Shown: piece after piece, positions 1 to 64,000 of the stretch | Numbering within the stretch: the first letter of the stretch is position 1 | How the letters are laid out: each line of letters starts with the position of its first letter | Origin: Candidatus Woesearchaeota archaeon | GTDB lineage: Archaea; Nanobdellota; Nanobdellia; SCGC-AAA011-G17; GW2011-AR17 | NCBI GenBank assembly: GCA_964411565.1 | Contig: CAYPLB010000005.1 | Location: 24,536-88,535, forward strand | DNA length: 64,000 nt | Direction: 5' to 3' | The notes under the pieces: model-generated | Told to the model about the DNA's origin: nothing | Seen by the model: only the letters and a program-made list of their open reading frames with translations | The model's database searches: none | Program-made: the position numbers and the translations under genes

Positions 1-885
1 ATCCTAAAGAAAAATACTTCTAAAGAGTTGCTAAAGAAAGATGAAGAAGGTAATTATTCTAATTTGGTAGCAGATAAATTAAATGACACACAATTAAAGA
101 TGCTAAAAGAATCTATCCATGGAACAGATTTTGATCCAGTAATGACGAGGGTTTCTTTAATGAATCTAATGATGCATGGGATTGATAACCCAGACATTGA
201 CCAAGTTAATTCTTTAACAAAATTATATGAACAAAGACCTATGTTCGATATAGTTCTAGCTAATCCACCTTTTAAAGGTAGTATAAATCAATCTGAGTTA
301 AACGACGACTTGACAATAAAGACAAAAAAAACAGAGTTGCTATACTTAGAGTTCATATACAATGTATTGAATGGTAATGGAAGATGTGCTGTAATTATTC
401 CTGATGGTGTATTATTCGGGAATTCAAAAGCTCATAGAGAAATTAGAAAGATTCTATTAGAAAAATGTAGAATTGATGCAATCATTTCAATGCCTTCAGG
501 TGTCTTTAAACCATATGCTGGTGTTTCTACAGGAATCATTATTTTTACGAAAGGAGAACCCACTAAAGAAGTTTGGTTCTATAACATGACTGAAGATGGA
601 TATACATTAGATGATAAAAGAAACAAAATAGATGGAAAAGGAGATATCCCTGACATCATAAAATCATTTAAAAATAGAAATAAAAGTAAACAAAATGATA
701 GAAAGAATAAACACTTTTTTATTCCAATCAAAGAAATCAAAGAAAGCAACTACGACTTAAGTATAAACAAGTATAAAGAGATAGTTTATGAAGAAGTAGA
801 ATATAAGCCAGCGAAAGAGATTAAAGCTAAAATAATTCGGCTTGAAGAAAATATTCTAAAAAGAATCAAAGAACTTGAATTTTAA
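1..885 (+). CDS. hsdM: Type I restriction-modification N6-adenine DNA methyltransferase subunit (HsdM), 5'-truncated by window edge
   Basis: The NPPF motif (VLANPPFKGS) of N6-adenine MTases and a C-terminal region typical of HsdM are present; the ORF runs from the window start. Confidence 0.75.
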   Translation: MLKKNTSKELLKKDEEGNYSNLVADKLNDTQLKMLKESIHGTDFDPVMTRVSLMNLMMHGIDNPDIDQVNSLTKLYEQRPMFDIVLANPPFKGSINQSELNDDLTIKTKKTELLYLEFIYNVLNGNGRCAVIIPDGVLFGNSKAHREIRKILLEKCRIDAIISMPSGVFKPYAGVSTGIIIFTKGEPTKEVWFYNMTEDGYTLDDKRNKIDGKGDIPDIIKSFKNRNKSKQNDRKNKHFFIPIKEIKESNYDLSINKYKEIVYEEVEYKPAKEIKAKIIRLEENILKRIKELEF

Positions 886-886
886 A

Positions 887-1306
887 TCACATTATTTTTT
901 TCTCTTTTTCAGTATAATAGAAATCTTTTCCTAAAACAACATGGTCCAAAACTTTTATATTTAATAACTCCCCACATTTGCTTAGAACCTTAATAGTTTG
1001 AATGTCCTCTTTACTAGGAGTAGGGTCACCGGAAGGATGATTGTGAGCGAGGATTATAGAATTTGTACTATTCATAATTGCTGTACGAAAAATTTCTCTC
1101 GGATGAATCACAGTTGAATTGAGAGTTCCTATATGTGCTATCTCTACTAGAGAGACTTTACCTTTAGTATCAAGATGGATTACAAAAAAATATTCCCTAT
1201 CAAGGCCAGAGGTTTTCTTACCCAGAAATTTAAAAACATCTTCAGAAGACTCAATATATACCTCTTCCTCTTCTCTAATAAATCTTATTTGAGACAAATC
1301 TTGCAT
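887..1306 (-). CDS. radC: RadC-like JAB/MPN domain protein
   Basis: The JAMM-like motif HNHPSGDPTPSKEDIQTIKVL is characteristic of the RadC/UPF0758 family. Confidence 0.75.
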   Translation of the reverse strand: MQDLSQIRFIREEEEVYIESSEDVFKFLGKKTSGLDREYFFVIHLDTKGKVSLVEIAHIGTLNSTVIHPREIFRTAIMNSTNSIILAHNHPSGDPTPSKEDIQTIKVLSKCGELLNIKVLDHVVLGKDFYYTEKEKKIM

Positions 1307-1616
1307 ATCTTAAGATTAGACAAATTAGTTTTAAAAAGCTTCACCAAAAAAATCGGGAAGATTTTCAGAAACACAAATCTATTTAAACTACCTCACCTTA
1401 TAACTCTATGTAAGATCTTGACCTGTTTAGGTTAAGGATTTCTAGCTCAGAAGGTCTCTCCGGCGGGGGCAGTCATTCTAACTTAGGTTCAAATTACTTT
1501 AAAATTTGAGCATCTGATTCAGGTTCAAAAAAGTAGGTTTGAATAATTCCCCTTACAAATTAAAAAATAGAGTGTAGGGGGAAACATTTAAATACTATTA
1601 ATACCTAAAGATTTCT

Positions 1617-2627
1617 ATGGTCTATATCCATGTTAAAAAAATTGGAAATAAGGAGTATTATACACTAAGGATGTCTGTTAGAAAGGACAATAAAGTAATA
1701 ACTAAAGATCTATGTAACCTTGGTTCTGACATCTCAAAGATAAGTATTGAAAGTTTAGAAAAGGAATACAAGAATGAAATAAGAAAATCTTACAAAACAA
1801 TAAAGAGGTTTTTAGAAAAGAATGTATATTTAGAAAAAGTAAAGAAATTAAAACCCAAGTCCTCCAAATATTTCAATAAAGAACAATTATTAAGCATATC
1901 AGCAATTAAATTACATTACAGTAAAAAGTTTTTAAAATTAGATAAATTAACAAAAAGAGACTTTTATGAAGGTTTTCTAATAAATTTTGCAGTTAATTCT
2001 ACATCAATAGAAGGGAACACAATTCCTTTGAAAGAAGCAAATAAGCTACTAACTGAAAATATTTTACCTAAAAATAGAACTATGAATGAAGTGTATGATT
2101 TATTAAATACAAAAACGGCCTTTAACTTTCTCCTAGAAAAAAAACCAAAACTGACTCTGGAATTAATAGAAGAAATTCATGGTATCTTACTTGATAAAAT
2201 TGATAGTAGAAAAGGCTTTAGAAACCATGATATTAGAATTTTTGGACAACCTTTTAAACCTAGTCCAGCAAGATATGTTAAAGCTGATTTAAAATTATTA
2301 TTAACTTGGTATGAAAAAAATGAAAAAAAGATTCACCCATTAGCATTAGCTACCTTTTTTCACCATAAGTTTGAGAAAATACACCCTTTTTCTGATGGCA
2401 ATGGTAGGACTGGAAGAATGTTAATGTGCTATATTCTTTTTTCATTAGAATATCCACCAATAGTTATCTCTAGAAGATTTAGAAAAAAATATTTAGATTC
2501 TATGAATAAAGCTGATAAGGCATTGGAAAAAAGTTTAACAAGTTTAGAAATAGATAATTATAAAAATTTGCTTAATTTTATTTATTTAGAATATAAGAAT
2601 TCTTATTGGGATCATTTTCTAGTCTGA
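1617..2627 (+). CDS. Fic family protein (paralog 1)
   Basis: Fic motif HPFSDGNGRTGR; N-terminus MVYIHVKK... is paralogous to the Fic gene at 4001. Confidence 0.8.
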   Translation: MVYIHVKKIGNKEYYTLRMSVRKDNKVITKDLCNLGSDISKISIESLEKEYKNEIRKSYKTIKRFLEKNVYLEKVKKLKPKSSKYFNKEQLLSISAIKLHYSKKFLKLDKLTKRDFYEGFLINFAVNSTSIEGNTIPLKEANKLLTENILPKNRTMNEVYDLLNTKTAFNFLLEKKPKLTLELIEEIHGILLDKIDSRKGFRNHDIRIFGQPFKPSPARYVKADLKLLLTWYEKNEKKIHPLALATFFHHKFEKIHPFSDGNGRTGRMLMCYILFSLEYPPIVISRRFRKKYLDSMNKADKALEKSLTSLEIDNYKNLLNFIYLEYKNSYWDHFLV

Positions 2628-2727
2628 GCAGAATAACTTAAATACCAATAAGACATATTATATTTAGCTTAATGGCATTACTCATATCTAAGTTTGAGCA
2701 ATGCATATGCAATGCATTCGGAGAGCC
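2606..2727. repeat. Intergenic repeat module R1, copy A (~121 bp; includes the last ~20 bp of the Fic CDS)
   Basis: Near-identical to 4988-5108 (2-3 mismatches); contains palindromes TGCATATGCA and AATGCATT. Confidence 0.8.
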
Positions 2728-2793
2728 TCAACAGAGACCTGCTACCTGGCGGGGGCATTATACTTCTTCTTTAGGTGACCACAAAATCTTAAA

Positions 2794-2839
2794 ATGTAGT
2801 CACCTCTAACCAAAAAGTTTAAATATGTAGTCACCTCTA
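2794..2839. promoter_or_regulatory. Two direct repeats ATGTAGTCACCTCTA (31 bp apart) plus inverted AGGTGAC/GTCACCT, just upstream of the Fic paralog 2 start
   Basis: Perfect 15-bp direct repeat at 2794-2808 and 2825-2839, ending 9 bp before the ATG at 2848. Confidence 0.3.
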
Positions 2840-2847
2840 TTATAACT

Positions 2848-3783
2848 ATGCATATTGAAAAAAGAAAAGAAAAAAATAAAATCAAATACTATTTATCTCA
2901 TTCTTATAGAGAAGGAAAAAAGGTTCATAAATTTAGGAAATATTTGGGTTTAGATTTAAAACAATCAAAACTAAAAGAAAGAAAAGAAATTGCTGAAAAA
3001 CTAATTCTAGAAGAAATTCATAAATATAACATCATAAAAGATCCTTTAGAGTTCGAACTTTCAGAAGAACAGATAAAAGAAATAGAAAAAATAGAAGCAA
3101 AAATACCTTTAAAAGTTAAACACCTTTCAAAAAAAGATTGGGAACTATTCTCTGAAATATTTACTTACAACACAAATGCTATTGAAGGTAGTCAATTGAA
3201 TCTTAAAGAAGTTAAAAATATTCTTGAAGAAGACAAATGGCCTGATAAATCTAAAGAAGACATTGCTGAAACTTATGGTGTCGAAGAGGCCTTAACTTAT
3301 ATTAGGGGAACTAAAGAACATATAAACCTAGATTTAATTAAGAAGATTCATAAAATTGTTTTTAAAAATTCAAAGAGTTTTGCTGGAAAACTAAGAAAAA
3401 AAGGGGAAGATGTTGTAGTTAAAGATAGTAAAGGAAATATTGTTCATGAGGGTGCACCTCAAGAAAGAATCAATCACTTATTAAAAGAATTAATTAATTG
3501 GTATAACAAAAATAAGAATAGATATCCTGCATTAGTTCTTGGAGCTGTTGTTCATAACCAATTTGAGAATATTCATCCATTTGGAGATGGGAATGGGAGA
3601 GTTGGAAGAATCTTATTAAATAATATTTTTTTAAAACAAGGATTACCACCAATTAATATTGATTTCAAAAATAAAGCTGAATATTATAGTTCTTTAAAGG
3701 CTTATGAAAATAAAGATCTGAAGCCTACTATTAAGCTTTTTATTAAGGAGTATAGTATTCTTAAGAAAAAATTGAAGAAGTAG
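2848..3783 (+). CDS. Fic family protein (paralog 2)
   Basis: Fic motif HPFGDGNGRVGR. Confidence 0.8.
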   Translation: MHIEKRKEKNKIKYYLSHSYREGKKVHKFRKYLGLDLKQSKLKERKEIAEKLILEEIHKYNIIKDPLEFELSEEQIKEIEKIEAKIPLKVKHLSKKDWELFSEIFTYNTNAIEGSQLNLKEVKNILEEDKWPDKSKEDIAETYGVEEALTYIRGTKEHINLDLIKKIHKIVFKNSKSFAGKLRKKGEDVVVKDSKGNIVHEGAPQERINHLLKELINWYNKNKNRYPALVLGAVVHNQFENIHPFGDGNGRVGRILLNNIFLKQGLPPINIDFKNKAEYYSSLKAYENKDLKPTIKLFIKEYSILKKKLKK

Positions 3784-3852
3784 AAAAGTACTTAAAGCTC
3801 GTCGACAACTACTATTTAAAGTTAGGGAATACCTAGATTTTCGGAGACTGTT
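3783..3852. repeat. Intergenic repeat module R2, copy A (~70 bp)
   Basis: Matches 5774-5843 with one mismatch. Confidence 0.8.
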
Positions 3853-3885
3853 CGTTGAAGGCTCACGACCGGCGGGGGCATTCTT

Positions 3886-3968
3886 ACCCTTTAATTATTG
3901 AGTTTATCTATTACAGGGTAAACTATTCTATTACCCTTCCTGAAAAGTTTTCAAAAAATAAAGGGTAA
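3886..3968. promoter_or_regulatory. Four alternating-orientation copies of the heptamer AGGGTAA/TTACCCT upstream of Fic paralog 3
   Basis: TTACCCT, AGGGTAA, TTACCCT, AGGGTAA lie within ~80 bp, ending ~35 bp before the ATG at 4001. Confidence 0.3.
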
Positions 3969-4000
3969 AATTTATAAATAGCAACTTCTTCTAAATATAT

Positions 4001-5008
4001 ATGGTATATATCTACAAAAAAGTCATCTCAGGCAAAGCCTACTACTACCTGAGAATGTCCCAAAAAACAAAAAGAAGAACTGTAACAAAAGATATTGCCT
4101 ATTTAGGAAATGATCCTTCAAAAATTGAAAAAAAATTAGATTCCCTACCTAAAATATATCAAAAAGATATTAGAAAATCTCATAGAAATATAAAAAAATT
4201 TATCACCTCAGAATATTTGGTTAAAAAAGTAAAAAAACAAAAGTTAAAAGAGATTAAACTTCTAAAAAAAGAATTACACGAAGAAGTTGAAGCAATTAGA
4301 TTACACTATAAAGATCATTTTCTTAAAGAAGATGAATTAAGTAAGGAAGAAATATACAAACACTTCTTAATCGATTTTGCTTACAATACAACTTCACTTG
4401 AAGGAAATACTATCACATTAAAAGAAACTGAAAAATTATTACAAGAAGAACTCACACCAAAGAATAGAACTTTGAGAGAAATATATGACTTACAAAATAC
4501 AGAGGCAGTTTTCTTTGAATTATTAAGTAAGAAAGAACCCATAAATGATAAATTAATAATTTGGATGCATGACGAATTAGTAAAAAATATCGATAAAAGA
4601 ATAGGATATAGGTTAGGAGATATAAGAGTTTTTAGATCGAGATTTAATGCTTCACCAGGGAAATATGTTAAGGTTGATATGAAAATACTGTTAGATTGGT
4701 ACAAGAAAAATAAGAAAAAATTACATCCAATTGTTTTAGCTAGTGTGTTTCATCAAAAGTTCGAAAAAATTCATCCTTTTTATGATGGCAATGGAAGAAC
4801 TGGAAGAATATTAATGAATTATATGTTAATGTTAGAAGGATATCCACCTCTTGCAATAAGTAAAAAAAACAGAACTGAATATTTAGATTGTTTAGCTGAA
4901 GCGAATGATGTTAATATTGATGATATAGATGAAAGAAAGTATAAAAAATTAGTTGAGTTTGTTTCTAAAGAAATGATAAGTAAATATTGGAATCATTTTC
5001 TAGTCTGA
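4001..5008 (+). CDS. Fic family protein (paralog 3)
   Basis: Fic motif HPFYDGNGRTGR; N-terminus and C-terminus (WNHFLV) match paralog 1. Confidence 0.8.
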   Translation: MVYIYKKVISGKAYYYLRMSQKTKRRTVTKDIAYLGNDPSKIEKKLDSLPKIYQKDIRKSHRNIKKFITSEYLVKKVKKQKLKEIKLLKKELHEEVEAIRLHYKDHFLKEDELSKEEIYKHFLIDFAYNTTSLEGNTITLKETEKLLQEELTPKNRTLREIYDLQNTEAVFFELLSKKEPINDKLIIWMHDELVKNIDKRIGYRLGDIRVFRSRFNASPGKYVKVDMKILLDWYKKNKKKLHPIVLASVFHQKFEKIHPFYDGNGRTGRILMNYMLMLEGYPPLAISKKNRTEYLDCLAEANDVNIDDIDERKYKKLVEFVSKEMISKYWNHFLV

Positions 5009-5108
5009 GCAGAATAACTTAAATACCAATAAGACATATTATATTTAGCTTAATGGCATTACTCATATCTAAATTTGAGCAATGCATATGCAATGCTTTC
5101 GGAGAGCC
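4988..5108. repeat. Intergenic repeat module R1, copy B
   Basis: Near-identical to 2606-2727. Confidence 0.8.
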
Positions 5109-5345
5109 TTTACCGACCAGCGGGGGCGTCCTTATTCTGATACGACTCTCCACCCATATTTTAGGTCAAAAAAAGAGGGGCATCATGTCTCCGATACGAC
5201 TCTCCATTTTAGAATTCTACAAAAAATAAGATAGAAAGGCTTAAAAATAACCTTGTTAAACTTTGAAGTAAATAAGAATTTATAAAGAAAAAAATTCTTT
5301 TAGTTTTATGAGGATTTCAATAGAAGAAAAGGAGAGTAATTTTAT

Positions 5346-5714
5346 ATGTGGATAGAAGAACAAGAACATGGGCAGACCCATTATGTAAAGGAAGTAGATA
5401 TTAATGGGATGGTAGAATTAAGAGTTGTAAGTCCAGATGGAAGAAGAGTAAGAACAATAGAGTTTACCTTGGAAGAAGATGTAAGAAGTACGAAAAAACC
5501 TTATGACTTACAGTACTTTTTTGATGATAGAGGGATGCCAAGTTCTTTTAATCATTGTGGTGCTGCAGTATTTGGTACAAACTGGCCACCAAGTAATCTA
5601 TTAAAGAGAGACACTGAAGGAAATTTAAGAAGGGAATATGTTTTGTTAGGCTCAGAATATCCTTCTATAAAAGTTTCTTTAGATCGTTGTGTTGAAATAA
5701 TGGAAAGATTTTAG
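5346..5714 (+). CDS. Hypothetical protein (GC content higher than surroundings)
   Basis: 122-aa ORF with no recognisable motif; composition differs from neighbouring genes. Confidence 0.5.
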   Translation: MWIEEQEHGQTHYVKEVDINGMVELRVVSPDGRRVRTIEFTLEEDVRSTKKPYDLQYFFDDRGMPSSFNHCGAAVFGTNWPPSNLLKRDTEGNLRREYVLLGSEYPSIKVSLDRCVEIMERF

Positions 5715-5773
5715 TTGTTTTTATTATTCTTTTTAGAAAAATAATCAAAAATTTTTTTTTATTCTAAAAAACA

Positions 5774-5843
5774 GAAAAGTACTTAAAGTTCGTCGACAAC
5801 TACTATTTAAAGTTAGGGAATACCTAGATTTTCGGAGACTGTT
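5774..5843. repeat. Intergenic repeat module R2, copy B
   Basis: Matches 3783-3852. Confidence 0.8.
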
Positions 5844-5845
5844 AG

Positions 5846-6061
5846 TTAAAAATATTTTCCAAAAAAAGGCAGTTTTCTTAGATAACTCTCATCAACTTTA
5901 GACTCTTTTTTAGATGGAAAAGCTTCTGATCTTAAAACCACTTGACCACTTGGAGTTAAATAATAAGTTCTAGCAAAATTTCTTGCTGATTCTTGAGTTT
6001 TTGTCCACATTGTATCTAAGTCCTTTTGTGTTATTTCTAGAAATTTATCTTCAATACTCAT
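5846..6061 (-). CDS. Hypothetical small protein
   Basis: 71-aa ORF with plausible coding composition; no recognised motif. Confidence 0.4.
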   Translation of the reverse strand: MSIEDKFLEITQKDLDTMWTKTQESARNFARTYYLTPSGQVVLRSEAFPSKKESKVDESYLRKLPFFGKYF

Positions 6062-6168
6062 AAATTAATAGAAGATTTATAATCTTTAAATATTTTTCTC
6101 TACTATTGAAAGTATTCTATTGACCAGAAAACTTAAATAATAAGCCAAAATTCTTTCAAATATAGAAA

Positions 6169-6846
6169 ATGACAAAAAACTTACCAGAACAGATAACTGA
6201 AATGTTTTCAAATATAGAAGGAAAAGTTACAAAAAATATTTCTTTAGATGAGTTAGAAAGAAGACTTCGACCTCAAAATCCAGTAGCAGGAGGAGAAACT
6301 TGGTCAGATTATTCTTCTGAAGGATTTCTTGCTCCAAATCAAAGACTTTTAGATGTTTTGGAATCAGACTATTTGGCTTTACAAACATTGGAAAGGACTT
6401 ATCCAGAAATGGCAGAATTAGCAGCAATAGTTTTAAAAGAAAAAACTAGATTTGGTCCAGCACAATTGAATCTTTTACAAAGATTTCTTAGATTTTTTGA
6501 GGATGTAAGTGAAAGAAAAAGGATTGATGATAAAGAATATTCTATATTGAATATTGGTTCAGGAGGGTTTCAAACTTGTCCTTGGGGATGTGAAGGTAAG
6601 GATAATTATGAGTATAAAACAACTGGGTGTGGAACTACTTATGTTATGCTTGAACAAGGTGAATTGCCAGATGATGAAGATTTTAGAATAGAAGACCTTA
6701 CAAGAACTCTTGCAGAATCATCATTCTTGGTTGTAACAGATTTAACACCACATTTAATTGCATCACATTACTTTTTTGAAGGTGAAACTCCTTACAGAAC
6801 AGATCCAGAAAGATTAGTTAGAGTGTTTGATGTTAAAGGAAGATAA
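6169..6846 (+). CDS. Hypothetical protein with a Cys-rich segment (CPWGCEGKD...TGCGTTY)
   Basis: 225-aa ORF with higher GC; no recognised family. Confidence 0.55.
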   Translation: MTKNLPEQITEMFSNIEGKVTKNISLDELERRLRPQNPVAGGETWSDYSSEGFLAPNQRLLDVLESDYLALQTLERTYPEMAELAAIVLKEKTRFGPAQLNLLQRFLRFFEDVSERKRIDDKEYSILNIGSGGFQTCPWGCEGKDNYEYKTTGCGTTYVMLEQGELPDDEDFRIEDLTRTLAESSFLVVTDLTPHLIASHYFFEGETPYRTDPERLVRVFDVKGR

Positions 6847-6941
6847 GTTGCCTGATTGGATTGAAATTCTGCAGAAGACTATGGAAGAGGAAGAAATTGT
6901 TGTTTTTGAGGACAAATTGTAGTTTTTTCTCAATTTTTTGT

Positions 6942-7393
6942 TTAATTAAAATACTTACTTGGAACAACTATAGCCGACTCTCCATTTGAAAATGTTCTTG
7001 CAGTCCTGAACTCTGAAAAGTTTGTATGGAAGTAATCTGAAAGCATATTCATTGGACAAAATTCAACTAGACTAATATAAGATTTTTTCATCTGTCTATA
7101 GTTCCCATGTACTAAAAAATGTATTGTTAAGTGAGGTGAGCAATAAACACCAACATTACCAAATCTTAAATCTAAAGGTGGAGAATTCCTAATTTTTGAG
7201 AAGGAAAACATTTTAAAAGGAAACTATCCACATAATCTCCATCTTCCCAATCATATTTCATATGACAAGACATATAAAGATCACTTTGAGTTTCTACAAA
7301 TTCTGGAGTAAAAACATGTTTTTGACAAACATTTTCTGAAGCACAACTTTCAACAAAACTTAATCCTTAAGCTAAAATAATATTTTTTTTCAT
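6942..7393 (-). pseudogene. Decayed gene for a putative secreted protein (in-frame stop plus frameshift)
   Basis: The minus strand reads MKKNIILA, then TAA, then continues in two other frames (GLSFVESCASENVCQKH... then MFSFSKIRNSPP...). Coding-like composition runs through a ~450-bp region that has no long ORF. Confidence 0.35.
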
Positions 7394-7489
7394 AAAACCT
7401 AAAATCTTTATGAATTATATAAACTTTGTTATATTTTATTGATATCAATACAATAATCCTTAAATATTAACTAATTTTACTTTCTTTTT

Positions 7490-8236
7490 ATGAGATCAGA
7501 AATTTTAACATTAATTTTAGCTTCTTGTGTTGATGGAGAATTTGACACAAAAGTAAATCAAGAATCAGAAGCACCAATAGAAAAAAAATGTAGAGACCAT
7601 TACCGACCTGAGGATAAAGAAAGAGTTTTTTGGACTAATCGTTGCAGAGAAGATGGAATTTATCGCTTAGAAAGTTGGGGTCATACTATTCAAGAAGGAA
7701 TGGCTCTTGCTCGAACAAAAAACATTGATGGAAAATTAATATTTGCAGATTGTTATGGACATCATTTAGGAGATGAAGTGCATGATTTTTATGAAGCAGG
7801 AGGAACAAACGAATTTTTATCAAGTTTAGTTAAAATTGAAAAAGCTGAAGGAGGAGCATTCTTTGTCCCTTTATGTCATCTAGGTTTTTTAGGAGAATAT
7901 CAAGCAGCAGGTGGGACTATTGAAGAGATGAAAGCTTATGCTACTTTGACAGACACAAAAGGAAATTCTATTTTCTCAGGTCATAAAGCAGTTCGTTTTG
8001 AATTAGTAGGAGGTTCATTAGAAAAAGCACAAGAATTATCTAATTTAAGAAATTCTGAAGGAGATCCTGCATTCCAGATGGATTTATTATTTCCTGTACA
8101 TTATAGTGGTACACGAATTGGTAGTGAGATCTTTGAGTATCAGAAAAAAGGCGGGACTGTTGATTGTGCTAAGGAAGCAGTAACTGGTGATAGAATTTAT
8201 CTATCACAAGTTAATAATGCTTGTATAAAAAAATAA
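7490..8236 (+). CDS. Putative lipoprotein/secreted hypothetical protein
   Basis: N-terminal MRSEILTLILASC is lipobox-like; higher GC. Confidence 0.6.
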   Translation: MRSEILTLILASCVDGEFDTKVNQESEAPIEKKCRDHYRPEDKERVFWTNRCREDGIYRLESWGHTIQEGMALARTKNIDGKLIFADCYGHHLGDEVHDFYEAGGTNEFLSSLVKIEKAEGGAFFVPLCHLGFLGEYQAAGGTIEEMKAYATLTDTKGNSIFSGHKAVRFELVGGSLEKAQELSNLRNSEGDPAFQMDLLFPVHYSGTRIGSEIFEYQKKGGTVDCAKEAVTGDRIYLSQVNNACIKK

Positions 8237-8288
8237 TTTCTTTTGAAATATAGAAATTTATTTATAGTAGAGGATAAATATTTGAATT

Positions 8289-8861
8289 ATGAAATCTATA
8301 AATACACTAACTTTAGTCACATTATTGGGTTGTGGTTCAAATAGGTCTATTCCAGAACCAAAAAAGGGAAGCTTTAGAGAATATGGAATTTTTAAAACCA
8401 GTGACTCTCCTGTAACTGATCCTCTTTCATTAGCAGATTTTTTATTCACTAGTCCAAGTCAAAGAATTTGTGGTTGTCCTTATGGAGATTTTACACCTGA
8501 TAATGTAATTCCTAATGAATATTATGATATAGGACAAGTTCCTTTTGAAGTACTAATAGATGATTCTGATTATGTTGCAAATGGTGTTGGACAGAATATG
8601 TATCATGCATTTTCTGGAGAACCAACTGAAGATGGAAGAAAATCTTTTTTTAGAGTTGGAATAGTTTTCACAGGAGCTGAGTTTAGTGAAGATTTTAATG
8701 TACTAAGAGAAAATTGGCCTAATAAAGAATTTGAATTGAATAGACATAAAATGAAAGGCTGGAAATTTAACCAGAGCCAGGTTTATGAAATTGATTTAAA
8801 AAATGGTGAAGCACCAATAGATGTTTATGTTTGGAACTGTTGTCATCCAAATCAATTATAA
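8289..8861 (+). CDS. Putative lipoprotein, hypothetical
   Basis: N-terminal MKSINTLTLVTLLGCGSN carries a lipobox. Confidence 0.6.
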   Translation: MKSINTLTLVTLLGCGSNRSIPEPKKGSFREYGIFKTSDSPVTDPLSLADFLFTSPSQRICGCPYGDFTPDNVIPNEYYDIGQVPFEVLIDDSDYVANGVGQNMYHAFSGEPTEDGRKSFFRVGIVFTGAEFSEDFNVLRENWPNKEFELNRHKMKGWKFNQSQVYEIDLKNGEAPIDVYVWNCCHPNQL

Positions 8862-8883
8862 TTTCATGAAATTTTATAGAAGA

Positions 8884-9291
8884 CTAAAGTTTAGTTTCTA
8901 AATCTGTAGTTTTCCCTGACCGAAATCTTTCATAACCCTCACTCATTGTATTTGTAATTACTGGAATAGTTAAGACCAAAGGATTGTCAACAACAAAATC
9001 AAGAATTTGGGAATTAAAAACTAGTAAGCTAGCTCCTGTAAACAAGGAACCAATTCCCATAACAGGAGATTTTGTCCAATAGTTTGCAAAACTATCTAAT
9101 CCTAAATAATTTCTTCCTTCTTCTTGTGCTTTAGCATACTCTTCCTTTGTTCCTCTTACAAAAGTAGGAACAACTAAACAAGCAACAGGCAAGGCTAGTG
9201 CCCCTTCAAAAAAATCCTTAACAACTCCACCAGTTCCTCTAATAGTACCATACAAAGAACTAGAATTTAAATTATAATTTTGATTTTCCAT
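8884..9291 (-). CDS. Hypothetical protein
   Basis: 135-aa ORF with a hydrophobic segment. Confidence 0.45.
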   Translation of the reverse strand: MENQNYNLNSSSLYGTIRGTGGVVKDFFEGALALPVACLVVPTFVRGTKEEYAKAQEEGRNYLGLDSFANYWTKSPVMGIGSLFTGASLLVFNSQILDFVVDNPLVLTIPVITNTMSEGYERFRSGKTTDLETKL

Positions 9292-9422
9292 ATTATTTCA
9301 AGAAAAATTTATTAATAGACCTTTATAAAAATTTCCATTTACAGAACCTCTGTGTTCCTTAAATCTCATTTAAATTCAATTAACAATATATATAAACATC
9401 AAATAAAAAACTTTTTTATAAA

Positions 9423-9839
9423 ATGGTTTCAGCAAACTTATACATAGGAAATAATTTATCCCTTGAAAATTTTAATAAATATCTTCAAAGAGAATTTACA
9501 GAAAAGGGTATAACTGTAACAGATAAACTTTATTTAAGAAGAACTTCTGAATATCATTCTCTTCTTGTTTCAATTATTTGTGAAGAAAATTTAGGAGAAA
9601 CAGTTGATAGAGCTTTATCAAATGCTTCAAATAAATTAAAAGAAAAATCTTGGAGAAGAAACATACGTAAACAAATTTATGATGGCAGTAGTAATTTTAT
9701 AATAATTGGTGAATATCAAAATGACACTAGAGCTTCAGAATTATTCCTTACTATTGCAAAAAATGAACTTGAAAGAAGTATCAAACTTCAACTTCATGAT
9801 CAACAAGATATTGAAAGAAGAACAAGATCTTTGAGATAA
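9423..9839 (+). CDS. Hypothetical protein
   Basis: 138-aa ORF; no recognised motif. Confidence 0.45.
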   Translation: MVSANLYIGNNLSLENFNKYLQREFTEKGITVTDKLYLRRTSEYHSLLVSIICEENLGETVDRALSNASNKLKEKSWRRNIRKQIYDGSSNFIIIGEYQNDTRASELFLTIAKNELERSIKLQLHDQQDIERRTRSLR

Positions 9840-9909
9840 TCAACTAAATTTATAACTTCTCACAAAATAAAAACTCTTTTAAAACCTCAAAAATCTCTTT
9901 TTAAACAAT

Positions 9910-11952
9910 ATGTGTGGAATAATTGGTATATTTGGAGAGAATTCAAAGATTGAAGTAGAAAAATCTCTAGAATTATTAAAAAATCGAGGAAGAGACAATC
10001 AAGAGATTTATGAAGGAGAAAATTTTACTTTAGGTCACACATTACATTCTGTTGTTGGTTTTACAAAACAACCAATTATTGGAAAAGGAATTTTAACTGC
10101 AAACTGTGAGATTTATAATTGGAAAGAACTTGGAAAAGGAGATAGTGATTCAAAAATTTTATTCAATTTATTAGAAAATAATGATATTGAAGAAGTACTA
10201 AAAAAATTAGATGGTGTTTTTGCTTTCGCATATTATAAAGATAATAAAATCTACTTAGCAAGAGATATAATTGGAATCAAACCTCTTTGGTATACTCACA
10301 CTGACACTTTTGCTTTCGCATCAGAAAAAAAAGTTTTAGAAAATTTAGGCTACTTAAACATTCAAGAATTAAACCCTAGAGAAATATTAATTTATGACAA
10401 AGAAAAAGATAAAATAACTATAAAGAAAAGAAACTTTTTCACAATAAAACCAGAGATTCAAGATTCTAAAGAAATTATTTTAGAGAATTTAGAAAAATAT
10501 TTTATTAATGCTATCAAAAAAAGAATTCCAAGCAAAAAATTTGGAGTTTTATTCTCTGGAGGAATTGACAGCACTTTATTATCTTATGTAATCAAAAATT
10601 TGGGCAATAATTTCACATGTTACCTTTCAGTTTTTGACCATCCAGATTTAAAAGAACCTGAAGATTTAACTTATGCTCAAGAGATTGCAAAGGAATTAAA
10701 CTTTAATTTAGAAATTGTAAAAATAAGATTAGATGAAGTAGAACCATTACTAAAAACTATAGTCCCTTTAATTGAAGATTCAAATGTTGTTAAAGTTGGA
10801 GTAGCATTAACCTTCTTTGCAGCTTGTAAAAAAGCTAAGGAAGATGGATGTAAAGTTATTTTCTCAGGTTTAGGTTCAGAAGAAATATTTGCAGGTTATG
10901 AACGACACAAAAATTCTAGAAATGCTAACGAGGAATGTCTCTCAGGTTTACTAAAAATGTATGAAAGAGACACTTACAGGGACGATGTAATTACAATGTT
11001 TAATGAATTAGAATTAAGACTACCTTTCTTAGACAAAAAATTAGTAAATTTTGCATTGAGAATTCCAGAGAAATACAAAATTAATGAAGAACAATCAAAA
11101 ATAATTTTAAGAGACTTAGCAATCAAATTAAAACTTCCAGATAAATTCTCACAAAGAAAGAAAAAAGCAGCACAATATGGTTCAAACTTCCACAAAGCTC
11201 TAAAAAAATTATCAAAGAAAGATAATCATAAACTAATCTCTTCATACTTAAAACAATTTTATCCTCAAAAGAACATGAAGTTAGCAGCTTTAGTTAGTTC
11301 TGGCAAAGATGGCATTTATGCAATGTACACAATGATGAAACAAAATTATGAAATATCTTGCATGCTTACAATAAAAAGTAAAAATTTAGACTCATACATG
11401 TACCATACTCCAGCAGTTGATATTGTAAAACTTCAATCAGAATCAATAGGAATACCTTTAATGATTCAAGAAACTGAAGGAAAAAAAGAAGAAGAGTTAG
11501 AGGATTTAAAAAAAATCCTAAAAGAAGCAAAAGAGAAATATCAAATTGAAGGAATTATCACAGGAGCTTTATTTTCAAATTACCAAAGAGAGAGAATAGA
11601 AAAAGTTGCAGACTCATTATCATTAAAAATATTTTCACCTTTATGGCATATGAACCAAGAAACTGAGGTAAGAGAAATCATAAATAAAGATTTCAAATTT
11701 ATTATAACAAAAGTTGCTGCTGATGGTTTAGATAAATCTTGGTTAAACAAAGTAATTACTGAGGAAGATTTAAAGAAATTAGTAAATCTAAATGAAAAAA
11801 TGGGATTTAATATCGCTGGTGAGGGAGGAGAATTTGAAACACTAATGATTGACGGTCCAATTTTCAATAAAAAAATTCAAATTGAAGATTTTGAAATAGA
11901 AGAAGATGGTATTGTTGGTACATTAAAAATAAAAAAAGCTAAATTAATCTAA
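9910..11952 (+). CDS. Fusion protein: an asparagine synthetase (AsnB)-like glutamine amidotransferase joined to a C-terminal diphthine-ammonia ligase (Dph6/MJ0570-like) domain
   Basis: N-terminal MCGIIG (Ntn class-II GATase nucleophile Cys2) and PP-loop SGGIDST. From about residue 458: MKLAALVSSGKDG...DSYMYHT...GEGGEFET, matching the conserved Dph6/DUF71 ATP-pyrophosphatase motifs. A single continuous 680-aa ORF. Confidence 0.75.
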   Translation: MCGIIGIFGENSKIEVEKSLELLKNRGRDNQEIYEGENFTLGHTLHSVVGFTKQPIIGKGILTANCEIYNWKELGKGDSDSKILFNLLENNDIEEVLKKLDGVFAFAYYKDNKIYLARDIIGIKPLWYTHTDTFAFASEKKVLENLGYLNIQELNPREILIYDKEKDKITIKKRNFFTIKPEIQDSKEIILENLEKYFINAIKKRIPSKKFGVLFSGGIDSTLLSYVIKNLGNNFTCYLSVFDHPDLKEPEDLTYAQEIAKELNFNLEIVKIRLDEVEPLLKTIVPLIEDSNVVKVGVALTFFAACKKAKEDGCKVIFSGLGSEEIFAGYERHKNSRNANEECLSGLLKMYERDTYRDDVITMFNELELRLPFLDKKLVNFALRIPEKYKINEEQSKIILRDLAIKLKLPDKFSQRKKKAAQYGSNFHKALKKLSKKDNHKLISSYLKQFYPQKNMKLAALVSSGKDGIYAMYTMMKQNYEISCMLTIKSKNLDSYMYHTPAVDIVKLQSESIGIPLMIQETEGKKEEELEDLKKILKEAKEKYQIEGIITGALFSNYQRERIEKVADSLSLKIFSPLWHMNQETEVREIINKDFKFIITKVAADGLDKSWLNKVITEEDLKKLVNLNEKMGFNIAGEGGEFETLMIDGPIFNKKIQIEDFEIEEDGIVGTLKIKKAKLI

Positions 11953-12628
11953 GTATCCCTTCTCCAAATTCTGTAGCAGCTTCTGGTCCACTTCCTGTGA
12001 TAATATTATCATCTACAGTAACTCTTTCTCCAGTGAACTGTGCACCATTGCTTACTAAATTACTTTCTTCACTTGGATATGCTGTAGCTTGTTTTCCATC
12101 TAACAAACCTGCATTAGCTAATATAGAAGGTGCAATACAAATAGCTCCAACTAATTTATTCTTAGAGTGTGCTTCATTAGCTAAACTCCATGCTTTTTCA
12201 TCATTGAAAAACATAGTAGCACCAGTTCCACCTACAAAAATTAAACCTTCATAATCATCAACATTAATTTCTGAATAATCTAAATTTACTGAGACTGCTG
12301 CACCTAACATTCCAGTAGCCATATCTGTATCTTTTGAAGCCACAACAACTTCTATTCCATTATTTTCTAGAACATCCATAGGTTCTAATAATTCCTCATC
12401 TCTAAATTGATCAGGAGCCACAATCATAACAACTTTCTTTCCCATTTCATTTACCTCAACATTTTCTTCAAGAACTTCATCTACTGTTTCTTCAACATTA
12501 TCTTCTGTATCTATAACTTCCTCAACATTAATATCTTCTTCTACTATATTATTATCTATTGTATCAATATCATTACTCGCACATGATGCTAATATTAGCA
12601 ATAGAGATATTATCACGATCTTTTTCAT
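11939..12628 (-). CDS. DJ-1/PfpI family protein with N-terminal lipoprotein signal and acidic linker
   Basis: Lipobox-like MKKIVIISLLLILASCASN, then a D/E-rich low-complexity stretch. The DJ-1/PfpI core follows (AICIAPS nucleophile elbow Cys, FVGGTGA). Confidence 0.7.
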   Translation of the reverse strand: MKKIVIISLLLILASCASNDIDTIDNNIVEEDINVEEVIDTEDNVEETVDEVLEENVEVNEMGKKVVMIVAPDQFRDEELLEPMDVLENNGIEVVVASKDTDMATGMLGAAVSVNLDYSEINVDDYEGLIFVGGTGATMFFNDEKAWSLANEAHSKNKLVGAICIAPSILANAGLLDGKQATAYPSEESNLVSNGAQFTGERVTVDDNIITGSGPEAATEFGEGILRLI

Positions 12629-12707
12629 ATTTCATTTTAATCTTCTTTAATATTTAAAACTTTTCAAAACCATAAACCTTATAAAGGATATATGAAACAA
12701 GATTCAT

Positions 12708-13001
12708 ATGTTATGCAAATCATACAATACATTTTTTCAGAACTTCGCAAATAGAACTAATTTGGAAATCATTTTTTTATTACAAAAGGGCCAAATGAAT
12801 GTATCTAGTATTGTTGAAAAAACTGGAATTGAACAAAGTGCTGTCTCACACAACTTAAAGAAACTAACAGAATGTAACATCTTAACTGTTGAACAAAAAG
12901 GTAGAGAAAGACTTTATTCATTAAATAAAGAGACTGTTCAACCATTATTAAAATTAGTCCAAAATCATGTTGAAAAAAATTGTAAAGGTTGTGAAAAATG
13001 A
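12708..13001 (+). CDS. ArsR/SmtB family winged-helix transcriptional regulator
   Basis: HTH region SSIVEKTGIEQSAVSHNLKKL; ATGA overlap with the downstream iscS. Confidence 0.6.
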   Translation: MLCKSYNTFFQNFANRTNLEIIFLLQKGQMNVSSIVEKTGIEQSAVSHNLKKLTECNILTVEQKGRERLYSLNKETVQPLLKLVQNHVEKNCKGCEK

Positions 13002-14185
13002 TTCCTAAAGATATTTACTTAGATAATGGAGCTTCAACTAAGGTTGATGAGAAAGTATTAGAAGAAATGCTTCCATATTTTTCAAAACATTATGGTAATG
13101 CATCTTCAGCTCATTCATTTGGTTACGAAGCTAATCAAGCTTTAGATAAAGCAAGAAAAGTTATTGCAAAATCAATCAATGCAGAATTTGAAGAAATAGT
13201 TTTTACTTCTGGTGGAACTGAATCAAACAATGCAATAATCAAAGGTATTGCTTTCGCAAACAAAGACAAAGGAAATCACATTATCACTTCAAAAGTTGAG
13301 CACAAATGCATTGTAAAGGCTTGTGAATGGTTAGAAACTCAAGGTTTTGAAATAACGTATTTAGATGTAGATGAAGAAGGTTTTGTGAATCCTGAGGAAT
13401 TAGAGAAAGCAATCACAGAAAAAACTATATTATTTTCAGTAATTCATGCAAACAATGAGATTGGTACAATTCAAGACTTAGAAGCTTTAGGTAAAGTTTG
13501 TAAAAAACACAATGTATACTTTCACACCGATGCTTGTCAAAGTTATACAAAAGTTGACATTCATGTAAAGAAACAAAACTTAGATCTTTTAACAATAAAT
13601 TCTCACAAAATTAATGGACCAAAAGGTGTTGGTGTAATGTATGTTAAACAAGGAACAAAAATAACTCCTCTTTTACATGGTGGTGAACATGAATTCAAAA
13701 AAAGAGCTGGCACAGAAAACATTCCAGGTATTATTGGCTTTGCTTCTGCTGTAAAACATGCTCCAACAAAAAAAGAAATTGAAAAAATGTCAGAATTAAG
13801 AGACAAATTAATTGATGGAATTCTAAAAATTGAAGCAACAAAGTTAAATGGTTCAAAAGGAGAAAATAGATTATGTAATAACATTAATGTTTCATTTGCT
13901 GGTATCGAAGGTGAAGCAATTGGTGGATATTTAGATCAAAAATTTATTTGTTCATCTACAGGCTCTGCATGTTCAGAAGCATTATTAGAACCTAGTCATG
14001 TTTTAATGGCTATAGGCCTATCACATGAAGCTGCAAATGGAAGTTTAAGATTAACATTAAGTAAATATTCTACAGAAGAAGACATAAACAAAACTTTAGA
14101 AGTTATTCCTAAAGTTGTAAAAAAGCTAAGGAAAATATCTCCTTTTGGGAAGGTAGTAGACTATGTATTCGGAAAAAACAATTAA
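12998..14185 (+). CDS. iscS: Cysteine desulfurase IscS/NifS
   Basis: SGGTESNN, the PLP-lysine context SHKINGPKGVG, and a C-terminal catalytic Cys loop (SSTGSACS). Confidence 0.85.
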   Translation: MIPKDIYLDNGASTKVDEKVLEEMLPYFSKHYGNASSAHSFGYEANQALDKARKVIAKSINAEFEEIVFTSGGTESNNAIIKGIAFANKDKGNHIITSKVEHKCIVKACEWLETQGFEITYLDVDEEGFVNPEELEKAITEKTILFSVIHANNEIGTIQDLEALGKVCKKHNVYFHTDACQSYTKVDIHVKKQNLDLLTINSHKINGPKGVGVMYVKQGTKITPLLHGGEHEFKKRAGTENIPGIIGFASAVKHAPTKKEIEKMSELRDKLIDGILKIEATKLNGSKGENRLCNNINVSFAGIEGEAIGGYLDQKFICSSTGSACSEALLEPSHVLMAIGLSHEAANGSLRLTLSKYSTEEDINKTLEVIPKVVKKLRKISPFGKVVDYVFGKNN

Positions 14186-14534
14186 ACATTTTAAAGAACC
14201 AAAAAATGCAGGAGAAATGCAAAATCCTGATGGTGTTGGTGAAGAAGGAGGTTTCAAGTGTGGTGATGCGATGAAGATTTTCATTAAAGTAAAGGATAAT
14301 ATAATCACAGAAATTAAATTCTTAACATATGGATGTATTGCAGCAATAGCTTCAACAGACATACTTTGTGAAATGGCAAAAGATAAAACATTAGAAGAAG
14401 CAGAAAATATTTCAGCTAAAGAGATTGCAGAAGAATTAGGAAAACTTCCAGATATAAAATTCCATTGTTCAATTATGGGACAAAAAGCATTAAAAAGAGC
14501 TATAGAAGATTACAAAAATAAAAATGATAACTAA
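14163..14534 (+). CDS. iscU: Fe-S cluster scaffold IscU/NifU
   Basis: MYSEKTIKHFKEPKNAG...GCGDAMK, LTYGC and HCS motifs with three conserved Cys. Confidence 0.85.
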   Translation: MYSEKTIKHFKEPKNAGEMQNPDGVGEEGGFKCGDAMKIFIKVKDNIITEIKFLTYGCIAAIASTDILCEMAKDKTLEEAENISAKEIAEELGKLPDIKFHCSIMGQKALKRAIEDYKNKNDN

Positions 14535-15606
14535 AGAAGTAAAAGAATTAATGGAAAAACAGCAATACAGAATTGTTGGCTCACATAGTGCTGTAAAAGT
14601 TTGTGGCTGGGCTAAAAAAATGATTCGTGGTGAAGGAGGCTGTTATAAATTAAAGTTCTATGGTATTCGAAGCAACCAATGTTTACAAATGTCTACTAGT
14701 TTAAGTTGTGCAAACAGGTGTATTTTTTGTTGGAGAGATTACAAAGCTCCTGTATCAAAAGAATGGATTGGAGAAATTAATGATCCTCAAGAAATTATCG
14801 ATGGTGCAAAAGAAGCACAAAAAGAATTACTTTCAGGATTTGGCGGACATCCAAGTACAATTAAAGAATTAAAAGATGAATCAAAAACAGTAAAACATGT
14901 AGCTCTTTCATTAACTGGAGAAGCAATTAATTATCCCAAAATAAATGAGATCATAGAATTATTCCACAAAGAAAAAATTTCAACTTTCTTAGTTACTAAT
15001 GGTCAATATCCAGAAGAAATAAAAAATTTGCCAAGAATAACTCAATTATATATCAGCTTAGATGCACCAAACAAAGAAATTTTAAAAAAAGTTAGTCAAC
15101 CTTTATTTACAGATCATTGGGAGAGATTAAACAAAAGTTTAGAATATCTTTCACAGAAAAAAGAAAGAACTTGTTTAAGATTTACTTTAATGCGAGAGAT
15201 CAATATGTGTGACTTAGAAGGTTACTCTAAATTAATCAAAAAAGGAGATCCAGACTTCTTAGAAATAAAATCATACATGTTTGTAGGATCCTCTCGTCAA
15301 AGATTAGATTTAAAAAATATGCCTTTCCACGAGGACATGGTAAATTTTTCAAAAGCTTTAGTAAAATACCTTCCAGATTATGAAATTGTAGCAGAACATA
15401 TTCCTTCAAGAATTGTTTTACTTGCTAAAAAGAAATACAAACAAGATGGAAAATGGCATACATGGATTGATTTTGATAAATTTTTCAACAAAGAAGAAGA
15501 TTATTCTAGAGAAACACCTGACACAGGTATTAGTGGCAAAGGAACAAAAGATAGAATGAAAGTTGATGAAAAGACTGATGAGCTTGAATTCTGGCAAGAA
15601 GATTAA
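14524..15606 (+). CDS. taw1: Radical SAM tRNA 4-demethylwyosine synthase (TYW1/Taw1)
   Basis: Radical-SAM CANRCIFCW motif, with an upstream Cys cluster and a VKVCGWAKK region typical of the TYW1 family. Confidence 0.7.
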   Translation: MITKEVKELMEKQQYRIVGSHSAVKVCGWAKKMIRGEGGCYKLKFYGIRSNQCLQMSTSLSCANRCIFCWRDYKAPVSKEWIGEINDPQEIIDGAKEAQKELLSGFGGHPSTIKELKDESKTVKHVALSLTGEAINYPKINEIIELFHKEKISTFLVTNGQYPEEIKNLPRITQLYISLDAPNKEILKKVSQPLFTDHWERLNKSLEYLSQKKERTCLRFTLMREINMCDLEGYSKLIKKGDPDFLEIKSYMFVGSSRQRLDLKNMPFHEDMVNFSKALVKYLPDYEIVAEHIPSRIVLLAKKKYKQDGKWHTWIDFDKFFNKEEDYSRETPDTGISGKGTKDRMKVDEKTDELEFWQED

Positions 15607-15974
15607 GGAAAATCAATTGGAAATTTTTTTGTTTTATATACAGCAGGTAACACAACAAAGTGATGAAATAAATCTGATAATGCTATAGCAAATCCTATTT
15701 CAAATAAACTTACTGTTAAAGGAAAAATAAAAATAGAACTTTCAAGAGCAACAACTGGAGTAACATAAAATAAACCTACAATAGCTATCAAGATTCCAAA
15801 ATACATATGATGGATTCTAATTGGCAAATGTAATTTATGCTGAACTCTCTTACTATGTATTCCTGTACTAAACCTAAGAAATGCTGTAATAAATTCAATC
15901 AAAATTGCTAAACCAATTATAAAAGACCAATCCATAATTATATATAGTAAAAATAACTTTATATATTTTACCAA
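15603..15974 (-). CDS. Small integral membrane protein, hypothetical
   Basis: Three or four hydrophobic helices. Confidence 0.4.
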   Translation of the reverse strand: MVKYIKLFLLYIIMDWSFIIGLAILIEFITAFLRFSTGIHSKRVQHKLHLPIRIHHMYFGILIAIVGLFYVTPVVALESSIFIFPLTVSLFEIGFAIALSDLFHHFVVLPAVYKTKKFPIDFP

Positions 15975-15975
15975 A

Positions 15976-16476
15976 ATGATAAAATATTGCCCTGATTATA
16001 TATTCAATTCAGTAAAGGATATCGATGAAAAAATATTAGAAAATAAAAAATTAATAATTTTTGATATAGATAACACCTTATTTTATCCAGAAACTACAAA
16101 TATTGATAAATCTATTATAAATTGGTATAAAAAATTCTCAAAAAAACACAAATCTATTTGTATTTCAAACTCAAAAACAATAAAACAAAGAGAAGCTGCA
16201 ATAAAAAAAGCAATTAATTGTGAACTTTTCATTACTGGATTAAGAAAACCTTCTAAAGAATTATTCAATAAAGTTACAAAAAATTACAAAGTTGAATCAA
16301 AAGATATTGTGACTATAGGGGATTTTTACTTTACAGATGTATTATTTGCAAAAAAAAATAATGCCACAGGAATATTAGTTAGACCTTTTGCTCCAAATGA
16401 AAATTTTTGGGTAAGCATAGGTAGACTTATAGACAATACAATAATAAACTTTTTAACTATATTCATGAAAAGATAA
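15976..16476 (+). CDS. HAD-superfamily phosphatase (YqeG-like)
   Basis: HAD motif I LIIFDIDNTLF; small size. Confidence 0.5.
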   Translation: MIKYCPDYIFNSVKDIDEKILENKKLIIFDIDNTLFYPETTNIDKSIINWYKKFSKKHKSICISNSKTIKQREAAIKKAINCELFITGLRKPSKELFNKVTKNYKVESKDIVTIGDFYFTDVLFAKKNNATGILVRPFAPNENFWVSIGRLIDNTIINFLTIFMKR

Positions 16477-16480
16477 GACT

Positions 16481-17164
16481 ATGAAAAACTTTGAATCAGA
16501 AATATTGGAAAAAATAGAATACACAGAAGATGTAATTTTACTTAAATTATCAACTCCAGAAGACTTTACTTTTGAAGCTGGACAATATATTAGCATAGAG
16601 ATAGAAAAAGACAATAAAAAAGAGTTGAAATGTTATTCATTATTGAATCCACCTTCAGAAAAAGGAATAACTCTTTGTATTAGATTAATTCCTGGTGGTT
16701 TTGCATCAGAATTCTTTAAAGAGGTAAAATCAGGAGATAAACTTTACGTTAAAGGTCCCTTAGGTTTCTTCAAATTCCAGGATAAAGAAGATATTGATGA
16801 ATTTTGTTTCTTAGCTGTTGGTACTGGTGTTGTTCCAATGATTTCAATGATAAAAGAGAATATTACTGAATATCCAAATAAAAAATTCACATTAATTGTT
16901 TCATATAAACTAAGAAAAAACATGTTAAATCATGAAGAATTATTAGAATTAGAGAAAAATAATAAAAACTTTGAATATCATCCTACTATTACTAGAGAAG
17001 AATGGGATGGTAAAAAAGGTAGAGTAACTTTACATTTACCTGAAGTAATAAAGAAAAAAGTGTTTTATATTTGTGGTCTAAAAGAAATGGTTATTGATAC
17101 AAGAAAGACTCTTATTGAGAGAGGTGTTGACCCAAAAGATATTAAACAAGAAAGGTTTTCATAA
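16481..17164 (+). CDS. FAD/NAD(P)-binding oxidoreductase (ferredoxin-NADP reductase-like fold)
   Basis: FAD-binding GQYISIEI, NAD-binding FLAVGTGVVPM, and a C-terminal YICGLKEM. Confidence 0.55.
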   Translation: MKNFESEILEKIEYTEDVILLKLSTPEDFTFEAGQYISIEIEKDNKKELKCYSLLNPPSEKGITLCIRLIPGGFASEFFKEVKSGDKLYVKGPLGFFKFQDKEDIDEFCFLAVGTGVVPMISMIKENITEYPNKKFTLIVSYKLRKNMLNHEELLELEKNNKNFEYHPTITREEWDGKKGRVTLHLPEVIKKKVFYICGLKEMVIDTRKTLIERGVDPKDIKQERFS

Positions 17165-17182
17165 TACTAGGAGAGGGATAAA

Positions 17183-18649
17183 ATGAAACTAAACGTAGAA
17201 TCTAAATTAAAAGAGGCAGATTTAACTGTTCTTGGTCTTTTTGAAGAAGACAAACATAATTACAAAGACTTTAACAAAAAATTATCTGAGGAGATTTCAG
17301 ATGCAATTTCAAAGAAAATGTTTACAAAGAAATTTGGTCAAGCATATACAAGTAATATAAACAATTCTACAAAAAGAGTTCTAATATTAGGTTTAGGTAA
17401 GAAAAAAGAATTCACTTTAGAAAAATTTAGAAAATCTTTAAACAAATCCTTAAAATATGCAAGATCAAGAAAATCTAAATCTCTTTCAACAAATCTATTA
17501 AAAATTTCAAATTTCAACACTAATTTATTAGGTAGGGCTACAGCTGAAGCTTTTCTATTATCTGAATATCTTTTTGATAAATACATAACTCCAGATAAAG
17601 ATAATCCTAAAGTTAACTTAAAAGATATATATTTAGAATATTCAAACAGTAAGGATTTACTAAAGGGATTGAAAGAAGGTGAGATCATTGCTAATGCAAC
17701 AAACTTCGCAAGAGACTTAGTAAATGAACCTGCAATTGAAGTAACTCCTTCATACTTTGAAAAACTTGCAAAAAATATTTCCAAGAAAAACAAATTATCT
17801 TTAACTGTTCTTAACAAAAAAGATATGATTAAATTAGGGATGGGTGGACTTTTAGGTGTAACAGCTGGTTCAGACCAAGAACCTAAATTATTAATTTTAG
17901 AATATAAAGGCTCAAATGATAAACCTATTGCTTTAGTAGGTAAAGGTGTAACTTTCGACGCTGGTGGATATAATTTAAAACCTTCTGGTTACATGGAAAC
18001 AATGAAATGTGATATGGGTGGAGCTGCAGCTGTTTTTGGTGCTATAAAAGCTGCTTCAGAATTAAAAGTAAAAAAACATATTATTGCTTTAATGCCACTA
18101 TGTGAAAACTTAGTTAATGGTTCAGCTTACAAACCTGGTGACATTTTAACTGCTTACAATAAAAAAACAATTGAGATTGGCAACACAGATGCAGAGGGTA
18201 GATTAATTCTTGCAGATGCAATTAGTTATGCTGAAGAAAAATATAAACCTAAAATACTAATTGATTTAGCAACTTTAACTGGTGCATGTGTTGTAGCTTT
18301 AGGTGAACAAATCTCAGGTTTAATGTCTAAAGATGATAATTTATCTAAAGAACTTGAGGATGCAGGTTTAACAAGTCATGACAGAGTTTGGAGACTTCCT
18401 ATGTTAGAAGAATATCAAGATGCAATGAAAGGTTCAATTTCTGACATAAAAAATATTGCTCCAAGATCTCATGGTGCTGGTGCAATCACAGCTGCTGTTT
18501 TCTTAAGTCATTTTGTAGATACTGAGAAAACTCAATGGGCTCACATTGACATTGCAGGTCCTGCTTTCATAAGTGAAGATAGAGATTATTTAACAAAAGG
18601 TGGAACTGGTGCTGGAGTTAGGTTATTATCTTATTTTTTAAGTAAATAA
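17183..18649 (+). CDS. pepA: Leucyl aminopeptidase, M17 family
   Basis: M17 signature NTDAEGRLILADA, plus VGKGVTFDAGGYNLKP. Confidence 0.8.
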   Translation: MKLNVESKLKEADLTVLGLFEEDKHNYKDFNKKLSEEISDAISKKMFTKKFGQAYTSNINNSTKRVLILGLGKKKEFTLEKFRKSLNKSLKYARSRKSKSLSTNLLKISNFNTNLLGRATAEAFLLSEYLFDKYITPDKDNPKVNLKDIYLEYSNSKDLLKGLKEGEIIANATNFARDLVNEPAIEVTPSYFEKLAKNISKKNKLSLTVLNKKDMIKLGMGGLLGVTAGSDQEPKLLILEYKGSNDKPIALVGKGVTFDAGGYNLKPSGYMETMKCDMGGAAAVFGAIKAASELKVKKHIIALMPLCENLVNGSAYKPGDILTAYNKKTIEIGNTDAEGRLILADAISYAEEKYKPKILIDLATLTGACVVALGEQISGLMSKDDNLSKELEDAGLTSHDRVWRLPMLEEYQDAMKGSISDIKNIAPRSHGAGAITAAVFLSHFVDTEKTQWAHIDIAGPAFISEDRDYLTKGGTGAGVRLLSYFLSK

Positions 18650-18659
18650 AATAAAAAAA

Positions 18660-19103
18660 TTATTTCTTTTTCTTCTTCTTTGTTTTACTCTGAAAGTATG
18701 CTTTTCCTTCTTCATTAAATCCTAAATAGTAGACTATTCCACCATTAATTAATAACTTTATTGGCGAAAATATAAAATCTCCACTCGCAATCCCAGTTAA
18801 ACTACTTAGTAAACCTACTGATGAAAATACTAAAGCAACTATCCATGCCCAATATTTACCTTGTCTCAAAGCTTTTGCAACAACAAAGTACAATATTGAA
18901 AATACAGCAATAATAAGACCTAAAACAATTAATCCTGCAGTTCCAAGAATACTCATCCAAGCTTGTTCGAGTTCAATAATATTGACCACAATACTACCAC
19001 CAACAGCAAATGCTAAAGCCATTAACATTAAAACTGCTGCAATAATAAAGTAATACAAAGAAACTATTTTTACTCCTTTCGGAATAAGTTTTTTCTTTAC
19101 CAT
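18660..19103 (-). CDS. Membrane protein, hypothetical
   Basis: Four predicted TM helices and a poly-K C-terminus. Confidence 0.45.
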   Translation of the reverse strand: MVKKKLIPKGVKIVSLYYFIIAAVLMLMALAFAVGGSIVVNIIELEQAWMSILGTAGLIVLGLIIAVFSILYFVVAKALRQGKYWAWIVALVFSSVGLLSSLTGIASGDFIFSPIKLLINGGIVYYLGFNEEGKAYFQSKTKKKKKK

Positions 19104-19124
19104 TTAATAAAAAAAGTAAAAAAA

Positions 19125-19691
19125 CTATTTAAGTCTTTTCTCTATTTCTTCCCAATTAACATTTTTTAGAAAACTATCAAGATATGCTCTTTTTCCTAAA
19201 CCATAATCCTTAATGAAAGCATGTTCAAAAACATCCATAACTAACAAAGGAATTGCTCCAGCTAGATGTCCACCATCATGTTCATTTATCCAAGTATTAA
19301 ACAATTTTCCATTTACAGGATCATAAGCTAAAATTACCCATCCTATTCCTCTCATACTTGCACCAGCTCTAAAATCACATTCCCATTCACCAAAATTTCC
19401 AAAACTTTCAATAATTTTCTTTCCTATTTTTGAATCTTCATTTAATTTCTTTCCACCATTTACTAAATTACCAAAATATAACTCATGTAATCTCATTCCA
19501 TTAAATTCCCATCCAAATCTCCTTCTCAACTCCGAAAATTCTATACAATTATTAGTCATTACTTTCAAAGTTTTGATTAGTTCATTTGTATTTTTCACAT
19601 ATCCACTATACAACTTAAAGTGGTCTTTCAACATTTCATCTGAAAAACCTTCCATTCCCAATAAATGAGAAAAATCTTTTTCTTCATACAT
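19125..19691 (-). CDS. Fe/Mn superoxide dismutase-like protein (divergent N-terminal metal site)
   Basis: C-terminal DVFEHAFIKDYG corresponds to SOD DVWEHAYY; the N-terminal HH-x-KHH is degenerate (HFKLYSGYV). Confidence 0.6.
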   Translation of the reverse strand: MYEEKDFSHLLGMEGFSDEMLKDHFKLYSGYVKNTNELIKTLKVMTNNCIEFSELRRRFGWEFNGMRLHELYFGNLVNGGKKLNEDSKIGKKIIESFGNFGEWECDFRAGASMRGIGWVILAYDPVNGKLFNTWINEHDGGHLAGAIPLLVMDVFEHAFIKDYGLGKRAYLDSFLKNVNWEEIEKRLK

Positions 19692-19704
19692 TTTTTCTTC
19701 CTCC

Positions 19705-20262
19705 TTAAATTTTTCCTATTAAATCAACACCTGGACTTAATGTTTCCATTCCAGGCATCCAACTTGCAGGACATACTTTTCCATTACTATCTCTAACAAA
19801 TTGTGCAGCTTGTATTTTCCTAAGTAATTCTTTAGAATTTCTTCCTATACTATTATCATGAATCTCAGCAGCTTTAACATTACCATCTGGATCAATAATA
19901 AAAGTACCTCTCAATGAAACTCCTTCATCTTCTATATAAGTTCCATAAGCTTTTGCAACTCTTCCTGTAGGATCTGCTAACATTGGAAATTTTATTTTCT
20001 TTATTGTTTCAGAACTATCATGCCAAGCTTTATGTACAAATGCTGTATCTGTACTAACACTAATAATTTCGACATTAAGATTCTTAAAATGTTCATAATG
20101 ATCTGCCAATTCTCCTAATTCAGTTGGACAAATAAAAGTAAAATCTGCTGGATAGAAAAATAACACAACCCACTTTCCTTTATAATCTTCTAATTTTATT
20201 TTACTTATGTCTCCATTATAATATGCATCTTCTACAAAATTTACTGCTTTTTCATTTATCAT
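19705..20262 (-). CDS. Peroxiredoxin (AhpC/TSA 2-Cys family)
   Basis: Peroxidatic Cys context FTFICPTE; a C-terminal Cys is also present. Confidence 0.8.
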   Translation of the reverse strand: MINEKAVNFVEDAYYNGDISKIKLEDYKGKWVVLFFYPADFTFICPTELGELADHYEHFKNLNVEIISVSTDTAFVHKAWHDSSETIKKIKFPMLADPTGRVAKAYGTYIEDEGVSLRGTFIIDPDGNVKAAEIHDNSIGRNSKELLRKIQAAQFVRDSNGKVCPASWMPGMETLSPGVDLIGKI

Positions 20263-20265
20263 TTT

Positions 20266-20625
20266 TTACTCCTTTAACAAAGATTCAATCTTTGATTTTA
20301 ATGCTGGTTTAGGCAAAAAACCTGTGATTCTATTAATCTCTTTACCATCTTTTATCAAAACTAATGTTGGAATACTTCTAACTCCATATTCATTAGCAAT
20401 TGAATTATTCTCGTCTATATTTACCTTAGCAAATTTTAGTTTTCCTTCAAAATCTTCACTAAGTTCTTCAAAAACTGGTGCAATCATTCTACATGGTCCA
20501 CACCATTCTGCCCAGAAATCAATAATAACTGGTAACTTTGAATCTTTTACTTCTTTTTCATAATTATTTTCATTTACTTCATTTACTGTCATTTTAATTT
20601 CTCCCACAATCCTTACAGATTCCAT
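20266..20625 (-). CDS. trxA: Thioredoxin
   Basis: WAEWCGPC active site. Confidence 0.8.
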
Positions 20626-20986
20626 TGAATATTACATTTACACATTTTGCTTCAAATCCTTTTACATTAATTTTTTTTAATGCATACTTAGAAATTTCTT
20701 CTTGAAATACATCCATAATTTTTCCACATTCATTACAAACACAATGTTGATGTTTACATAGATCACCATCAAAGTGGAACTCATTATTAATTTCCAACTT
20801 AAGAATTTCACCATCTTCTGCTAAAATATTTAAGTTTCTATAGACAGTACCTAAACTAACATTAGGTATGTCATTTTTTACACCACTATAAACCATTTCA
20901 GCTGTTGGATGCGTCTTCACACTCTTTAGATAATTCAATATCTTTTGCCTTTGGAAACTTATCCTTCTTCGTCTATTAGGAATCAT
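20594..20986 (-). CDS. Fur family metalloregulator (PerR-like)
   Basis: N-terminal [14 protein letters not shown]; C-terminal [11 protein letters not shown] ... CKDCG metal sites; located in an operon with sod, prx and trx. Confidence 0.7.
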
Positions 20987-21060
20987 TACTAATTAAGAAT
21001 AATTACTACTTTATAAGTTTTTCGAATCTATAATATAATAAAAAAAGAATTATTCTAGTT

Positions 21061-21177
21061 TAAATGGTTTTATTTTACCAGCTTTTAAATCTTCTAAACC
21101 TTGTACTAATTGTTTAATTAACTCATTTTGTTCTTTTAATAATTTTAATTCATTACCATTCTTCTTCATATTAATAA
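21061..21177 (-). CDS. Small ORF (39 aa) downstream of the RelE-like gene, possibly its partner
   Basis: GGAGG lies 8 nt upstream of the ATG; product MKKNGNELKLLKEQNELIKQLVQGLEDLKAGKIKPFKLE; not in the ORF track. Confidence 0.3.
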
Positions 21178-21209
21178 ATACCTCCTTATTATATTTAAAT
21201 ATTTTGTTT

Positions 21210-21541
21210 TTAATCATTTTCGAAATTTTTTATATAATTTTTAAAATATCCTAATTTTTCTTTTATATCATTAATTATTTTATCTTGAATTTTTTTATTA
21301 CTTACAGAAACTAATAAAACAATAAGTTCATCTTCATATATTAAATAATATAGTCTAAAATTTTTAATTTTTAATTCTCTAAAAAATATATATCCTAAAG
21401 GCTTACCTCTACCATAAGGATTATCCTTTAATTTTAATATTTGTTTTTTAAAATATTTTTGTAAATTTTTTGGAAATTTTTTGGAATAATTTTTCTAAAA
21501 TTTTCATCAAAATCATTAGATTCAAAAATTTTATACTTCAT
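21210..21541 (-). pseudogene. RelE/ParE-family toxin gene carrying a frameshift in a poly-A tract
   Basis: Minus-strand frame 1 gives MKYKIFESNDFDENFRKIIPKNFQKIYKNILKNKY*. The adjacent frame continues KLKDNPYGRGKPLGYIFFRELKIKNFRLYYLIYEDELIVLLVSVSNKKIQDK..., the hallmark RelE/ParE core. The frames switch within the A6/T6 run near 21440-21450; absent from the ORF track. Confidence 0.55.
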
Positions 21542-21620
21542 ACACTCATTTGACTATGATAAATTAAAAAGAATTACTTTAAAAAAACTGAAAAATTTTC
21601 AACATTTATGAAAAAAAGAA

Positions 21621-21869
21621 TTATTCTTCACTTTCTTCAACTTTAATTGCCTGTCCTGGACAGATTTCTGAAGCTTCCTTAGCATTTTTTGGATCTTCAG
21701 TTTCTAAAACCCAAACTTCTTTCCCATCTTCATCCTTTTTTACAGATTCTTTTAACTTAGAGATATAAGTTTCTTCATCCATTTCAAATAATTCTGCTTC
21801 TACTCCAGCACATGCACCACATCCAATACATTTCTCTGGGTATAATTTTATAGTATACTTTTTTGCCAT
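21621..21869 (-). CDS. Ferredoxin (single 4Fe-4S cluster type)
   Basis: CIGCGAC...CP motif in an 82-aa acidic protein. Confidence 0.7.
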   Translation of the reverse strand: MAKKYTIKLYPEKCIGCGACAGVEAELFEMDEETYISKLKESVKKDEDGKEVWVLETEDPKNAKEASEICPGQAIKVEESEE

Positions 21870-22017
21870 AACACAATTTCATTTCTATAAGTATATAAAA
21901 TTAACTAAAAAAATGTTACTTTCTAACTTCTTATCATACTAAATCACTCCAATAGAAAGATTAATAAACACTCAATTTTCTAGCCAGTTGGCAATAAATA
22001 TAAAAAGGTTTTAAAAA

Positions 22018-22707
22018 ATGAATAAAATAATAAATAGAATATTTGTATTATTTATATTAATGCTGTTTGTTTTTAGTAATTTTGTAATGGCAGCAGAGAC
22101 AAATGATACATTTTTTGATGTAACTGCTTCAGAGGAGCAGAGAGAATATATTATGATAGATTTAATGGAACTTCAAGATAGTGATCTTTTTGTTGAATAT
22201 GTGTCAATGTTTGAAGGTCAATATGATGCACAGTTTGTTTATGATATTCCTAATTCTGTAATTAACTATGAGATTATTGATGAGAGTGATTTATTAATTA
22301 CTGTTGAGTTATTAGGAATTGATGCTATCATGCAGGATTGGCAAAATATTGTTGATTCTATGGTTATATATGGTGAAGTTAAGGGATATGTTACATCTAG
22401 ACCTCTTAAAATAGTAGGACATGTTACTTCAAGAGAGCTTACTCCTGATGAATTAGAAGATTTAGGTACAATATCACGTGATAAAAATGGTAAAATAATA
22501 ACTTCATCAGATGATGATGATGATGATTTTTGGCATGATCCTGAACTTCCAGATTATATACTTGTAAAGATAGTTAATGAAAATGATATTTATTATGTTT
22601 CATTAGATTTTTATCTTTATGTTTTAGAATCAAGTATAAATCAAAATTTGTCTTCAGAATATGAAAGTTTAGTTTCAGCTAATATTGTTGAAGTTTTTGT
22701 TTATTAA
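22018..22707 (+). CDS. Secreted hypothetical protein
   Basis: Signal peptide MNKIINRIFVLFILMLFVFSNFVMAA; poly-Asp tract. Confidence 0.5.
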   Translation: MNKIINRIFVLFILMLFVFSNFVMAAETNDTFFDVTASEEQREYIMIDLMELQDSDLFVEYVSMFEGQYDAQFVYDIPNSVINYEIIDESDLLITVELLGIDAIMQDWQNIVDSMVIYGEVKGYVTSRPLKIVGHVTSRELTPDELEDLGTISRDKNGKIITSSDDDDDDFWHDPELPDYILVKIVNENDIYYVSLDFYLYVLESSINQNLSSEYESLVSANIVEVFVY

Positions 22708-22778
22708 CTTTTTTCTTTTTTTCAGTTATGTTCAAAAAAGCAAAACCTTTTTTAATACTTAACACCCAAATATAGAAA

Positions 22779-23012
22779 ATGCAAGTAAAATTAAGTTTTG
22801 ACACTGAAAATGAAAGTTTGGACAATCTAAAAAAATTAGTTGAAGCATTACAAAAATTAATTTCTCATAGAGAAGGTAAACCCATTTCTCAAGAAATAAA
22901 AAAGGAAGAACCTAAAAAAGTAGCTTCAAAAACTGGTGGTGGATGTAGAGTTGTTCCATATGAAGATATGTCTGATAAAATGGCAAGTTTACTTTCTGGA
23001 AGAAGGTATTAA
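22779..23012 (+). CDS. Small hypothetical protein
   Basis: 77-aa ORF. Confidence 0.35.
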   Translation: MQVKLSFDTENESLDNLKKLVEALQKLISHREGKPISQEIKKEEPKKVASKTGGGCRVVPYEDMSDKMASLLSGRRY

Positions 23013-24109
23013 TTATCCAATTGAGCTGGCATTATACCAAATGGGTTATAAGTATGTTGTAAACCATGAACATTAGTTAACAAATCATAAGCTTCTAAAT
23101 CTTCTTTACTAAATTCTAATTCTGGATTACTAGAAAGATCATATTGCATTTCAGCATTTTGTAAGAAATCTACTGCATAAGCATCATCTACATTAGTAAA
23201 TTCCTTGCTAACATTTACCCAAAATTTAAAATTACCATCAATTGAATCAACATCATTTAAAATAATTCTTCCAATAGGAATTAATCTATTTCTTTCATTT
23301 TCATCAGTTTCTTGATTAGCTTTTCTTAATAAAAGTCTAGCACATTTTATACTTCCAAAAATAAACTCATTATTAGCTTTTATATTTAGTTCACTTCGAT
23401 CTAAAAAATTATCTAAATTAACATCTTCAATAATATTTATTAATGGATTTGTAACTTCTCTGTATAACTCAACAAATTCCTCAGCATAATTAAAATATTC
23501 TTTTTCATCCATATATGAAATAACTTTTCTTAAAGCAGTTAAATGTAACAAATAATTATTAACTTTTTCATCTTCGCTAAAAACTTCACTTTCATCATTT
23601 AATTTGAATCCTTCTCTAAAATAATATAAAGATTTCCTAAAATCATTAAATTTTTCTGCTGAAAAAACACCTAACATTCTATAAGTAAATTCTCTAGCAC
23701 CTAATAAAAAATCATTTTCTTCATATTCTTCAGAAGCAATTAATACTTTTTCAAGATCTGATAAACCTTCATTAGGCTTTTCTAATTGAAATTTAACATA
23801 TCCTCTCTCCATATAACTTTTTGCTAATAAAAACTTATCATCTGAACAAGTTTCTGAAATACTAATAGCTCCTGTTAATAAATTTTCAGATGCCCTTAAA
23901 GTTTTATTTTGATAAGCTTCAACTCCATTTTGAATTAAAAAAGCAATATATCCATTTATTTGATCTTCCTCAATTATTGATCTAAATGTATAAAATCTTC
24001 GATTTGCTTCTTCAAAATCTCCATTAGCATAATACTCACTACATTCCATTAATAGAAAATAACTAATATGAAATTGATCTAAGGTATATTGTTTAATTTC
24101 TTCAGACAT
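23009..24109 (-). CDS. Hypothetical protein (possibly alpha-helical repeat)
   Basis: 366-aa ORF; no motif recognised. Confidence 0.5.
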   Translation of the reverse strand: MSEEIKQYTLDQFHISYFLLMECSEYYANGDFEEANRRFYTFRSIIEEDQINGYIAFLIQNGVEAYQNKTLRASENLLTGAISISETCSDDKFLLAKSYMERGYVKFQLEKPNEGLSDLEKVLIASEEYEENDFLLGAREFTYRMLGVFSAEKFNDFRKSLYYFREGFKLNDESEVFSEDEKVNNYLLHLTALRKVISYMDEKEYFNYAEEFVELYREVTNPLINIIEDVNLDNFLDRSELNIKANNEFIFGSIKCARLLLRKANQETDENERNRLIPIGRIILNDVDSIDGNFKFWVNVSKEFTNVDDAYAVDFLQNAEMQYDLSSNPELEFSKEDLEAYDLLTNVHGLQHTYNPFGIMPAQLDN

Positions 24110-24140
24110 ATAAAAAAAAATTAACTATTAATTTATAAAT

Positions 24141-24734
24141 CTAACCATTAAAATCTTTTAAACTCTTTTGTTGCTTTTTTCTTCCTACTAAAGAGGCAAT
24201 TACTTCAAAATCTTTCTTCATTTCCTCTAACATTACAGGATTCCTTCCAGAATATAAAAAAGAAGCAGGATGTATCACAGGAACTACAGATCTTCCATTT
24301 AAATCAAATATTTTTCCTTTTATAGACTTTATTCCAGTTTTCTTAATAATTCTTTCAGTTGCAAAATTGCCTATTGTAACAATAACATCTGGATCCATTA
24401 CAGAAATTAATCTATCTAATCTATTTCTACAGTTCTCAACTTCTTCTTTCTTAGGATTTCTATTATTCTCAGGTCTACACAAAATTGTATTTGTAATAAA
24501 AATATCTTCTCTATCAAAACCAATATGGGATAATAATTGATTCAAAATCTGTCCAGACATCCCACAGAACGGAATTCCTTGCTTATCTTCATTTGCTCCT
24601 GGTGCTTCTCCAATAAATAAAATCTTAGCTTTCTTATTTCCTGAACCAAAAACCACTTGATTTCTACTATTAACTAAATCTCCACACTTCTCACATTTAG
24701 AATATTCACATTTTAATTCATCAAACATAAACAT
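24141..24734 (-). CDS. udg: Uracil-DNA glycosylase, family 4
   Basis: GEAPGANEDKQGIPFCGMSGQIL motif, with an N-terminal Cys pair for the Fe-S cluster. Confidence 0.75.
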   Translation of the reverse strand: MFMFDELKCEYSKCEKCGDLVNSRNQVVFGSGNKKAKILFIGEAPGANEDKQGIPFCGMSGQILNQLLSHIGFDREDIFITNTILCRPENNRNPKKEEVENCRNRLDRLISVMDPDVIVTIGNFATERIIKKTGIKSIKGKIFDLNGRSVVPVIHPASFLYSGRNPVMLEEMKKDFEVIASLVGRKKQQKSLKDFNG

Positions 24735-24824
24735 ATAATTTTTTATTCAATTAATAAACTTTCTCAAAAATATACAACCTAATACAACTTTCTTTAAAAA
24801 CTCTTTATTCTAGTAACTTTATAC

Positions 24825-26534
24825 ATGACTAAATTCATAGTTGTGGTTGGTGGTGTTATTAGTGGAGTAGGTAAAGGTGTCTCATCCGCTTCTATAGGTA
24901 AAATTCTCCAAAAATATGGTTTTTCTGTTACTGCAATAAAAATTGATCCATATATGAACTGTGATGCAGGAACTTTAAGACCAACAGAACATGGTGAAGT
25001 ATGGGTTACTGATGATGGTGGAGAAATAGATCAAGATTTAGGAAACTATGAAAGATTCTTAGATCAAAACATTCCTAAATTAAATAACATAACTACAGGT
25101 CAAGTTTACAGAACTGTAATAGAAAAAGAAAGAAAAGGTGAATATTTAGGAAAAACTGTACAAATTATTCCTCACATTCCAGAAGAAATAAAAAGAAGAG
25201 TATTAGAATCATCAAAAGGTTTTGATTTTGTTATTATAGAAATTGGTGGTACAATTGGTGACTACGAAAATGTTCCTTTCTTATTTACAATGAAAGCATT
25301 AGAAAGAGAATTTGGTAAAGAAAATGTTCTTTATGTTCTTGTTACATATCTTTTGGTTCCAAGGCACATGGAAGAAATGAAAACCAAACCAACTCAACAA
25401 GCTATAAAATTATTAAGTGAAGCTGCTGGTATTTTCCCTGATTTAATCTTTTGTAGAGGTCCATTCCCTTTAGATGATGTTCGGAGAAGAAAAATAGAAT
25501 CTTCTGCAAATATTCCTAAAGATTCAATTATTTCAGAACCTGACATTGACACAATTTACAGAGTTCCTTTAGACTTAGAAGAAGAAAATGTAGGTTTAAA
25601 GATATTAAAAAAATGTAATTTATATCCTAAGTCAAATCCAAATTGGGAACATTGGGAAAATTTAGTAAAAAATATTGTAGATCCTGCTAAAAAAATAAAA
25701 ATTGCTATTGTTGGAAAATATGTAGATGTTGGAAATTTTACTTTAACAGATTCTTATGTTTCAATTAATCAAGCACTAATCCATGCAGGTGCAAACTTAA
25801 ATGTAAAAGTAGAAATTATTTGGGTCAATTCTAAAGATTTAGAAAAAGATCTTTCTGAGTTAGAAAAATTAAAAGAATATCAAGGAATTTTAGTTCCAGG
25901 TGGTTTTGGTTCTTCAGGTATTGAAGGAAAAATTAAAGCTATTCAATTTGCAAGAGAAAATAATATTCCTTTCTTAGGTTTATGTTATGGGATGCAAATG
26001 GCTCTAGTTGAATTTGCAAGAAACATTTTAAATTTAGAAAATGCTAACACAACTGAAGTAAATCCTAATACTCCTCATCCTGTTGTAGATATTTTGCCTG
26101 CACAAAAAGAGTTAATGAAGAATAAGGATTATGGTGGAACAATGCGTCTTGGTGCATATGCAGCAATTCTAAAAAAGGATTCACAAACTTACAAACTTTA
26201 TGAAGAAACTCAAAGGTTAGAAAAAGATCAAGAACAAATAAATGAAATTTCTAGTGAAAGACTAGGTAAATTAGAATCTTCAGAAAATGTTATTCTTGAA
26301 AGGCACAGGCATAGATGGGAAGTTTCTCCTAAATATGTTGAAAAGTTTGAAGAAAAAGGTATGGTGTTCTCAGGGCATCATGTAAGAGAATCTGATAATA
26401 TGAAACTAATGGAATTCATAGAATTACCTTCACATAAATTCTTTTTAGCAACTCAAGGACATCCAGAATTCAAATCAAGATTAGACGATCCTTCTCCTAT
26501 GTTTTTAGGCTTTGTAAGGGCATGTATTAGTTAA
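24825..26534 (+). CDS. pyrG: CTP synthase
   Basis: N-terminal VVVGGVISGVGKG and GATase-I GLCYGMQMA. Confidence 0.85.
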   Translation: MTKFIVVVGGVISGVGKGVSSASIGKILQKYGFSVTAIKIDPYMNCDAGTLRPTEHGEVWVTDDGGEIDQDLGNYERFLDQNIPKLNNITTGQVYRTVIEKERKGEYLGKTVQIIPHIPEEIKRRVLESSKGFDFVIIEIGGTIGDYENVPFLFTMKALEREFGKENVLYVLVTYLLVPRHMEEMKTKPTQQAIKLLSEAAGIFPDLIFCRGPFPLDDVRRRKIESSANIPKDSIISEPDIDTIYRVPLDLEEENVGLKILKKCNLYPKSNPNWEHWENLVKNIVDPAKKIKIAIVGKYVDVGNFTLTDSYVSINQALIHAGANLNVKVEIIWVNSKDLEKDLSELEKLKEYQGILVPGGFGSSGIEGKIKAIQFARENNIPFLGLCYGMQMALVEFARNILNLENANTTEVNPNTPHPVVDILPAQKELMKNKDYGGTMRLGAYAAILKKDSQTYKLYEETQRLEKDQEQINEISSERLGKLESSENVILERHRHRWEVSPKYVEKFEEKGMVFSGHHVRESDNMKLMEFIELPSHKFFLATQGHPEFKSRLDDPSPMFLGFVRACIS

Positions 26535-27954
26535 CTTTTTTCAACACAGGTCCTTTATCTCCATCTTCTACTAAATAACCTTTTTTCTTAATTTTATCTC
26601 TTAACTCATCAGCATCATTCCAATGTTTATTTAGTCTAGCATGTTCTCTTTCTTCTAACAATCTTTGAACATCTTCTGGAATTTCTAAACTTTTTATATC
26701 TTCTAAACCTAGCCCTAGAACTCTATCAAATTCCATTAAAGAATCATATCTTTCCTTACTATTTACTTCTTCATCTTTAACCATATCCCAAACTGCAGCT
26801 AAAGCTTGAGGCATATTCAAATCATCATTGATAGCAGCTTGAAATCTTTCAATATATTCTTCAACAGCTCTTTCTCCTTCATCTTTTTGCATTAACTCTA
26901 AAACTTTATTTCTTAATTTGTTTAAAGAATTTTGTGCACCATCAAGACTTTCCAATGTAAAAATCATTTGTTTTCTATAAATACTTCCTAAACAAAGATA
27001 TCTAAAAGCTAAAGGATCATAACCTTTCTTAATCAGGTCATCTAACAAATAAACGTTACCTAAGGACTTACTCATTTTTTCCTTTGCTAAAGTTAAATGT
27101 TCTCCATGCATCCAATATTTTACCCAAGGTTTTTTTCCAGTAGAAGATTCAGTTTGTGCAATTTCATTTGTATGATGTACAGGAATATGTTCTACACCTC
27201 CTGTATGAATATCAAATTGTTCTCCTAAATATTTCACACTCATAGCTGAACACTCTACATGCCATCCAGGGAATCCATCAGACCAAGGAGACTTCCATTG
27301 CATGATATGATTTTTATGCTTACCTACAGCTTTAAACCAAAGTACAAAATCCTCAGGATTTTTCTTTTCTTTATCTACTTCAACTCTAGCTCCAGCTTCT
27401 AAACTTTCTAATTTTAATCTTGCTAATTTCCCATAATTCTTAAACTTTGAGATATCAAAATAAACACAAGAATCACTTTCATAAGTAAAACCATTTTTTT
27501 CAATTTTCTTAATCATTTCAATCATATCTTTTACATGTTCAGTAGCTTTACAATAAACTTCAGCAGGGAGAATATTTACTTTCACCATATCATCTTGCCA
27601 TTTCGCTTCATATTTTTTTGCTATAGTTAACAATGATTCCTCAGAAATATCTAGTTTCTCTCTTTTCAGAGCCTTTATCATTTTATCTTCACCAGAATCT
27701 GCATCAGAAGTTAAATGTCCAACATCAGTAATATTAATTACTTGTTTAACTTTATATTTGTTAAATAATAAAACTCTTTTTAATATATCATTAAATATAT
27801 AATTCCTTAAATTTCCTATGTGTTGATAATGGTATACGGTCGGGCCACAAGCATAAATTCTAGCTTCACTTTTATTCAAAGGACTAAATATCTCTTTTTC
27901 CTTAGACATTGTATTATATAGTCTTAATTGCATATCCAATATAATAAAATTCAA
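26527..27954 (-). CDS. cysS: Cysteinyl-tRNA synthetase
   Basis: HIGN (HIGH) and KMSKSLGN motifs. Confidence 0.85.
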   Translation of the reverse strand: MNFIILDMQLRLYNTMSKEKEIFSPLNKSEARIYACGPTVYHYQHIGNLRNYIFNDILKRVLLFNKYKVKQVINITDVGHLTSDADSGEDKMIKALKREKLDISEESLLTIAKKYEAKWQDDMVKVNILPAEVYCKATEHVKDMIEMIKKIEKNGFTYESDSCVYFDISKFKNYGKLARLKLESLEAGARVEVDKEKKNPEDFVLWFKAVGKHKNHIMQWKSPWSDGFPGWHVECSAMSVKYLGEQFDIHTGGVEHIPVHHTNEIAQTESSTGKKPWVKYWMHGEHLTLAKEKMSKSLGNVYLLDDLIKKGYDPLAFRYLCLGSIYRKQMIFTLESLDGAQNSLNKLRNKVLELMQKDEGERAVEEYIERFQAAINDDLNMPQALAAVWDMVKDEEVNSKERYDSLMEFDRVLGLGLEDIKSLEIPEDVQRLLEEREHARLNKHWNDADELRDKIKKKGYLVEDGDKGPVLKKVN

Positions 27955-27975
27955 TCTTATAAAAGTTTGGTATAA

Positions 27976-28413
27976 TTATTTATCTCTTTTCAAGAAAATT
28001 CCTCGATCCATTCTATGTTTCATAACTTGGATCTTACCTTCTTCACCAACATATTTCCCATATCCTAAGTTTTCATCATGCTCATTCTGTACTAATTTCA
28101 AGAAACCTATTTTCTTTTCACCTTCAATTCTTAAAACATGTCTAACTCGTAAATGCTTTCCATACAAAAAATCCATTTCTCCAATATCTTTAACAAAAAT
28201 CTTTTCATTTGACATTTTTGAAATTAAATCTAACAATCCAAATGAAGGAACAAATTTATCATTTTCTTCATGACCTAATAATAAACCAAAAAATTTCTCT
28301 TTTACATTCAATCTATTTTCTTCCAGTTTTTTATTCTCTAAAAAATACTTTTTACCAATTTTCACAAATTTAATTTCTTTATCTGTAAATTTTTTAACAA
28401 AAGTATCTAACAT
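27976..28413 (-). CDS. Hypothetical protein
   Basis: 145-aa ORF. Confidence 0.45.
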   Translation of the reverse strand: MLDTFVKKFTDKEIKFVKIGKKYFLENKKLEENRLNVKEKFFGLLLGHEENDKFVPSFGLLDLISKMSNEKIFVKDIGEMDFLYGKHLRVRHVLRIEGEKKIGFLKLVQNEHDENLGYGKYVGEEGKIQVMKHRMDRGIFLKRDK

Positions 28414-29249
28414 TTTCTCAACCTCGCAATAAAAAATCCTATAGTATTTGTTTTATGTGGCCACAATCTTTTACAAAACTTCATATTTTTATCTAATTTC
28501 TTTCCAAATATATTAATCAGGCCATTATCTCCAATACAATCAATTTTCTCTAATTTAACATCAAAATTATCTAAAGCATATTGTATAACAAACTCATCTT
28601 CTTCTGGTTCTAAGGAACAAGTACTATAAACTAAAACTCCATCTTTATTCAACAAAGAAATAGCATGTCCAATAAATTCTTTTTGCAATTCACTTCTTTC
28701 TTCTACTCTTTTCAAATTATTCTTTCTCAACCAATTATTTTCCAGCATAAAATTACCAGAACATGGAGCATCTAATAAAATATAATCAAACTTTTTCTTC
28801 ACAGCTCTAAAATCCATCAAATAAGCAATACAATTATCAACTCCCAACCTTTCTAAGTTATTTTCTAAAACACTTAATCTTTCTGCTTTATTTTCTACAG
28901 CAACAACATCACAATACTCTGATAACTGACTTGTTTTACCTCCTGGAGCAGCACAAGCATCTAAAACCAAACCTTTAGGTTTCATAACTTCTACAGGGAT
29001 TTGTGTTGCTGCTTCTTGGATATAGAATAAACCTAACAAATACTCAGGACAACTCACTAAATTGAATCTAGAACTTTTTACATAAAATGCATTTTTCAAA
29101 AAAGGAACTTTTTCTAAAACAACCTTTCTCTTTTCTAACCTTTCTTTCAATTCATTGGGACTAATTTTCTTAGTATTAACTCTTATACATCTATCTAGCT
29201 TAACTACCTTCAAATCTCCGTCCATTTGCTTATATCTTTCCTTAAACAT
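28407..29249 (-). CDS. NOL1/NOP2/Sun family RNA cytosine-C5 methyltransferase
   Basis: SAM-binding DACAAPGGKT; catalytic VYSTCS. Confidence 0.75.
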   Translation of the reverse strand: MFKERYKQMDGDLKVVKLDRCIRVNTKKISPNELKERLEKRKVVLEKVPFLKNAFYVKSSRFNLVSCPEYLLGLFYIQEAATQIPVEVMKPKGLVLDACAAPGGKTSQLSEYCDVVAVENKAERLSVLENNLERLGVDNCIAYLMDFRAVKKKFDYILLDAPCSGNFMLENNWLRKNNLKRVEERSELQKEFIGHAISLLNKDGVLVYSTCSLEPEEDEFVIQYALDNFDVKLEKIDCIGDNGLINIFGKKLDKNMKFCKRLWPHKTNTIGFFIARLRKC

Positions 29250-30297
29250 CTTTTATCTCTATTTTTTGATCTTTTATACTATAACCTTTCTCAACGATCT
29301 CTTTATATTTCTTTTCTTTATACAAATCAAACAATTCTTGTATTATAATATAATTTTCATAGATCCAATCCCCAATTTTCCTTCCATCAACTATTTCTTT
29401 TTCGAATTCTACTAACTGTTTTTTTTGTTCTTCTAAGATAATATTTTGTTTATCGACTTTAGTTAATCTTTCACTATCTTCTCCTTCATCTAAATCTTCA
29501 ATAAAAGGAGTATAATAAACATCTAATGCTTCACTAAAACTATCAAATCTTTCACCTTTTCCTAAAGATTTCATTTCAAAAGGAACAGGTTCATTATTAA
29601 CAATATTTGCATTTTTCTTTTCACTCAAAATTTCATTTAATTTAACAAATAACTTTTTCAATTCTCTTGCCTCAACATTTTCTTGATTTTTATCTACTTT
29701 AGCTCTAAAACAAATTTCTTCAGCAAACATTCCACCTAAATTCAATGTTGCTAACTTTCTAACAATATCTTTTTTATCACTTTTTTCAATAAACAATGCA
29801 AACTCTTCAAAATCATTAAAATTAATTGGCTTTGATGGTGGATATAAATACTCAACTCTAGCCTTTATCTTTCTATCCTTCCATAATTGAACTTGTAAAG
29901 CAGAAATAATAGTATAATTTTCATCACAAAGAATAACATTCCCTTTAGAAAAAAATTCACAGACCATAATGAACTTATTTTCTTTTCCTTCAAAATGAAT
30001 TTCAATAATTCTTTCAAAATCTTTTTGTATAATCTTCCTAATTCTATTTCCACCAATTCTTTTCCTCAAAAACCTACAAAAGTTTATTATTAAATTTGGA
30101 CTCTTCCTTTTCTTCTTAGCAACATACAATCCAACTCCAGGAATAATTCTAATATGTTTTCTTCCAATTCCAGTTTTGTGAACAGTTAAAATAATTTCAG
30201 AATTATCTGGCTGATAAATTTTATCAACTCTTCCATCTATAAAAACCTGCAACTCATCTACAACAGCCTTTATCTCTAAAGAACTTAAAATTTTCAT
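29242..30297 (-). CDS. NFACT-N domain protein (truncated Rqc2/FbpA-like)
   Basis: N-terminal MKILSSLEIKAVVDELQ...GRVDKIYQP and FSKGNVILCDEN fit the NFACT-N pattern; only 351 aa against ~650 for full-length archaeal homologs. Confidence 0.5.
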   Translation of the reverse strand: MKILSSLEIKAVVDELQVFIDGRVDKIYQPDNSEIILTVHKTGIGRKHIRIIPGVGLYVAKKKRKSPNLIINFCRFLRKRIGGNRIRKIIQKDFERIIEIHFEGKENKFIMVCEFFSKGNVILCDENYTIISALQVQLWKDRKIKARVEYLYPPSKPINFNDFEEFALFIEKSDKKDIVRKLATLNLGGMFAEEICFRAKVDKNQENVEARELKKLFVKLNEILSEKKNANIVNNEPVPFEMKSLGKGERFDSFSEALDVYYTPFIEDLDEGEDSERLTKVDKQNIILEEQKKQLVEFEKEIVDGRKIGDWIYENYIIIQELFDLYKEKKYKEIVEKGYSIKDQKIEIKDV

Positions 30298-30327
30298 AAT
30301 AAAATAAAAGAAAAAGTAGGTTTAAAA
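30294..30327. repeat. 34-bp direct repeat copy A (TCATAATAAAATAAAAGAAAAAGTAGGTTTAAAAA)
   Basis: Perfect match to 31124-31157; the two copies bracket the gene at 30500-31129. Confidence 0.8.
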
Positions 30328-30421
30328 ATTTTTCTTATAATTCATACAATTCGTCAACAATATTAAATAGAATCTAGAAATGTTTAAATTCATCTTAATT
30401 TAATGTAAAAAAAATCAATTT

Positions 30422-30483
30422 TTCTTAATTATTAAGAAAATTCTATAAAAAAGCTTATAAATAAGCTATTACTAATTAGTAAT
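30422..30483. promoter_or_regulatory. Three consecutive inverted repeats upstream of ORF 30500 (candidate operator)
   Basis: TTCTTAAT-t-ATTAAGAA, AGCTTAT-aa-ATAAGCT and ATTACTAATTAGTAAT, all within the 60 bp before the GGAAG/ATG. Confidence 0.35.
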
Positions 30484-30499
30484 AACTAAAGGAAGAAAA

Positions 30500-31129
30500 A
30501 TGAAAACCGAAGAAAATACTAAAAGAGTAACAAGTTTTGTAGAACTTTGTGAAGAAATGATGGATATTGTTAAAGGCAAAGATAAATATAAATCTAGACT
30601 AGAAGAGATTTATTCTATTGATTTTTACTGGAAAAGTGAGTCTCTAAATAGAGAGATCAGAGAAATTAAAGAGAAATCTAGAGCAGAGAATACTTATAAT
30701 TTTGAATTAGGCTTTATTACTGAAGTTGTTTATGAAGGAAATAATACAGAATCAGTATTATGTCAACCAGATACAATTTTGCAGCTTAGAACTGAAAGAG
30801 AATCATCAGGATTAATTGGAAGAATAAGAATAAAACCACACAATGAAGAGTGCCTTTGGATAGGAATAGAAAAATTTCCACCAACATTATTTTCTAAAAG
30901 TGTTGAAAATATAAAAACTTTACATGGGTATAATTTTGATTTAACCTTAATTTCTAAAAATTATCCTATTACATTATATAAAGGTCTTAATCATTTAAAA
31001 GATACAACTATTGCTTCATTAGCACCTCATAGTTATATTATTGGCTATGATTCTGAAGAAGCAAGATTATCTCTTAGAAAAAGATTAGAGACAATTCCAA
31101 ATGATATTATTGAAAATTATTTGTCATAA
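30500..31129 (+). CDS. Hypothetical protein
   Basis: 209-aa ORF with an SD-like ggaag upstream. Confidence 0.5.
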   Translation: MKTEENTKRVTSFVELCEEMMDIVKGKDKYKSRLEEIYSIDFYWKSESLNREIREIKEKSRAENTYNFELGFITEVVYEGNNTESVLCQPDTILQLRTERESSGLIGRIRIKPHNEECLWIGIEKFPPTLFSKSVENIKTLHGYNFDLTLISKNYPITLYKGLNHLKDTTIASLAPHSYIIGYDSEEARLSLRKRLETIPNDIIENYLS

Positions 31130-31157
31130 TAAAATAAAAGAAAAAGTAGGTTTAAAA
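31124..31157. repeat. 34-bp direct repeat copy B
   Basis: Identical to 30294-30327. Confidence 0.8.
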
Positions 31158-31160
31158 ACC

Positions 31161-31685
31161 TTACTCAACATTCACAACTAAACTTGTGGTCTTTTCACCA
31201 TCAGCTAATCCTGTTACAGTAACTGAACAGATATAAGTTCCAATAGCTAGTCCATCATCCTTTGCAATCAAACCTCTACTCAAAGATTCACCTGAACTCA
31301 GAGTATATTCATTTGTATTACCAACACCGGTATCATCAAATCCACAGATTAAACCATCAGCTGTTCCACCACCAAATGCAATTGCTTCTACTGTTGCAGA
31401 TACTGTTATTACACCTGATTCTTGATTACGTATGGCTAATGTGGCTGTTTCTTGTTCACCTTGAGTCATTGTAACTTCAGAAGGAGATAAAGCCACTTCT
31501 TCATTAGATTGTCCAAAAATTTCAGCAATTTGCGACTCACCCTGTTCAAATGATCCAGATGTTAACTCTCCAACATCAGTAAACACAGATCTTATCCAAA
31601 CTAAACCTAAACTTAGAATAGTAATTCCCATAACAATAATAATAATCGTTGTCATAGAAAGTTCTACTGCACCTTTTTTATTCAT
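31161..31685 (-). CDS. Archaeal type IV pilin-like protein (class III signal peptide)
   Basis: N-terminal MNKKGAVELSMTTIIIIVMGITIL matches the KKG|A prepilin peptidase site followed by a hydrophobic helix. Confidence 0.65.
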   Translation of the reverse strand: MNKKGAVELSMTTIIIIVMGITILSLGLVWIRSVFTDVGELTSGSFEQGESQIAEIFGQSNEEVALSPSEVTMTQGEQETATLAIRNQESGVITVSATVEAIAFGGGTADGLICGFDDTGVGNTNEYTLSSGESLSRGLIAKDDGLAIGTYICSVTVTGLADGEKTTSLVVNVE

Positions 31686-31849
31686 CTTTTCACCTCATAA
31701 TTATTATACTTATAACTTAGGATTTTAACTTTAAAAAAGTTTCTAAAAAACAATAATTTTTTTCCCTGAAAAAAAGTTGTTTTTTTCTTCAACCAAACCT
31801 TTATAAAAGGACACTGACCCCAACTCCTTGAAATTTAGAGGCTAAAAAA

Positions 31850-32239
31850 ATGGGAAGAATAGACACAAGCAATCACAAAATATTAATAGTAGATGACGAA
31901 GGTTCAATTAGAGAATTATTAGGCGAATTTATAGAATCATTTTGCCCAGATGCATACATTGATTTTGCAAATTCAAGAAGAGAAGCAGAACAAAAGCTTG
32001 AAGTTAATCCATACACACATGTTTTAACAGATATGTCAATGGAAGGTCCATATTCTGGAGTTTATGTTGCAAGGTCTGCAAAAAAAGTTAATCCAAAAAT
32101 AAGAGTTTTTTTACATACTGGATCTAACGATAGAACTATGGAAAATAAAATTGCAAGAGAACCTTCAATTGATGAATATGCATTTAAACCAAATTCATTA
32201 ATGCAAGCAGCAAATTTTGCTTACAGAGAATTATTTTAA
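31850..32239 (+). CDS. Stand-alone response-regulator receiver domain protein
   Basis: ILIVDDEGSIREL...HVLTDMSMEG, a CheY-like fold with acidic pocket and phospho-Asp. Confidence 0.65.
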   Translation: MGRIDTSNHKILIVDDEGSIRELLGEFIESFCPDAYIDFANSRREAEQKLEVNPYTHVLTDMSMEGPYSGVYVARSAKKVNPKIRVFLHTGSNDRTMENKIAREPSIDEYAFKPNSLMQAANFAYRELF

Positions 32240-33163
32240 ACTTTTCATATATTTTACTAATTTTTCTTCAGAATTTATTTTATTTAATTCTTTTCTAATA
32301 CTTGTTGATCCTCTCAGACCTTTAGTAAATTCTTGAGATCTTTGTTTTAAAGTATGCACATTTACTAAATCATATTTTTTAGCCATCTTATAATATTCTA
32401 AAAATAAATCTACTTTTTCTTTTAGACTTGGCATTCTAACAACTTCATTTGTTTCTAAAAAAGTATTTATCCTAGAAAAGATCATAGGATCTCCAATTGC
32501 TCCTCTACCAATCATAATTGCATCACATTTCTCTAATAATTTCTTTGCATGCATTCCATTTACAACATCACCATTTCCAATAACAGGAATATTTATTTCT
32601 TCTTTTACTTTAGCAATAGAATTCCAATTTGCTTTCCCTGAAAAACCTTGTCTATATGTTCTTCCATGAATAGCAATAGCTGAAGCACCATTTTCTTCAA
32701 TTATCTTAGCTAATTTCACAGCAACATCTTTATCATAACCCAATCTTATCTTAGCTGTAACAGGCTTTGAAGAATGTTTTACTAAAGTTGAAATAATTTT
32801 TCCAATCTTCTCAGGCCTCCTCAATAATGCAGAACCAGATCCAGCTCCTACAATTTGATGTGCAGGACAACCAAAATTAAAATCAATAATATCAGCTTTA
32901 TCTTCAATTTTCTCAACAGATTTTTTAATAGGATCTTCTCTCAATCCAAACAATTGAAAGGCAACAGGTTTTTCTTCTTTACAAGTCAAACATAATTTCT
33001 CTGTAGCTTTATTATTTCTTGCTAAAGCATTCAGATTAATCATTTCAGAATATACTAATGAAGCTCCATATTTCTTACATAATAATCTAAATGGTAAATT
33101 TGTAATTCCAGCCATTGGAGCAAGAATTAAATTACCTTTTATTTTTACGTTTCCTATTTTCAT
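32231..33163 (-). CDS. dus: tRNA-dihydrouridine synthase
   Basis: APMAGITNLPFR and DFNFGCP motifs. Confidence 0.8.
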   Translation of the reverse strand: MKIGNVKIKGNLILAPMAGITNLPFRLLCKKYGASLVYSEMINLNALARNNKATEKLCLTCKEEKPVAFQLFGLREDPIKKSVEKIEDKADIIDFNFGCPAHQIVGAGSGSALLRRPEKIGKIISTLVKHSSKPVTAKIRLGYDKDVAVKLAKIIEENGASAIAIHGRTYRQGFSGKANWNSIAKVKEEINIPVIGNGDVVNGMHAKKLLEKCDAIMIGRGAIGDPMIFSRINTFLETNEVVRMPSLKEKVDLFLEYYKMAKKYDLVNVHTLKQRSQEFTKGLRGSTSIRKELNKINSEEKLVKYMKSLK

Positions 33164-33500
33164 TTTTCATCCAATAATTAATTAAAAACAATACTCCTAT
33201 AAAAAATATTGGTCCTTGGATTAATATATGTTCAAAATATTCACCAGGATTATAGTTAAAGAAGAAAATTGTAAATATTCCTAATCCAATAATTAACAAA
33301 CCTCCAATTAATTCTTTTTTCCATGCTAAAACTGTTAATCCAATAAGAATAAATGTTGGTATTAAATGCATAAACAAGGCTATAAAAACTTCTGGAAATC
33401 CATAACCCTCAAAAAACACATCAACAGCTAATATACTAATTAGTACTGTAAATAAAATCAACAAAACTCTTGGCAACCAATATAAAACTTTTCTTAACAT
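33132..33500 (-). CDS. Small membrane protein, hypothetical
   Basis: Three or four TM helices. Confidence 0.4.
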   Translation of the reverse strand: MLRKVLYWLPRVLLILFTVLISILAVDVFFEGYGFPEVFIALFMHLIPTFILIGLTVLAWKKELIGGLLIIGLGIFTIFFFNYNPGEYFEHILIQGPIFFIGVLFLINYWMKNENRKRKNKR

Positions 33501-33531
33501 TAATTATAATAAAAAAAAGAAATTTATAAGT

Positions 33532-35037
33532 TTAATCCCAAAAGATTAACTTATCCCAAAAACTTTCTTCTTCTGGAGCATAACTAACTCCTGAACCTGA
33601 AACAGCACCACAATCTATTCCTGGAGCCCAATCACCAGAAAACTGACAATCTTCCATAGTGTAATCAGAATCACTTGTACTAAAACAAGCAAAGCCACCA
33701 CTATACTCACCTTCCTTCCAATTACTTAACATTTGAACAAGATAATCTATCTCAAAGCTACAATAATAATATGTACCTTCAAGTTCATCTAATTCTGCAT
33801 TTGAAAGGTCTTCAGCTTCTCTAATATCATCCTCACTTATTCCACTATCAATTAATTCTTGGATAAATTCCTCAGAAAAAGTTACTTCAAGACTATCACT
33901 TCTTGAATACAATCTACAAAGATCATCTGCTTCTTCTAACCAAATTGTTCCTGTTCCAGAGTTAATTGCTCCAGCAAATTCAAGTGTTTTAGTTTGTTCA
34001 AAACTTTTTTCATTACAGGTCTCAGCTGCATCAATAAAACAATCCCAATCTTCACATTCTGTACTTTCACTAATATCAGTACTTTCATCACAAAGAATTC
34101 TAATCATAATTGAATCTTCATCAAACCACTGAACATCAATATTAATTCCCTGAAATTCTTGATTATAATCTTCATTAATCTTCCCAGAATATCCATCTAC
34201 ATCAATCATAGCTAAACTAGAGTCATCAGGATCAAAGTTATAAAATGTTAAAGTTTTTCCTTCATACTCTAAAGAATCTCCTTCTAAAAAATGTAAATTT
34301 AAATCATTATCACATTCTACACAAGGAAAAGTTATATCTATTTCATTATTATCAATATCAAAATTTGCATCTATTCTTACTCCACCAAAAACACCTTGAT
34401 AATCATCTTCTATTTTAGCATTATAATCATCAACTCTTAGAGAAGCTAAATTATTTTCATAATTATAAAATGTCAGAATTTCTCCATAAATTTCAACAGA
34501 TTCAGCCTCAAATAAACTTACAACCTCATCACCACATTCACTTATTGTAGATATTATATCAAATTCCTCAGTCTCTTCCTCTTCACTTTCTTCTTCTACT
34601 TCTTCCTCAGTCTCTTCCTCTTCGATTTCATCTTCTACTTCTTCCTCAATCTCTTCCTCTTCGATTTCTTCTTCTACCTCTTCTTCAATAGATTCTTCTA
34701 CTTCTTCCTCAATCTCTTCCTCTTCTACTTCAATCTCTACAATTTCACAAACATTATTTACACATACAGGATCACTTGTAAATTCTACAGTTGATTCAAT
34801 ACAAACAACCTCATCTTCACATTCCCCTAAAGAATTATAATATTCTCGAAAATCAGAATTGATCACAACAATATCATTCCAATCTGTAAAAGGACAACAA
34901 GAATTGTCTACATAATCACAATCTTCATCAAATTCACACATTTGCATTTCTTCCATTGAATAAGGAATATCTTCTGTCTGACAACCTACTAATAATATAG
35001 AAATTATTATTAAAATTAATATTTTACCTCTTTTCAT
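33532..35037 (-). CDS. Lipoprotein with extended Glu-rich repeat region
   Basis: Lipobox LLVGC, many Cys, and (E/I/V)EEE repeats with DNA-level tandem repetition around 34540-34720. Confidence 0.55.
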   Translation of the reverse strand: MKRGKILILIIISILLVGCQTEDIPYSMEEMQMCEFDEDCDYVDNSCCPFTDWNDIVVINSDFREYYNSLGECEDEVVCIESTVEFTSDPVCVNNVCEIVEIEVEEEEIEEEVEESIEEEVEEEIEEEEIEEEVEDEIEEEETEEEVEEESEEEETEEFDIISTISECGDEVVSLFEAESVEIYGEILTFYNYENNLASLRVDDYNAKIEDDYQGVFGGVRIDANFDIDNNEIDITFPCVECDNDLNLHFLEGDSLEYEGKTLTFYNFDPDDSSLAMIDVDGYSGKINEDYNQEFQGINIDVQWFDEDSIMIRILCDESTDISESTECEDWDCFIDAAETCNEKSFEQTKTLEFAGAINSGTGTIWLEEADDLCRLYSRSDSLEVTFSEEFIQELIDSGISEDDIREAEDLSNAELDELEGTYYYCSFEIDYLVQMLSNWKEGEYSGGFACFSTSDSDYTMEDCQFSGDWAPGIDCGAVSGSGVSYAPEEESFWDKLIFWD

Positions 35038-35071
35038 AAAAATAATAAAAGTAAAAAGAATTTAAAAAACT

Positions 35072-36721
35072 TTATCTTCTTCCATATTGAGATCTATTTC
35101 CAAATCCACTAGATTTTTTATTAGATCTTCCACTAAAATTTGATCTTCCACTATTGCTTCTTGACCTATTTCCACTATTACTAAATCTTCCTTTAGGTCT
35201 ATTTCTAAATCCTTCACCAGAGTTTGAATTTCTGTTTCCGAATCCATTAGATCTATTATTATCTCTATTTCCATAGTTTGAATTTCTGTTTCCGAATCCA
35301 TTAGATCTATTACTATCCCTATTTCCATAGTTTGAATTTCTATTTCCAAATCCATTAGATCTATTATTATCTCTATTTCCAAAATTTGAATTTCTATTTC
35401 CACTATTACTAAATCTTCCTTTTGGTCTATTTCTAAATCCTTCACCAGAGTTTGAATTTCTGTTTCCAAATCCATTTGATCTTCCACTAAATCCTCTATT
35501 TCCAAAACCTCTTGCATTAGATCTTCCTCTACTTCCAAATCCAGAACTTCTTCCTCTTGATCTTCCACCGCCAGATCTTCTTCCATCATATCTCTGACCA
35601 GCATCAAACTGTACTTTAGGGAAACTTTCTAAATCTAATCTTTCAATCTTGATTCTATACCTTCTCTTAATTTCTCCAAAAGCATCATGATCTCTTCTAC
35701 TCAATAATGAAATAGCTTTTCCATATTCACCAGCCCTAGCAGTTCTTCCAATCCTATGAATATATTCTTCAGGATTTCTAGGCAAATCATAATTAAAAAC
35801 ATGACTAACATTTTTAATATCTAAACCTCTAGCTGCTACAGCAGATGCAACTAAAACTTCTTGCCTTCCATTATTAAAAGCTTCAATAACTTTCATTCTT
35901 CTATTTTGAGTTAAATCTCCATGGATCATATCTGCATCAATACCTTGTCTTCTCAAATTCTTAGTCAAAACATTTACAGTAGCTTTTGTTGAACAGAAAA
36001 TAATAACTCTATTTGTTTGTTCTTTACTTAACAAATGCATAAGATATGAAAATTTCTCATTTTGATTAATATCATAGTAAAATTGTTCTAACAAGTCTTC
36101 ATGAACTTGAGATTCTGCTTTTACAGTAACAGGTTTATTCATATGTCTTTGTTTGATATATTTAACTTCATTTGAAATTGTTGCTCCAAATAACAAAATT
36201 TGTCTATCTCTATTTGTACATTCTAAAATTCTATTAATATCATCAATAAAACCCATATCTACCATTTTATCTGCTTCATCAAGAACAAAGGTTTTCAATT
36301 TATTTAATTTTAAAGTACCTCTACCTAAGTGATCCAAAATTCTTCCTGGTGTACCAACTACAATTTCTGACCTAGCAATTTTATCCATTTGAGGTCCTAT
36401 AGCTACACCACCAAAAACAGTTGCAATTGAAAAATTAACATATTTTCCAAATTTACTCATTTCTTTTGAAATCTGAGAAGCTAATTCTCTTGTAGGAGCC
36501 ATAACTAAAACTTGTACTCCTTGCTTTTTAACAACATTCTCTAAAACAGGTACTCCAAATGCTAATGTTTTACCTGATCCAGTCTTTGAAATACCAATTA
36601 AATCTTTTCCTTCTTTTATTGTTGGTATAGATTTTTCTTGAATACCAGTTGGTTCTTTTATGTCTATTTCATCTAAAGCCCTTACTATATTAGGACTTAT
36701 ATTTAGTTCGCTAAATTTCAT
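35072..36721 (-). CDS. DEAD-box ATP-dependent RNA helicase with repetitive Gly/Arg/Asn-rich C-terminal tail
   Basis: Motifs GSGKTLAF, PTRELA, DEAD and HRIGRTARAG; C-terminal GFGNRNSN(Y/S)GNRD(N/S)NRSN repeats. Confidence 0.85.
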   Translation of the reverse strand: MKFSELNISPNIVRALDEIDIKEPTGIQEKSIPTIKEGKDLIGISKTGSGKTLAFGVPVLENVVKKQGVQVLVMAPTRELASQISKEMSKFGKYVNFSIATVFGGVAIGPQMDKIARSEIVVGTPGRILDHLGRGTLKLNKLKTFVLDEADKMVDMGFIDDINRILECTNRDRQILLFGATISNEVKYIKQRHMNKPVTVKAESQVHEDLLEQFYYDINQNEKFSYLMHLLSKEQTNRVIIFCSTKATVNVLTKNLRRQGIDADMIHGDLTQNRRMKVIEAFNNGRQEVLVASAVAARGLDIKNVSHVFNYDLPRNPEEYIHRIGRTARAGEYGKAISLLSRRDHDAFGEIKRRYRIKIERLDLESFPKVQFDAGQRYDGRRSGGGRSRGRSSGFGSRGRSNARGFGNRGFSGRSNGFGNRNSNSGEGFRNRPKGRFSNSGNRNSNFGNRDNNRSNGFGNRNSNYGNRDSNRSNGFGNRNSNYGNRDNNRSNGFGNRNSNSGEGFRNRPKGRFSNSGNRSRSNSGRSNFSGRSNKKSSGFGNRSQYGRR

Positions 36722-36865
36722 ATTTCCATCTCCTTGGAATAACTTTCAATACTAAATTTTCTAAAGTAATGTGAAACAGAATGAGTATAAATTTGGGCTA
36801 TAAACCTCTGTCTCGGCCTTCCAATCTATATTAACTGCCACATCAATCCTTTATAAATCTTTTGG

Positions 36866-37333
36866 TTACTTATTCTTATTCAATTCACTCAATAAAGACA
36901 TATGATATCGACTATTAACTAACTCTAATTCTTTTTCATTAAAACCATTGACTGGAAAAGTACCATCAAAAGAGCTGTGATTTACATAATCCATCACTCT
37001 TCTAGTCAAATCCTCACCATAAACCTCAGCACAAGCATCAAAACTCCCATCTAAAGAGAGAGAATCATAATATGGATCCATATCACCATTAAAATTATTA
37101 TCATAAAAACTCTCAAAACATTGTCCTTTCCCATCAATCATTCCTTCAGTATCACTATAAATAAATTTTCCATTAATAAGACTGAATTCAGCACTAGTTC
37201 CTTCATAATGATTATTTCCGACAGTCTCAGCTAATTCTCTAGCTAAATTTCTATTAGGTCTTTCTATTTGAACTTCAGGACTAACTACTTTTGCAGAACA
37301 TGCAACTAAAAACAGTGGAATAATTCTTTTCAT
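36866..37333 (-). CDS. Putative lipoprotein, hypothetical
   Basis: MKRIIPLFLVACSAKV lipobox. Confidence 0.5.
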   Translation of the reverse strand: MKRIIPLFLVACSAKVVSPEVQIERPNRNLARELAETVGNNHYEGTSAEFSLINGKFIYSDTEGMIDGKGQCFESFYDNNFNGDMDPYYDSLSLDGSFDACAEVYGEDLTRRVMDYVNHSSFDGTFPVNGFNEKELELVNSRYHMSLLSELNKNK

Positions 37334-37390
37334 CTTAATTCCAGTTTTCTATGCTTAATTTATATTCTTTATGTATTTAGAAAATAAAAA

Positions 37391-37540
37391 TGGGACCGCA
37401 GGGATTCGAACCCTGGACACCTAGATATCTGAGAACAGTTCAAATAAACAAATTCATTTGATCTTCAGTTTCACTATGCTATTTTAAGCAAACTAGTGCT
37501 CTCCCAGACTGAGCTACGGTTTAATGCTCTTTTAAGACCC
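37391..37540 (-). tRNA. Intron-containing tRNA (anticodon unresolved); a ~60-nt intron in the anticodon region and a probable second small intron after acceptor nt 3
   Basis: Minus strand reads ACCG-TA-GCTC-AGTCTGGGA-GAGC ... GTGTC-CAGGG-TTCGAAT-CCCTG-CGGTCCC-A. The 5' acceptor strand continues only as ACCG. The GGG needed to pair with the 3' CCC lies 17 nt upstream (GGG|tcttaaaagagcattaa|ACCG). Confidence 0.55.
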
Positions 37541-37580
37541 ATCCCGCATCAGCCTATTTATTAAAAATAAAAGTTTCTAT

Positions 37581-38331
37581 TTAAAAGTTTCGTATATGAG
37601 AATTATATAAATCTATCTTATTATAATTTGAAAAACCAATTTCTTTAAACCATTTATTTACCATCTTTTCACCATAAACTGCAATTCTATATGCATCAAA
37701 ATATTTCTTTCTTGGTTCTCTTCTATAAGAAACTCTAAATCCAAAAGACAATAAAACTGTTTTAATTTGTTTTGATAAAACTTCACTAGTTGTTGTTATT
37801 TCTATACAAGGATAAGATAAATTATTACCTTTTTTAGCATAAAATAAAGATCCATCTGTATCAACAATTCCTCTTAAACAAGCAATTAGTAATTTTTTAT
37901 TAGCGAGCGTAGCGAGTCTTTGGGTTTAATACCTCGACCTTTAGGTCGTTTTGTTTTATTGCGCTAGCCTAACTTGATAGGATACCCCATCCCTTTAGGG
38001 TGGGGAGGATGTCATTTTTTAGAATTTTTTCAGGGATTTTAATTCTAGCATGTTTACCTTTGCCATGCTCAAGATTAATATTATTTATTAAATATAACAC
38101 TGCATCTTTTGAATAAAATTTTAATCTTAAACCTCTTTCCCTTATACTTAGTGAAGGATTTTTATTAAAACAAATACTTATTAAATTTGACAAATGATTG
38201 TAATATCTTTTTTCACAATGAGGATTTCCAACAATCTCAATAGAATAATGATTATTTTTACAATAAATACAACCATCACCAATAATAACACCTATTATTT
38301 CTGCCATAGATTCATTCAAAATATACCCCAT
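37581..38331 (-). pseudogene. Two-domain LAGLIDADG homing endonuclease gene interrupted by an in-frame stop, a frame change and a ~70-bp GC-rich insertion
   Basis: The N-domain ORF (38331-37969) has LAGLIDADG motif 1 (IIGVIIGDGCIY). The C-domain continues in another frame (about 37905-37581) with motif 2 (LLIACLRGIVDTDGSL). The intervening 37905-37975 is GC-rich, with a CGACCT-tt-AGGTCG hairpin and a CGAGCG-TAGCGAG repeat. Confidence 0.6.
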
Positions 38332-38436
38332 ATAACAATAAAATTAAAATAATTATATAAACTTCACGCGCACCCATGCCTTGTCCACACTAGAAATAAA
38401 AAAAACTTATAAACAAAAACATCCTTATAATCTAAC

Positions 38437-38904
38437 ATGAAATTAAAAAGAGTTAATTTCCCAAGAAAATATTTGTCTCCTTTATGGGAAATTTCTCTTG
38501 CATTAAAATCAAAAGTTTCTAAAAAATTAAAAATAGATCTTGATATAGAATATAAAGAATTAAGAACTGGTGATATAGTAGAATTAAAATCTGGAGATTT
38601 ATCAATTACAATAAAAACAATTAAACTTGGCATTTTTAGTGATACTAGATCTGTAGCTAGAATTAGACCAACAATTTTATGGAGAATAAGAATTACTGTT
38701 AAAAATTTAGATCAAATACAATTTGAAGAAGAAATTAGAGCTCCAATTAGCATTTCTAATCCAGATAATAAACAAGTTAGGGAAGCTGTTTTAAATGGTT
38801 TAAGGCCAAGAGGATTATCTACCTTTAGAGCTGCAAATACAGAGAAAAATATATTAAAAAATATCTTATCCGCAATTGCATCTGTTTCTAGACAAGCTGC
38901 ATAA
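38437..38904 (+). CDS. Hypothetical protein
   Basis: 155-aa ORF. Confidence 0.45.
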   Translation: MKLKRVNFPRKYLSPLWEISLALKSKVSKKLKIDLDIEYKELRTGDIVELKSGDLSITIKTIKLGIFSDTRSVARIRPTILWRIRITVKNLDQIQFEEEIRAPISISNPDNKQVREAVLNGLRPRGLSTFRAANTEKNILKNILSAIASVSRQAA

Positions 38905-38943
38905 AGCGAAACTCTTTTTAATACCTTATTTCCCATTCTATCC

Positions 38944-39819
38944 ATGCAAAAAATGTCAAATACCAAATTCAAAGAATATGTAGAAAAAAAGGTAAGATCT
39001 ACAATTAGAAAGTACTCTCTTTTCAATCAAAAGGACAAAATTCTTGTTGCTGTTTCAGGAGGAAAAGATTCTACTGTTTGCCTTTATATTCTAAAAAAAT
39101 TAGGTTATGATGTTGAGGCTATTACAATTGATGCACAAATTGGTAACTATACAAAACAAAATTTAGAAAACATAAAATCTGTTTGTAAACAATATGAAGT
39201 TCCATTACATGTAATTTCTTTTAGAGAAGAATTTGGTTTCTCATTATGTTACATCAGATCACACTTAAAGTCCAAAGGTTACAATTATTCATCTTGTATG
39301 ATTTGTGGAATTCTAAAAAGATATTTACTAAACAAATATGCTAAAGAATTAAAAGCAAATTGTTTAGCAACGGGTCATAATTTAGATGATGAAGCTCAAA
39401 CAACATTAATGAATATTTTCCGAAATGATTTCCAAAGGTCAGAGAGACAAGGTGCAAAACCAGGTTTAATAAAAACAGAACAATTTGTACAAAGAGTAAA
39501 ACCTTTATACTTAATCTCAGAAGAAGAAGCAAAAAAATATTCACAATTAATGGAGTTCCCTGTTAATTACGATATTTGTCCATGTTCTGTTTCAGCTTAC
39601 AGACGACAATTCATAAAAATATTAAATACTTTCGAAGAAAAACATCCTTCTGTAAAATACAACATTGTAAAATTCAATGAATCAATGAAATCAAATTTAA
39701 AAGAAAAAGAAGAACAAGTTATTGAAACCTGTGAATCTTGTGGAGAACCTTCTAGTAACAAATTATGTAAAGCTTGTATTATAATTAACGAAATGAAAAA
39801 AGAAAAAACTAAAGATTAA
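38944..39819 (+). CDS. PP-loop ATPase of the TtcA/TtuA/Ncs6 tRNA-thiolation family
   Basis: PP-loop VAVSGGKDSTV; C-terminal CESCGE...CKAC zinc ribbon; internal CMICG. Confidence 0.65.
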   Translation: MQKMSNTKFKEYVEKKVRSTIRKYSLFNQKDKILVAVSGGKDSTVCLYILKKLGYDVEAITIDAQIGNYTKQNLENIKSVCKQYEVPLHVISFREEFGFSLCYIRSHLKSKGYNYSSCMICGILKRYLLNKYAKELKANCLATGHNLDDEAQTTLMNIFRNDFQRSERQGAKPGLIKTEQFVQRVKPLYLISEEEAKKYSQLMEFPVNYDICPCSVSAYRRQFIKILNTFEEKHPSVKYNIVKFNESMKSNLKEKEEQVIETCESCGEPSSNKLCKACIIINEMKKEKTKD

Positions 39820-40120
39820 TTCCTTTCAATTTATGTATTAATAAACTTTTATAGACTGTTCTTAAAGGTACTTCAGATTCATTTATTTCATCATTACTTG
39901 GAAAAACAAATTCTCTATTTCTATTAATCTCAATTAATTCTGATGTAACTGAACCAATCATTGGTGCACCTGCTCCTGTGCTATAAATTTCTCCAGTATA
40001 ATTGTCATACCATAATGTAATAGTAGATTTACCATCATCAACTACAGTATTTTCTGTCATATTTCTTAAAATTTCTGGCAAATTTTCAACATTTCTTTGA
40101 ATTATATTCCAATATTCCAT
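39809..40120 (-). CDS. Hypothetical protein
   Basis: 103-aa ORF. Confidence 0.35.
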   Translation of the reverse strand: MEYWNIIQRNVENLPEILRNMTENTVVDDGKSTITLWYDNYTGEIYSTGAGAPMIGSVTSELIEINRNREFVFPSNDEINESEVPLRTVYKSLLIHKLKGINL

Positions 40121-40146
40121 CTTAAGAAAACAAAAAAAACAATTGT

Positions 40147-40416
40147 TTATAAAATTTTTGAATTTCTAATAAGATCAATAAATCTTCTTAAAAAAGTATT
40201 TCCTTCATTAACTTTAGCAGATAACTCTTCCCTAATAACTTCACTTCTTTCAAAAATAACTCCAATATCACTTGGATTAATATACCAAACACTATAACAT
40301 CCTTTAGAACCAACTAACAATAGACCATCATTAATATAAGCTTTATCTCCAGCAACTAAACTGGCATAATAATCAATATCTTTTTTCTTTTCAGGACTAA
40401 ATTCTTCATATCTCAT
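40147..40416 (-). CDS. Hypothetical protein
   Basis: 89-aa ORF. Confidence 0.35.
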   Translation of the reverse strand: MRYEEFSPEKKKDIDYYASLVAGDKAYINDGLLLVGSKGCYSVWYINPSDIGVIFERSEVIREELSAKVNEGNTFLRRFIDLIRNSKIL

Positions 40417-41918
40417 TTAACAAGTTTCCCAGCATCTTCAAACTTAATTCTACCTTTCATCAACTTATCAAGAACTTCTAATAATTCATTTTCTTTAACT
40501 CTTATTTGTTTTGTAGAATCTCTATCTCTAATTGTAACACCTTCATCAAAATCCACTGTAACACAATAAGGAACACCTTGTTCATCTGCTCTTGCATACC
40601 TTCTTCCTACAGAACCTGACTTATCATAAAAAGAAACAAAATCTTTCCTCAAAGAATCATATACTTTCATTCCTTTCTCATTAACTTTATTTACTAAAGG
40701 AAGCACAGCAACTTTTATTGGAGCTAAATCTTTATTTAACTTCAAAACGACATTTCCTCTTTTCTTATCATCAGTATAAGCATCAAATAACAAAGCTAAA
40801 AATACTCTTTCCATTCCAAATGTTGGCTCAATAACTCTAGGAATAACTTTCTTTTTACTTGCTTCATCAAACAACTCCATCCTCTGTTTAGAAAACTTAG
40901 CATGTTGATTTAAATCATACTGTCCTCTATTTGCATTACCAGCAATTTCTTTACTTCCAAAAGGAAAACTATAATCAAAATCTAAAGTTGCAGACGAATA
41001 ATGTGACAATTCTGTATTAACATGTTCTCTAACCTTCAGATTCTTTCCTGACAATCCAATACTCATGAACCAGAAATATTGTTCAGCTAACCAATAAGCA
41101 TGCCACTCTCCCAACATTTTCTTCTTAATCATATCTTTAATTGTCATTTCAGTTAAATCTTTTTTACCTTTATCCTGAGTTTTTGCAGTTAAAACATTTA
41201 ATTTTAAATTCAAATGCTCTTTTGTTAACCAACTACATTTTTTTTCATCAGGATGTATAAAATACTCAAATTCTCCAATATGAAACTCTCTACATCTAAA
41301 CAAAAAATCTCTTGCAGAAATTTCATTTCTAAAACATCTACCAACTTGTGCAATACCAAATGGCAATTTTACTCTAGAGGTTTCAACAATTTGCTTATAA
41401 TCCATAAAAATTCCTTGAGCAGTTTCTCCTCTCAAATAAGCTTCAGCACTTGTATCTTCACTAGCACCAACTTTTGTAGGAAATAACAAATTAAAATCTT
41501 TCATTTCTTTAAATTTACCTTTACATGAAGGACAAACTAAATTATGTTTTTTTATCAAATCGTTAATTGCAGGAATATCTAAACCATCTGCAACAGTATC
41601 TAATTGTTCTTCAATAAAATGATCAGCTCTATGTTTTGTTTTACACTTTGCACAAACTAACAATAAATCTCCAAATGAATCTAAGTGTCCTGAAGCTTTC
41701 CATGTATCAGGATGTGAAATAATACTTGCATCAATTCCAACCATATCCATTCTATCTTGTACAAAATATTTCCAAAAATTTGCTTTCAAAGCATTAAACA
41801 TCTCAATACCTAATGGACCAAAATCAAAGAACCCAGAATATCCACCATAAATATCAGAACTTCTATAAACAAAACCTTTCTTCTTACAAAAAGCAGCCAT
41901 TTCTTCTATCTTTAACAT
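40413..41918 (-). CDS. glyS: Glycyl-tRNA synthetase (archaeal/eukaryotic alpha2 type)
   Basis: N-terminal KKGFVYRSSDIYGGYSGFFDFGPLG is typical of class II GlyRS. Confidence 0.85.
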   Translation of the reverse strand: MLKIEEMAAFCKKKGFVYRSSDIYGGYSGFFDFGPLGIEMFNALKANFWKYFVQDRMDMVGIDASIISHPDTWKASGHLDSFGDLLLVCAKCKTKHRADHFIEEQLDTVADGLDIPAINDLIKKHNLVCPSCKGKFKEMKDFNLLFPTKVGASEDTSAEAYLRGETAQGIFMDYKQIVETSRVKLPFGIAQVGRCFRNEISARDFLFRCREFHIGEFEYFIHPDEKKCSWLTKEHLNLKLNVLTAKTQDKGKKDLTEMTIKDMIKKKMLGEWHAYWLAEQYFWFMSIGLSGKNLKVREHVNTELSHYSSATLDFDYSFPFGSKEIAGNANRGQYDLNQHAKFSKQRMELFDEASKKKVIPRVIEPTFGMERVFLALLFDAYTDDKKRGNVVLKLNKDLAPIKVAVLPLVNKVNEKGMKVYDSLRKDFVSFYDKSGSVGRRYARADEQGVPYCVTVDFDEGVTIRDRDSTKQIRVKENELLEVLDKLMKGRIKFEDAGKLVK

Positions 41919-41929
41919 TACTATAATTA

Positions 41930-41965
41930 TTATCCTAACATTTTTATACTTTTCTACAATTCTTA
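41930..41965. repeat. 36-bp direct repeat copy A flanking the vapBC cassette
   Basis: ATTATCCTAACATTTTTATACTTTTCTACAATTCTT is identical to 42644-42679 (coordinates +/-1). Confidence 0.8.
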
Positions 41966-42376
41966 CAATATAAATTCTATAATTTCTCTAGTGTTTAGAA
42001 CTTTAATTTCACCTTGATTTTTAAGATTTTTATCATCTGACCAAATAATACTATCTGTATAAGCTAAGGCACAAGCAAAAAATATAACATCATTTTTGTC
42101 AATATCCTTGACAATTTTTAAGGCATTATTTTTATAAGGATAAAGAACCTCATTTGGAATGATTAAAACTTTATTTAATATTATTTTCAAAAGTTCATTA
42201 AAATCTTTCTCTGACATTTTTGATTTCTTCAAGATTAGGTTTTTATGTTTTTCCATTTCCTCAAAAATAAATTCAGGAAAAAGAAAATAATCTTCATATT
42301 CTAAAATAAGTTGCCTAGTTATTGAATCTTTAATTAATGCTGAAAATAAAATATTTGAATCAATAATTATCTTCAT
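41963..42376 (-). CDS. vapC: PIN-domain toxin VapC
   Basis: MKIIIDSNILFSAL with the N-terminal PIN acidic residue; 4-bp overlap with the upstream antitoxin gene. Confidence 0.75.
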   Translation of the reverse strand: MKIIIDSNILFSALIKDSITRQLILEYEDYFLFPEFIFEEMEKHKNLILKKSKMSEKDFNELLKIILNKVLIIPNEVLYPYKNNALKIVKDIDKNDVIFFACALAYTDSIIWSDDKNLKNQGEIKVLNTREIIEFIL

Positions 42377-42594
42377 GCAAGAAACCTCTTATTTGCTTCT
42401 AACTTTATTATTTTATTAAATTCCTCCACATCTTTTTTAGTAAGTTTACTTTTACTTGCTAATTTTTCAGCTAAACGCAAAGTTTCAAGTTTTTGTATAA
42501 TAGCTTTTCTTGCAACTTTACTCCATCTTATTTCTGAAAAATGTTTCATTTCTTCATGTACTTCCTTTGGTATTGATAATGTCATGTTTCCCAT
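42373..42594 (-). CDS. vapB: VapB-family antitoxin (small DNA-binding protein)
   Basis: 73-aa ORF translationally coupled to vapC; N-terminal MTLSIPKEVHEEMK is strand-helix-like. Confidence 0.55.
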   Translation of the reverse strand: MGNMTLSIPKEVHEEMKHFSEIRWSKVARKAIIQKLETLRLAEKLASKSKLTKKDVEEFNKIIKLEANKRFLA

Positions 42595-42643
42595 TTTATT
42601 TCACCTTACTTAAATATGTGGTTACACATATATAAAGTTTTCT

Positions 42644-42679
42644 ATTATCCTAACATTTTTATACTTTTCTACAATTCTT
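42644..42679. repeat. 36-bp direct repeat copy B
   Basis: Identical to 41930-41965; ends 6 bp before the ATG of the deaminase gene. Confidence 0.8.
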
Positions 42680-42685
42680 TTATTC

Positions 42686-43150
42686 ATGAGAACTCTTCCA
42701 ATTGAAGAAAACCAAGAATATATTCAAGAAGCTATTGAGGAAGCAAAGAAATCTCCTTGTTTAAGATCAAAATGTGGTTCTATAATTGTTAAAGATGGAG
42801 CAATCATTGGCAGAGGATTTAATTCTCCTCCAAATAATAAAGATTTAGAAACTTGCAGAAAGGATTCACTTCCAAAAGATTTCAAATCAGATAAAACTTG
42901 TTGCCTCCATGCAGAGCAGAGAGCTATCTTAGATGCATTAAAAAATAATTCAAATAAACTCAAAGGTTCCACTTTATTCTTCATTAGATTGGATTTAAAC
43001 AACAATATACTTTATGCTGGAGAACCTTATTGTACAATTTGCAGCAAAATGGCTTTAGATGTAAAAATTAAAGAATTTGTTTTATACCACAAAGATAATT
43101 TAACAGCTTATGACACAGAAGAATACAACGAACTTTCTTTCAAACATTAA
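42686..43150 (+). CDS. CMP/dCMP (cytidine/deoxycytidylate) deaminase family protein
   Basis: Zinc-binding CLHAEQRAI and PYCTICSKM motifs. Confidence 0.7.
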   Translation: MRTLPIEENQEYIQEAIEEAKKSPCLRSKCGSIIVKDGAIIGRGFNSPPNNKDLETCRKDSLPKDFKSDKTCCLHAEQRAILDALKNNSNKLKGSTLFFIRLDLNNNILYAGEPYCTICSKMALDVKIKEFVLYHKDNLTAYDTEEYNELSFKH

Positions 43151-43739
43151 AGTTTTCATATTTCAATTCAAACCCATAAATTTCTTCAAAATTTTTCTCA
43201 AATTCTTCTTTATTATCTCCTAAATTCCTAATTAGTTTCAACAATTTATCCTTACCATATTTATCGACTAAAAATTCAACAGCAAAACCAGATTCTCTAT
43301 AAACATACTTACTTTTTTCCCCATAAAACTCTAAAAAATCTTCAAACTTCAAAGGTCTCTCTCTTGTTTTAATTTGATCAGAAACAAATAATGCTGTACC
43401 TTCCCATAACCAATCTGGCTCAGACCTATATTTAGATAACTTTAAAAAATAACAATGAGATAATTCATGTTTAATTAATTTCTTATACTCATCCTCAGAA
43501 TATCTATGACAACTTTCCTTCTCGTAATTTTTAGAATCTAAGGCATAAATTTTATTTTTACTTATCCATCCTACCATCCAATCTTCAGTTTTTTTACCTA
43601 TTAACTCGTCTATAGTCTTTCTATCAGGTACAATAACTAACTCAGGTAAATTTTCAACCCAATTAATTTCAAAAAATTTATTTAGTTCATTTATTGATTT
43701 CCTAAAAACCTCATTAACATCCATAAAAATAAATAACAA
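43140..43739 (-). CDS. Hypothetical protein with HExxH motif (possible zinc metallopeptidase)
   Basis: LIKHELSHCYF. Confidence 0.4.
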   Translation of the reverse strand: MLFIFMDVNEVFRKSINELNKFFEINWVENLPELVIVPDRKTIDELIGKKTEDWMVGWISKNKIYALDSKNYEKESCHRYSEDEYKKLIKHELSHCYFLKLSKYRSEPDWLWEGTALFVSDQIKTRERPLKFEDFLEFYGEKSKYVYRESGFAVEFLVDKYGKDKLLKLIRNLGDNKEEFEKNFEEIYGFELKYENFNV

Positions 43740-43757
43740 AGAATAATATAAAAAGCT

Positions 43758-44432
43758 TTATGAAAGCCAACTTACAACTTTCAAACCTACTTTACTAACT
43801 CCTACTTTAACTTTATTAAAAAACCCAACTCCTTCATAACTTAAATCTTCAGTTTCCAAAGCTTTCAAAAGATCTAACTCTTCTTTACTCATATCCAAAA
43901 GAACTTTATCTTCAATTTTTACTATTATACTAGGATTTTCTAATTCACTATCAACAAGACTTAAAATTTCCCCATCTCCAAATTCAATTCCAACAACATA
44001 ATCTCCTTCAAAATACATATTTATTCTTTCATTTTTTAACAAATATAGAACTAAAGCAGGATAATTTCCAAGATCCTTATTGATACTCTCTTTAATAATA
44101 TCTAACTGCTGAACTATTGCTTGTTTTTCTAATTCTACTAGATCTTCATCACTAATATCATCAAGATCTACACCATATTCACTTAAATCTCCTTCAAATT
44201 CTAAAACAAATCCACTATTTTTTTGATTAATATAATCTGTAAATTCATCATCTTCTAAAACAGAATTAATTTCATCTTCAGTCACTACAACTTCTTCTCC
44301 ATTAACCTCAACAACCATATCATCAGCTACAACTATAGATAATGAAAGGATCAACACCAATAGAATAAATATTATTTTTTTCATCTTATTAATAAAAATA
44401 TAAAAAGAATATATAAACTTATCTACCTTCAA
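43758..44432 (-). CDS. Secreted acidic hypothetical protein
   Basis: Signal peptide MKKIIFILLVLILSLSIVVA. Confidence 0.5.
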   Translation of the reverse strand: MKVDKFIYSFYIFINKMKKIIFILLVLILSLSIVVADDMVVEVNGEEVVVTEDEINSVLEDDEFTDYINQKNSGFVLEFEGDLSEYGVDLDDISDEDLVELEKQAIVQQLDIIKESINKDLGNYPALVLYLLKNERINMYFEGDYVVGIEFGDGEILSLVDSELENPSIIVKIEDKVLLDMSKEELDLLKALETEDLSYEGVGFFNKVKVGVSKVGLKVVSWLS

Positions 44433-44472
44433 CAGATATATTTAAAAACTTTCAAATAACTTAATTCATCAA

Positions 44473-44661
44473 ATGGCAGAAGATAAACTTTTCATGGTAA
44501 AATTTGTAGTTAAAGAGGGGAAAATGGCTACTAAAATGACTTCTAAGAACTTATCACCACAAGAAACAATTGGACTTTTAGAAGTAGCAAAACAACAAAT
44601 TCTAGATGGGCTTAAAACTCAAAAGAAAGAAGTATTCAGAGGTTCACGAGATGACGAATGA
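44473..44661 (+). CDS. Small hypothetical protein
   Basis: 62-aa ORF. Confidence 0.3.
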   Translation: MAEDKLFMVKFVVKEGKMATKMTSKNLSPQETIGLLEVAKQQILDGLKTQKKEVFRGSRDDE

Positions 44662-45061
44662 TTGTATATTTTGTAAAATAATTAAAGGAGAGATTCCTTC
44701 AAACAAAGTCTATGAAGATGACCATGCATTTGCATTTTTAGATATTAATCCTTCAACAGAAGGCCACACATTAGTAATCCCAAAAAAACACTACAAAAAT
44801 ATTACTGACATACCAGCTGAAGATCTTTCTAATTTCATGCAATCCTTACAAAAAGTTGCAAAAGGCTTATTAAAATTTGGAAATGGATTAAATATAATTC
44901 AAAACAATGGAGAAACTGCTGGACAACTTGTATTTCATTTACATTTTCACTTAATTCCTCGAAGAGAAGATGATGGAGTTAGTATAGGTCATTGGGAATC
45001 TAAGAAGAATTTAGACATGGAAAAGATAGAAGAGAATATAAAAAGTCTTTTAAATCAATAA
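44651..45061 (+). CDS. HIT family hydrolase (start moved to internal Met)
   Basis: Histidine triad HLHFHLIP; N-terminal MTNDCIFCKII is the usual HIT start; the track ORF starts 45 nt earlier. Confidence 0.75.
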   Translation: MTNDCIFCKIIKGEIPSNKVYEDDHAFAFLDINPSTEGHTLVIPKKHYKNITDIPAEDLSNFMQSLQKVAKGLLKFGNGLNIIQNNGETAGQLVFHLHFHLIPRREDDGVSIGHWESKKNLDMEKIEENIKSLLNQ

Positions 45062-45078
45062 TTTTTCTTATCTTACAA

Positions 45079-45152
45079 GGCACCGTAGTTTAGTCTGGTA
45101 GAACCCCAGTCTCATGAGCTGGTGATCCCCGGTTCAAATCCGGGCGGTGCCA
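45079..45152 (+). tRNA. tRNA with CAT anticodon (elongator Met or Ile2)
   Basis: GGCACCG/CGGTGCC acceptor, CCAGT-CTCATGA-GCTGG anticodon arm, CCCGG-TTCAAAT-CCGGG T-arm, discriminator A, no encoded CCA. Confidence 0.85.
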
Positions 45153-45155
45153 TAT

Positions 45156-45527
45156 TTATTTCAAAACATTTTCTAACAAATATCTCATAGTATATGTCTT
45201 ACCAACTTCTAAACCTAAATCTTCTAAGAATTCATTATCACATTTACTATAATTACAAAATTCATCTCTTTGGTTACAATGAACTCCATTATTACCTAAA
45301 CAGATACTATCTAATCCATCCACAATTAAAATATCTTGATCTAAATTATTAAATAGATCTTCACAGAATTCATTTACCCATTTTTTAAAATCTGAACCAT
45401 ATTTTTTTGACATTAATCTTACATATAGATTAAATTCTATATCTTCTCTACTCGCTTTAAACACAGATCCTAAATATGGAATATGATGTCCTCTTAACTT
45501 TAAAACCATTAGACTTAATTTTTTCAA
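45156..45527 (-). CDS. Cys-rich hypothetical protein
   Basis: 123-aa ORF. Confidence 0.4.
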   Translation of the reverse strand: MKKLSLMVLKLRGHHIPYLGSVFKASREDIEFNLYVRLMSKKYGSDFKKWVNEFCEDLFNNLDQDILIVDGLDSICLGNNGVHCNQRDEFCNYSKCDNEFLEDLGLEVGKTYTMRYLLENVLK

Positions 45528-45544
45528 CTGATTTATAAATTTTA

Positions 45545-47254
45545 TTACTTCTCAGAATTCATTTCCAACAAATGTTTCAAATGCTTCTTTTTTATTTTTC
45601 TCAAAGCCTTAGGATCATCCATAAATTTCTCTAACAACTGTGCAACACTCTCTCCAGACATAATTGCTGGAATAATAACATAATCAGCACCTGCATCATA
45701 TAGATCTAATGCTTCTTCCATTGTAATTGCAGTAACAAATGTTAAAGCCCTTGATTTAACTTGTCTCAAATATAATAACAATCTAAGATTATCTTGTGCA
45801 TTAGGTATTGCAGAAATTATAAACTTAGCATGATCAAAATTAATATGTTTTAAAATTTCATGATTAGTCATATCTCCATAAAATGAAGGTATCTTTCTCT
45901 TCCTTAAATCCTCAATTACTTCTGGATCAAAATCAACAACTAAAAGATGTCTTTTTACTCTTTTCAAAGATCTCAAAAACATTTCCCCCATTTTACCTGA
46001 ACCAAAAAGTAATACTTTTTTCTTACTTCTAGTATGAGCAAAATCTTTATCTCTTTTTGTCAATGAAAGCTTTTCTAAATAAGCTAATATAGGGATTAAT
46101 TTATTATAGAAAAACATTTCATATTTCATAATATAAGATGTCCCTACTATTGTAATAATTGCCAATAGAATTGTAATTGTAAATAATTCTTGTGAGATAT
46201 TACTTACACCCATTACTAAAATAAGACTAAATTCACTAATTTGACTTAGGGATACAGCAGAAGCAAAACTATTTCTTTTATCATATCCCATTATACTCAA
46301 AATTATCAAAATAATCAAAGGTTTTATTATCAAAACAACTCCTAACAAAATTAACAAAGGTTGAATTATTGCTAAAATATCAGTAAGAACTAACTGTAAT
46401 CCTAAAGATACAAAAAATATCGTTGCAAAAAAATCTTTTAGCGACATCATACTTCCAATTATATTAGTACTATAAGGTAAATTCGCTAAAGTAATTCCTC
46501 CAAAGAAAGCACCCATTGCAATAGAATAACCAAATAGATATACTAACAATGCAAACAAGAAACAAAATGCTACTGCCATTAACAACAATAACTCATTTGA
46601 CTTTGCTGCAGATCTAAACATTCTAAAAGCCAGAAACCTATTGAAAAGATAAGCAATTACTGCTAATATTAAAAATTTACCTAGAAGAGGTAAAATATTT
46701 ACAATTGTAAATTCACTTGTTCCCATAAAAATTGTCAAAGCTAAAACAACTAAAACATCTTGTACAAACAAAATACCTAAAATAATTCTTCCGTGCAATG
46801 TATTCAACTCATTTTCATCAAATAACAGCTTAATTACAACCATAGTACTACTAAATGCTACTATTAGCCCTGCATAAATAGAATTTAATTGAGAGAATCC
46901 CAACCAATTAGCGATAAAAAATCCTGAAAGAAAAGTTAATCCAACCTGTAGAGTACCAGTAATAATTGTTGCCCACCCTACACTTTTTAATTTTCTTAGA
47001 TCTAATTCTAAACCTACAATAAACAATAAAAACATAATTCCCAATTCAGAAATAATATTTATAATTTCAACATCATGAATTAATCCAAAACCTACAGGAC
47101 CAAGTATTAAACCTGCAATAATATAAGCAGGAATTAATGGCTGTCTAAATAATCTAATAACATAAGCAGCAAAAGCTGCAACTATCAAAATTAAACCTAA
47201 GTCTATTAACAAACCTTCCGGAGTTGTTAGAAGACCTTGTATCACCTCTAACAT
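45545..47254 (-). CDS. kefB: CPA2-family K+/H+ antiporter with C-terminal TrkA-N (RCK) domain
   Basis: About 12 TM helices, then Rossmann LLFGSGKMG. Confidence 0.75.
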   Translation of the reverse strand: MLEVIQGLLTTPEGLLIDLGLILIVAAFAAYVIRLFRQPLIPAYIIAGLILGPVGFGLIHDVEIINIISELGIMFLLFIVGLELDLRKLKSVGWATIITGTLQVGLTFLSGFFIANWLGFSQLNSIYAGLIVAFSSTMVVIKLLFDENELNTLHGRIILGILFVQDVLVVLALTIFMGTSEFTIVNILPLLGKFLILAVIAYLFNRFLAFRMFRSAAKSNELLLLMAVAFCFLFALLVYLFGYSIAMGAFFGGITLANLPYSTNIIGSMMSLKDFFATIFFVSLGLQLVLTDILAIIQPLLILLGVVLIIKPLIILIILSIMGYDKRNSFASAVSLSQISEFSLILVMGVSNISQELFTITILLAIITIVGTSYIMKYEMFFYNKLIPILAYLEKLSLTKRDKDFAHTRSKKKVLLFGSGKMGEMFLRSLKRVKRHLLVVDFDPEVIEDLRKRKIPSFYGDMTNHEILKHINFDHAKFIISAIPNAQDNLRLLLYLRQVKSRALTFVTAITMEEALDLYDAGADYVIIPAIMSGESVAQLLEKFMDDPKALRKIKKKHLKHLLEMNSEK

Positions 47255-47321
47255 TAATTATATACTTAGCAATTAACTTTATAAAACTTTTCTATTAGAT
47301 AATAAAAATAAATGGAAAAAA

Positions 47322-47636
47322 TTATTTTTTCCCTAAGTAAATTTCAATTGTAGAAACTCTAACTAGTCTACCTTCTTTATTTGTAAACTCTTCACTTCCA
47401 ATTTCAGTTTTATCAACAGTTACATTTTCTCCTGTCAATAATTTTTTTACAGCTACCTGAGAAATATCTACAGCTTTAGTAATAAATTTACCTCTAGCTT
47501 TTACTATTACTTCTGGTCTGTTTAGAGTTGTGAATTGCATAACAACACCTGTTACATAATTCATTAGGGGTTTACTTCCCACAAAAATGGTTTTGTCGTT
47601 TTCGTCATTTGAATTCTCTCTTGCTTTCTCTTCCAT
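47322..47636 (-). CDS. albA: Alba DNA/RNA-binding protein
   Basis: PEVIVKARGKFITKAVDISQV...IEIYL matches the Alba core. Confidence 0.75.
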   Translation of the reverse strand: MEEKARENSNDENDKTIFVGSKPLMNYVTGVVMQFTTLNRPEVIVKARGKFITKAVDISQVAVKKLLTGENVTVDKTEIGSEEFTNKEGRLVRVSTIEIYLGKK

Positions 47637-47668
47637 TTTTTACCTCCCAAGTTTTAACTTGAGCATGA

Positions 47669-47857
47669 TTATTCTTCAACTTTCATTAAACGAGCAATAT
47701 AACCTGCAAGAATATTTCTTAATTTTTTAGAACCAACATTAACATATTCTGGCAAAACTTTTTTATTAGTATCAAAATCCTTACTAAACTTATCTCTATG
47801 TTGCCTTACTAACTTATTTCCTACTCTTTTGATCTGTGTAGTCTTAATTCTTCCCAT
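47669..47857 (-). CDS. rps17e: Ribosomal protein S17e (start at internal MGRIKT)
   Basis: MGRIKTTQIKR...KKLRNILAGYIARLMK resembles eS17. Confidence 0.7.
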   Translation of the reverse strand: MGRIKTTQIKRVGNKLVRQHRDKFSKDFDTNKKVLPEYVNVGSKKLRNILAGYIARLMKVEE

Positions 47858-47903
47858 AGCTCCAAATAATATATAAGGCATTTATAAAGCTTTCGGGACC
47901 TTA

Positions 47904-48977
47904 TTATTTACTTAATACCCAAATTTCCCTTAACATTTTAGACTTAGAAGCAGTATAAATAAATGGATCTTCAAATTTAAATCCGGCCTTTCTAAATTTC
48001 TTTTCAAGATTAATAATTGAATATTCTTTCTTAGATCTAGTTTTAAATCTTGGTGCAATTATTACTACTTTTTTCTTTACAGTTTTTCCTAAACCTTCAA
48101 TTAATTTTGAATAAATTGGCTCTAAAATATTCAAAGTATCCTTTGCTTGTTTTTCTGTAGGTATTTTTTTCAAAAATGGACCTAAATAAGGTTCAGAAAC
48201 AACACAATCAACTTCTTTCACATATTTATTTATTTCTTTTGCACTTCCATTAATAATTTTATAACTAACTTTTGTATTATATTCATTTTTTATCCAATCT
48301 AAATTTTTCTTTGAAGCCTCAACACACCACTTTTCATTATCAATTCCAACAACATTAACTCCCTTTAGCATAGCTTCCTGTAAAATAGTCCCAATACCAC
48401 AAAAAGGATCTAACAAAGTTTCTCCTTTTTTTACTTCAGAAAGATTCAACATAATTTTTGCTAACCTAATAGAAATTGTATGTAATGGTCTTTGTTCAGG
48501 TCGATGTAAATCTCTATGTTTATGTTCTTTAGGATTAAAAACAGCTATAGTTTTTCCAATATAATTATTATAAACAACAACCTCTAAAACATTTTGTGCT
48601 TCTGAAGGCATCAAATAATCAACTTTAAAATGTGATTTTTTAATTGTTGCTCTAAGTTTTTCTTTCTTAAAATAATCTCTTAAATTATCTTTTAATTCTG
48701 AAACATCTTCTCCAGTATAATTAGAAACAGCATACCTAATTTTATTTTCTTTACCAAAATATAAATTATCAATACCATCAATAACTTTAACAATCTTCTG
48801 TATACCACCTAATTCTTTAATAACTTCTTTTGCTTTTAATGAACTCAATTCTAATATAATCACAACATCTGTTACATCAATTATCTTAAATTCTATATTT
48901 TTACTATTAAAATAACAATAGAGTTCACTCTTTGATAATTCAGGATCTCTTCCTAACACAAAAATATACTTTTCCAT
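47904..48977 (-). CDS. THUMP-domain tRNA N2-guanine methyltransferase (Trm14-like)
   Basis: MTase motif DPFCGIGTILQEA, with an N-terminal THUMP-like region. Confidence 0.6.
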   Translation of the reverse strand: MEKYIFVLGRDPELSKSELYCYFNSKNIEFKIIDVTDVVIILELSSLKAKEVIKELGGIQKIVKVIDGIDNLYFGKENKIRYAVSNYTGEDVSELKDNLRDYFKKEKLRATIKKSHFKVDYLMPSEAQNVLEVVVYNNYIGKTIAVFNPKEHKHRDLHRPEQRPLHTISIRLAKIMLNLSEVKKGETLLDPFCGIGTILQEAMLKGVNVVGIDNEKWCVEASKKNLDWIKNEYNTKVSYKIINGSAKEINKYVKEVDCVVSEPYLGPFLKKIPTEKQAKDTLNILEPIYSKLIEGLGKTVKKKVVIIAPRFKTRSKKEYSIINLEKKFRKAGFKFEDPFIYTASKSKMLREIWVLSK

Positions 48978-49008
48978 AAAAAATTAGAAATAAACATAGT
49001 TTATAAGA

Positions 49009-50136
49009 TTATTCTTCATCAATTCTATCACTTGCTAGATCTGTTGAACCTGCATTAACAACATTTCTATTCAAAGCACCTCTTATCTTACACATACCAG
49101 CTGCTGCCTCTCTAGCTAATCTATGAGCATCTTGAACAGCACCAATTCTTTTTCTCTTTTTTGCATTTGAAATAATTCTTTTATTATCCATAATAGATCT
49201 AATTAAAACACCAGAATAAGCATCACCTGCTCCTTGAGGAGTAGCAAAACTTTCGACATCAGAACCTTCTATTGAAAGAGCTGATAAACAATGTTCTTCA
49301 ATACTTCTTGTAACTTTATCAATCCAAAATAATTTAGATCCCTTTGAACCTAAAGTTAAAGCCAAATATTCTAATCTTGGAGCAACTTTTTTCTGATCTT
49401 CTTCTAATATAAATAAATCACTTAAGTTATCAACATTTCCAATACTTAATTGATTAACAATAACTTCAGCTTCAGCTTCATTTAATTGTAACAAGTTAGA
49501 TAATTTTAAAACTTCTCTAAAATATGTTCTTGAAAAATCAACACTTCCATCAGTAAGATAAGGTCCAGGAATATAAGCTAAAAATCCATCACCTCTCTCC
49601 TGAACATAAGTTTCAGCTGCTTTTTTCCCAGCTAAAGGTTCAGTAATTGGTAAAACTAAAACATTATGTCTTGCTAAAAAATCTCTTAAACTTGTAGAAA
49701 AAGGTAATCTTTTAAATTTATCAGTAACATCATCTTCCCATAAAGGTGGATCCATAGTATCATCATTTTCATTGTGAACATAAAGACATTGAGCAAGATT
49801 AACATCATCAAATCTTCTAATTTTATCAGTATTTATTCCAGCTTTTTTTAGACAACTAACATATTTATCAGATATTTGATCCTTTCCAACAATTGTAACT
49901 GCAGAAACAATATCTCCTCTCTGTGCAAGCCACTGACCTACAGTTAAAATTGGTCCTCCAAAATTAGCATCATAAAAGTCACAAATACTATCAAAATTAT
50001 CAGGTGTTGTAGAATATTCTAAAGCTTCTTTAATTGACATATCTGGACTATATTTAGAAAACCTATTAATATCAAATTCAAACAAATTATGGTCATAAGC
50101 GCCATGTCCTACTATACAATATCTTACCATTAACAT
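49009..50136 (-). CDS. PfkB-family carbohydrate/nucleoside kinase (GC-richer than surroundings)
   Basis: N-terminal ANFGGP...G motif, TLGSKGS, and a C-terminal GAGDAYSG. Confidence 0.6.
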   Translation of the reverse strand: MLMVRYCIVGHGAYDHNLFEFDINRFSKYSPDMSIKEALEYSTTPDNFDSICDFYDANFGGPILTVGQWLAQRGDIVSAVTIVGKDQISDKYVSCLKKAGINTDKIRRFDDVNLAQCLYVHNENDDTMDPPLWEDDVTDKFKRLPFSTSLRDFLARHNVLVLPITEPLAGKKAAETYVQERGDGFLAYIPGPYLTDGSVDFSRTYFREVLKLSNLLQLNEAEAEVIVNQLSIGNVDNLSDLFILEEDQKKVAPRLEYLALTLGSKGSKLFWIDKVTRSIEEHCLSALSIEGSDVESFATPQGAGDAYSGVLIRSIMDNKRIISNAKKRKRIGAVQDAHRLAREAAAGMCKIRGALNRNVVNAGSTDLASDRIDEE

Positions 50137-50190
50137 CGAGAAATATACAATTCCTTTAAAAAACCTTCGATTTCTAAATAAATTTCAATT

Positions 50191-51036
50191 CTAAAATAAT
50201 TTGGTTTCTTCTAACACTTTTCTAGCATAAATTGAATCTTTCAAAACAACAACTCTAAATAAACCTTTTTTCTCTAACAAATTTGTTAACTGATCTAAAT
50301 CCAAAGACTTCAAATCTTTAAACTTCTTAAAAAAATCATGAATTTCCTTATTTATTTCATCATCTCCATAAAAACTAAAAATTAAATCTCCCATTACATT
50401 AACATTCCAATGTAAACCAGGATCTTTTGATTGTAAGACATTTACCCCAATCTTTTTCTCATAATCACAACAAAATTTATCAATTTCTGAATCTGCACCA
50501 CAAATACAATAAAATCCTGATTTTAATTTTCTTACTACTTGTTTTTCTTTCATAGGATATACTAAAGGCCACCAATTGTGTGTATAATGCATTAGTATAT
50601 TTTTATCTTCTTCAAAAAACTCATTAAAATAATCTAAAAGCTCTAAAAAATAAACATCTAATTGTGCATAAGATTCAAATTCAAATGACATAGAATCCCC
50701 ATCATTCTTTAATTCTAATAATTTATTTATTGAATGTTTCTTCTGAGTTGTGTAATTTGATACAATTAAATCAGAAAATAAGCCTACTTGCCTTATCCAT
50801 TCAAGATTCAAAAGAAATTTTTTATTCTTAGAAATAATTACTTTCTCTTTCATCAACTGATTTAGTTCCTTATGAACAGATTGATATGAAACTGTTTGGT
50901 TAAATAATTGCTTAATTTTAGTTTTCAATTCTTTAACTGTTAGTGGAAACTCAGTCGATAAAATTACAATAATCTTCTCCTTCACAGTTTTAGGAGTAAG
51001 CTTCGGAAGTAATGCTCTAATAATCATTTTCAACAA
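50191..51036 (-). CDS. Hypothetical protein
   Basis: 281-aa ORF with a Cys cluster. Confidence 0.45.
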   Translation of the reverse strand: MLKMIIRALLPKLTPKTVKEKIIVILSTEFPLTVKELKTKIKQLFNQTVSYQSVHKELNQLMKEKVIISKNKKFLLNLEWIRQVGLFSDLIVSNYTTQKKHSINKLLELKNDGDSMSFEFESYAQLDVYFLELLDYFNEFFEEDKNILMHYTHNWWPLVYPMKEKQVVRKLKSGFYCICGADSEIDKFCCDYEKKIGVNVLQSKDPGLHWNVNVMGDLIFSFYGDDEINKEIHDFFKKFKDLKSLDLDQLTNLLEKKGLFRVVVLKDSIYARKVLEETKLF

Positions 51037-51147
51037 TAATTATTTATTTCCTATATTTAAATGTTTTCATTTTTAAACTTTATGGTTTAAAAATCTTTTA
51101 ACTGGCTCTTAATAAAGGAATTTGCTATTATAATTTTATATTTTAAG

Positions 51148-51477
51148 ATGAATATACAAATAAAAGAAAACGGGTGCAAGGATCCAGAGGTCTTGGTTTT
51201 AGATACTAGATTACCTTATTTTTATTCTCATATTAAAAAAGTTTTTGATAAAGAACCAAAAAATATCAAAGTTCACATTGTAGATTGTAAGGAAAAATTT
51301 AAATCTTATGGTGGAAATGGTGAACCAGTTTATTCAAATGAAAATAACATATATATTTGTGACCCAAGCTTATTAGAATCTTCACATATGATTTGTAGAT
51401 CTAATTTTTATAAAATTTTATGTCAAGAAATACTATTTTTATTTTACCAAACAAATAAACAAGCAACTCTTAACTAA
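51148..51477 (+). CDS. Hypothetical protein
   Basis: 109-aa ORF. Confidence 0.35.
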   Translation: MNIQIKENGCKDPEVLVLDTRLPYFYSHIKKVFDKEPKNIKVHIVDCKEKFKSYGGNGEPVYSNENNIYICDPSLLESSHMICRSNFYKILCQEILFLFYQTNKQATLN

Positions 51478-52538
51478 TCTAAATTTTCAAATTTTATATA
51501 ATTCATTCCAGGAATATTCTTTTTAATATAATCTTTTGTTTTCTTACTTAATTCAGCATTAGAAAAATATAATATAGGTAACTTTAAAGTTTGACTTTCA
51601 GTAAATGCTAATAATAAATCTCCTTCATTTAATCTTTTCCTTCTTCTTGCCTTAACAAAATATTTTAAATCACCTGCTTGAGAAGGAACTTTCACAATCA
51701 TATTAATTTCTCTATTCTTTTTTACAATTAAAGTTCTAATTATTTCAATACCATTATCTTCCATATAAACATTTAGCATATTAAGTAAATCTTTTTCTTT
51801 TACAACTTCCTCAACATCTTTTTTCAATTTTTTTTGTTTTACAACTTCAACTTTTTTCTTCTTTATTATCTTCTTTTTCAAAACTTTCTTTTTAACTTTC
51901 TTTACTTTGACTTCTTCTATCTTAGGTTTTTCTTTAACTTCAACTTTTATTTCTTCTTCATGTTCTTCAACAACTTCAGGTTCTTTCTTCTCTATAACTT
52001 CTTCTTTTTCTTCTTCTTTAGGTGCAGGAGGCTCAGGAACTTCTATTTCAACCTTTTCTTCCTTTTTCAAACCATAAATATCTTCTAAAATAATCTCAAT
52101 TAAATCCTTTGCATCATCATCCTTCAACATATACCATCTCCAGAATAATTCTTCAGTTTCATTAATCACTAACCTAACTGGTCTAGCAAAATCTGACATT
52201 TCTCTCAAGGCAACCCTTTCAAAAGGCAAACAATCTCTATCTCTTAGAACTTTTTTTTCAAACAAAATATCTAAAGCTTCTTTTTGTTTCTTACCTATAT
52301 AATCTTTCAACATAGAATACAATCTATCTTTTTGATGATCACAATAATATAATGGTGAACCTCCTATTTTTGCCTTTGTTAGTTTTATTTTTTTATTTGT
52401 AACTAACTCTGACAACAAAGCAGATATAAATAAATTAGTTCCTTTGAATTCTTTAGCTACATTTGTAGGTAACAAAGGCCCCCTACTAGAAACATAACTA
52501 AGTATTTCCTCTTTTAATTGAACAATCCTATTGCTCAT
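51474..52538 (-). CDS. Winged-helix N-terminal domain protein with long Lys/Glu-rich central region
   Basis: N-terminus resembles a wHTH; ~90-aa K/E low-complexity stretch; folded C-terminal domain. Confidence 0.45.
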   Translation of the reverse strand: MSNRIVQLKEEILSYVSSRGPLLPTNVAKEFKGTNLFISALLSELVTNKKIKLTKAKIGGSPLYYCDHQKDRLYSMLKDYIGKKQKEALDILFEKKVLRDRDCLPFERVALREMSDFARPVRLVINETEELFWRWYMLKDDDAKDLIEIILEDIYGLKKEEKVEIEVPEPPAPKEEEKEEVIEKKEPEVVEEHEEEIKVEVKEKPKIEEVKVKKVKKKVLKKKIIKKKKVEVVKQKKLKKDVEEVVKEKDLLNMLNVYMEDNGIEIIRTLIVKKNREINMIVKVPSQAGDLKYFVKARRRKRLNEGDLLLAFTESQTLKLPILYFSNAELSKKTKDYIKKNIPGMNYIKFENLD

Positions 52539-52595
52539 AATGAACCTTATATAAAAGAGTGTTTAAATATATTTATATTCTATCAAGTAGAAATT

Positions 52596-53138
52596 TCAAG
52601 GCCTAGTCCAAGCAATAGAATAATAAGTACAATCACCTTCATCATCTACTATAGCAATTAATAATCTTTTCCTTGTTGAATGTGCTACTCTATTTTTTGC
52701 TGCAAACTCATGCCAGCTACAAGAATCTGCTTCAGAAATAGGATACATAATCCATTTTGCATGATCTTCTCCAGGTTTAACACCTCTATCATAAACTCTA
52801 AAATCTGCACCAAATTTCAAAGCTGTCTTAACAATATAACCTCTATTCCGCATATCCTTATAACCCATATATTTAATCCAAAAATTTTTATTTTTCTTTC
52901 TTGCAAATTTTAAAAAAGTATCATAATCTAATTCTTTTTTACCTTTCATAATCTTCATTTTTTTTCTTTCTAAGAGATAAAGTGCTTCAACTTGAGAATA
53001 TTGATATTTTTTCTTTAGAGGTTCACCATATCTATTTTTATCATAAAACTCTCTAGCAATATCTGAATTTTCAGCAATAACTTGTCCTTCAACATATTCA
53101 GCTACAATAATTTCATCATTTTTACTAGACATAAGCAT
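52596..53138 (-). CDS. endA: tRNA-splicing endonuclease
   Basis: Catalytic C-terminal YKDMRNRGYIVKTALKFGADFRVYDRG...HAKWIM. Confidence 0.75.
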   Translation of the reverse strand: MLMSSKNDEIIVAEYVEGQVIAENSDIAREFYDKNRYGEPLKKKYQYSQVEALYLLERKKMKIMKGKKELDYDTFLKFARKKNKNFWIKYMGYKDMRNRGYIVKTALKFGADFRVYDRGVKPGEDHAKWIMYPISEADSCSWHEFAAKNRVAHSTRKRLLIAIVDDEGDCTYYSIAWTRP

Positions 53139-53184
53139 AATGGGGAAAGAAAACTATTTAAAAGCTTTTCTTTTTAAATAGTTC

Positions 53185-54075
53185 ATGGAAATTACAATAT
53201 TAGGAACTAGTTCAATGGTACCAACAAAAGATAGGAATCATTCAGCTACATTTCTATCCTACAAAAGTGAAAAAATCTTAATAGACTGCGGAGAAGGAAC
53301 TCAAAGACAAATTAGAAAAGCAAAATTGAGCCCTGTAAAGATCACAAAAATATTAATTACTCATTGGCATGGTGACCATGTTTTAGGATTACCAGGTTTA
53401 ATGCTAACATTAGGACATTCAGGATATAATAAGACATTAGATATTTATGGTCCAGTTGGAACAAAAAAATTTATGTCTTACATTTACAAATTCTTTGACA
53501 CTAGATTTAAAATTGATTACAAAGTTCACGAAGTAAAAAGTGGAACCTTTTTTGAAAATGATGATTTTAAACTTGAATCCAAAGAATTAGATCATGGAGA
53601 AATTTGTTTAGCCTATTCATTCATTGAAAAAGATAAAAGAAAAATTGATAAAAAATATTTAGAAAAAAATAAGATAAAAACAAATCCTAAATTGAAATTA
53701 TTGAAAGAAGGTAAAAATATAGTTTACAAAGATAAAAAAATTCTAGCATCAAAAGCAACATTTATAGTTCCAGGTAAAAAAATAACTTTTGTAGCAGATA
53801 CAAAAGCTTGTAAAAATGCAATAAAAATTGCAAAAAAATCAGATTTATTATTTTGTGAATCAACTTTCTTAACAGAATTACAAGAAAAAGCAAAAGAAAC
53901 TAGTCATTTAACTGTAAAGGATGCAACAGATATAGCAAAAAAATCAAAATCAAAAAAATTAATTTTAACACATTTTTCTCAAAGGTATAAAGATCTTAAA
54001 GTAATAGAAAAAGAGGCAAAAAAATACTTCAAAAATACTGAAATTGCTGAAGACTTCAAAAAAATTAAACTTTAA
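53185..54075 (+). CDS. rnz: Ribonuclease Z (tRNase Z)
   Basis: Metallo-beta-lactamase motif ITHWHGDHVLG and overall length. Confidence 0.8.
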   Translation: MEITILGTSSMVPTKDRNHSATFLSYKSEKILIDCGEGTQRQIRKAKLSPVKITKILITHWHGDHVLGLPGLMLTLGHSGYNKTLDIYGPVGTKKFMSYIYKFFDTRFKIDYKVHEVKSGTFFENDDFKLESKELDHGEICLAYSFIEKDKRKIDKKYLEKNKIKTNPKLKLLKEGKNIVYKDKKILASKATFIVPGKKITFVADTKACKNAIKIAKKSDLLFCESTFLTELQEKAKETSHLTVKDATDIAKKSKSKKLILTHFSQRYKDLKVIEKEAKKYFKNTEIAEDFKKIKL

Positions 54076-54929
54076 TTTTTATATCTATCAAAAAGAATAA
54101 AAGTTCCCCAAATCTCTGCAACTAAATTTAATAGTACTCCAAATAAACTTATTAATATTAAGGTAACCAAAACAAAAATAGTATTTGAACTTAATCCTTG
54201 AATTAAACTAAGAATATAGTTTACTATTCCCGTAAAAATCCAAATTACAATACTTAATAATATAATAAACAACCAAGTAACAAAAACATATACTGGATCT
54301 TTTCTAAAATAATTAATTGATTTTAACAAGGCAGACCAAGCCTTTATTTTTTTGGATAAAAATAAAACAGGATATCTAAATAATATTCCTAATTTCAAAA
54401 CAAATATTGATAATAAAATTAAAATTACTGAAATTAATAATGTTAAGAACTTAGCCAATTCAACATTAAACTGACTCACTATAAAATATACTAATCCACT
54501 GACAAGAGTTATAAAAATTACAATAACTAAACTTAAAAAAAACACAAAAAGTTTCATTAATACTATTTGCCAGAAATTTTTATGACTTACCTTATAAGAT
54601 TTTATCAATGATGCTTTTTTACCTCTGATTACATTTTTTATCATTTCAAATTTTAAAGCAAGTACACTAACCCCAAAGAAAAAAGTAGTTACTACAAAAA
54701 CAACAACAGAAGTTAAAATACTAACAACATTATCTGAAAAATATTCTTTTAATATTTCTAATGATCCACCTCCACTTTGCATTAGACTAAAAATTTCACC
54801 AATCCCTGTATAAGCATTTATAACATAAAGCAAAAGATAAGTAAATGCTATGAATGCTAAATCAGGAACAAAAACAATTAAATTTTTTGTCCATTGGTTA
54901 AAACTTTTCTTAAAAACATCAACATTCAT
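54072..54929 (-). CDS. Polytopic membrane protein, hypothetical
   Basis: Six or more TM helices. Confidence 0.5.
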   Translation of the reverse strand: MNVDVFKKSFNQWTKNLIVFVPDLAFIAFTYLLLYVINAYTGIGEIFSLMQSGGGSLEILKEYFSDNVVSILTSVVVFVVTTFFFGVSVLALKFEMIKNVIRGKKASLIKSYKVSHKNFWQIVLMKLFVFFLSLVIVIFITLVSGLVYFIVSQFNVELAKFLTLLISVILILLSIFVLKLGILFRYPVLFLSKKIKAWSALLKSINYFRKDPVYVFVTWLFIILLSIVIWIFTGIVNYILSLIQGLSSNTIFVLVTLILISLFGVLLNLVAEIWGTFILFDRYKN

Positions 54930-54973
54930 ATTACAATCTCAGATTAAATAACTTAAAAAGTTTTCGTAAAAAA

Positions 54974-55204
54974 TTATCCAAGAAGTGTAACTAAACCTAA
55001 GTCTTCAATTTCTCCACATTCTTCAACAAATCTTTCTTTCTTTTCAAAAGATAACTTTTTATCAAATACTATTTTTACTGCATCCACTTGAAAAAAATCA
55101 TAAATATCACTTACTTTAGAATTATATTTTTTAGCTAATTCATACAATGCATCAGGTACATCATATTCTTTTAATAATATTCTTACATATTGACTCATAC
55201 TCAA
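54974..55204 (-). CDS. Small hypothetical protein
   Basis: 76-aa ORF. Confidence 0.35.
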   Translation of the reverse strand: MSMSQYVRILLKEYDVPDALYELAKKYNSKVSDIYDFFQVDAVKIVFDKKLSFEKKERFVEECGEIEDLGLVTLLG

Positions 55205-55237
55205 AAAAACAAAAAACAGAGTATATAAAATTTATTA

Positions 55238-56233
55238 TTATTCTACACTTATTTTGTTCCCTTCAACTAAAAATTTTACATCCAAGAATTTTTCAATAAC
55301 TTCTATATTTCTTTTAACATGATTTGTAAATTCAGGGACTATATAAGAACCTCCAGCTATAGCAATATAAGGTAACAACATATCTCCTGTATGTACATCT
55401 ACAGTACCATTTTCATAAGATTTTATCAAAGATCTAGCAGCCTCTTCCCCTACTAATTCAGCTCTTTTACCTCTTTCACCAACACAATCTCCTCCAAAAA
55501 AACTATTTTCAGTTTCAATTGTAATTTGTATTCCTGAACCAACACATAAAGCATCAGCATATTTCACCTTTACATCAACGGGTAAAGAAAATTTTTCTTC
55601 TAAGATTTTCTTAGCAGCATCTGCTTGCCTATCTGCAACCTTAGGGCTTTCTAATTGGCGACTTGCAACAGAAACAATTTCAATGTTCTTTATAGGTCCC
55701 TTTTCTAAAAGATCTAATCTCTTCAAATCAGCTTTTTTTGAATTTACCTCAACTCTTGCACCACCTTTTGGAAAAAAACCATGATGATCAACTTTTGAAC
55801 TTACTTCATATCCCATTTTTTTCAACAAAGGAAATAAAACATTATCAAAATAATAAATTGGAGGAGCAAATAATCCAAAAGTTGCACCTCCCTTTACTCT
55901 TATTAACAAATCTGTTTTTATTGTTGGTATCAATAAAGATTGTAATAACAAACCTATAGAACCTGCTGTATTAATCTCAACTTCCAATTCTCCACTTTTT
56001 ATTGTTTCAGGTTTAAACACAATTTTTTCAGAACCTAATTCTGCACCTGCAACTTCACCTTCACATAACTCTAAAGCTGCTAAAACTCCTTTCAAGTGTT
56101 GCTCTTTCAAACCTTTTTGTGGCCTTATTGCTCTAATATTATCCATAGAAAAATCTTTTCCTATTAATACAGATAATCCTAAAGCAGATCTAAGAATTTG
56201 TCCTCCACCTTCACTTCCATCAATTTCTATCAT
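55238..56233 (-). CDS. rtcA: RNA 3'-terminal phosphate cyclase
   Basis: N-terminal IDGSEGGGQILRSALGLSVL. Confidence 0.8.
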   Translation of the reverse strand: MIEIDGSEGGGQILRSALGLSVLIGKDFSMDNIRAIRPQKGLKEQHLKGVLAALELCEGEVAGAELGSEKIVFKPETIKSGELEVEINTAGSIGLLLQSLLIPTIKTDLLIRVKGGATFGLFAPPIYYFDNVLFPLLKKMGYEVSSKVDHHGFFPKGGARVEVNSKKADLKRLDLLEKGPIKNIEIVSVASRQLESPKVADRQADAAKKILEEKFSLPVDVKVKYADALCVGSGIQITIETENSFFGGDCVGERGKRAELVGEEAARSLIKSYENGTVDVHTGDMLLPYIAIAGGSYIVPEFTNHVKRNIEVIEKFLDVKFLVEGNKISVE

Positions 56234-56271
56234 AGGAAAATAAATACAAAAGAAATATTTAAGCTTTTAGA

Positions 56272-57063
56272 TTAAATTCCCAAATTTGGAAATTTAAAAT
56301 CACCTTGATAAGATCTAAAATTTACAGGTTGAACTTCACCAGTATAAAGTTTAATTCCTCTTTCAACAAGTTGTAGCCCAATAGTCCTTCCTTGATTTTT
56401 TTCACAAGGACTACAAAGAAAATTCTTAACTCCTGTATAAGTTGAATCTCTTTTAGCAGCTTCTTCATCAATTGTTGTACTTAATGGTATTACTCCATCC
56501 AAATATCTAAAAAGATATTTTTCTAATCCTTTCAATCTATATTCAAAATGTAATCTTTCATCCTTAAAACCTAAGAAAAAATCACCATCATCAAAGAATT
56601 CTAAACTTTCAAGTTCACTCTTTACTTCTTCATATTCCCTTTTTCTAGAACCTTTTAATTTATCCATTAGATCAAACATATCTCTTCCATCATGTCCTGA
56701 ACCACCATAAGAATTCAAGAACATTAAATCTAAACCTAAAACTGAAAAAACACCTTCTTTATCAAATGTACCTTCCTCTTCTTCTTCTCTATACATTTCC
56801 TCAATAACTCTTGGATCATCTCCAACTGATACAAGTAATTTAAAACTTTCATTTCCAAAAAGTTCAGTTAAAGCAAAATTTACAATTCCTGAAGCATATT
56901 CTGTTGTACTTGTAACAACATCTTGATCATCAACATGCATAATAAGAAGTTCTTTAAGTCCACTATTATTAATAGCCTTTAATCTATTAATTATTCTTTC
57001 ATCTGGTTCCCCTGGAAAGATTCTATTCATTTGGCCTATAGCACTCATTGTACTTAAAAACAA
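56272..57063 (-). CDS. Hypothetical protein
   Basis: 263-aa ORF. Confidence 0.45.
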   Translation of the reverse strand: MFLSTMSAIGQMNRIFPGEPDERIINRLKAINNSGLKELLIMHVDDQDVVTSTTEYASGIVNFALTELFGNESFKLLVSVGDDPRVIEEMYREEEEEGTFDKEGVFSVLGLDLMFLNSYGGSGHDGRDMFDLMDKLKGSRKREYEEVKSELESLEFFDDGDFFLGFKDERLHFEYRLKGLEKYLFRYLDGVIPLSTTIDEEAAKRDSTYTGVKNFLCSPCEKNQGRTIGLQLVERGIKLYTGEVQPVNFRSYQGDFKFPNLGI

Positions 57064-57126
57064 ACATTTAGAAATATATAACTATTACTAGACTTTAACA
57101 ATATTGTTAAAAAATAAATAAAAAAA

Positions 57127-59223
57127 TTAAAGAAAGTTTAGAAGTAAACCACCATATTTGATAAACAGTGGTACAAAGACTAAACTGATAATAGCCATTA
57201 GCTTCATCAAAATATTTAATCCTGGACCAGATGTATCTTTACATGGATCTCCTACTGTATCACCAATAACAGCTGCAGCATGACAGTGACTTCCTTTACC
57301 ACCATGAGCACCACTTTCAATATACTTCTTTGCATTGTCCCAAGCTCCACCAGCATTTGCTTTTGCAATAGCTAACACAACTCCAGCTGATAAAGCACCA
57401 GCAAGCACACCTGCTAAAGTTTCAACACCAAATAACAATCCTACTAATATTGGAGTTAAAACCACTAACAAACCAGGAGCTATCATTTCTCTCAATGCAG
57501 AAGCTGTTGCAATATCTACACACTTTGTAGAATCTGGTTTTGCTTTACCTTCCATTAGGCCTTCTATTTCTTTAAACTGTCTTCTAACTTCAACTATGAT
57601 AGCCTGAGCAGCTTTTCCTACAGACTTCATAGTCATAGCTGAAAACAAGAAAGGCAACATTGCTCCAAAAAACAATCCAGCAATCACTTTACTATCCAAT
57701 AGATTCACAGCATCAATTCCAGAAGCTAAGATAAAAGCACTAAACAAAGCTAATCCAGTTAAAGCAGCAGAACCAATTGCAAAACCTTTTCCTATAGCAG
57801 CAGTTGTATTTCCAGCAGCATCTAAAATATCTGTTTTGTTTCTAACTTCAGAAGGTAGACCAGCCATTTCTGCAATTCCACCAGCATTATCAGCAACTGG
57901 TCCATAAGCATCAATAGCTAAACCAATAACTAAAGTTGACAACATACCTAAAGCAGCAATAGCAATTCCATACATACCAGCACTTTGATATCCTACAAAA
58001 ATTACAATAGCTAACAATATAACAGGAATAACTGCACTTTCATACCCAAGAGCAATTCCTTGAATAATATTTGTAGCAGCTCCAGTTTCAGTAGACTTTG
58101 CAACTTTCTTTACAGGATTATAAGCATGTGAAGTAAAATATTCTGTTACTAAACCTATCAATAAACCTGCAATTAAACCAACTGCAAACGAAACAAAAAC
58201 TCCAGTAGCTCCATAAGTTACTTCATTGATATCAAAACTTGAAGGCAACCATATCTTTGTTAAAAAATACATTGATACTAACATTAGAGCTGATGAAATA
58301 ATTAATCCTCTCTTTAAAACTCTCTCAACATCACCACTAGTCTTTTTATTCAAACCTAATTTCATAAACCAGATTGTAATAAAAGCTGCTAGGATTCCAA
58401 TTGCTGAAATTGCTAAAGGATATAACAAAGCTGTTTCCATATTTATTCCACCAAAAGCTACAGCTCCAATAACTAAAGCAGCAGCAGTACTTTCAGCACA
58501 ACTTCCAAAAAGATCAGCTCCCATACCTGCAGTATCTCCAACATTATCTCCTACATTATCTGCAATAACAGCAGGATTTCTTGGATCATCTTCAGGAATT
58601 CCAGCTTCCAGTTTACCAACTAAATCTGCACCAACATCAGCAGCTTTTGTATAAATACCACCACCAACTCTTGCAAATAAAGCAATTGAGCTTCCACCAA
58701 GAGCAAATCCAGTAATAATTTCCATAGTAGTAATTGCTTCTAATCCCATTTGACTAAACAATAAATACAAACCACCTAAACCAATAACAGCAATACCTAC
58801 TAAAGCAAAACCTAATACAGCTCCAGACTTAAATGAAATATTAAAAGCTTTTTCAAGACTAGATCTTGCAGCATGTGTAGTTCTTACATTTGCTCTTGTA
58901 GCAATTTTCATACCTATATAACCAGCTACCATAGAAAGAACACAACCTAAAACAAATGCTAAAGCAGTCCAAGGAGCTTCATTAAAACTTGTTGAAGGGT
59001 GATCTAAAAAAATTGCAATAATCACACCCATTACGACTATAAACCAGGCCATAACTTTATACTCTCTCTTCAAGAAAGCCATTGAACCTTCATGAATAGC
59101 ATCAGAGAGTTCTTTCATCTTATCTGTTCCTGCAGGCTGTTTATTTACAACTTCAGCCAAATACTTTGCAAAAACTAAAGACAGAACTCCTACGACCAGA
59201 ATGAATAATATAAATCCTATCAT
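57127..59223 (-). CDS. hppA: Membrane-bound H+-translocating pyrophosphatase
   Basis: [16 protein letters not shown] and GDTVGDP signatures; about 16 TM helices. Confidence 0.85.
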
Positions 59224-59277
59224 TTATTTTTACCTCATAATTATACTCCCAAAAAAATAGAAAGGAATATTTAAAAG

Positions 59278-59661
59278 TTATGGTAAGGGGAAAAATTTTT
59301 CAGATACTGGTAAATCATAAATTACACAATTATCTAACCTAACTAGATTACGCTTTGCTAACATAATAGATCCCTTAAAATTTCTTGGGCTTTCAGAAGA
59401 AGAATTTCCTTGAAGAATTCCAATTCCCATTTGATTAAACAAATCCTCATCATCAAAAAATACATCAGCATATTTTAATTCCCATAATTTTTTATCAAAA
59501 TATATATCATATTCACTTGTTCTTGTTGTTAAACAATAATCACAAACAGAAATAACTCCCATACCAATTTGAGCTAAACCCAAGATTCTATAATCACTAC
59601 CAATTGTCAAAGTATATGCAGAAACAACATTACTTATTAACCCACTATTATCATATAACAT
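59278..59661 (-). CDS. Hypothetical protein
   Basis: 127-aa ORF. Confidence 0.4.
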   Translation of the reverse strand: MLYDNSGLISNVVSAYTLTIGSDYRILGLAQIGMGVISVCDYCLTTRTSEYDIYFDKKLWELKYADVFFDDEDLFNQMGIGILQGNSSSESPRNFKGSIMLAKRNLVRLDNCVIYDLPVSEKFFPLP

Positions 59662-59898
59662 AATTCAAAAAAGAAATTCCTTATTATTAAAGATTACTAA
59701 CTTTTTTCTCTAATTTCTTCAAATCTTGCAATCATTCTTCAAACTATTAATTTAAGTAAATAAACCCAAAAAACAAAACATTTATAAACTCCTATTTTTT
59801 TCGTGGAGTACATGGACAGATTCTTCTATGCTACATGGAAAAATGTAAATTTATTCATTCAGTTATTCAAATTAACTCATAGAAGATATTATGTCAAT

Positions 59899-59973
59899 GC
59901 CCTGATAGTGTAGTCCGGTCTATCATGAAGCCCTGTCGAGGCTTCGACCCGGGTTCGAATCCCGGTCAGGGCG
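59899..59973 (+). tRNA. tRNA-Asp (GTC)
   Basis: GCCCTGA/TCAGGGC acceptor, AAGCC-CTGTCGA-GGCTT anticodon arm, CCGGG-TTCGAAT-CCCGG T-arm, discriminator G. Confidence 0.85.
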
Positions 59974-59976
59974 TAC

Positions 59977-60111
59977 GGACCGGTAGCTCAGTTTGGTGGA
60001 GCACCTGGGGAGGGGAGTGAAGACAAATCATTATCATGAACCTCTTGGTGAAACTTTTACCAAGCTTTGGAAGATATCAGGTGGTCGCGGGTTCAAATCC
60101 CGTCCGGTCCA
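59977..60111 (+). tRNA. Intron-containing tRNA (anticodon unresolved), 3 nt downstream of tRNA-Asp
   Basis: GGACCGG/CCGGTCC acceptor, GCTC...GAGC D-arm, GCGGG-TTCAAAT-CCCGT T-arm; about 65 nt inserted between the anticodon-stem halves (CCTGG ... TCAGG) with an internal CTTGG/CCAAG hairpin. Confidence 0.6.
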
Positions 60112-60138
60112 CTATTAAAAATAGGAGAAAAAAACAAT

Positions 60139-60384
60139 ATGACTGAACTTGACATTGATGTTACAAAACATATCCTTGTGCCCAAACACGAAAAACTCTC
60201 TGAAGAGGAAGCTGAAGAAATTCTAAAAAATCTTAATACAAACACAAAAAGACTTCCTAGAATTGTATTATCAGATCCAGCAATTAAAGGATTAGATGCG
60301 GAAAGAGGCGATATAATCAGAATTACAAGAAAAAGTGAAACAGTCGGAAAAACATATTATTATAGGGTGGTTGTAGATGGATAA
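60139..60384 (+). CDS. rpoH: DNA-directed RNA polymerase subunit H (start moved to MTELDID)
   Basis: HILVPKHEKLSEEE...GDIIRITRKSETVG...YRVV resembles RpoH/Rpb5; the track ORF start at 60067 overlaps the tRNA. Confidence 0.8.
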   Translation: MTELDIDVTKHILVPKHEKLSEEEAEEILKNLNTNTKRLPRIVLSDPAIKGLDAERGDIIRITRKSETVGKTYYYRVVVDG

Positions 60385-61864
60385 TAAAAAATTACTAATT
60401 CAAAAATACTTTGAAGAACATTCTTTCATTGAGTCTAGCTTAGCTTCATTTAACAAATTTGTAGAAGTTGAAATGCAAAAAACTATTACTGAAATTGGAG
60501 ATATTATTCCAACAATTCTTCCTCCAGATGTTCAAGAATTTAGAATCAAATTAGATAAAATTTGGATTGAAAAACCACAAATTACTGAGGCTGATGGATC
60601 AAAAAGACCAATCTATCCAATTGAAGCAAGATTAAGAAAATTAACTTATGCTGCTCCAATATTCCTAGAAGTATCTGCTTATGTCGATGGGATCCAAAGA
60701 GAATCATTTGTAGCACAAATTGGAAAAATCCCTATTATGTTAAAATCAAAAAATTGTCATTTATACAAATTAAATGAGGAAGAATTAATTGATCATGGTG
60801 AAGATCCAAATAACTTAGGTGGATATTTTATTATAAATGGAAATGAGAGAGTAATTATTACAGTTGAAGATTTATTACCTAACAAAATTTTCTTCCAACA
60901 AAATAAAATTGGACCAAGTAAATATACTGCTAGAATTTTTTCTCAGAGAGGACCTTATAGTATTCCTCATGTAATAGAACAAATGAAAGATGGTATTTTC
61001 TACATTTCATTTACAAAGTTCAAAAGAATACCTTTATTTGCTGTAATAAAAGCATTGGGTATGACTAGAGATCAAGATATTATGCAGGCAATTTGTGACG
61101 AGAAAGAGTATGATGACATTTACATTAATTTATACAACTCTGTAGAATTACAAAATGTTGAAGATTCAACTGAATTTATTGCAAAAAAAGTTGGACTAAC
61201 TCAACCAAGAGAAGTAAGAATAGAAAGAACAACAGAACAACTTTATCATTACCTACTTCCTCATATAGGAATTACACAAAAAGAAAATAATCTAAAAGCT
61301 CATCATTTATGTAAATTAGTAAAAAGATTCTTACAAGTTTCAAAAGATGAAAAAACAATTACTGATAAAGATCATTATAAAAACAAAAAATTAAAACTTG
61401 CTGGAGAACTTATCTCAGATTTATTCAGAGTAAACATGAGAGTTTTAGTAAACGATATTCTTTACAACTTCCAAAGGCTTGTAAAGAGAGGAAAATTCCA
61501 ATCAGTAAAAATTATTATTAGGGACAAACTTTTAACTTCAAGACTAAATAGTGCAATTGCTACTGGTCAATGGGTTGGAGGACGAAGAGGAATAAGTCAA
61601 AACATTGCAAAAGTTAACTACTTAGATACTCTTTCACACTTAAGCAGAGTTGTTTCTTTACTTTCAGCTACACAAGAAAATTTTGAAGCTAGAGAAATTC
61701 ACTCTACTCACTGGGGAAGACTTTGTCCAATTGAAACTCCAGAAGGGACACCAATTGGTTTAAGAAAAAATTTAGCAATGCTTTCACAAATTACACAAAA
61801 GAATATTCCAGAAGAGAAAACAAAGAAAAATTTAGAAAATTTAGGAGTTAAACTGATAAAATGA
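60377..61864 (+). CDS. rpoB2: DNA-directed RNA polymerase subunit B'' (N-terminal portion of split B)
   Basis: Conserved RNAP beta-like N-terminal blocks; 4-bp overlaps with rpoH and rpoB1. Confidence 0.85.
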   Translation: MDNKKLLIQKYFEEHSFIESSLASFNKFVEVEMQKTITEIGDIIPTILPPDVQEFRIKLDKIWIEKPQITEADGSKRPIYPIEARLRKLTYAAPIFLEVSAYVDGIQRESFVAQIGKIPIMLKSKNCHLYKLNEEELIDHGEDPNNLGGYFIINGNERVIITVEDLLPNKIFFQQNKIGPSKYTARIFSQRGPYSIPHVIEQMKDGIFYISFTKFKRIPLFAVIKALGMTRDQDIMQAICDEKEYDDIYINLYNSVELQNVEDSTEFIAKKVGLTQPREVRIERTTEQLYHYLLPHIGITQKENNLKAHHLCKLVKRFLQVSKDEKTITDKDHYKNKKLKLAGELISDLFRVNMRVLVNDILYNFQRLVKRGKFQSVKIIIRDKLLTSRLNSAIATGQWVGGRRGISQNIAKVNYLDTLSHLSRVVSLLSATQENFEAREIHSTHWGRLCPIETPEGTPIGLRKNLAMLSQITQKNIPEEKTKKNLENLGVKLIK

Positions 61865-63663
61865 CTGATGTATACTTAGATGAAAAATATATAGGAACTT
61901 GTGATAATCCAAAACAATTATCTACTACAATAATTGAAGAAAGAAGGAAACAAAAAATTCCTGTAGAAATTAATATTAACTATAATCCAGAGTATAATGA
62001 ACTTTCAATTCATACTTGTCCAGGTAGAGTTAGAAGACCTTTAATTATCGTAGAGAAGGGTGAACCTTTACTAACTGAAGAACACATACAAAAATTAAGA
62101 TCAAATGAAATTAAGTGGAGTGACTTATTAGATCAAGGTGTAATTGAATATTTAGATGCAAATGAAGAAGAAAATGCATTTGTAGCTTTAAGACCTAAGG
62201 ATGTTACAAAAGAACACACACACTTAGAAGTTAACCCTATTAGTATTTTAGGTTTCATTACTTCTTTAGTACCTTATGCAAATTTTGGTCAGAGTTCAAG
62301 ACTTAACAGAGGTTCCAAAACTCAAAAGCAAGGTTTAGGTTTATACACAAGTAACTATTTACTAAGAATGGATACTGATATTAACATCTTACAATATCCA
62401 CAAATCCCAATTGTAAAATCATTTATGCACGACATTGTAAAATACGAAAAACATCCATCTGGACAAAATGTTACAATTGCATTACTAAGTTATGATGGAT
62501 TTAACATGGAAGATGCTTTAATTGTTAATCAAGGTTCTATTCAAAGAGGTTTTGCAAGATCTTATTACTTCAGACCATATAATGCACAAGAGATTAGATA
62601 CCAAGGAGGATTAGTTGATGAAGTTGGTATTCCTGATAAAGAAGTTAAAGCTTACAGATCTGAAGAGGATTATAAATTATTAGAAGATGATGGTATTGTT
62701 TATCCAGAAGCTAAAATTAAAGAAGATGATGTAATAATTGGAAAAAGTTCACCTCCAAGATTCTTAGGAGAAATGGAAGAATTTAGTATTGCTGCTAACA
62801 CAAGAAGAGAAAGTTCAGTAGCTATCAAGCGAGGAGAAAAAGGAGTTGTTGATTTTGTTGTTATAACAGAAAATGCTGAAGGAAATAAACTTATTCAAGT
62901 TAGACTAAGAGATTTAAGAATTCCAGAACCAGGTGATAAATTTGCATCTCGTTATGGACAGAAAGGAGTTATAGGAAGAATTATACCACAGGCAGATATG
63001 CCTTTCACAGCATCAGGAATTGTTCCAGATTTAATATTTTCACCTCACTCTATTCCATCTAGAATGACAATTTCTCACTTAATAGAAGTTATTGGTGGAA
63101 AAGTTGGAGCATTAGAAGGTAGACATATTGATGGAACAACATTCTCAGCAGAATCAGAACCAGACCTAAGAAAGAATCTAAAAAAACTAGGATTCAGAGA
63201 AGATGGTACTGAAAAAATGTATAATGGAATTACAGGTGAAGAATTTGAAGCAAAGATTTTCGTCGGTAACATGTACTACTTAAAATTAAAATATATGGTT
63301 GCAAACAAAATGCATGCAAGAGCAACTGGTAAAATTCAATTATTAACCAGACAACCTATTGAAGGTAGAGCTATGGGTGGAGGTCTTAGATTAGGAGAGA
63401 TGGAGAAAGATTGTTTAGTAGCACACGGTGCATCTCTATTACTAAAAGAAAGATTTGATTCTGACACTGTAAAAGTACCTATCTGTCAAAAATCTGGTTT
63501 AATCAGTTTCTATGATGCTAGAAAAAATAAATTAATGTCTCCTATTCATGGAGAAGACTCAGACATATCATATGTAGAAATGAGTTACGCATTCAAATTA
63601 TTACTTGATGAATTAAAATCATTAGGTATATACCCAAAACTACAACTGGAGGATAAGTTTTAA
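61861..63663 (+). CDS. rpoB1: DNA-directed RNA polymerase subunit B'
   Basis: GDKFASRYGQKGV, NPxxxPSRMTI and a C-terminal zinc region. Confidence 0.9.
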   Translation: MTDVYLDEKYIGTCDNPKQLSTTIIEERRKQKIPVEININYNPEYNELSIHTCPGRVRRPLIIVEKGEPLLTEEHIQKLRSNEIKWSDLLDQGVIEYLDANEEENAFVALRPKDVTKEHTHLEVNPISILGFITSLVPYANFGQSSRLNRGSKTQKQGLGLYTSNYLLRMDTDINILQYPQIPIVKSFMHDIVKYEKHPSGQNVTIALLSYDGFNMEDALIVNQGSIQRGFARSYYFRPYNAQEIRYQGGLVDEVGIPDKEVKAYRSEEDYKLLEDDGIVYPEAKIKEDDVIIGKSSPPRFLGEMEEFSIAANTRRESSVAIKRGEKGVVDFVVITENAEGNKLIQVRLRDLRIPEPGDKFASRYGQKGVIGRIIPQADMPFTASGIVPDLIFSPHSIPSRMTISHLIEVIGGKVGALEGRHIDGTTFSAESEPDLRKNLKKLGFREDGTEKMYNGITGEEFEAKIFVGNMYYLKLKYMVANKMHARATGKIQLLTRQPIEGRAMGGGLRLGEMEKDCLVAHGASLLLKERFDSDTVKVPICQKSGLISFYDARKNKLMSPIHGEDSDISYVEMSYAFKLLLDELKSLGIYPKLQLEDKF

Positions 63664-64000
63664 TGAGACCTAATCATGTACATAAAAAAGTAAGATCTAT
63701 CCAATTTGGATTAATTTCACCAAAGATGATAAAAAAGATAGCAACAGCAAAAGTAGTTACTCCAGAACTTTATGATAGAGAAGGTTATCCTGTAGAAGGT
63801 GGTTTAATGGATACAAGATTAGGTGTTATCGACCCTGGTTTAGTTTGTAAAACTGATGGATTAAAATTAAAAGAAACTTTAGGTCACTTTGGTTACATTG
63901 AACTTGGAAGACCAGTTATTCATATTAGTTATGTAAAAGCTGTTCATGCATTCTTACAAACAACATGTTCAGATTGTAGTAGAATTTTACTTGATGAAGA
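63663..64000 (+). CDS. rpoA1: DNA-directed RNA polymerase subunit A' (3'-truncated by window edge)
   Basis: MRPNHVHKKVRSIQFGLISPKMI...GHFGYIELGRPV, with a Cys cluster. Confidence 0.85.
   Translation, partial: MRPNHVHKKVRSIQFGLISPKMIKKIATAKVVTPELYDREGYPVEGGLMDTRLGVIDPGLVCKTDGLKLKETLGHFGYIELGRPVIHISYVKAVHAFLQTTCSDCSRILLDE

What the first reader, a model, noticed from the sequence alone, without database searches (positions are those of the whole stretch)
1..5850. Cassette-like array: hsdM, RadC and three tandem Fic paralogs separated by a mosaic of repeated intergenic modules and a recurring CCGGCGGGGGCA motif
Three Fic-motif genes (HPF[SGY]DGNGR[TV]GR) sit back to back after a type I hsdM and a RadC-like JAB gene. 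The intergenic spacers are built from reused modules. R1 (~121 bp, two copies) begins inside the last ~7 codons of Fic1 and Fic3 (WDHFLV/WNHFLV) and runs downstream. R2 (~70 bp, two copies) follows Fic2 and the unrelated gene at 5346-5714. A GC-rich 12-mer (CCGGCGGGGGCA or close variants) occurs at about 1459, 2748, 3869 and 5110; it is very conspicuous in ~30% GC DNA. The R1 boundary inside the Fic coding region looks like a recombination breakpoint. This could mean the Fic C-termini or the downstream partners are exchanged as cassettes. Separately, Fic genes embedded in type I restriction-modification loci are a known arrangement. The repeated-module architecture around an archaeal Fic array is not something I can place in a described system.
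Basis: partly seen in the sequence, partly recalled or inferred. Interest (0 to 1): 0.65.

Follow-up and report, generated by a model that had tools for sequence, protein, structure and literature searches.

The report
Fic gene cassettes joined by att-like junctions
In a tiny marine DPANN archaeon, three old Fic enzyme genes and one orphan gene sit head to tail, joined by a reused non-coding junction sequence that resembles the attachment site of a tRNA-targeting integrated element, so the array was probably built one gene-sized cassette at a time.

Summary
R1 (132 nt, 95.5%), R2 (85 nt, 93%) and the GC motif (three exact copies plus one variant; 0.05 expected) lie where described and nowhere else in about 72 kb.

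The host is a DPANN (Nanoarchaeota-type) archaeon. Fic1, Fic2 and Fic3 are ancient paralogs (50% and 32% aa). Each has its own large ortholog family, its own palindromic operator and its own leaderless-type promoter.

Every junction is a composite: a variable arm (R1 or R2), box A (TTCGGAGA), 23 nt, and an invariant G-box (GGCGGGGGCA) followed by TTCT. The left end of the array carries only the G-box half. The right end carries only the arm half.

The junctions are better conserved than the genes. R1 is 98% identical against 50% aa. R2 is 87-91% identical in another organism whose Fic is 54% aa identical and inverted.

In a related contig (L007), a Fic1 ortholog lies in an integrase-bearing element inserted at tRNA-Ser. 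An R2-like arm there abuts the repeated tRNA 3'-end core.

Best reading: tandem accretion of integrase-less, att-bounded mini-cassettes. The junctions are not integron attC sites, not tRNA genes, not structured RNAs and not coding. No recombinase lies nearby, and no excision or empty site was seen.

The parts
1..885 (+). 3' part of the type I R-M methylase gene hsdM. It is the left neighbour of the array, not part of it.
   Evidence: Pfam N6_Mtase 5.5e-44. In same-population contigs hsdR, a 204-aa ORF, hsdS and the full 494-aa hsdM lie upstream.
887..1306 (-). RadC-like JAB domain gene, divergent from Fic1. It marks the left boundary of the array.
   Evidence: Pfam RadC 8.1e-38; NCBIfam RadC 5e-39.
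1450..1482 (+). Left-end half junction. It has the G-box half only (GAAGGTCTCTCCGGCGGGGGCAGTCATTCTAAC) with no arm and no box A. I read it as attL-like.
   Evidence: Homology to the other junctions begins at GAAGG. The G-box is at 1460-1471.
1547..1594 (+). Fic1-specific palindrome TTCCCCTTACA-N15-TGTAGGGGGAA followed by the TATA box TTTAAATA. The start codon lies 22 nt after the TATA box.
   Evidence: The same palindrome is found upstream of TATA, and again after the stop codon, in Fic1 orthologs L007, L010 and L011. Coordinates.
1617..2627 (+). Fic1 (336 aa). A class II, FICD-like Fic enzyme with an extra N-terminal domain of about 105 aa.
   Evidence: Pfam Fic 3.6e-21. FICD 6i7g at 1.6e-19 over residues 122-300. 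The motif STSIEG and HPFSDGNGRTGR are read from the sequence. Orthologs at 60-79% identity, nearly all 336 aa, in DPANN MAGs.
2613..2767 (+). Junction 1, the R1a module. Arm 2613-2716 (begins at the His codon of Fic1), box A 2717-2724, 23-nt spacer, G-box 2745-2757, TTCT 2764-2767.
   Evidence: The tail resembles the L007 att site 2 region (z 4.2, 1 of 500 shuffles).
2773..2836 (+). Fic2-specific operator and promoter: AGGTGACCAC-N13-GTAGTCACCT, TATA box at 2818-2825, and a second GTAGTCACCT.
   Evidence: 83-86% identical over 76-78 nt upstream of Fic2 orthologs L062, L063 and L065. Coordinates.
2848..3783 (+). Fic2 (311 aa), a class II Fic enzyme from a very strongly conserved DPANN family.
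   Evidence: Pfam Fic 3.7e-19. All 119 other listed clusters are 74-80% identical; 3102 hits at E<=1e-30.
3782..3884 (+). Junction 2, the R2a module. Arm 3782-3839, box A 3840-3847, 23-nt spacer, G-box 3869-3880, TTCT 3881-3884.
   Evidence: 87% identical to L038. Homologous to L007 10592-10691, which abuts a tRNA-Ser 3'-end core (score 56; shuffles 18.4 +/- 3.2; 0 of 2000 shuffles and 0 of 2840 background windows reach it).
3884..3980 (+). Fic3-specific palindromes (TTACCCT / AGGGTAA, two pairs) and the TATA box TTTATAAATA.
   Evidence: Related palindromes TACCCACTACA...TGTAGAGGGTAA flank the Fic3 orthologs L012, L014 and L015.
4001..5008 (+). Fic3 (335 aa), a class II Fic enzyme, 50% aa identical to Fic1.
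   Evidence: Pfam Fic 1e-19. Alignment. Own ortholog family at 52-70% identity.
4994..5206 (+). Junction 3, the R1b module. Arm 4994-5097, box A 5098-5105, spacer shortened by 10 nt, G-box variant CCAGCGGGGGCG at 5117-5128, TTCT at 5135-5138. Then an imperfect 30-nt duplication (5123-5152 and 5177-5206), each copy starting with GGGGC.
   Evidence: (family D15).
5346..5714 (+). orf122, an orphan ORF with no family match. It occupies the same slot (between an R1-type junction and an R2 arm) as Fic2.
   Evidence: No hit in Pfam, NCBIfam, PADLOC or PHROGs.
5773..5847 (+). Right-end half junction, R2b. It has the arm and box A (5831-5838) only. Homology stops at TGTTAGTT, and there is no G-box. I read it as attR-like. 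It abuts the 3' end of the converging 71-aa ORF at 5846-6061.
   Evidence: (91% identical to L038 R2).

Best explanation
The region is a tandem array of four gene-sized cassettes in a DPANN archaeon. Each cassette has the layout G-box half, own promoter, one gene (Fic1, Fic2, Fic3 or orf122), then an arm.

The junctions between cassettes are composite attachment-site-like sequences. Each has an element-side arm (type R1 or R2) ending in box A, a variable 23-nt spacer, and an invariant core (the G-box). I infer that the array arose by serial conservative site-specific recombination, that is, tandem accretion. A tyrosine integrase supplied in trans would have acted on small integrase-less derivatives of a DPANN family of tRNA-targeting integrative elements. 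Later gene conversion or recombination between junctions would keep the arms nearly identical.

The Fic genes are cargo. Each is a self-contained, probably operator-controlled, class II (FICD-like) Fic gene.

Shown directly:
- the anatomy of the junctions;
- the half junctions at the two ends of the array;
- that the junctions are more conserved than the cargo;
- the homology to a genuine att junction in L007.

Inferred:
- that recombination built the array;
- which enzyme did it;
- whether the array is still active.
For: 1. Topology. Full junctions (arm + box A + N23 + G-box) lie between cassettes. The left end has only the G-box half, with homology starting at GAAGG (1450). The right end has only the arm half, with homology ending at TGTTAGTT (5847). 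This is the attL / attP-like / attR pattern expected from serial integration.

2. Junctions are better conserved than cargo.
- The R1 copies are 97-100% identical, against about 50% aa for Fic1/Fic3.
- Both genes end in a His-containing tail that is absent from 30 orthologs.
- R2 flanks two unrelated genes.

3. An independent genome, found by DNA pattern and not by protein. L038 carries an R1-type tail with G-box and an R2 with G-box (87-91% identity) on either side of a Fic that is only 54% aa identical and is inverted. So three different cargoes occupy the same slot.

4. L015. A Fic3 ortholog (64%) is followed by CCGGCGGGGGCATTCT. On the larger contig carrying the same protein, two integrase genes lie upstream.

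5. L007.
- It has a tRNA-Ser gene followed by three direct copies of its 3'-end core, CAGCCTCGGCG. These bound two integrase-bearing elements, one of which carries a Fic1 ortholog (79%).
- The 100 nt to the left of the second core are homologous to R2 plus the first half of the G-box (score 56; shuffles 18.4 +/- 3.2; best of 2840 background windows 41).
- The R1 tail also matches that site (z 4.2).

6. Sequence invariance. GGCGGGGGCA is invariant in 6 of 7 strong instances across three organisms, while the 10-12 nt before it vary. That points to sequence-specific recognition.

7. Alternatives tested and found negative: no consensus RNA structure, no Rfam or tRNA hit, no conserved ORF, no attC features.
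Against: - No integrase or other recombinase homolog lies in the 64-kb window or in 8.4 kb upstream (Pfam).
- The leftmost site is not a tRNA gene. No tRNA ending in ...CCGGCGGGGGCA was found, so the primary target of this core is unknown.
- No empty site, excised circle or alternative cassette order was seen. All contigs from this population are co-linear.
- Only three other organisms (L007, L015, L038) inform the model.
- A degenerate GGGGCA...TTCT motif lies 123-136 nt upstream of Fic2 orthologs in L064 and L065 with no sign of integration. This fits a regulatory role equally well.
- Near-identity of the arms could come from gene conversion alone.
Confidence: 0.5

Rival explanations
1. The junctions are cis-regulatory DNA. 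They would act as a terminator or insulator plus an upstream element that isolates each potentially toxic, self-regulated Fic gene from read-through. Their near-identity would come from gene conversion between neighbouring paralogous flanks, with no cassette mobility.
For: - The G-box lies 41-217 nt upstream of a co-oriented gene in 8 of 9 cases, including the weak copies upstream of Fic2 in L064 and L065.
- A pyrimidine-rich stretch precedes the G-rich box and T-rich sequence follows it. One copy was flagged as terminator-like.
- Each Fic gene has its own TATA box and operator.
Against: - Local hairpins are no more stable than shuffled sequence, and there is no consensus structure.
- Fic2 orthologs at 75-80% identity lack R2, whereas a 54% relative has it at 87-91% identity and on the other side of the gene.
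- R2 is homologous to a sequence abutting an att core in L007.
- The distance from the G-box to the promoter is not fixed.
Confidence: 0.2
2. R1 and R2 are small non-autonomous mobile repeats (MITE-like or REP-like) that themselves insert next to Fic genes. The genes would be bystanders.
For: - The modules are short (105-155 nt), non-coding, nearly identical within the genome and 83-91% identical between organisms.
- They share a common tail.
- R1b has an 8-bp inverted repeat at its two ends, CAGAATAA...TTATTCTG (read).
Against: - There are five copies within 4.5 kb and none in the other 66 kb or so.
- No consistent terminal inverted repeats or target-site duplications were found.
- The same two module types lie in the same order around a Fic2-like gene in two organisms.
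- The half modules at the ends of the array are unexplained by this model.
- The metagenome scan found only one further locus, although the collection evidently does not hold this organism's own contigs.
Confidence: 0.12
3. Each junction encodes a small regulatory RNA, for example an antitoxin-like RNA that acts on Fic expression.
For: TATA-like sequences lie about 22-27 nt upstream of box A in R2, L015 and the left module of L038 (read). The tail is conserved.
Against: - The consensus fold is -1.6 kcal/mol with no covariation.
- Single-sequence z-scores run from -1.4 to +1.1.
- There is no Rfam match above chance.
- The most conserved part of R2 lies upstream of the putative transcription start.
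- R1 has no convincing promoter.
Confidence: 0.06
4. The array is a canonical integron cassette array without an integrase (a CALIN), and R1 and R2 are attC sites. Integrons of this kind are already known from Nanoarchaeota.
For: - Co-oriented single-gene cassettes are each followed by a recombination-site-like repeat, and the repeats are more alike within a genome than the cargo is.
- Integrons and CALINs have been reported in Nanoarchaeota, with toxin-antitoxin and R-M genes as cargo (PMC9668308).
Against: - There are no RYYYAAC...GTTRRRY pairs in 1-6300.
- Single-strand DNA folds of either strand are not significant (z -0.9 to +0.7).
- Each cassette carries its own promoter.
- The junction is homologous to a tRNA-type att region.
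Confidence: 0.02

Closest known systems
Tandem accretion of integrative elements and their integrase-less derivatives at one att site. Bacterial examples are ICE/CIME arrays such as ICESt1 with its CIMEs. Archaeal examples are tRNA-targeted integrated elements.
   Same: - Direct repeats of a short core bound each unit.
- Hybrid, attP-like sites lie between units and half sites at the ends.
- Units lacking an integrase would depend on one supplied in trans.
- L007 shows the autonomous version at tRNA-Ser, with a Fic1 ortholog as cargo.
   Different: - The units here are single genes of 0.8-1.2 kb, four in a row.
- There is no tRNA at the left end and no integrase within about 72 kb.
- The core (CCGGCGGGGGCA) has not been matched to any tRNA.
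Integron cassette arrays and CALINs, including archaeal ones (PMC9668308)
   Same: A co-oriented array of single-gene cassettes separated by recombination-site-like repeats. [quoted passage not shown] Toxin-type and defence-type genes are typical cargo.
   Different: - attC core sites and the attC hairpin are absent.
- Each cassette has its own promoter rather than relying on a common Pc promoter.
- The junction is related to a tRNA-type att region.
Class II Fic AMP-transferases (FICD/HYPE type) and the SoFic / PDC-S04 defence candidates
   Same: - Fic core with HPFxDGNGRxxR.
- An intramolecular inhibitory motif, (S/T)xxxE(G/N).
- Best solved match is FICD at 1.6e-19.
- PADLOC hits to PDC-S04 and SoFic, 1e-30 to 5e-40.
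   Different: - There is no C-terminal wHTH domain of the SoFic type and no TPR domain of the FICD type.
- The families are restricted to DPANN and unusually well conserved.
Fic/Doc genes embedded in type I R-M operons
   Same: A Fic array lies next to a complete hsdR-hsdS-hsdM system.
   Different: The Fic genes lie outside the hsd operon, beyond a RadC gene on the opposite strand. None of the 10 orthologous loci examined is R-M linked.

Membership tests
Integron attC site / CALIN | Inverse core sites: R'' (RYYYAAC) and R' (GTTRRRY), 50-140 nt apart | tested here: not met
   No such pair on either strand in 1-6300; 6 pairs in the whole 64 kb, all elsewhere.
Integron attC site / CALIN | Imperfect palindrome that folds as a single-stranded hairpin | tested here: not met
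   DNA folds of both strands of R1+G-box and R2+G-box give z -0.89 to +0.73 against shuffles.
Integron attC site / CALIN | An IntI integrase with attI next to the array (not required for a CALIN) | tested here: not met
   No Phage_integrase hit among the genes flanking the array. No tblastn hit to the L007 integrases.
tRNA-targeting integrative element with a tyrosine recombinase, in tandem accretion | Direct repeats of a short core sequence bounding each unit, all in one orientation | tested here: met
   G-box at 1460, 2745, 3869 and 5117 (variant), all on the + strand; 0.05 expected. The rightmost junction lacks the core, so the last unit is bounded only by the arm.
tRNA-targeting integrative element with a tyrosine recombinase, in tandem accretion | Element-side arm sequences next to the core, homologous to those of a bona fide integrated element | tested here: met
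   R2+G-box against L007 10592-10691 next to the second tRNA-Ser core: score 56, with 0 of 2000 shuffles and 0 of 2840 background windows reaching it. R1 tail: z 4.2.
tRNA-targeting integrative element with a tyrosine recombinase, in tandem accretion | Core identical to the 3' end of a tRNA gene that forms one end of the array | tested here: not met
   No tRNA in 1-6200 by ARAGORN or Rfam, even at E<=10. The three tRNAs of the window end differently. The rest of the genome could not be searched. The feature is met in L007.
tRNA-targeting integrative element with a tyrosine recombinase, in tandem accretion | An integrase gene within or next to the array | tested here: not met
   None in the 64-kb window or in 8.4 kb upstream. 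Integrases are present in L007 and on the larger contig carrying the L015 Fic3 ortholog.
tRNA-targeting integrative element with a tyrosine recombinase, in tandem accretion | Evidence of excision or integration: an empty site, a circular junction or variable cassette order | not testable with these tools
   All contigs from the same population are co-linear.
MITE / REP-like dispersed repeat | Many dispersed copies with terminal inverted repeats and target-site duplications | tested here: not met
   No copy outside 1450-5850 in about 72 kb. No consistent terminal inverted repeats (and reading). Genome-wide copy number could not be tested.
Structured non-coding RNA | A conserved secondary structure supported by covariation, or a match to a known family | tested here: not met
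   Consensus energy -1.6 kcal/mol with 0 covarying pairs over 7 instances. No Rfam match better than E 0.3.
Class II Fic AMP-transferase | Fic motif HPFx(D/E)GN(G/K)R | tested here: met
   HPFSDGNGRTGR, HPFGDGNGRVGR and HPFYDGNGRTGR. Pfam PF02661.
Class II Fic AMP-transferase | Inhibitory helix motif (S/T)xxxE(G/N) on the N-terminal side of the Fic core in the same polypeptide | tested here: met
   STSIEG, TNAIEG and TTSLEG about 120 residues before the Fic motif. They align to the FICD inhibitory helix region. Catalytic activity was not tested.
Fic gene embedded in a type I R-M operon | Fic gene inside the hsd operon, co-transcribed with hsdM/hsdS, with the linkage recurring in relatives | tested here: not met
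   RadC on the opposite strand separates hsdM from Fic1. None of the 10 other Fic loci is next to hsd genes.

The most novel reading that the evidence does not exclude
DPANN archaea may possess a cassette platform that is not an integron. Single genes, each with its own promoter, would be captured, stacked and exchanged between genomes through a tRNA-derived att core (the G-box) and portable arms, by an integrase acting in trans. That would be a functional analogue of integrons built from a different recombination system, with the conserved Fic families as preferred cargo.
Probability: 0.22. Interest if true: 0.8.

Novelty: new variant of a known kind. Interest (0 to 1): 0.5.

Why it matters
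DPANN archaea have tiny genomes and depend on host cells, and how they gain and shuffle genes is poorly understood. If these junctions are active attachment sites, they mark a route by which single genes move between DPANN genomes without carrying a recombinase of their own. Their 40-nt signature could then be used to find more such cassettes.

The work also defines three strongly conserved DPANN-specific Fic families. Each has its own palindromic operator, and Fic2 is 74-80% identical across every listed ortholog cluster (more than 100). These are more likely core regulators of the cell, or of its interaction with the host, than disposable toxins.

If the junctions prove to be only regulatory spacers, the finding is a tidy but ordinary case of concerted evolution.

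Tried and rejected
- **tRNA fragment at the GC motif.** ARAGORN and Rfam find nothing in 1-6200. A viral-collection scan for a T-loop followed by the G-box gave one chance hit that is not a tRNA. The idea survives only as an inference from L007.
- **Small ORFs.** The plus-strand ORF in R1 changes frame between copies. On the minus strand, the 'MPPP' mini-ORF differs between R2a and L038 by about nine changes, all non-synonymous (read). Rejected.
- **Fic pseudogene remnants in the spacers.** tblastn found nothing beyond chance level.
- **Structured RNA, terminator hairpin or H/ACA RNA.** No support.
- **Integron attC.** Rejected.
- **DGR-like template/variable repeat with an IMH element.** R1 is almost entirely non-coding, the three mismatches show no adenine bias, and no reverse-transcriptase domain appeared among the ORFs that were scanned or had precomputed Pfam hits; the other window ORFs were not scanned. 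Rejected.
- **Inversion between the R1 and R2 tails.** Part of the spacer is inverted between them, but L038 shows that only the palindrome-flanked Fic unit is inverted.
- **Searches that gave nothing useful.** The genome-contig scan with Fic1 returned one irrelevant Bacteroidales hit. Viral-collection scans for the G-box, the R2 core, the bipartite tail and Fic2 relatives returned only chance hits or distant bacterial phage Fic genes. In the metagenome scan, 29 of 30 hits were chance matches in GC-rich DNA, and this organism's own contigs did not appear, so the scan does not test dispersal in the rest of this genome.
- **hsdS variation between contigs.** An artefact of scaffold Ns.

Full report
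**1. What is there**

The first 6 kb of the window hold the following genes:
- the 3' part of a type I methylase gene, hsdM (1-885);
- a RadC/JAB gene on the minus strand (887-1306);
- three Fic genes on the plus strand: Fic1 (1617-2627), Fic2 (2848-3783) and Fic3 (4001-5008);
- an orphan 122-aa ORF (5346-5714);
- a converging 71-aa ORF (5846-6061).

Contigs from several marine metagenomes carry the same sequence at 99.8-100% identity and in the same order. They show hsdR, a 204-aa ORF, hsdS and a full-length hsdM immediately upstream.

The organism is a DPANN archaeon. The evidence is 29% G+C, an intron-containing tRNA, and best protein relatives from MAGs that their sources label Nanoarchaeota, Woesearchaeota or Pacearchaeota.

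**2.

- R1: 2604-2735 matches 4985-5116 at 95.5% over 132 nt.
- R2: 3775-3859 matches 5766-5850 at 93% over 85 nt.
- GGCGGGGGCA occurs three times where 0.05 is expected. A variant lies at 5119.
- None of these elements occurs in the other 58 kb of the window or in 8.4 kb further upstream.

A sliding comparison of the Fic1 and Fic3 loci shows 45-83% identity across the coding sequences. Identity jumps to 97-100% across R1 and falls back to about 40% after 2730. So the breakpoint is sharp.

Both genes end in YW(D/N)HFLV. In 15 Fic1-family and 15 Fic3-family orthologs the position of that His holds I, L, T, N, S, K, Y or A, and never H. The last five codons together with R1 are therefore one recently shared tract. 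This is direct evidence for recombination or gene conversion reaching into the coding sequence.

**3. The genes are old and self-contained**

Fic1 and Fic3 are 50% identical at the protein level. Fic2 is 32% identical to Fic1.

Each has its own large ortholog family of nearly constant length in DPANN genomes:
- Fic1: 60-79% identity;
- Fic3: 52-70% identity;
- Fic2: 74-80% identity in all 119 other clusters listed.

All three carry the Fic motif and the class II inhibitory motif (S/T)xxxE(G/N). The closest solved relative is FICD, at 1.6e-19. PADLOC matches the Fic core to the SoFic and PDC-S04 models.

The extra N-terminal 105 or so residues fold confidently (pLDDT 90) into three strands and two helices, but have no clear structural relative.

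Each family has its own palindrome directly upstream of a TATA box that lies about 22 nt before the start codon:
- Fic1: TTCCCCTTACA-N15-TGTAGGGGGAA;
- Fic2: GGTGACCAC-N13-TGTAGTCACCT;
- Fic3: TTACCCT / AGGGTAA.

These palindromes are conserved in the orthologs. Often the palindrome, or one of its half-sites, recurs right after or over the stop codon.

The orthologs are single genes in unrelated neighbourhoods, and none is next to an R-M system. The tandem arrangement and the R-M neighbour are therefore specific to this genome.

**4. Anatomy of the spacers**

R1 and R2 share a tail: box A (TTCGGAGA), exactly 23 nt, then GGCGGGGGCA followed by TTCT. Each full junction is thus a variable arm (R1 or R2) plus box A, a spacer and the G-box.

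The spacer before Fic1 has only the G-box half; homology to the other junctions begins at GAAGG (1450). The last junction (R2b) has only the arm and box A; homology stops at TGTTAGTT (5847), just where the converging ORF ends.

The array therefore reads:

half site | Fic1-R1 | Fic2-R2 | Fic3-R1 | orf122-R2 half site

**5. What the junctions are not**

- They are not tRNA genes or known RNAs.
- They have no consensus secondary structure (-1.6 kcal/mol, no covariation, 7 instances).
- Their single-sequence RNA and DNA folds are no better than shuffles.
- They hold no conserved ORF. The only candidate differs between genomes entirely by non-synonymous changes.
- They lack the core sites and the hairpin of integron attC sites. 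Integrons and CALINs are known from Nanoarchaeota (PMC9668308).

**6. Related genomes**

*L038.* A metagenome scan for the bipartite tail gave 29 chance hits in GC-rich DNA and one real hit, L038. Read on its minus strand, that 2-kb contig contains, in order:
- a different arm ending in CGGAGAGCCTCAACAGA... plus a G-box;
- a Fic2-like gene flanked on both sides by GGTGACCAC / GTGGTCACC palindromes;
- an R2 with G-box;
- an unrelated ORF.

R2 there is 87-91% identical to the window copies. The Fic protein is only 54% identical and is inverted relative to the junctions. Much closer Fic2 orthologs (75-80%) have no R2.

Three different cargoes (Fic2, orf122 and the inverted L038 Fic) therefore sit in the same slot between an R1-type tail with G-box and an R2 arm. 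The junctions are decoupled from the phylogeny of the cargo.

*L015.* This contig, with a Fic3 ortholog at 64%, has CCGGCGGGGGCATTCT 205 nt after the Fic stop codon. On the larger contig carrying the same protein, two integrase genes lie a few kb upstream.

*Weak G-box copies.* A weaker form of the motif, GGGGCA followed within 8 nt by TTCT, occurs eight independent times in about 176 kb of DPANN sequence. Seven of these lie within 211 nt of a Fic gene, including 123 and 136 nt upstream of the Fic2 orthologs in L064 and L065.

**7. The key comparison: L007**

L007 carries a Fic1 ortholog at 79% identity. It contains a tRNA-Ser gene (3377-3476). The 3'-end core of that tRNA, CAGCCTCGGCG, is repeated in the same orientation at 10681 and 13199.

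The first interval holds an integrase gene, the Fic1 ortholog and several small genes. The second interval begins with another integrase gene. This is a textbook tandem integration at a tRNA gene.

The 100 nt to the left of the second core align with R2 from its first bases through to the CGGCGG of the G-box. The local score is 56. Shuffles give 18.4 +/- 3.2, with none of 2000 reaching 56. The best of 2840 background windows scores 41.

The R1 tail (CTCAACAGAGAC...CCTGGCGG) also matches that site (CTAAACAGAGTC...CCTCGGCGG), with z 4.2.

So the arms correspond to the right-end arm of an integrated element, and the G-box occupies the position of the att core.

**8. Interpretation**

The most economical reading is tandem accretion. 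Small integrase-less derivatives of this element family, each reduced to one gene with its own promoter, were stacked by site-specific recombination at the core. This left attP-like composite junctions between units and half junctions at the two ends. Recombination or gene conversion between junctions explains the near-identity of the two R1 copies and of the two R2 copies. It also explains the shared five-codon tail of Fic1 and Fic3.

The inversion of the Fic unit in L038 is readily explained by recombination between the palindromes (or half-sites) that lie at the promoter and at the stop codon of these Fic genes.

What is missing:
- a recombinase; none lies within about 72 kb;
- a tRNA matching the G-box;
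- any direct sign of excision or of an empty site.

I put this explanation at about 0.5. The main rival, at about 0.2, is that the G-box and arms are regulatory or insulating DNA kept alike by gene conversion. MITE-like repeats, small RNA genes and canonical attC sites are less likely.

**9. Verdict**

Its cassette and recombinase-site reading is partly supported. Its R-M link is probably incidental.

The region is best filed as a new variant of a known kind: an att-bounded tandem array, here with gene-sized units that lack an integrase. Interest is moderate (0.5). It would be higher if the junctions prove to be an active capture system that is not an integron.

Noticed in passing
window 1547-1594, 2773-2836, 3884-3980; L007 about 7950-8000 and 9036-9075; L010, L011, L014, L062-L065: Each DPANN Fic family has its own palindrome directly upstream of the TATA box. 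In orthologs the palindrome, or one half-site, often recurs immediately after or over the stop codon. The sequence co-varies with the Fic family, which suggests a family-specific operator, possibly bound by the Fic protein itself.
   Followed up: partly
[not shown]
   Followed up: partly
L038 773-1711 and flanks: The Fic2-like gene is inverted relative to the flanking junction modules when compared with the window. Palindromes lie at both ends of the inverted segment, and a GTAG remnant lies at the left edge of R2.
   Followed up: partly
window 2848-3783: The Fic2 family is unusually well conserved for a supposed toxin or defence gene. All 119 other listed clusters are 74-80% identical across many DPANN MAGs. 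This hints at a core cellular role.
   Followed up: no
window 5123-5152 and 5177-5206: An imperfect 30-nt direct duplication lies in the spacer before orf122. Each copy starts with GGGGC and ends with GATACGACTCTCCA. The CTCTCC is the complement of box A (GGAGAG).
   Followed up: no
window 1483-1493 and 1519-1529; L038 about 2000-2012: A TTAGGTTCAAA-like motif occurs twice just after the first G-box, and once, after TTCTGAC, at the left end of L038. There it follows a box A-like TTTTCGAG with no G-box between them.
   Followed up: no
L004 1679-1778; L005 contig end (window 2636-2640): Two independent assemblies break or carry a 100-N scaffold gap exactly inside R1. This is expected for a repeat. 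It could also hide population variants in cassette order.
   Followed up: partly
window 37395-37520 (- strand): A tRNA gene with a long intron is found by Rfam (31.9 bits) but not by ARAGORN. This is consistent with an archaeal host.
   Followed up: no
L007 9615-9875 and L002 11-253: A small 86-aa protein inside the L007 integrated element is 30% identical (6e-10) to the 90-aa ORF at the far left of the contig that carries the R-M system upstream of the window. The R-M/RadC/Fic region may itself be part of a larger island.
   Followed up: no
window 6169-9291: Several ORFs to the right of the array (225, 248, 190 and 135 aa) have no match in Pfam. Those also scanned against NCBIfam, PADLOC or PHROGs have no match there either.
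   Followed up: no

Follow-up and report, generated by a model that had tools for sequence, protein, structure and literature searches.

In glutamine-dependent NAD+ synthetase and GMP synthetase, NH3 released by a glutaminase travels along a tunnel to an ATP-pyrophosphatase of the PP-loop type, where a carboxylate or carbonyl has been adenylated. These enzymes have one PP-loop site, whereas the protein analysed here has two in series. The reaction concerned is the last step in the formation of diphthamide, an EF-2 modification conserved between archaea and eukaryotes. The stand-alone archaeal Dph6 proteins, represented by PH1257 (PDB 2D13) and PF0828 (PDB 3RJZ, 3RK0, and 3RK1), are single domains of about 225 aa without a glutaminase in the chain, and their assignments still await experimental confirmation (PMC8305020). 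The eukaryotic enzyme (yeast YLR143W) consists of a DUF71 domain and two C-terminal RidA/YjgF domains (PMC3541065, PMC3585130); as far as Su et al. (2012) are cited in PMC3585130, yeast Dph6 is active with free ammonium in vitro.

The closest described system is a fusion of AsnB (GAT-II plus Asn_Synthase_B_C) with DUF71, reported from Methanohalophilus mahii, Methanosalsum zhilinae, and 'Ca. Nanosalinarum sp. J07AB56' (de Crécy-Lagard et al. 2012, Biol Direct 7:32, Fig. 2C, PMC3541065). It was placed in "a few Archaea", and it was proposed that glutamine hydrolysis supplies NH3 to the fusion; a reviewer of that paper asked which of the PP-loops uses the NH3 and which reaction the AsnB-like one carries out (PMC3541065).

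The window, i.e., the whole stretch of 64 kb analysed in this work, derives from a 28%-GC Woesearchaeota-like DPANN genome, unlike the examples of 2012. It harbors one ORF with the following features:

9910..11952, plus strand: three-module fusion ORF, with an ATG start, a TAA stop, 680 aa and zero internal stops
9910..10464, plus strand: class-II (Ntn) glutamine amidotransferase domain, residues 1-185, placed by Pfam GATase_6/7 and residue mapping
9913..9915, plus strand: codon of the nucleophilic N-terminal Cys2 (Cys in 117 of the 118 sequences aligned for the family)
10465..11259, plus strand: AsnB-like PP-loop (Asn_synthase) domain, residues 186-450, placed by Pfam/NCBIfam, the fold match and the C-termini of unfused relatives
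10555..10572, plus strand: first PP-loop, SGGIDS, residues 216-221, invariant in the family
10789..10800, plus strand: VKVG, residues 294-297, where AsnB has TTIR; K295 is invariant
10870..10872, plus strand: Leu321, a tunnel-exit residue where AsnB has its catalytic Glu348 (human Glu-364); Leu in 117 of 118
11260..11274, plus strand: junction YPQKN, residues 451-455 (about five residues), from the AsnB-like end to the first Dph6 strand
11275..11949, plus strand: Dph6 (diphthine-ammonia ligase, DUF71/Diphthami_syn_2) domain, residues 456-680, Met456 being the first, placed by profiles and structures
11296..11313, plus strand: second PP-loop, SSGKDG, residues 463-468, a variant of the family S[S/G/T]GKD[S/G]
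11821..11838, plus strand: EGGEFE, residues 638-643, the Dph6-type E-G-G-(D/E)-x-E signature, from motif comparison

The earlier note had read this ORF as a glutaminase followed by an AsnB-type PP-loop domain and a Dph6/MJ0570 domain, and every detail of that reading is backed by Pfam, NCBIfam, and structure matches. The five motifs that it quoted were all found in the translation (MCGIIG at residues 1-6, SGGIDST at 216-222, SGKDG at 464-468, DSYMYHT at 494-500, and GEGGEFET at 637-644), and the Pfam search that it proposed recovered the boundaries of the three modules. GATase_7 matches residues 53-144 (8e-19) and GATase_6 residues 29-139; Asn_synthase matches residues 197-339 and a second stretch (1.5e-41); Diphthami_syn_2 (PF01902) matches residues 456-678 over positions 1-218 of its 219 (4.6e-66), with 222.9 bits against a cutoff of 23.2. 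All these matches are far above chance, and the presence of two ATP-pyrophosphatase modules in one polypeptide is agreed upon by profile, sequence, and fold matches. The AsnB-like domain ends in the tail SYLKQF, which is the stopping point of stand-alone relatives, and the three modules are similarly constrained, with 22-26% of the positions conserved in at least 97% of the sequences. The AF2 model of the 680-residue protein is confident and compact (pLDDT 92.2, pTM 0.89). Thus, we are highly confident that an AsnB-family amidotransferase and an archaeal Dph6 are combined in a single chain.

This architecture, which the same note believed to be undescribed, was published in 2012 (PMC3541065); proteins of this kind are annotated by NCBI, under the name "diphthine--ammonia ligase", and by JGI. 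The fusion class of 2012 is defined by one ORF in which a GAT-II domain is followed by an Asn_synthase PP-loop domain and then by a DUF71 domain; the window protein shows exactly this arrangement, with the same proposed meaning. Both the fusion and the hypothesis attached to it were therefore available in the literature from 2012 on, and what the window offers is a further member of the class rather than a discovery. What is added here is that the fusion is the dominant form of Dph6 in Woesearchaeota-like DPANN, and that its AsnB-like half belongs to a clade whose sequences lack the catalytic signature of asparagine synthetase.

Regarding the distribution of the fused form, an identical sequence is present on an independent ENA contig (P0002), and a full-length orthologue sharing 91% identity was found in the MAG SI037S2_bin4 (L001). 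More than 110 full-length relatives (54-65% identity) have the same domain set; almost all of the best 80 align over the full query, and most of these are from Woesearchaeota/Nanoarchaeota MAGs. Overall, relatives occur in at least 530 GTDB species-representative genomes, so that what was known from "a few Archaea" is here the standard form. Among the nearest 150 representatives at 50% identity, 53 are fused, high-GC archaeal lineages included. A few fused forms (P0129 and P0181) lack Cys2.

The C-terminal domain was assigned to DUF71/Dph6 in the profile searches, in agreement with what had been supposed. In addition to the PF01902 match over the full profile, the NCBIfam model TIGR03679 (Dph6_archaeal) matches residues 459-677 over positions 1-218 of its 218, with 275 bits against a cutoff of 197.3, whereas other DUF71 models remain far below theirs (PAB0415_fam, 76 vs. 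250; TTX_0299, 45 vs. 250). Residues 456-680 align end to end with the stand-alone archaeal proteins: the E value is about 1e-54 with 2D13/3RJZ, and the superposition on PH1257 gives a TM of 0.94 and an rmsd of 1.2 A at about 41% identity. The N-type ATP pyrophosphatase fold with its PP-loop is present according to the PH1257/PF0828 match. The nine residues of PF0828 named as Dph6-specific, i.e., S44, Y45, E78, Y103, Q104, A149, E183, E186, and E188 (de Crécy-Lagard et al. 2012, PMC3541065), are all kept, as S495, Y496, E529, Y558, Q559, A604, E638, E641, and E643, respectively. The motif E-G-G-(D/E)-x-E is that of Dph6, whereas the non-Dph6 DUF71 group has ENGE(F/Y)H (PMC3585130). The second PP-loop reads SSGKDG in the window protein and SGGKDS in PH1257/PF0828; this exact variant is shared with 8 of 118 relatives and with the orthologue L001.

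Residues 1-450 match E. coli AsnB and human ASNS best, both in sequence and in fold (1CT9 and 6GQ3; target-normalised TM, 0.77-0.79). The fold matches also included beta-lactam synthetase, carbapenam synthetase, and TsnB9. The two-domain fold, the Cys nucleophile, SGGxDS, and most tunnel-lining residues are shared with AsnB (1CT9) and ASNS (6GQ3/8SUE), while the identity is about 24% and the window protein is about 100 residues shorter. The glutaminase residues N65, E67, and D80 are kept (equivalents of E. coli AsnB N74, E76, and D98). The position of E. coli AsnB Arg49, which we take to bind the glutamine carboxylate in 1CT9, is occupied by L45 in 115 of 118 sequences, and the following residue, His46, is invariant.

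The differences extend to the synthetase site. Glu348, the TTxR motif, and Lys376 of E. coli AsnB are presumably the residues of aspartate adenylation, Glu348 being, as we understand it, essential for the formation of beta-aspartyl-AMP; none of them is retained in the window protein. Glu348 is replaced by Leu321 in 117 of 118 aligned sequences, TTIR (321-324 in the 1CT9 chain numbering) by VKVG, and K376 by Gly346 in 113 of 118; moreover, D351 is replaced by E, and human A404 by an invariant Asp358. The replacements of Glu348, TTIR, and K376 occur in the fused and in the unfused members of the clade. On the other hand, the equivalents of D384, R387, and K449 are conserved, and SGGxDS, R357, and K418 are invariant. 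Since the Glu, Thr/Arg, and Lys needed for beta-aspartyl-AMP formation have been lost, the AsnB-like domain is probably not a canonical asparagine synthetase; most likely it still binds ATP, because its PP-loop is intact and constrained. These residues speak against the assumption of the earlier note that the N-terminal part is AsnB proper.

As to the unfused relatives, a sequence was counted only if it terminated in the conserved tail [DE]Y[LV]xS[LF] or if its contig had been inspected. The signature residues of the AsnB-like clade are shared by about 27 complete GAT+synthetase representatives that stand alone and by about 19 synthetase-only representatives; neither group has a Dph6 domain. 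P0121 and P0131 were not included, being fused genes truncated at contig ends. A single glutaminase-less synthetase-Dph6 fusion (P0239) was found. In the three contigs read (P0140, P0157, and P0258), no Dph6 gene was found near the unfused AsnB-like gene. Whether relatives carry the two halves separately had been raised as a check: unfused AsnB-like proteins do exist, but the more than 110 full-length relatives are fused. By its sequence signature, then, the AsnB-like half falls into a clade of its own, which also occurs unfused and glutaminase-less, and since this clade is devoid of the catalytic signature, the "asparagine synthase" label on these genes is probably wrong.

These data allow three alternative identities to be weighed. 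A sequencing or assembly frameshift, or a chimera joining adjacent asnB-like and dph6 genes, would be compatible with the Dph6 domain opening with Met456, as a separate gene would, and nothing else speaks for it; the frame is continuous, the independent contig is identical, the 91% orthologue extends over the full length, and the fusion recurs with this short junction in hundreds of independent assemblies. This recurrence led us to reject the artefact, whose probability is practically nil; the test that the earlier note had set for itself thus leaves the fusion real. It is also very improbable that the C-terminal domain is a non-Dph6 DUF71 protein (of the group linked to B12 salvage, or one of the PAB0415/TTX_0299 paralogues) unconnected with diphthamide. 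The window, which contains no dph2, dph5, or EF-2 gene, would agree with such an assignment, which was nevertheless rejected given the profile scores on either side of the respective cutoffs, the nine Dph6-specific residues together with EGGEFE, and the close match to PH1257. A bifunctional protein, in which the N-terminal 450 residues are a true asparagine synthetase (EC 6.3.5.4) and the fusion to Dph6 has no mechanistic meaning, has more in its favor: AsnB and ASNS are the best matches, the score with TIGR01536 (253.4 bits) falls narrowly under the cutoff of 267.1, the D384, R387, and K449 equivalents are kept, and some members are named asparagine synthase in JGI. We consider it improbable all the same, as neither AsnB equivalog model gives the protein a score above its trusted cutoff (with PRK09431, 223.1 against 499), and the replacements of Glu348, TTIR, K376, and R49 are found in fused and unfused proteins alike.

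The best explanation, in which we place about even confidence, is that the window protein represents diphthamide synthetase in its Woesearchaeota/DPANN form, a fusion of natural origin whose Dph6 site would be fed by glutamine. According to the knowledge available on the family, the Dph6 domain would bind ATP and adenylate the diphthine carboxylate on EF-2, and ammonia would then displace AMP to yield diphthamide. The N-terminal module would hydrolyse glutamine at Cys2, and the NH3 would travel through the conserved hydrophobic AsnB-type tunnel to the attached Dph6 site as its nitrogen source, so that the enzyme would be glutamine-dependent instead of relying on free ammonium. The AsnB-like PP-loop might serve in gating or extending the tunnel, or might catalyse a second adenylation reaction. 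The use of glutamine-derived ammonia for diphthine amidation is plausible, being consistent with the Cys nucleophile, the tunnel residues, the five-residue junction, and the confident compact model; that the ammonia from the glutaminase truly feeds the Dph6 site is a slightly more tentative claim, falling just short of even. In both the window protein and yeast YLR143W, the Dph6 domain is fused to a proposed ammonia source, although the partner in the latter is RidA, is C-terminal, and brings no second PP-loop, whereas that in the former is AsnB-like and N-terminal. The ammonia-supply hypothesis itself was already published independently (de Crécy-Lagard et al. 2012). If true, a glutamine-dependent, channelled Dph6 would settle the nitrogen source of the last step for a large archaeal clade, and the protein would be a rare enzyme with one glutaminase ahead of two PP-loop sites.

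The residues lining the putative tunnel were compared with the list available for human ASNS (PMC11615228). The correspondences, from human to window protein, are V119 to V103, V141 to V/I123, R142 to K124, L255 to L214, M344 to F302, S362 to S319, D405 to D359, E414 to E368, and L415 to L369, and the residues of the window protein at these positions are almost all invariant. In total, 9 of 11 tunnel or gate positions of this predicted tunnel are conserved or conservatively replaced in the residue alignment, and the Glu at its exit is swapped for a hydrophobic Leu. The replacement of Arg49 by Leu in 115 of 118 sequences is an observation that counts against the ammonia-supply reading, and so is the in vitro activity of yeast Dph6 with free ammonium.

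The main competitor of a glutamine-fed Dph6 site is a protein made of two independent amidoligases, in which the AsnB-like part amidates a non-aspartate carboxylate of its own and Dph6 uses free ammonia, as it presumably does in the stand-alone archaeal proteins, with no channelling; the fusion would then derive from co-expression, from a shared target (e.g., EF-2 or another component of translation), or from genome compaction. To our knowledge, the tunnel in every characterised AsnB-family enzyme ends at its own PP-loop site, and the tunnel predicted here leads to the AsnB-like PP-loop site as well. This PP-loop and several adenylate-binding residues are invariant; a passive conduit would not need such a site, which counts against a role in supply alone. 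The orthologues that consist of GAT+synthetase or of the synthetase only, which carry this signature and have no adjoining Dph6 in the contigs read, the existence of a GAT-less synthetase-Dph6 fusion, and the variety of substrates accepted by AsnB-fold enzymes (beta-lactam synthetase, carbapenam synthetase, and TsnB9) point in the same direction. Judging from the alignments, the invariant AsnB-like PP-loop and the glutaminase-less and unfused relatives sit awkwardly with pure ammonia supply. Against the two independent amidoligases, the gene context offers no candidate substrate; a five-residue junction, a pTM of 0.89, and a fusion kept in at least 530 species go beyond casual co-expression; and the loss of the tunnel-exit Glu would equally fit a site turned into a conduit. 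Overall, we hold this alternative to be possible but not the one to be preferred. Because of P0239, P0129, P0181, and the synthetase-only forms, the conserved link is that between the synthetase domain and Dph6, which does not strictly depend on the glutaminase. A further reading, which we regard as rather unlikely, is that the AsnB-like PP-loop domain is not an asparagine synthetase, and no mere linker either, but a second catalytic site partnering Dph6 on the same target, or else a former active site that now forms the middle part of an unusually long ammonia path from the glutaminase through PP-loop 1 to PP-loop 2. If true, those members of the clade that stand alone would be partners of archaeal Dph6 that have escaped notice or enzymes with an amidation reaction not yet described, and the reviewer's question of 2012 would be answered.

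Lastly, the gene context was analysed. No dph2, dph5, or EF-2 gene was found in the 64-kb window, in which about 60 ORFs were scanned with profiles and the remainder read by eye; dph genes have been reported in DPANN, Woesearchaeota Dph5 included (PMC6143161). Likewise, no conserved diphthamide-related neighbour was found across 80 related loci. The immediate neighbours in the window (DJ-1/PfpI, ArsR, NifS, NifU, and Tyw1) are not kept at the related loci. The recurrent neighbours of the 80 loci are a small MscS-like membrane protein (23/80), a prefoldin-like protein (23/80), and a DRG-type GTPase (20/80), which we read as synteny of related genomes. The stand-alone and synthetase-only orthologues lie in similar neighbourhoods, including the DRG GTPase, the small MscS-like protein, prefoldin, and Cbf5.

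The fusion gene is a single uninterrupted open reading frame:

9910-11952, plus strand: fusion ORF of 680 aa that runs from ATG to TAA without a stop codon in between.

The five motifs from which a class-II glutaminase, an AsnB-type PP-loop domain, and a Dph6 domain had been read were all found (residues 1-6, 216-222, 464-468, 494-500, and 637-644), and the Pfam/NCBIfam domain search upheld this three-module reading. In Pfam, the GATase_6/GATase_7 match lies at residues 29-144, the Asn_synthase match begins at residue 197 (1.5e-41), and Diphthami_syn_2 takes up residues 456-678 (4.6e-66; profile positions 1-218 of 219). Among solved structures, residues 1-424 come closest to E. coli AsnB and human ASNS (E ~1e-27) and residues 458-679 to PH1257 and PF0828 (E ~1e-54); no solved chain spanning all three modules was retrieved among the structure sequence and fold matches. 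Conservation is similar across the modules, with 22%, 26%, and 24% of the positions, respectively, at least 97% conserved. The chain of stand-alone relatives stops at positions matching residues 445-450 (SYLKQF), and the junction is represented only by YPQKN (451-455), between this end and Met456, at the first Dph6 strand. The AlphaFold2 model (alignment of 113 family sequences) has a mean pLDDT of 92.2, a pTM of 0.89, and no segment below 50, values which indicate that the modeled modules hold a defined arrangement relative to each other. Met456 (11275-11277) is the exact start of the Dph6 domain, and its position is occupied in the family by Leu, Val, or Met, the residues of TTG, GTG, and ATG; it may be a leftover of the ancestral dph6 start codon.

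An identical sequence (P0002) is present on an independent ENA contig, and a full-length orthologue with 91% identity lies at locus L001 of the MAG SI037S2_bin4. The same domain set was found in more than 110 full-length relatives (54-65% identity). When the GTDB species, each represented by one genome, were scanned with two peptides specific to the family (YERD[LTM]YRDD and GSEEIFAG), at least 530 genomes proved to carry a relative; nearly all of the best 80 matches align over the whole query, and most of these 80 bear the label Woesearchaeota, Nanoarchaeota, or Nanoarchaeia. In a library of 1.8 billion proteins clustered at 50% identity, the Dph6 domain occurs in 53 of the 150 nearest representatives, some of them on high-GC archaeal contigs of very different composition; the features of the window are archaeal and DPANN-like (28% GC, split RpoB, RpoH, tRNA-splicing endonuclease and, by eye, Alba). 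Given the identical copy, the 91% orthologue, and this recurrence in independent assemblies, the objection of a frameshift, chimera, or assembly split fails, its probability being practically nil, and the fusion is one real gene.

The fusion is, thus, a real feature that had been read correctly, but it is already known. The earlier note was wrong in holding the architecture to be undescribed, since a COG0367/AsnB domain N-terminal to the DUF71 domain, including that of "Ca. Nanosalinarum sp. J07AB56", and the ammonia rationale were both published in 2012 (De Crécy-Lagard et al., Biol Direct 7:32; PMC3541065), and the proteins are routinely annotated: many full-length relatives are named "diphthine--ammonia ligase" at NCBI and "asparagine synthase" or "diphthine-ammonia ligase" at JGI. 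In 2021, the archaeal Dph6 assignments still awaited experimental confirmation (PMC8305020). A literature search found no later paper resolving the question left by a reviewer in 2012, i.e., which PP-loop uses NH3 and what the AsnB-like one catalyses. The remaining interest lies in the role of this additional PP-loop and in the likely mis-annotation of the clade as asparagine synthase.

Judged from its sequence, the Dph6 half is orthodox. With 275 bits, the C-terminal domain clears the cutoff of the archaeal Dph6 equivalog TIGR03679 (197), and it falls far under the cutoffs of the PAB0415 and TTX_0299 paralogue models, so that a DUF71 protein other than Dph6 is very improbable. Moreover, the protein has all nine PF0828 residues named in 2012 (PMC3541065), which vary little or not at all in the family, and the E-G-G-(D/E)-x-E motif, which sets Dph6 apart from other DUF71 proteins (PMC3585130), reads EGGEFE. 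The modeled domain superposes on PH1257 with a TM of 0.94 and an rmsd of 1.2 Å. These data bear out the match to Dph6 that had been proposed. The PP-loop is SSGKDG, within a family pattern S[S/G/T]GKD[S/G]; this exact variant also occurs in 8 of 118 relatives and at L001.

The AsnB-like half falls under both AsnB equivalog cutoffs of NCBIfam (253 < 267 and 223 << 499).

E. coli AsnB residues and their equivalents in 118 fused family members
Cys1: Cys2 (117/118), kept
N74, E76, D98: N65, E67, D80, kept
SGGxDS PP-loop: residues 216-221, invariant, kept
D384, R387, K449: D354, R357, K418, kept
R49: Leu45 (115/118), followed by an invariant His46, replaced
TTIR motif: VKVG, with Lys295 invariant, replaced
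E348: Leu321 (117/118), replaced
D351: Glu324, replaced
K376: Gly346, replaced

In AsnB, the formation of beta-aspartyl-AMP requires E348 and the TTxR residues. Of the tunnel and gate positions listed for human ASNS (PMC11615228), V119, V141, R142, L255, and M344 correspond to V103, V/I123, K124, L214, and F302 in the family, and S362, D405, E414, and L415 to S319, D359, E368, and L369; Leu321 takes the place of Glu-364 at the tunnel exit, and an invariant Asp358 that of Ala-404. According to this mapping, the glutaminase, the lining of the tunnel, and the binding of ATP seem to be preserved, and the first PP-loop site has changed in its chemistry relative to AsnB. The identification of the N-terminal part as AsnB proper did not hold: on residue evidence it is no canonical asparagine synthetase, and a genuine one is unlikely in view of the sub-cutoff scores and the replacement of E348, TTIR, and K376 (as well as R49).

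The analysis establishes the architecture, the assignment to Dph6 from sequence and fold, the presence of a divergent yet intact AsnB-family module, and the recurrence. The best, albeit tentative, reading is that glutamine-derived ammonia feeds the Dph6 reaction, because the fusion is tight and massively conserved, the tunnel exit has a hydrophobic replacement, and the aspartate-specific residues are gone. The N-terminal module would split glutamine and carry NH3 at least to its own PP-loop site, and the Dph6 domain would adenylate and then amidate diphthine on EF-2. The main alternative, possible if rather doubtful, is a chain of two amidoligases that work independently, the AsnB-like one on some other carboxylate; it is favored by the invariance of the first PP-loop and by the existence of stand-alone and glutaminase-less variants; the tight fusion and the altered tunnel exit speak for ammonia transfer to Dph6.

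About 27 of the 150 nearest representatives are complete GAT+synthetase proteins with an MC start and a conserved [DE]Y[LV]xS[LF] tail, and about 19 are complete synthetase-only proteins of about 300 aa; the others without Dph6 are fragments, and some seemingly unfused entries, e.g., P0121, are fused genes broken off at a contig end. The non-canonical signature is common to all variants: the E348 position has Leu or some other residue that is not acidic, Lys295 is present, and K376 is absent. As to whether relatives carry the halves separately, unfused AsnB-like genes do exist: P0140 (L081 10001-11350, 1.07-Mb contig) and P0157 (L084 8001-9359, 90-kb contig) are genuine stand-alone GAT+synthetases, and no dph6 adjoins them within 8-10 kb. 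The synthetase-only P0258 (L082 8001-8903) has only 218 bp upstream, so a glutaminase gene could not fit. P0239 (JGI 3300042731, 3.8-kb contig) is a glutaminase-less Asn_synthase-Dph6 fusion with a divergent upstream gene 58 bp away. Cys2 is missing in a few fused forms, the N-terminal Cys being replaced in P0129 and P0181 (MTRI...); P0141, with 1005 aa, is extended N-terminally by about 340 aa. The neighbor types common to stand-alone and fused genes (DRG GTPase, small MscS-like protein, prefoldin, Cbf5) suggest that they are orthologues set apart by fusion or fission events. In 80 related loci, the conserved neighbors included no diphthamide gene. P0258, P0140, and P0157 are annotated as "asparagine synthase" though they lack the AsnB catalytic Glu; this DPANN clade is probably systematically mis-annotated.

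The surroundings of the gene in the window include:

28-885: truncated N6-adenine DNA methylase
887-1306, minus strand: RadC-like JAB protein
1617-2627, 2848-3783, and 4001-5008: three tandem Fic/DOC-domain paralogues
45079-45152: tRNA-Met
57127-59223, minus strand: membrane H+-pyrophosphatase
59898-59974: tRNA-Asp
60377-61864 and 61861-63663, plus strand: split RNA polymerase subunit B, 4-nt overlap

The left edge (28-5008) is a small mobile- or defence-like islet. Directly upstream of the fusion gene, four ORFs in a row (7490-9839; 248, 190, 135, and 138 aa) remained unmatched in Pfam, and two of them start with a lipoprotein-like signal sequence. Directly downstream, a redox/Fe-S cluster (11939-20986) embeds, by profile scan, a DJ-1/PfpI protein with a lipoprotein-like N-terminus, an ArsR regulator, a NifS-type cysteine desulfurase, a NifU scaffold, the Tyw1 radical-SAM wyosine enzyme, an FNR-like oxidoreductase, and an M17 aminopeptidase; superoxide dismutase, peroxiredoxin, thioredoxin, and a Fur-like regulator were recognized there by eye only. 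In relatives, this set of genes is not conserved beside the fusion gene. On the minus strand, 33532-35037 encodes a 501-aa protein without a Pfam match, which starts like a signal peptide and has Cys-rich regions and a long poly-Glu "EEVEE/EEIEE" repeat, and 35072-36721 a DEAD-box helicase with a C-terminal low-complexity tail of about 190 aa (RGG/"GNRNSN" repeats), unusual for an archaeal one. RpoH and the split RpoB follow the H+-pyrophosphatase on the plus strand (57127-63663). Lastly, the sign of the GC skew tracks the coding strand, being positive to about 18.6 kb, strongly negative at 18.6-59.7 kb, where the minus strand holds nearly all genes, and positive again past 60 kb, which is probably a coding-strand purine bias rather than a replication landmark.

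Follow-up and report, generated by a model that had tools for sequence, protein, structure and literature searches.

In the 64-kb window (the whole stretch of DNA that was analysed), the minus strand from 21541 to 21210 codes for a RelE/ParE-fold toxin in two reading frames, and 21169 to 21050 on the same strand codes for its 39-aa partner. The locus is very probably a toxin-first type II module that was recently acquired, with an inactivated toxin and an intact antitoxin gene. It is an ordinary decaying addiction module and a textbook case, presenting the acquisition-then-decay cycle of an archaeal toxin-antitoxin module at base-pair resolution: the genome is that of a small archaeon, the insertion can be recognised from the 17-nt duplication and from the empty site in sister genomes, an 11-nt duplication then appears to kill the toxin, and the antitoxin persists. 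The wider toxin family, with its convergent architecture and poor annotation, is of greater interest than the single locus. The window itself has a GC content of 28.5%, codes for an Rpb2-type RNA polymerase B subunit that is split and for a diphthamide synthase, and contains a tRNA match of intron length. The host is an archaeon, and where the toxin family occurs suggests that it is of a DPANN lineage.

The toxin gene lies in two reading frames

The features of the toxin gene are as follows.

21541 (ATG)..21434, minus strand: toxin N-terminal frame (frame A), 35 codons plus TAA at 21436-21434, reading MKYKIFESNDFDENFRKIIPKNFQKIYKNILKNKY up to the stop
21494..21210, minus strand: toxin core frame, 94 open codons plus TAA at 21212-21210, reading ...KLKDNPYGRGKPLGYIFFRELKIKNFRLYYLIYEDELIVLLVSVSNKK...FEND up to the stop
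21463..21486, minus strand: frameshifting lesion of +11 nt, a perfect period-11 repeat, TTCCAAAAAATTTCCAAAAAATTT

A RelE/ParE-like protein split over two minus-strand frames had been predicted from the sequence, and both peptide strings quoted for it are present. When the 64 kb were scanned in six frames with the toxin-family HMM, the only matches were the core frame (21213-21494, 95.7 bits, E 7.5e-29) and the frame A segment (21437-21553, 13.1 bits, E 0.004), with authentic toxin sequence in frame A limited to approximately the first 22 residues. In full, the core frame reads ...PKNLQKYFKKQILKLKDNPYGRGKPLGYIFFRELKIKNFRLYYLIYEDELIVLLVSVSNKKIQDKIINDIKEKLGYFKNYIKNFEND up to its stop, and it retains 9/9 invariant and 8/8 nearly invariant columns of the toxin family. 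It contains no ATG, GTG or TTG and is therefore missing from the list of open reading frames, which accounts for the earlier remark that the toxin did not appear in the six-frame track. Moving by exactly -1 leads from frame A into the core frame. The toxin gene is interrupted, as had been proposed, and no intact, translatable toxin ORF was found, since the frames join only after 11 nt are removed.

The products of the flanking fur-like and ferredoxin genes were looked up as exact proteins, which gave 13 contigs from JGI, ENA and Logan assemblies; where these contigs align to the window, over as much as 6.4 kb, the identity is 99.7-100%. All 11 assemblies that spanned the region had 100% identity to the window across the 651-bp ferredoxin-to-fur segment, duplication included; they represent one near-clonal population compared at the consensus level and add no evolutionary depth. 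A sequencing error, one of the options originally given for the frameshift, was rejected because the 11 assemblies were identical across the region. A near-identical intact allele was sought on metagenome contigs, and only relatives at 60% identity or less were found.

An 11-nt tandem duplication as the probable frameshifting lesion

Sequence comparison favours an 11-nt tandem duplication over the A6 run as the best explanation of the frameshift. The two copies of CCAAAAAATTT, at 21484-21474 and 21473-21463 on the minus strand, form the sole perfect tandem duplication of a 10-15 nt unit in the 64 kb. Both frames are open over a 58-nt zone, from 21494 to 21437, and both the duplication and the A6 run (21444-21449) are located inside it, so the position of the break is not fixed by the sequence alone. 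When one CCAAAAAATTT unit is removed, the frames join as ...KIIPKNLQKYFKKQILKLKDNPY... (in a wider reading, ...FRKIIPKNLQKYFKKQILKLKDNPY...) and give a 106-aa protein. The KIIP of frame A aligns with the KIIP in the closest homologues, P0001 and P0002; the junction after removal has their KIIP-16 aa-NP(Y/F) spacing and also matches 'KIIPNSLQDY' of P0002, and the protein aligns with both of them free of gaps through the N-terminal region. The original prediction had placed the change of frame in the A6 run, and it is the removal of the 11-nt duplication that gives a length and a sequence like those of the homologues.

Every possible junction was scored with an HMM of 54 intact family members. 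The best junctions skipped 11 or 14 nt and reached 107-111 bits, compared to 101-102.6 bits for a 1-nt repair or a -1 slip; the margin by which the HMM favours the 11-nt repair is modest, only ~5 bits. The duplication-removed protein had the top score against 5/5 nearest homologues. The surrounding sequence is imperfectly 11-periodic (TRF: 5.3 copies, 78%), and replication slippage would be favoured by this loose periodicity.

A single-base slip in the A6 run, whether a mutation or a sequencing or assembly error, would imply an intact protein of 110 aa reading ...PKNFQKIYKNILKKQILKLKDNPY... across the junction. The run does lie within the 58-nt zone, one additional A there joins the frames as well, and the A7 reconstruction passes the Pfam model at 26.3 bits. 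However, the A7 protein is four residues longer than the closest homologues at this point and needs a 4-residue gap in the alignment with P0002, it scored 101.1 bits with the family HMM compared to 107.3 bits after removal of the duplication, and it scored lower against all five nearest homologues. A slip in the A6 run also fails to account for the unique perfect 11-nt duplication, and its error variant is excluded by the 11 identical assemblies, which together make this explanation highly improbable. The toxin could instead be functional, with the frames connected by a -1 frameshift or by transcriptional slippage or with the 11-nt repeat acting as a phase-variation on/off switch, and we regard this as very unlikely too. 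In its favour are the exact -1 step from frame A to the core frame, the undamaged toxin core with all conserved residues kept, and CCA AAA AAT and TTA AAA AAC in frame A, which are canonical X_XXY_YYZ heptamers (A_AAA_AAT at the first repeat copy and A_AAA_AAC at the A6 run). A tandem repeat with two copies can lose one of them by slippage, and this was counted for phase variation. Conditional expression of the toxin through a -1 slip at the duplicated A_AAA_AAT or through reversible gain and loss of the 11 nt has, in our judgement, very little probability; the slip would yield a toxin of 110 aa in which PKNF is inserted, the trans-frame product under recoding would contain ...IIPKNFPKNLQK..., and the locus, if this were true, would be a toxin-antitoxin switch of a DPANN-like archaeon, controlled by recoding or by phase variation. 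Several results argue against a functional toxin. There was no downstream stimulatory RNA structure (MFE -12.9 kcal/mol, z-score -0.37 vs shuffles), A-rich heptamers that look slippery are expected by composition at this GC content, and two copies of the unit were present in 11/11 assemblies with no heterogeneity at the consensus level. Recoding is not a family trait, since 60/78 genes of the family consist of one intact ORF and the other 18 are broken variously, at different positions and by frameshifts, in-frame stops or contig ends. The slippery-site regulation offered as an option in the original prediction thus found neither a stimulatory structure nor a two-frame organisation conserved in relatives, as would be expected of programmed -1 frameshifting.

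Among the disrupted relatives, the lesions cluster in the N-terminal third of the gene; this clustering is ascertainment-biased because the relatives were found with patterns from the C-terminal core.

Returning to the 11-nt duplication as the lesion, we infer that the toxin gene is knocked out in this genome. The tandem duplication, at codons 20-26, would have shifted the frame so that translation ends after 35 residues. Since the gene carries no further damage and its conserved residues are all in place, the event is likely to be recent. Decay of a toxin beside a retained antitoxin is frequent and is the usual fate of toxin-antitoxin modules. With the frameshift confirmed and the locus absent from close relatives, the locus is, by the reasoning of the original prediction, a dead or dying remnant, but the remnant of a genuine and recently inserted module.

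Fold and probable activity of the toxin

By model score and predicted fold, the toxin is a member of the RelE/ParE superfamily. A search of the reconstructed protein with PF05016 had been proposed, and both reconstructions scored above the gathering cut-off of 23, with 24.7 bits for the duplication-removed toxin and 26.3 bits for the A7 version; the same model also matched 26/53 members of the toxin family. The small protein antitoxin encoded next to the toxin is likewise what the superfamily would be expected to have. The AF2 model of the toxin (pLDDT 94.2) showed the N-terminal helices on an antiparallel sheet that define the RelE fold and, in addition, two extra C-terminal helices at 79-105. 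The best Foldseek matches were M. tuberculosis RelE1/RelE2, T. thermophilus RelE, E. coli RelE, YoeB and HigB2, with E-values from 8e-6. The invariant residues R51, E52, R59, Y61, K79, K80 and Q82 are basic or acidic in character and map to the sheet and to the beginning of the helix.

The toxin is most likely a RelE-like ribosome-dependent mRNA interferase, as suggested by the structural model: a toxin of ~106 aa, composed of a RelE fold with two extra C-terminal helices, would most likely cleave mRNA on the ribosome. The top structural matches in both programs were mRNA interferases (RelE, aRelE, HigB2, YoeB and HigB), and the invariant residues on the sheet and at the helix start are placed as expected for an RNase site. 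An ancestral activity that was ParE-like (gyrase poisoning) or of another kind is unlikely, though less so than the alternatives to the 11-nt duplication. It is kept in consideration because hhalign aligned the toxin family with E. coli RelE only weakly (17% probability, R59 opposite R61), too weakly to locate the active site, and because the toxin-family profile had 0 matches among PDB sequences at E<=10. The comparison was made with K52, K54, R61, R81 and Y87, the catalytic residues of E. coli RelE, and no conserved equivalent of Tyr87 was evident in the toxin family when the alignment was judged by eye. RelE has nothing that corresponds to the two extra C-terminal helices, and the Pfam model matched by the toxin is named ParE_toxin, but PF05016 spans RelE and ParE alike.

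The 39-aa partner

The features of the partner gene are as follows.

21169 (ATG)..21050, minus strand: antitoxin gene, 39 aa, MKKNGNELKLLKEQNELIKQLVQGLEDLKAGKIKPFKLE, assigned from homologous ORFs, hhalign and HMM
21185..21181, minus strand: GGAGG Shine-Dalgarno-like motif, 11 nt upstream of the antitoxin ATG, read from sequence

The toxin stop and the antitoxin ATG are separated by 40 nt, where a gap of 32 bp had been given, and the GGAGG noted ahead of the 39-aa ORF is present. The start of the region had been set at 21061; the 39-aa ORF is indeed there, but it runs 11 nt beyond this position, to 21050. An alternative 55-aa antitoxin start at 21217 overlaps the end of the toxin gene. Gene callers gave the partner inconsistently as 39 or 55 aa, and they never called a full-length toxin gene.

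From its sequence conservation, the 39-aa ORF is assigned as the antitoxin of the toxin, in agreement with the original prediction. A partner ORF with the common C-terminal motif flanks the toxin in ~66/78 related loci, mostly from DPANN. The toxin-first order also held, with toxin (21541-21210) and antitoxin (21169-21050) on the same strand, and there was no ORF upstream of the toxin within the insert, as had been said of a partner gene in that position. In the closest relatives (L001, L003, L005 and L068), homologous ORFs of 37-53 aa follow directly after the toxin on the same strand and carry the same ...K(E/Q)(Q/E)NEFLxxLxxSLEDxKAG(K/R)... sequence; two such small ORFs are arranged in tandem in L001, in L003 and probably in L005. 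When the 64 kb were scanned in six frames with the partner HMM, the only significant match was at 21053-21229 (33.8 bits, E 1.7e-9). When the codirectional mini-antitoxins were compared with the convergent partners by hhalign, the match had 95.6% probability and E 1e-8 over 25 C-terminal columns. A chance ORF in AT-rich DNA might be suspected from the very short length, the long Shine-Dalgarno spacing of 11 nt and the lack of a Pfam or NCBIfam match. This explanation is effectively refuted by conservation, namely by the homologous ORFs directly after the toxin in the four closest relatives, by the hhalign match of the C-terminal motif to the partner of 58 further loci and by the lone HMM match in the window, and the probability that we leave to it is negligible.

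Neither the 39-aa nor the 55-aa product matched Pfam or NCBIfam, and the antitoxin-family profile gave only spurious matches to PDB sequences, with E>=0.2. The original prediction had proposed to look for a Phd/RelB/HigA-like fold in the 39-aa product. The AF2 model of the product alone (pLDDT 91) is instead a single helix, 4-29, with an extended basic tail, and no DNA-binding domain was found in Pfam, in NCBIfam or in the AF2 model. As judged from this model, the 39-aa product is probably a bare toxin-neutralising module. It would most likely bind the toxin via LxxSLEDxKxG(K/R), in the manner of the C-terminal peptide of RelB. At this locus, the cognate partner is a protein of 39 aa with one predicted helix, lacking any DNA-binding domain.

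Insertion between the ferredoxin and fur-like genes

The module lies in a strain-specific insert with the following features.

21610..21057, minus strand: strain-specific insert of 554 nt with leader, toxin and antitoxin, defined by blastn vs sister loci
21627..21611, minus strand: 17-nt direct repeat AGAATAATTCTTTTTTT, upstream copy, comprising the ferredoxin last codon, stop and oligo-T (T7) tract
21056..21040, minus strand: 17-nt direct repeat, downstream copy, comprising the antitoxin final codon, stop and T7 terminator-like tract
21610..21542, minus strand: AT-rich leader of 69 nt within the insert, read from sequence
21583-21575, minus strand: TATA-like TTTAAAGTA, putative archaeal promoter, ~38 nt upstream of the toxin ATG

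The sister genomes have a Fur in the same 90%-identity cluster and 88-89% nucleotide identity in the flanks. When the window was compared by blastn to the sister loci L092-L099, the alignment stopped exactly at 21611 and restarted at 21056. In L092-L094, L096, L097 and L099, the ferredoxin gene is followed by fur after 63-66 nt, and the sister spacer holds a single AGAATAATTCTTTTTTT copy. The window contains exactly two copies of AGAATAATTCTTTTTTT, at the two boundaries of the insert. The antitoxin gene ends inside the duplicated 17-mer, which contains the last A of its Leu codon and the whole of its Glu and stop codons, and the final Glu and stop codons derive from the duplicated ferredoxin 3' end. 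The 'LE' tail of the antitoxin is regarded as a junction product because homologues end in ...KPFK or ...KEFK.

The simplest reading of these sequences is an insertion with target duplication: a toxin-first type II minicassette of 554 nt would have entered between the ferredoxin and fur-like genes, and 17 nt of target sequence would have been duplicated on its entry. Formally, the same arrangement could arise without an insertion here if the sister lineage had lost the segment by a precise deletion between the 17-mers. On the insertion reading, the inactivation of the toxin came after the insertion, and the insertion took place after the sister lineage had separated.

A transposase, an attC-like repeat and significant terminal inverted repeats were sought for the insert, and none were found. 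By eye, short TAAATG inverted repeats are seen near both ends of the insert, and they are not significant in DNA of 25% GC. An origin as an integron gene cassette was considered because toxin-antitoxin genes are frequent in archaeal integron cassettes (PMC9668308). It was rejected, as there was no attC-type imperfect inverted repeat within 21057-21610; the antitoxin ORF reaches the 3' boundary of the insert and thus leaves no room for an attC.

Comparison with known toxin-antitoxin systems

By analogy, the locus would work like a type II module of the RelBE/HigBA type. It resembles RelBE (E. coli RelE; M. tuberculosis RelE1/RelE2; P. horikoshii aRelE-aRelB, 1WMI) in having a small basic toxin and a protein antitoxin with a helical C-terminal segment as the likely neutralising part; the E. 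coli RelB K47-L79 peptide bound to RelE has been solved and appears in the Foldseek listing (2KC8). In contrast, the toxin is just 14-20% identical to the toxins of these systems, its family profile finds no PDB sequence, it has the two extra C-terminal helices (79-105), and the order is toxin first with an antitoxin that has no RHH domain. The canonical RelBE/ParDE arrangement has an upstream antitoxin with an RHH domain, whereas here the partner is downstream and is a single helix.

The toxin-first order has a precedent in HigBA (V. cholerae HigB2-HigA2; S. pneumoniae HigBA), where the toxin gene likewise precedes the antitoxin gene. HigA antitoxins carry an HTH/XRE domain, and the 39-aa partner has none. 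The best NCBIfam match of the toxin was TIGR02683 ('upstream of HI1419'), and membership of this family was rejected because the score of 23.3 bits was below the cut-off of 62.85.

PaaA2 of the E. coli O157 PaaA2-ParE2 system is a short antitoxin without a DNA-binding domain and is a precedent for such an antitoxin in the window. The PaaA2 gene precedes the toxin gene, its operon also includes a separate regulator, PaaR2, and ParE targets gyrase. Unlike that operon, the 554-nt insert of the window has no regulator gene.

A wider family with convergent partners

The toxin family comprises 67 loci in GTDB genomes, nearly all from DPANN archaea, and at least 1755 protein clusters. It is invisible to PDB sequence searches, and public annotation leaves most of its proteins without a source name or labelled 'hypothetical protein'. 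Its toxins, mostly from DPANN, are 35-50% identical to that of the window and have the same invariant residues, and the C-terminal antitoxin motif is common to the family and the window. The architecture differs. The window belongs to a small FRELK subclade with codirectional mini-antitoxins, unlike the convergent majority, in which the antitoxins have an extra METVTISKEEY N-terminus or an AbrB/RHH domain.

The convergent partner is a 40-50-aa ORF on the opposite strand, found in 58/70 loci (L001-L070) and in 6/8 metagenome loci, with the consensus xxETVTIxKxEYxxLKxxxxxDxDLxxQxxxSLEDxKxGRxKRxx. It usually overlaps the 3' end of the toxin gene, by 4 nt (19 loci), 17 nt (17), 8 nt (6) or 32 nt (3). 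Literature searches returned no description of convergent type II modules or of RelE families in DPANN. According to the TADB 3.0 paper, these protein-protein pairs lie on the same DNA strand (PMC10767807), and the operon-based prediction of TADB 3.0 would presumably miss convergent pairs.

Some partners are longer. In five or six loci, a 68-aa partner has an N-terminal Pfam MazE/AbrB domain (35 bits vs a GA of 24.7), and in one locus the N-terminus of the partner is RHH-like. These fused partners have the classic antitoxin design, a DNA-binding domain followed by a toxin-binding tail.

Arrangement and composition of the antitoxin genes

In the wider toxin family, which is found mostly in DPANN archaea, the antitoxin gene was located on the strand opposite to the toxin in 58 of 70 loci, and the 3′ ends of the two convergent genes overlapped by 4, 8, 17 or 32 nt. 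This observation was drawn from the related loci L002 and L004-L078, two of which are given here.

L048: toxin stop at 3278; partner at 3247-3381, minus strand
L056: toxin stop at 3228; partner at 3212-3346, minus strand

Protein-protein toxin-antitoxin pairs are described as being encoded on the same DNA strand (TADB 3.0, PMC10767807), and no description of a convergent arrangement of this type was found in the literature.

As judged from sequence, the antitoxin is modular, with one predicted C-terminal toxin-binding motif joined to N-terminal modules that differ among the partners.

AbrB/MazE module (Pfam, 35 bits): 68-aa partners at L027, L045, L053, L057, L058 and L062
RHH-like segment: partner at L054, 77 aa when counted from the first suitable Met
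Short METVTISKEEY segment: other partners encoded on the opposite strand
No N-terminal module: antitoxins of the window subclade

The closest codirectional relatives carry two antitoxin-like small ORFs in tandem downstream of the toxin.

L001: 4318-4434 and 4431-4532
L003: 753-866 and 848-973
L005: 3312-3458 and 3406-3567

The window cassette has a single antitoxin ORF, and the boundary of the insert coincides exactly with the C-terminus of the antitoxin.

Disrupted toxin genes and gene calls

Frameshifts or in-frame stops disrupt about 15 of the 75 assessable toxin genes in the family (L009, L010, L013, L020, L035, L044, L061, L067-L070, L074, L075 and L078), and the lesions lie mostly within the Lys/Glu-rich N-terminal third. 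The patterns used to search for family toxins sit in the C-terminal core, so ascertainment bias may contribute to this distribution, as may the mutability of A-runs or errors in the MAGs.

Gene calls were compared among near-clonal contigs of the window lineage (L079-L091), whose DNA is identical or differs by at most two mismatches or one gap. The full-length toxin gene was called by no pipeline, and in three pipelines the 35-aa N-terminal fragment was the sole toxin call. Called lengths varied with the pipeline: 39 or 55 aa for the antitoxin, 108 or 130 aa for the fur-like gene, and 108, 113 or 119 aa for thioredoxin.

Genomic neighbourhood of the cassette

The cassette is enclosed by a codirectional oxidative-stress cluster, and a second strain-specific segment lies nearby, outside that cluster.

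19125-21869, minus strand: ferredoxin, Fur-family regulator, thioredoxin, peroxiredoxin and Fe/Mn superoxide dismutase (SOD)
21914-22735: second strain-specific segment, 822 nt, missing in sister genomes (blastn breakpoints)
22018-22707, plus strand: 229-aa ORF within this segment; it has a hydrophobic stretch at the N-terminus, a DDDDDD acidic run and no Pfam match

Insertion of the cassette split ferredoxin from fur, and a new T7 terminator-like tract now precedes fur. The area around the ferredoxin gene appears to be a hotspot for insertions. A 72-aa DUF5654 gene, absent from the window lineage, lies between the SOD gene and a 148-aa gene in six sister-genome loci (L092-L094 and L096-L098; positions 4887-5105 in L092).

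Elsewhere in the window, a 126-nt tRNA match (37395-37520, minus strand; Rfam 31.9 bits) was not detected by ARAGORN; the length of the match points to an archaeal tRNA with an intron.

Follow-up and report, generated by a model that had tools for sequence, protein, structure and literature searches.

A predicted tRNA-Phe(GAA) gene with three BHB introns, including one in the acceptor stem, in a low-G+C DPANN archaeon

A locus of 150 nt on the minus strand of the 64,000-nt stretch of DNA analyzed here (hereafter the window), spanning positions 37391..37540, is very probably a functional gene for tRNA-Phe(GAA), belonging to a DPANN archaeon of low G+C content. It is predicted to comprise four exons and three BHB introns, the latter at positions 3/4, 30/31 and 37/38, and lacks an encoded CCA. 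The exons are collinear, on one strand and confined to 150 nt, so that the gene is neither split nor permuted.

Read along the minus strand, the locus opens with GGG, followed by 17 nt and then by ACCG-UA-GCUC-AGUCUGGGA-GAGC-A-CUAG, at the end of which a long insert begins. Past the insert, the sequence resumes as AUCUAG-GUGUC-CAGGG-UUCGAAU-CCCUG-CGGUCCC-A and runs into a stretch of T residues. The preliminary description had characterized the D arm, the T arm and the 3' acceptor strand as canonical, and the sequence matches this account: the D arm is GCTC/AGTCTGGGA/GAGC, the T arm CAGGG-TTCGAAT-CCCTG and the 3' acceptor strand CGGTCCC, with the discriminator A at 37391. The distance from D stem to variable loop, which had been put at about 78 nt instead of 18, counts 77 nt, an excess of 59 nt (23 + 36). 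Likewise, the GGG reported to lie 17 nt upstream of ACCG occupies positions 37540-37538, with ACCG at 37520-37517.

Exon 1 (37540-37538, minus strand) is limited to the three nucleotides GGG (nt 1-3), which pair with C70-C72. Exon 2 (37520-37493, minus strand; 28 nt, nt 4-30) holds the remainder of the 5' acceptor strand, the D arm and the CUAG of the anticodon stem. Exon 3 (37469-37463, minus strand) is a micro-exon of 7 nt, ACUGAAG (nt 31-37), comprising A31, C32, U33, the anticodon GAA and G37. Exon 4 (37426-37391, minus strand; 36 nt, nt 38-73) supplies A38, the 3' side of the anticodon stem, the variable loop (GUGUC), the T arm, the 3' acceptor strand and A73. Joined together, the four exons give a 74-nt sequence, GGGACCGUAGCUCAGUCUGGGAGAGCACUAGACUGAAGAUCUAGGUGUCCAGGGUUCGAAUCCCUGCGGUCCCA, which ARAGORN identifies as tRNA-Phe(gaa) over its entire span (1-74). 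The acceptor stem of this molecule is paired at 7/7 positions, its anticodon arm reads CUAGA / CUGAAGA / UCUAG, and G18-G19-G20, C32, U33, the anticodon GAA, G37, A38, the A31-U39 pair and A73 are all in place. Identity elements of tRNA-Phe (anticodon GAA, G20 and A73) are known from the yeast, E. coli and human systems; all of them are found here on a class-I body, the isotype call itself being that of ARAGORN. For splicing at 37/38 only, the preliminary description had noted that the anticodon would be GCU; the spliced sequence presents GAA, in the context of C32, U33, G37 and A38.

In its unspliced form, the gene at 37391-37540 was not called by ARAGORN under default settings, whose only calls in the whole window were a tRNA-Met (45079-45152) and a tRNA-Asp (59898-59974). 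The Rfam tRNA model matched 37395-37520 of the minus strand with 31.9 bits, against a gathering score of 29; the alignment was limited to model positions 4-67 and placed a 63-nt insert in the anticodon loop.

Cleavage within a BHB bulge takes place after the second nucleotide. This register was assumed throughout, with each bulge 3 nt long and the two bulges 4 bp apart, and all 30/31 introns of the comparative set described below agree with it. When the junctions were folded for BHB motifs, as the preliminary description had proposed, each of introns 1 to 3 showed 3-nt bulges and a central helix paired at 4/4 positions, precisely at the junctions dictated by the mature tRNA. The three motifs differ in strictness: intron 1 is strict, a strict motif being described as 3-4-3 hBHBh' (PMC3239211), intron 2 near-strict and intron 3 relaxed. 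All BHB conformers have negative free energy, the local minimum-energy folds being more stable by 2.6-4 kcal/mol.

Intron 1 (37537-37521, minus strand; 17 nt, tcttaaaagagcattaa) interrupts the acceptor strand at position 3/4. The short intron that had been proposed at this site thus acquires a strict 3-4-3 hBHBh' motif, partly built from the conserved 5' leader. The central helix H pairs GAUG, made of leader positions -3 to -1 plus G1 (G37543 to G37540), with CAUU of the intron; the bulges are GG-U and AA-A (here and below, the hyphen within a bulge marks the splice site). The inner helix h' consists of 3 bp, CUU/GAG, closed by an AAAA loop, while the 5-bp outer helix h joins UGCGG of the leader (37548-37544) to CCGUA (C5-C6-G7-U8-A9). 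Hence, of the four nucleotides on the 5' strand of the central helix, three belong to the leader, as does one entire strand of the outer helix. A different acceptor register, in which GGGA (37545-37542) would be joined to CCG by removal of a 4/5 intron, was tried and rejected, with a central helix pairing at 1/4 positions only.

Intron 2 (37492-37470, minus strand; 23 nt, position 30/31) has the central helix CACU/AGUG, in which the exon strand is C25-A26-C27-U28, and the bulges AG-U and AA-A. Its outer helix is made of 2 bp (A23-G24 with C32-U33), and its inner helix carries one U.U mismatch next to the 5' bulge, followed by 4 bp (UGCU/AGCA). Pairing of A29 with a U gives an alternative register. 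Intron 3 (37462-37427, minus strand; 36 nt) lies at the canonical position 37/38. Its central helix is CUGA/UCAG (exon strand C32-U33-G34-A35) and its 3' bulge AU-A; the departure from the strict form is on the 5' side, where the bulge (AG-A) adjoins a 9-bp internal hairpin and faces 7 unpaired nucleotides (ACUGUUC), so that h' is not contiguous. The 5-bp anticodon stem serves as outer helix and cannot form until intron 2 has been removed. In the minimum-energy fold, A36 and G37 are instead paired. The suspicion that the large insert in the anticodon region might be non-canonical was therefore right inasmuch as this is not one ordinary 37/38 intron; where it fell short is that the insert contains two introns, at 30/31 and 37/38, on either side of ACUGAAG.

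A bare scan for 4-bp BHB cores yields hundreds of chance matches in 220 nt. Because such a core is not in itself evidence, chance was assessed at the forced junctions instead: each intron was shuffled 20,000 times while the exons were kept and the junctions held where the mature tRNA requires them. The proportion of shuffles with a perfect 4-bp helix at the forced junction was 0.026, 0.004 and 0.016 for introns 1, 2 and 3, respectively. Multiplied together, these proportions give 1.7e-6 as the chance of finding all three helices perfect, and 0 shuffles met all three.

The sequence immediately preceding G1, UAGGCUGAUGCGGGAU (37541..37556, minus strand), is the conserved 5' leader that contributes UGCGG to the outer helix and GAU to the central helix of intron 1. 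The block UAGGCUG(A/U)UGCGGGAU is kept, except for one A/T difference, in the window and in the two closest relatives described below (L005 and L059), while the sequence farther upstream diverges. The conservation of the leader amid diverging upstream sequence fits a constraint imposed by the intron-1 BHB. A TATA-like element, CTTTTAAATA, lies at 37578..37587 (minus strand), where it overlaps the stop codon of an upstream LAGLIDADG pseudogene; L005 has a similar element. If it acts as promoter, the transcript would begin close to the 5' edge of the conserved leader. At the other end, a T-rich run, TTTTTATTTT (37381..37390, minus strand), read from the sequence directly after A73, is likely to be the transcription terminator. 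The LAGLIDADG gene upstream of tRNA-Phe is broken by a 115-nt insertion in the window's population, and a different gene occupies the upstream position in L059. The 115-nt insertion was itself considered as a BHB intron or a repeated element; no BHB was found in any register, nor any second copy.

Relatives of the gene were sought in a genome collection using an exact 23-mer corresponding to the last 23 nt (3' end) of the tRNA-Phe gene. One relevant archaeal match was obtained, in the MAG Nanoarchaeota archaeon isolate BS150m-G60 from 150 m in the Black Sea (L005), which carries the same gene; the other four matches were in contigs of Opitutia, Gemmataceae and Planctomycetaceae. The host lineage is closely related to this MAG, which is titled Nanoarchaeota. 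The window has a G+C content of about 28%, and its genes are archaeal-looking, among them an Rpb2-type RNA polymerase subunit encoded in two genes and the EndA gene discussed below; a glycyl-tRNA synthetase candidate with class II core and HGTP anticodon-binding domains is also present. A search of a metagenome collection with exon 2 recovered 54 loci with related tRNA-Phe genes.

The three-intron architecture of L005 and of one metagenome contig (L059) is identical to that of the window. In a three-way alignment of these sequences exon 2 is invariant, and every difference within the pre-tRNA belongs to a limited set of classes. The differences concern leader position -12 and the hairpin loop of intron 1; the loop of intron 2, plus one extra base beside its central helix; one G.U-to-A-U change in the hairpin of intron 3 and one base of its loop; and, in the mature part, variable-loop positions 44/45 and a C71 to U change that keeps the pairing with G2 (G.U).

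More distant tRNA-Phe loci share the D arm and the anticodon stem, and every intron state was found among them. Some two dozen related loci contain CACUAG-ACUGAAG-AUCUAG without interruption, and in one locus (L047) the acceptor strand is intronless and contiguous (GGGACCG...CGGUCCCA), with an acceptor stem identical to that of the window. The 30/31 intron occurs alone in two loci (L037 and L039) and the 37/38 intron alone in eleven distinct forms, both being present together in fourteen. Only the population of the window itself (L001), L005 and L059 were seen to have the intron exactly at 3/4; an acceptor intron one position later (4/5), with an HBh'-type motif and no outer helix, is found in L017, L018/L019, L026/L050, L040, L051, L058 and L063. 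One related contig has a tRNA-Phe with four introns.

The predicted 30/31 BHB helix covaries across these relatives. Each of the 16 distinct introns at 30/31 has a paired central helix, CACU with (A/G)GUG. Overall, 88.6% of cells pair in this set, whereas sliding the partner by 1-3 columns lowers the proportion to 30-40%; the inner helix h' shows changes on both sides at 5/5 pairs, and the observed score was attained in 0/500 shuffles. Of the 37/38 introns from relatives, 25 are distinct; their central helix is paired at 4/4 positions in 14 and at 3/4 positions in 11. Conserved motifs containing UGAUGA in these 37/38 introns gave no Rfam match at E <= 1.

These comparisons bear directly on whether the locus might be a decaying tRNA pseudogene, its inserts junk and its BHB-like pairings fortuitous. 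Such an origin would account for the failure of default ARAGORN to find the gene and for an Rfam score barely above threshold, and the LAGLIDADG gene just upstream is itself a pseudogene in the same population. We nevertheless consider it very unlikely. The predicted spliced product is a perfect cloverleaf, and the exon sequences hardly vary among three lineages despite their diverging flanks; such changes as occur either lie within intron loops or leave the pairing intact. Covariation is seen in relatives for introns at these same positions, and the three perfect central helices have a joint chance of about 2e-6. Removal by some route other than EndA acting on BHB motifs, be it self-splicing or guide-dependent, was envisaged for some introns of an otherwise real gene, given that intron 3 is relaxed on the 5' side and that the EndA encoded nearby is devoid of the known broad-specificity loops. 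Group I and group II self-splicing tRNA introns are hundreds of nucleotides long and contain a ribozyme core. At 17, 23 and 36 nt, the introns described here are far below that size, and Rfam returned no ribozyme match above gathering score; furthermore, all six cleavage sites follow the second nucleotide of a 3-nt bulge, with the bulges 4 bp apart. The probability of such a route appears to be minimal.

Two models with fewer introns were also weighed. In one, the 3/4 intron would be accompanied by one large non-canonical intron in the anticodon region, which is how Rfam sees the region when it assigns a single 63-nt insert to it. Yet a 7-nt loop bearing U33 and a purine in position 37 cannot be obtained by any single excision; at the candidate junctions for a single intron, the central helix is incomplete and flanking helices are nearly absent. 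Moreover, an independent BHB motif lies on either side of ACUGAAG, a block that is fused to one or both neighboring exons in many relatives. This model has, in our opinion, hardly any likelihood. The other model is the standard single-intron tRNA starting from a different 5' end that the preliminary description had named as an alternative. When ARAGORN was run in intron mode (-i), the candidate returned was a tRNA-Leu(CAG) at 37524-37390 with a 57-nt intron. The acceptor stem of this candidate is too long and contains three mismatches (U.C, A.C and A.C), and its anticodon stem includes a U.U pair; the candidate combines a class-I body with a Leu anticodon, and its intron lies inside the anticodon region and shows no BHB. 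We regard it as virtually dismissed. A tRNA-Phe gene with three BHB introns is thus the reading retained in what follows.

An endonuclease of the kind needed is encoded in the same window. The gene at 52596..53138 (minus strand) specifies a catalytic-type subunit of the tRNA-splicing endonuclease EndA, of 180 aa (Pfam tRNA_int_endo, 4.1e-29; tRNA_int_endo_N, 7.4e-13). The best relatives of solved structure are the catalytic subunit of N. equitans, NEQ205 (3iey_A, 4.9e-34), and the M. jannaschii EndA (1a79_A, 3.9e-31). In pairwise alignment the protein is collinear with 1a79, and the residues around the expected catalytic positions, which we take to be Tyr, His and Lys, are conserved relative to the M. 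jannaschii enzyme. Pairwise alignments also indicate that the 11-residue insertion present in the N-domain of S. tokodaii 2cv8_A (the Crenarchaea-specific loop) is missing from the protein, as are the 6-residue and 5-residue insertions found next to the catalytic His in NEQ205 (3iey_A) and in the ARMAN-2 enzyme (4fz2_A), respectively. L1/CSL and L3 insertions have been linked to broad specificity and to cleavage of relaxed motifs (PMC3239211, PMC5829648). In the pairwise alignments the window EndA shows none of the specific-loop insertions (L1/CSL, L2/ASL or L3) expected of a broad-specificity catalytic subunit and, judged from its sequence, looks like a strict-specificity type. It is nonetheless the enzyme expected to cut all three introns of tRNA-Phe.

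Other genes for tRNA processing are located in the window. The EndA gene is adjoined by a gene for a tRNase Z-like metallo-beta-lactamase involved in 3' end processing (53185..54075, plus strand; Pfam Lactamase_B_2, 2.4e-17; Lactamase_B_4 (tRNase Z), 6.5e-8) and lies near that of the RNA 3'-terminal phosphate cyclase RtcA (55238..56233, minus strand; Pfam RTC, 3.4e-63; RTC_insert, 8.9e-20). A radical-SAM enzyme of wyosine formation, of the Taw1/TYW1 type, is encoded at 14524..15606 (plus strand; Pfam Wyosine_form, 1.1e-23; Radical_SAM, 3.4e-16); members of this family act on G37 of tRNA-Phe. An RtcB ligase was not found among the larger ORFs scanned in the window.

The arrangement of the motifs suggests how the transcript may be matured. 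Transcription would start about 15 nt upstream of G1 and end at the T-run after A73. The strict hBHBh' would then arise as the leader pairs both with nt 5-9 and with the 3'-terminal part of intron 1, and EndA would cut after the second nucleotide of each 3-nt bulge. Since the intron-1 BHB depends on the leader, intron 1 would have to be removed before the 5' leader is trimmed; otherwise the 3-nt exon would be set free and lost. Intron 2 would build its own BHB with C25-U28, and its excision would allow the anticodon stem to form and to serve as outer helix for the intron-3 BHB. Splicing at 30/31 probably precedes that at 37/38, for two reasons: as long as intron 2 is in place, intron 3 is without an outer helix, and C32 and U33 are needed both by the outer helix of intron 2 and by the central helix of intron 3. 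The exons would be joined by an RtcB-type ligase and the ends finished by RNase P (or an equivalent activity), tRNase Z and a CCA-adding enzyme. In the product, G37 would be a candidate for wyosine-type modification by Taw1.

With three BHB introns (3/4, 30/31 and 37/38), where two with at least one at a non-canonical position would suffice, the locus conforms to the structural definition of a multi-intron BHB-spliced tRNA as predicted from its sequence, a kind already known. In Thermoproteales, up to three BHB introns can interrupt a single tRNA gene, stems included (PMC4033280, PMC4090602, PMC3239211). The likeness to these genes, found with SPLITS/SPLITSX and already pointed out in the preliminary description, is sound as to mechanism, for both share up to three BHB introns, non-canonical positions, very short exons and excision by EndA. 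It does not extend to the host: Thermoproteales are hyperthermophilic crenarchaea, whereas the closest genome match of the present sequence is a Nanoarchaeota (DPANN) MAG and the host is a marine DPANN archaeon of about 28% G+C. The enzymes differ as well, the Thermoproteales EndA being an (alpha-beta)2 type with the Crenarchaea-specific loop while that of the window, lacking the loop, is collinear with the M. jannaschii alpha4-type.

Within the superphylum of the host, disrupted tRNA genes have been described in ARMAN-2 (PMC3239211) and in Pacearchaeota and Woesearchaeota (Kaneta et al. 2018, PMC5829648). In those cases disruption is tied to an epsilon2 EndA or to an alpha4 EndA with L3; the window EndA, in contrast, shows no such insertion in pairwise alignments. 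Compared to the canonical archaeal 37/38 intron, intron 3 has the same pairing of C32-A35 with the intron 3' end, the same 3-nt 3' bulge and the same use of the anticodon stem as outer helix, but here the outer helix awaits removal of the 30/31 intron and the 5' bulge lacks a contiguous inner helix. Nuclear tRNAs of Cyanidioschyzon merolae (PMC3728597, PMC9602550) similarly have several ectopic BHB-type introns per gene; however, the organism is eukaryotic and uses a Sen-complex endonuclease, and there is no sign of shared intron ancestry. No description of this particular three-intron tRNA-Phe was found in the literature searched.

A second hidden tRNA gene was noticed in the window, 22 kb from tRNA-Phe. 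It encodes a tRNA-Lys (UUU) with two introns, at the same two anticodon-arm positions (30/31 and 37/38), and was missed by both ARAGORN and Rfam. The three introns of tRNA-Phe, the two of this neighboring tRNA-Lys and the four of a related contig, together with the non-canonical positions and the relaxed BHB motifs, form the basis for proposing heavy tRNA disruption in this lineage. We put forward as a tentative and rather doubtful possibility that a marine DPANN lineage keeps many multi-intron tRNAs while relying on a minimal alpha-type EndA without L1, L2 or L3. The endonuclease is the one tested feature at odds with the usual picture, as it has no specific-loop insertion; a second subunit may be encoded elsewhere in the genome. 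If the proposal is correct and there is no second EndA subunit, the model in which the "specific loop" co-evolved with tRNA disruption would need revising. Maturation would then rest on solutions at the RNA level, namely a strict BHB built with the leader and an obligatory order of events (30/31 before 37/38; 3/4 before leader removal).

Incomplete tRNA sets in Pacearchaeota and Woesearchaeota have been taken to point to unidentified disrupted genes, and hidden disrupted genes were suspected behind missing tRNAs (Kaneta et al. 2018, PMC5829648). Since ARAGORN misses both tRNA-Phe and tRNA-Lys in the window, and Rfam barely detects the former and misses the latter, tRNAs "missing" from DPANN MAGs may often be hidden multi-intron genes rather than losses, which bears on estimates of genome completeness and on claims of host dependence. 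The locus itself is a compact test case, with exons of 3 and 7 nt, a BHB that depends on the leader and a splicing order that is probably forced. As its cognate EndA is encoded nearby and looks like the strict type, the determinants of EndA substrate range become testable with one enzyme and one 165-nt transcript. The main interest of the finding thus lies in the annotation of DPANN genomes and in the availability of a clean substrate-and-enzyme pair for the study of EndA specificity.

The tRNA-Phe gene of L017, a related locus on contig Ga0233437_1000044 (minus strand, locus positions ~1200-1500), carries four introns, at 4/5, 37/38, 46/47 and 59/60. The spliced product of 74 nt is called tRNA-Phe(gaa) by ARAGORN; the gene itself was not detected by Rfam, even at E <= 1. 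According to reviews of 2011 and 2014, an archaeal tRNA has at most three introns, and no account of an archaeal tRNA with four introns was found in the literature searched.

Judging from sequence, introns at both of the latter positions appear to recur among related tRNA-Phe genes. Putative variable-loop introns (46/47) are found in L010, L017, L032, L037, L046 and L062, with the pattern GUG|...CCU(G/A/U)AA|UC, and putative T-loop introns (59/60) in L017, L024, L032, L033, L035, L055, L060 and others, with the pattern UUCAAA|...UGAAAG|U; BHB pairing was checked for a few of these. Many of the relatives' 37/38 introns (L017, L018, L024, L032, L040, L055, L058, L062 and others) share the conserved blocks CCAGACUGRC and GAUCUGAUGAGGC...GCCRAUGAUUAUCAGAG. 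These blocks, which are lacking from intron 3 of the window tRNA-Phe, resemble k-turn or C/D-box elements and gave no Rfam matches.

Directly upstream of the window tRNA-Phe lies a broken two-motif LAGLIDADG homing-endonuclease gene (37585-38331, minus strand), into which 115 nt of sequence with a higher G+C content have been inserted (~38017-37903). No BHB was found in the insertion, nor any further copy of it within the window. In L005, a Nanoarchaeota MAG with the same three-intron tRNA-Phe, the LAGLIDADG gene is an intact ORF of ~211 aa (Pfam LAGLIDADG_3, 3e-8); in the metagenome contig L059 a different LAGLIDADG-type ORF stands upstream of tRNA-Phe. Elsewhere in the window, a DEAD-box helicase gene (35062-36721, minus strand) encodes a long, low-complexity, repetitive C-terminal tail in which Gly, Arg, Asn and Ser are abundant and GFGNRNSN repeats occur, and the product of the adjacent gene (33532-35037) has long Glu-rich repeats. 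Three paralogous Fic/DOC-domain genes in a row (1617-2627, 2848-3783 and 4001-5008, plus strand) follow an N6 DNA methylase fragment (28-885).

A second multi-intron gene in the window, tRNA-Lys(UUU) (59977-60111, plus strand), starts 2 nt past the end of tRNA-Asp. Its two BHB introns, at 30/31 (60008-60052, 45 nt, 3' end GGUGAA) and 37/38 (60060-60075, 16 nt), occupy positions also used in the window tRNA-Phe and leave between them a 7-nt micro-exon, ACUUUUA. The gene was missed by default ARAGORN and by Rfam at gathering score; once spliced (74 nt), it is called tRNA-Lys(ttt) by ARAGORN.

The window also holds an RNA-processing gene cluster (52596-56233) made up of EndA (180 aa, 52596-53138, minus strand), a tRNase Z-like gene (53185-54075, plus strand), an unannotated 285-aa ORF (54072-54929, minus strand) and RtcA (55238-56233, minus strand). 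This EndA is collinear with the alpha4-type enzyme of M. jannaschii and lacks the CSL/L1 and L3 insertions, which have been tied to cleavage of relaxed or non-canonical introns (PMC5829648). The splicing endonuclease is without CSL/L1 and L3, yet the same genome has multi-intron tRNAs.
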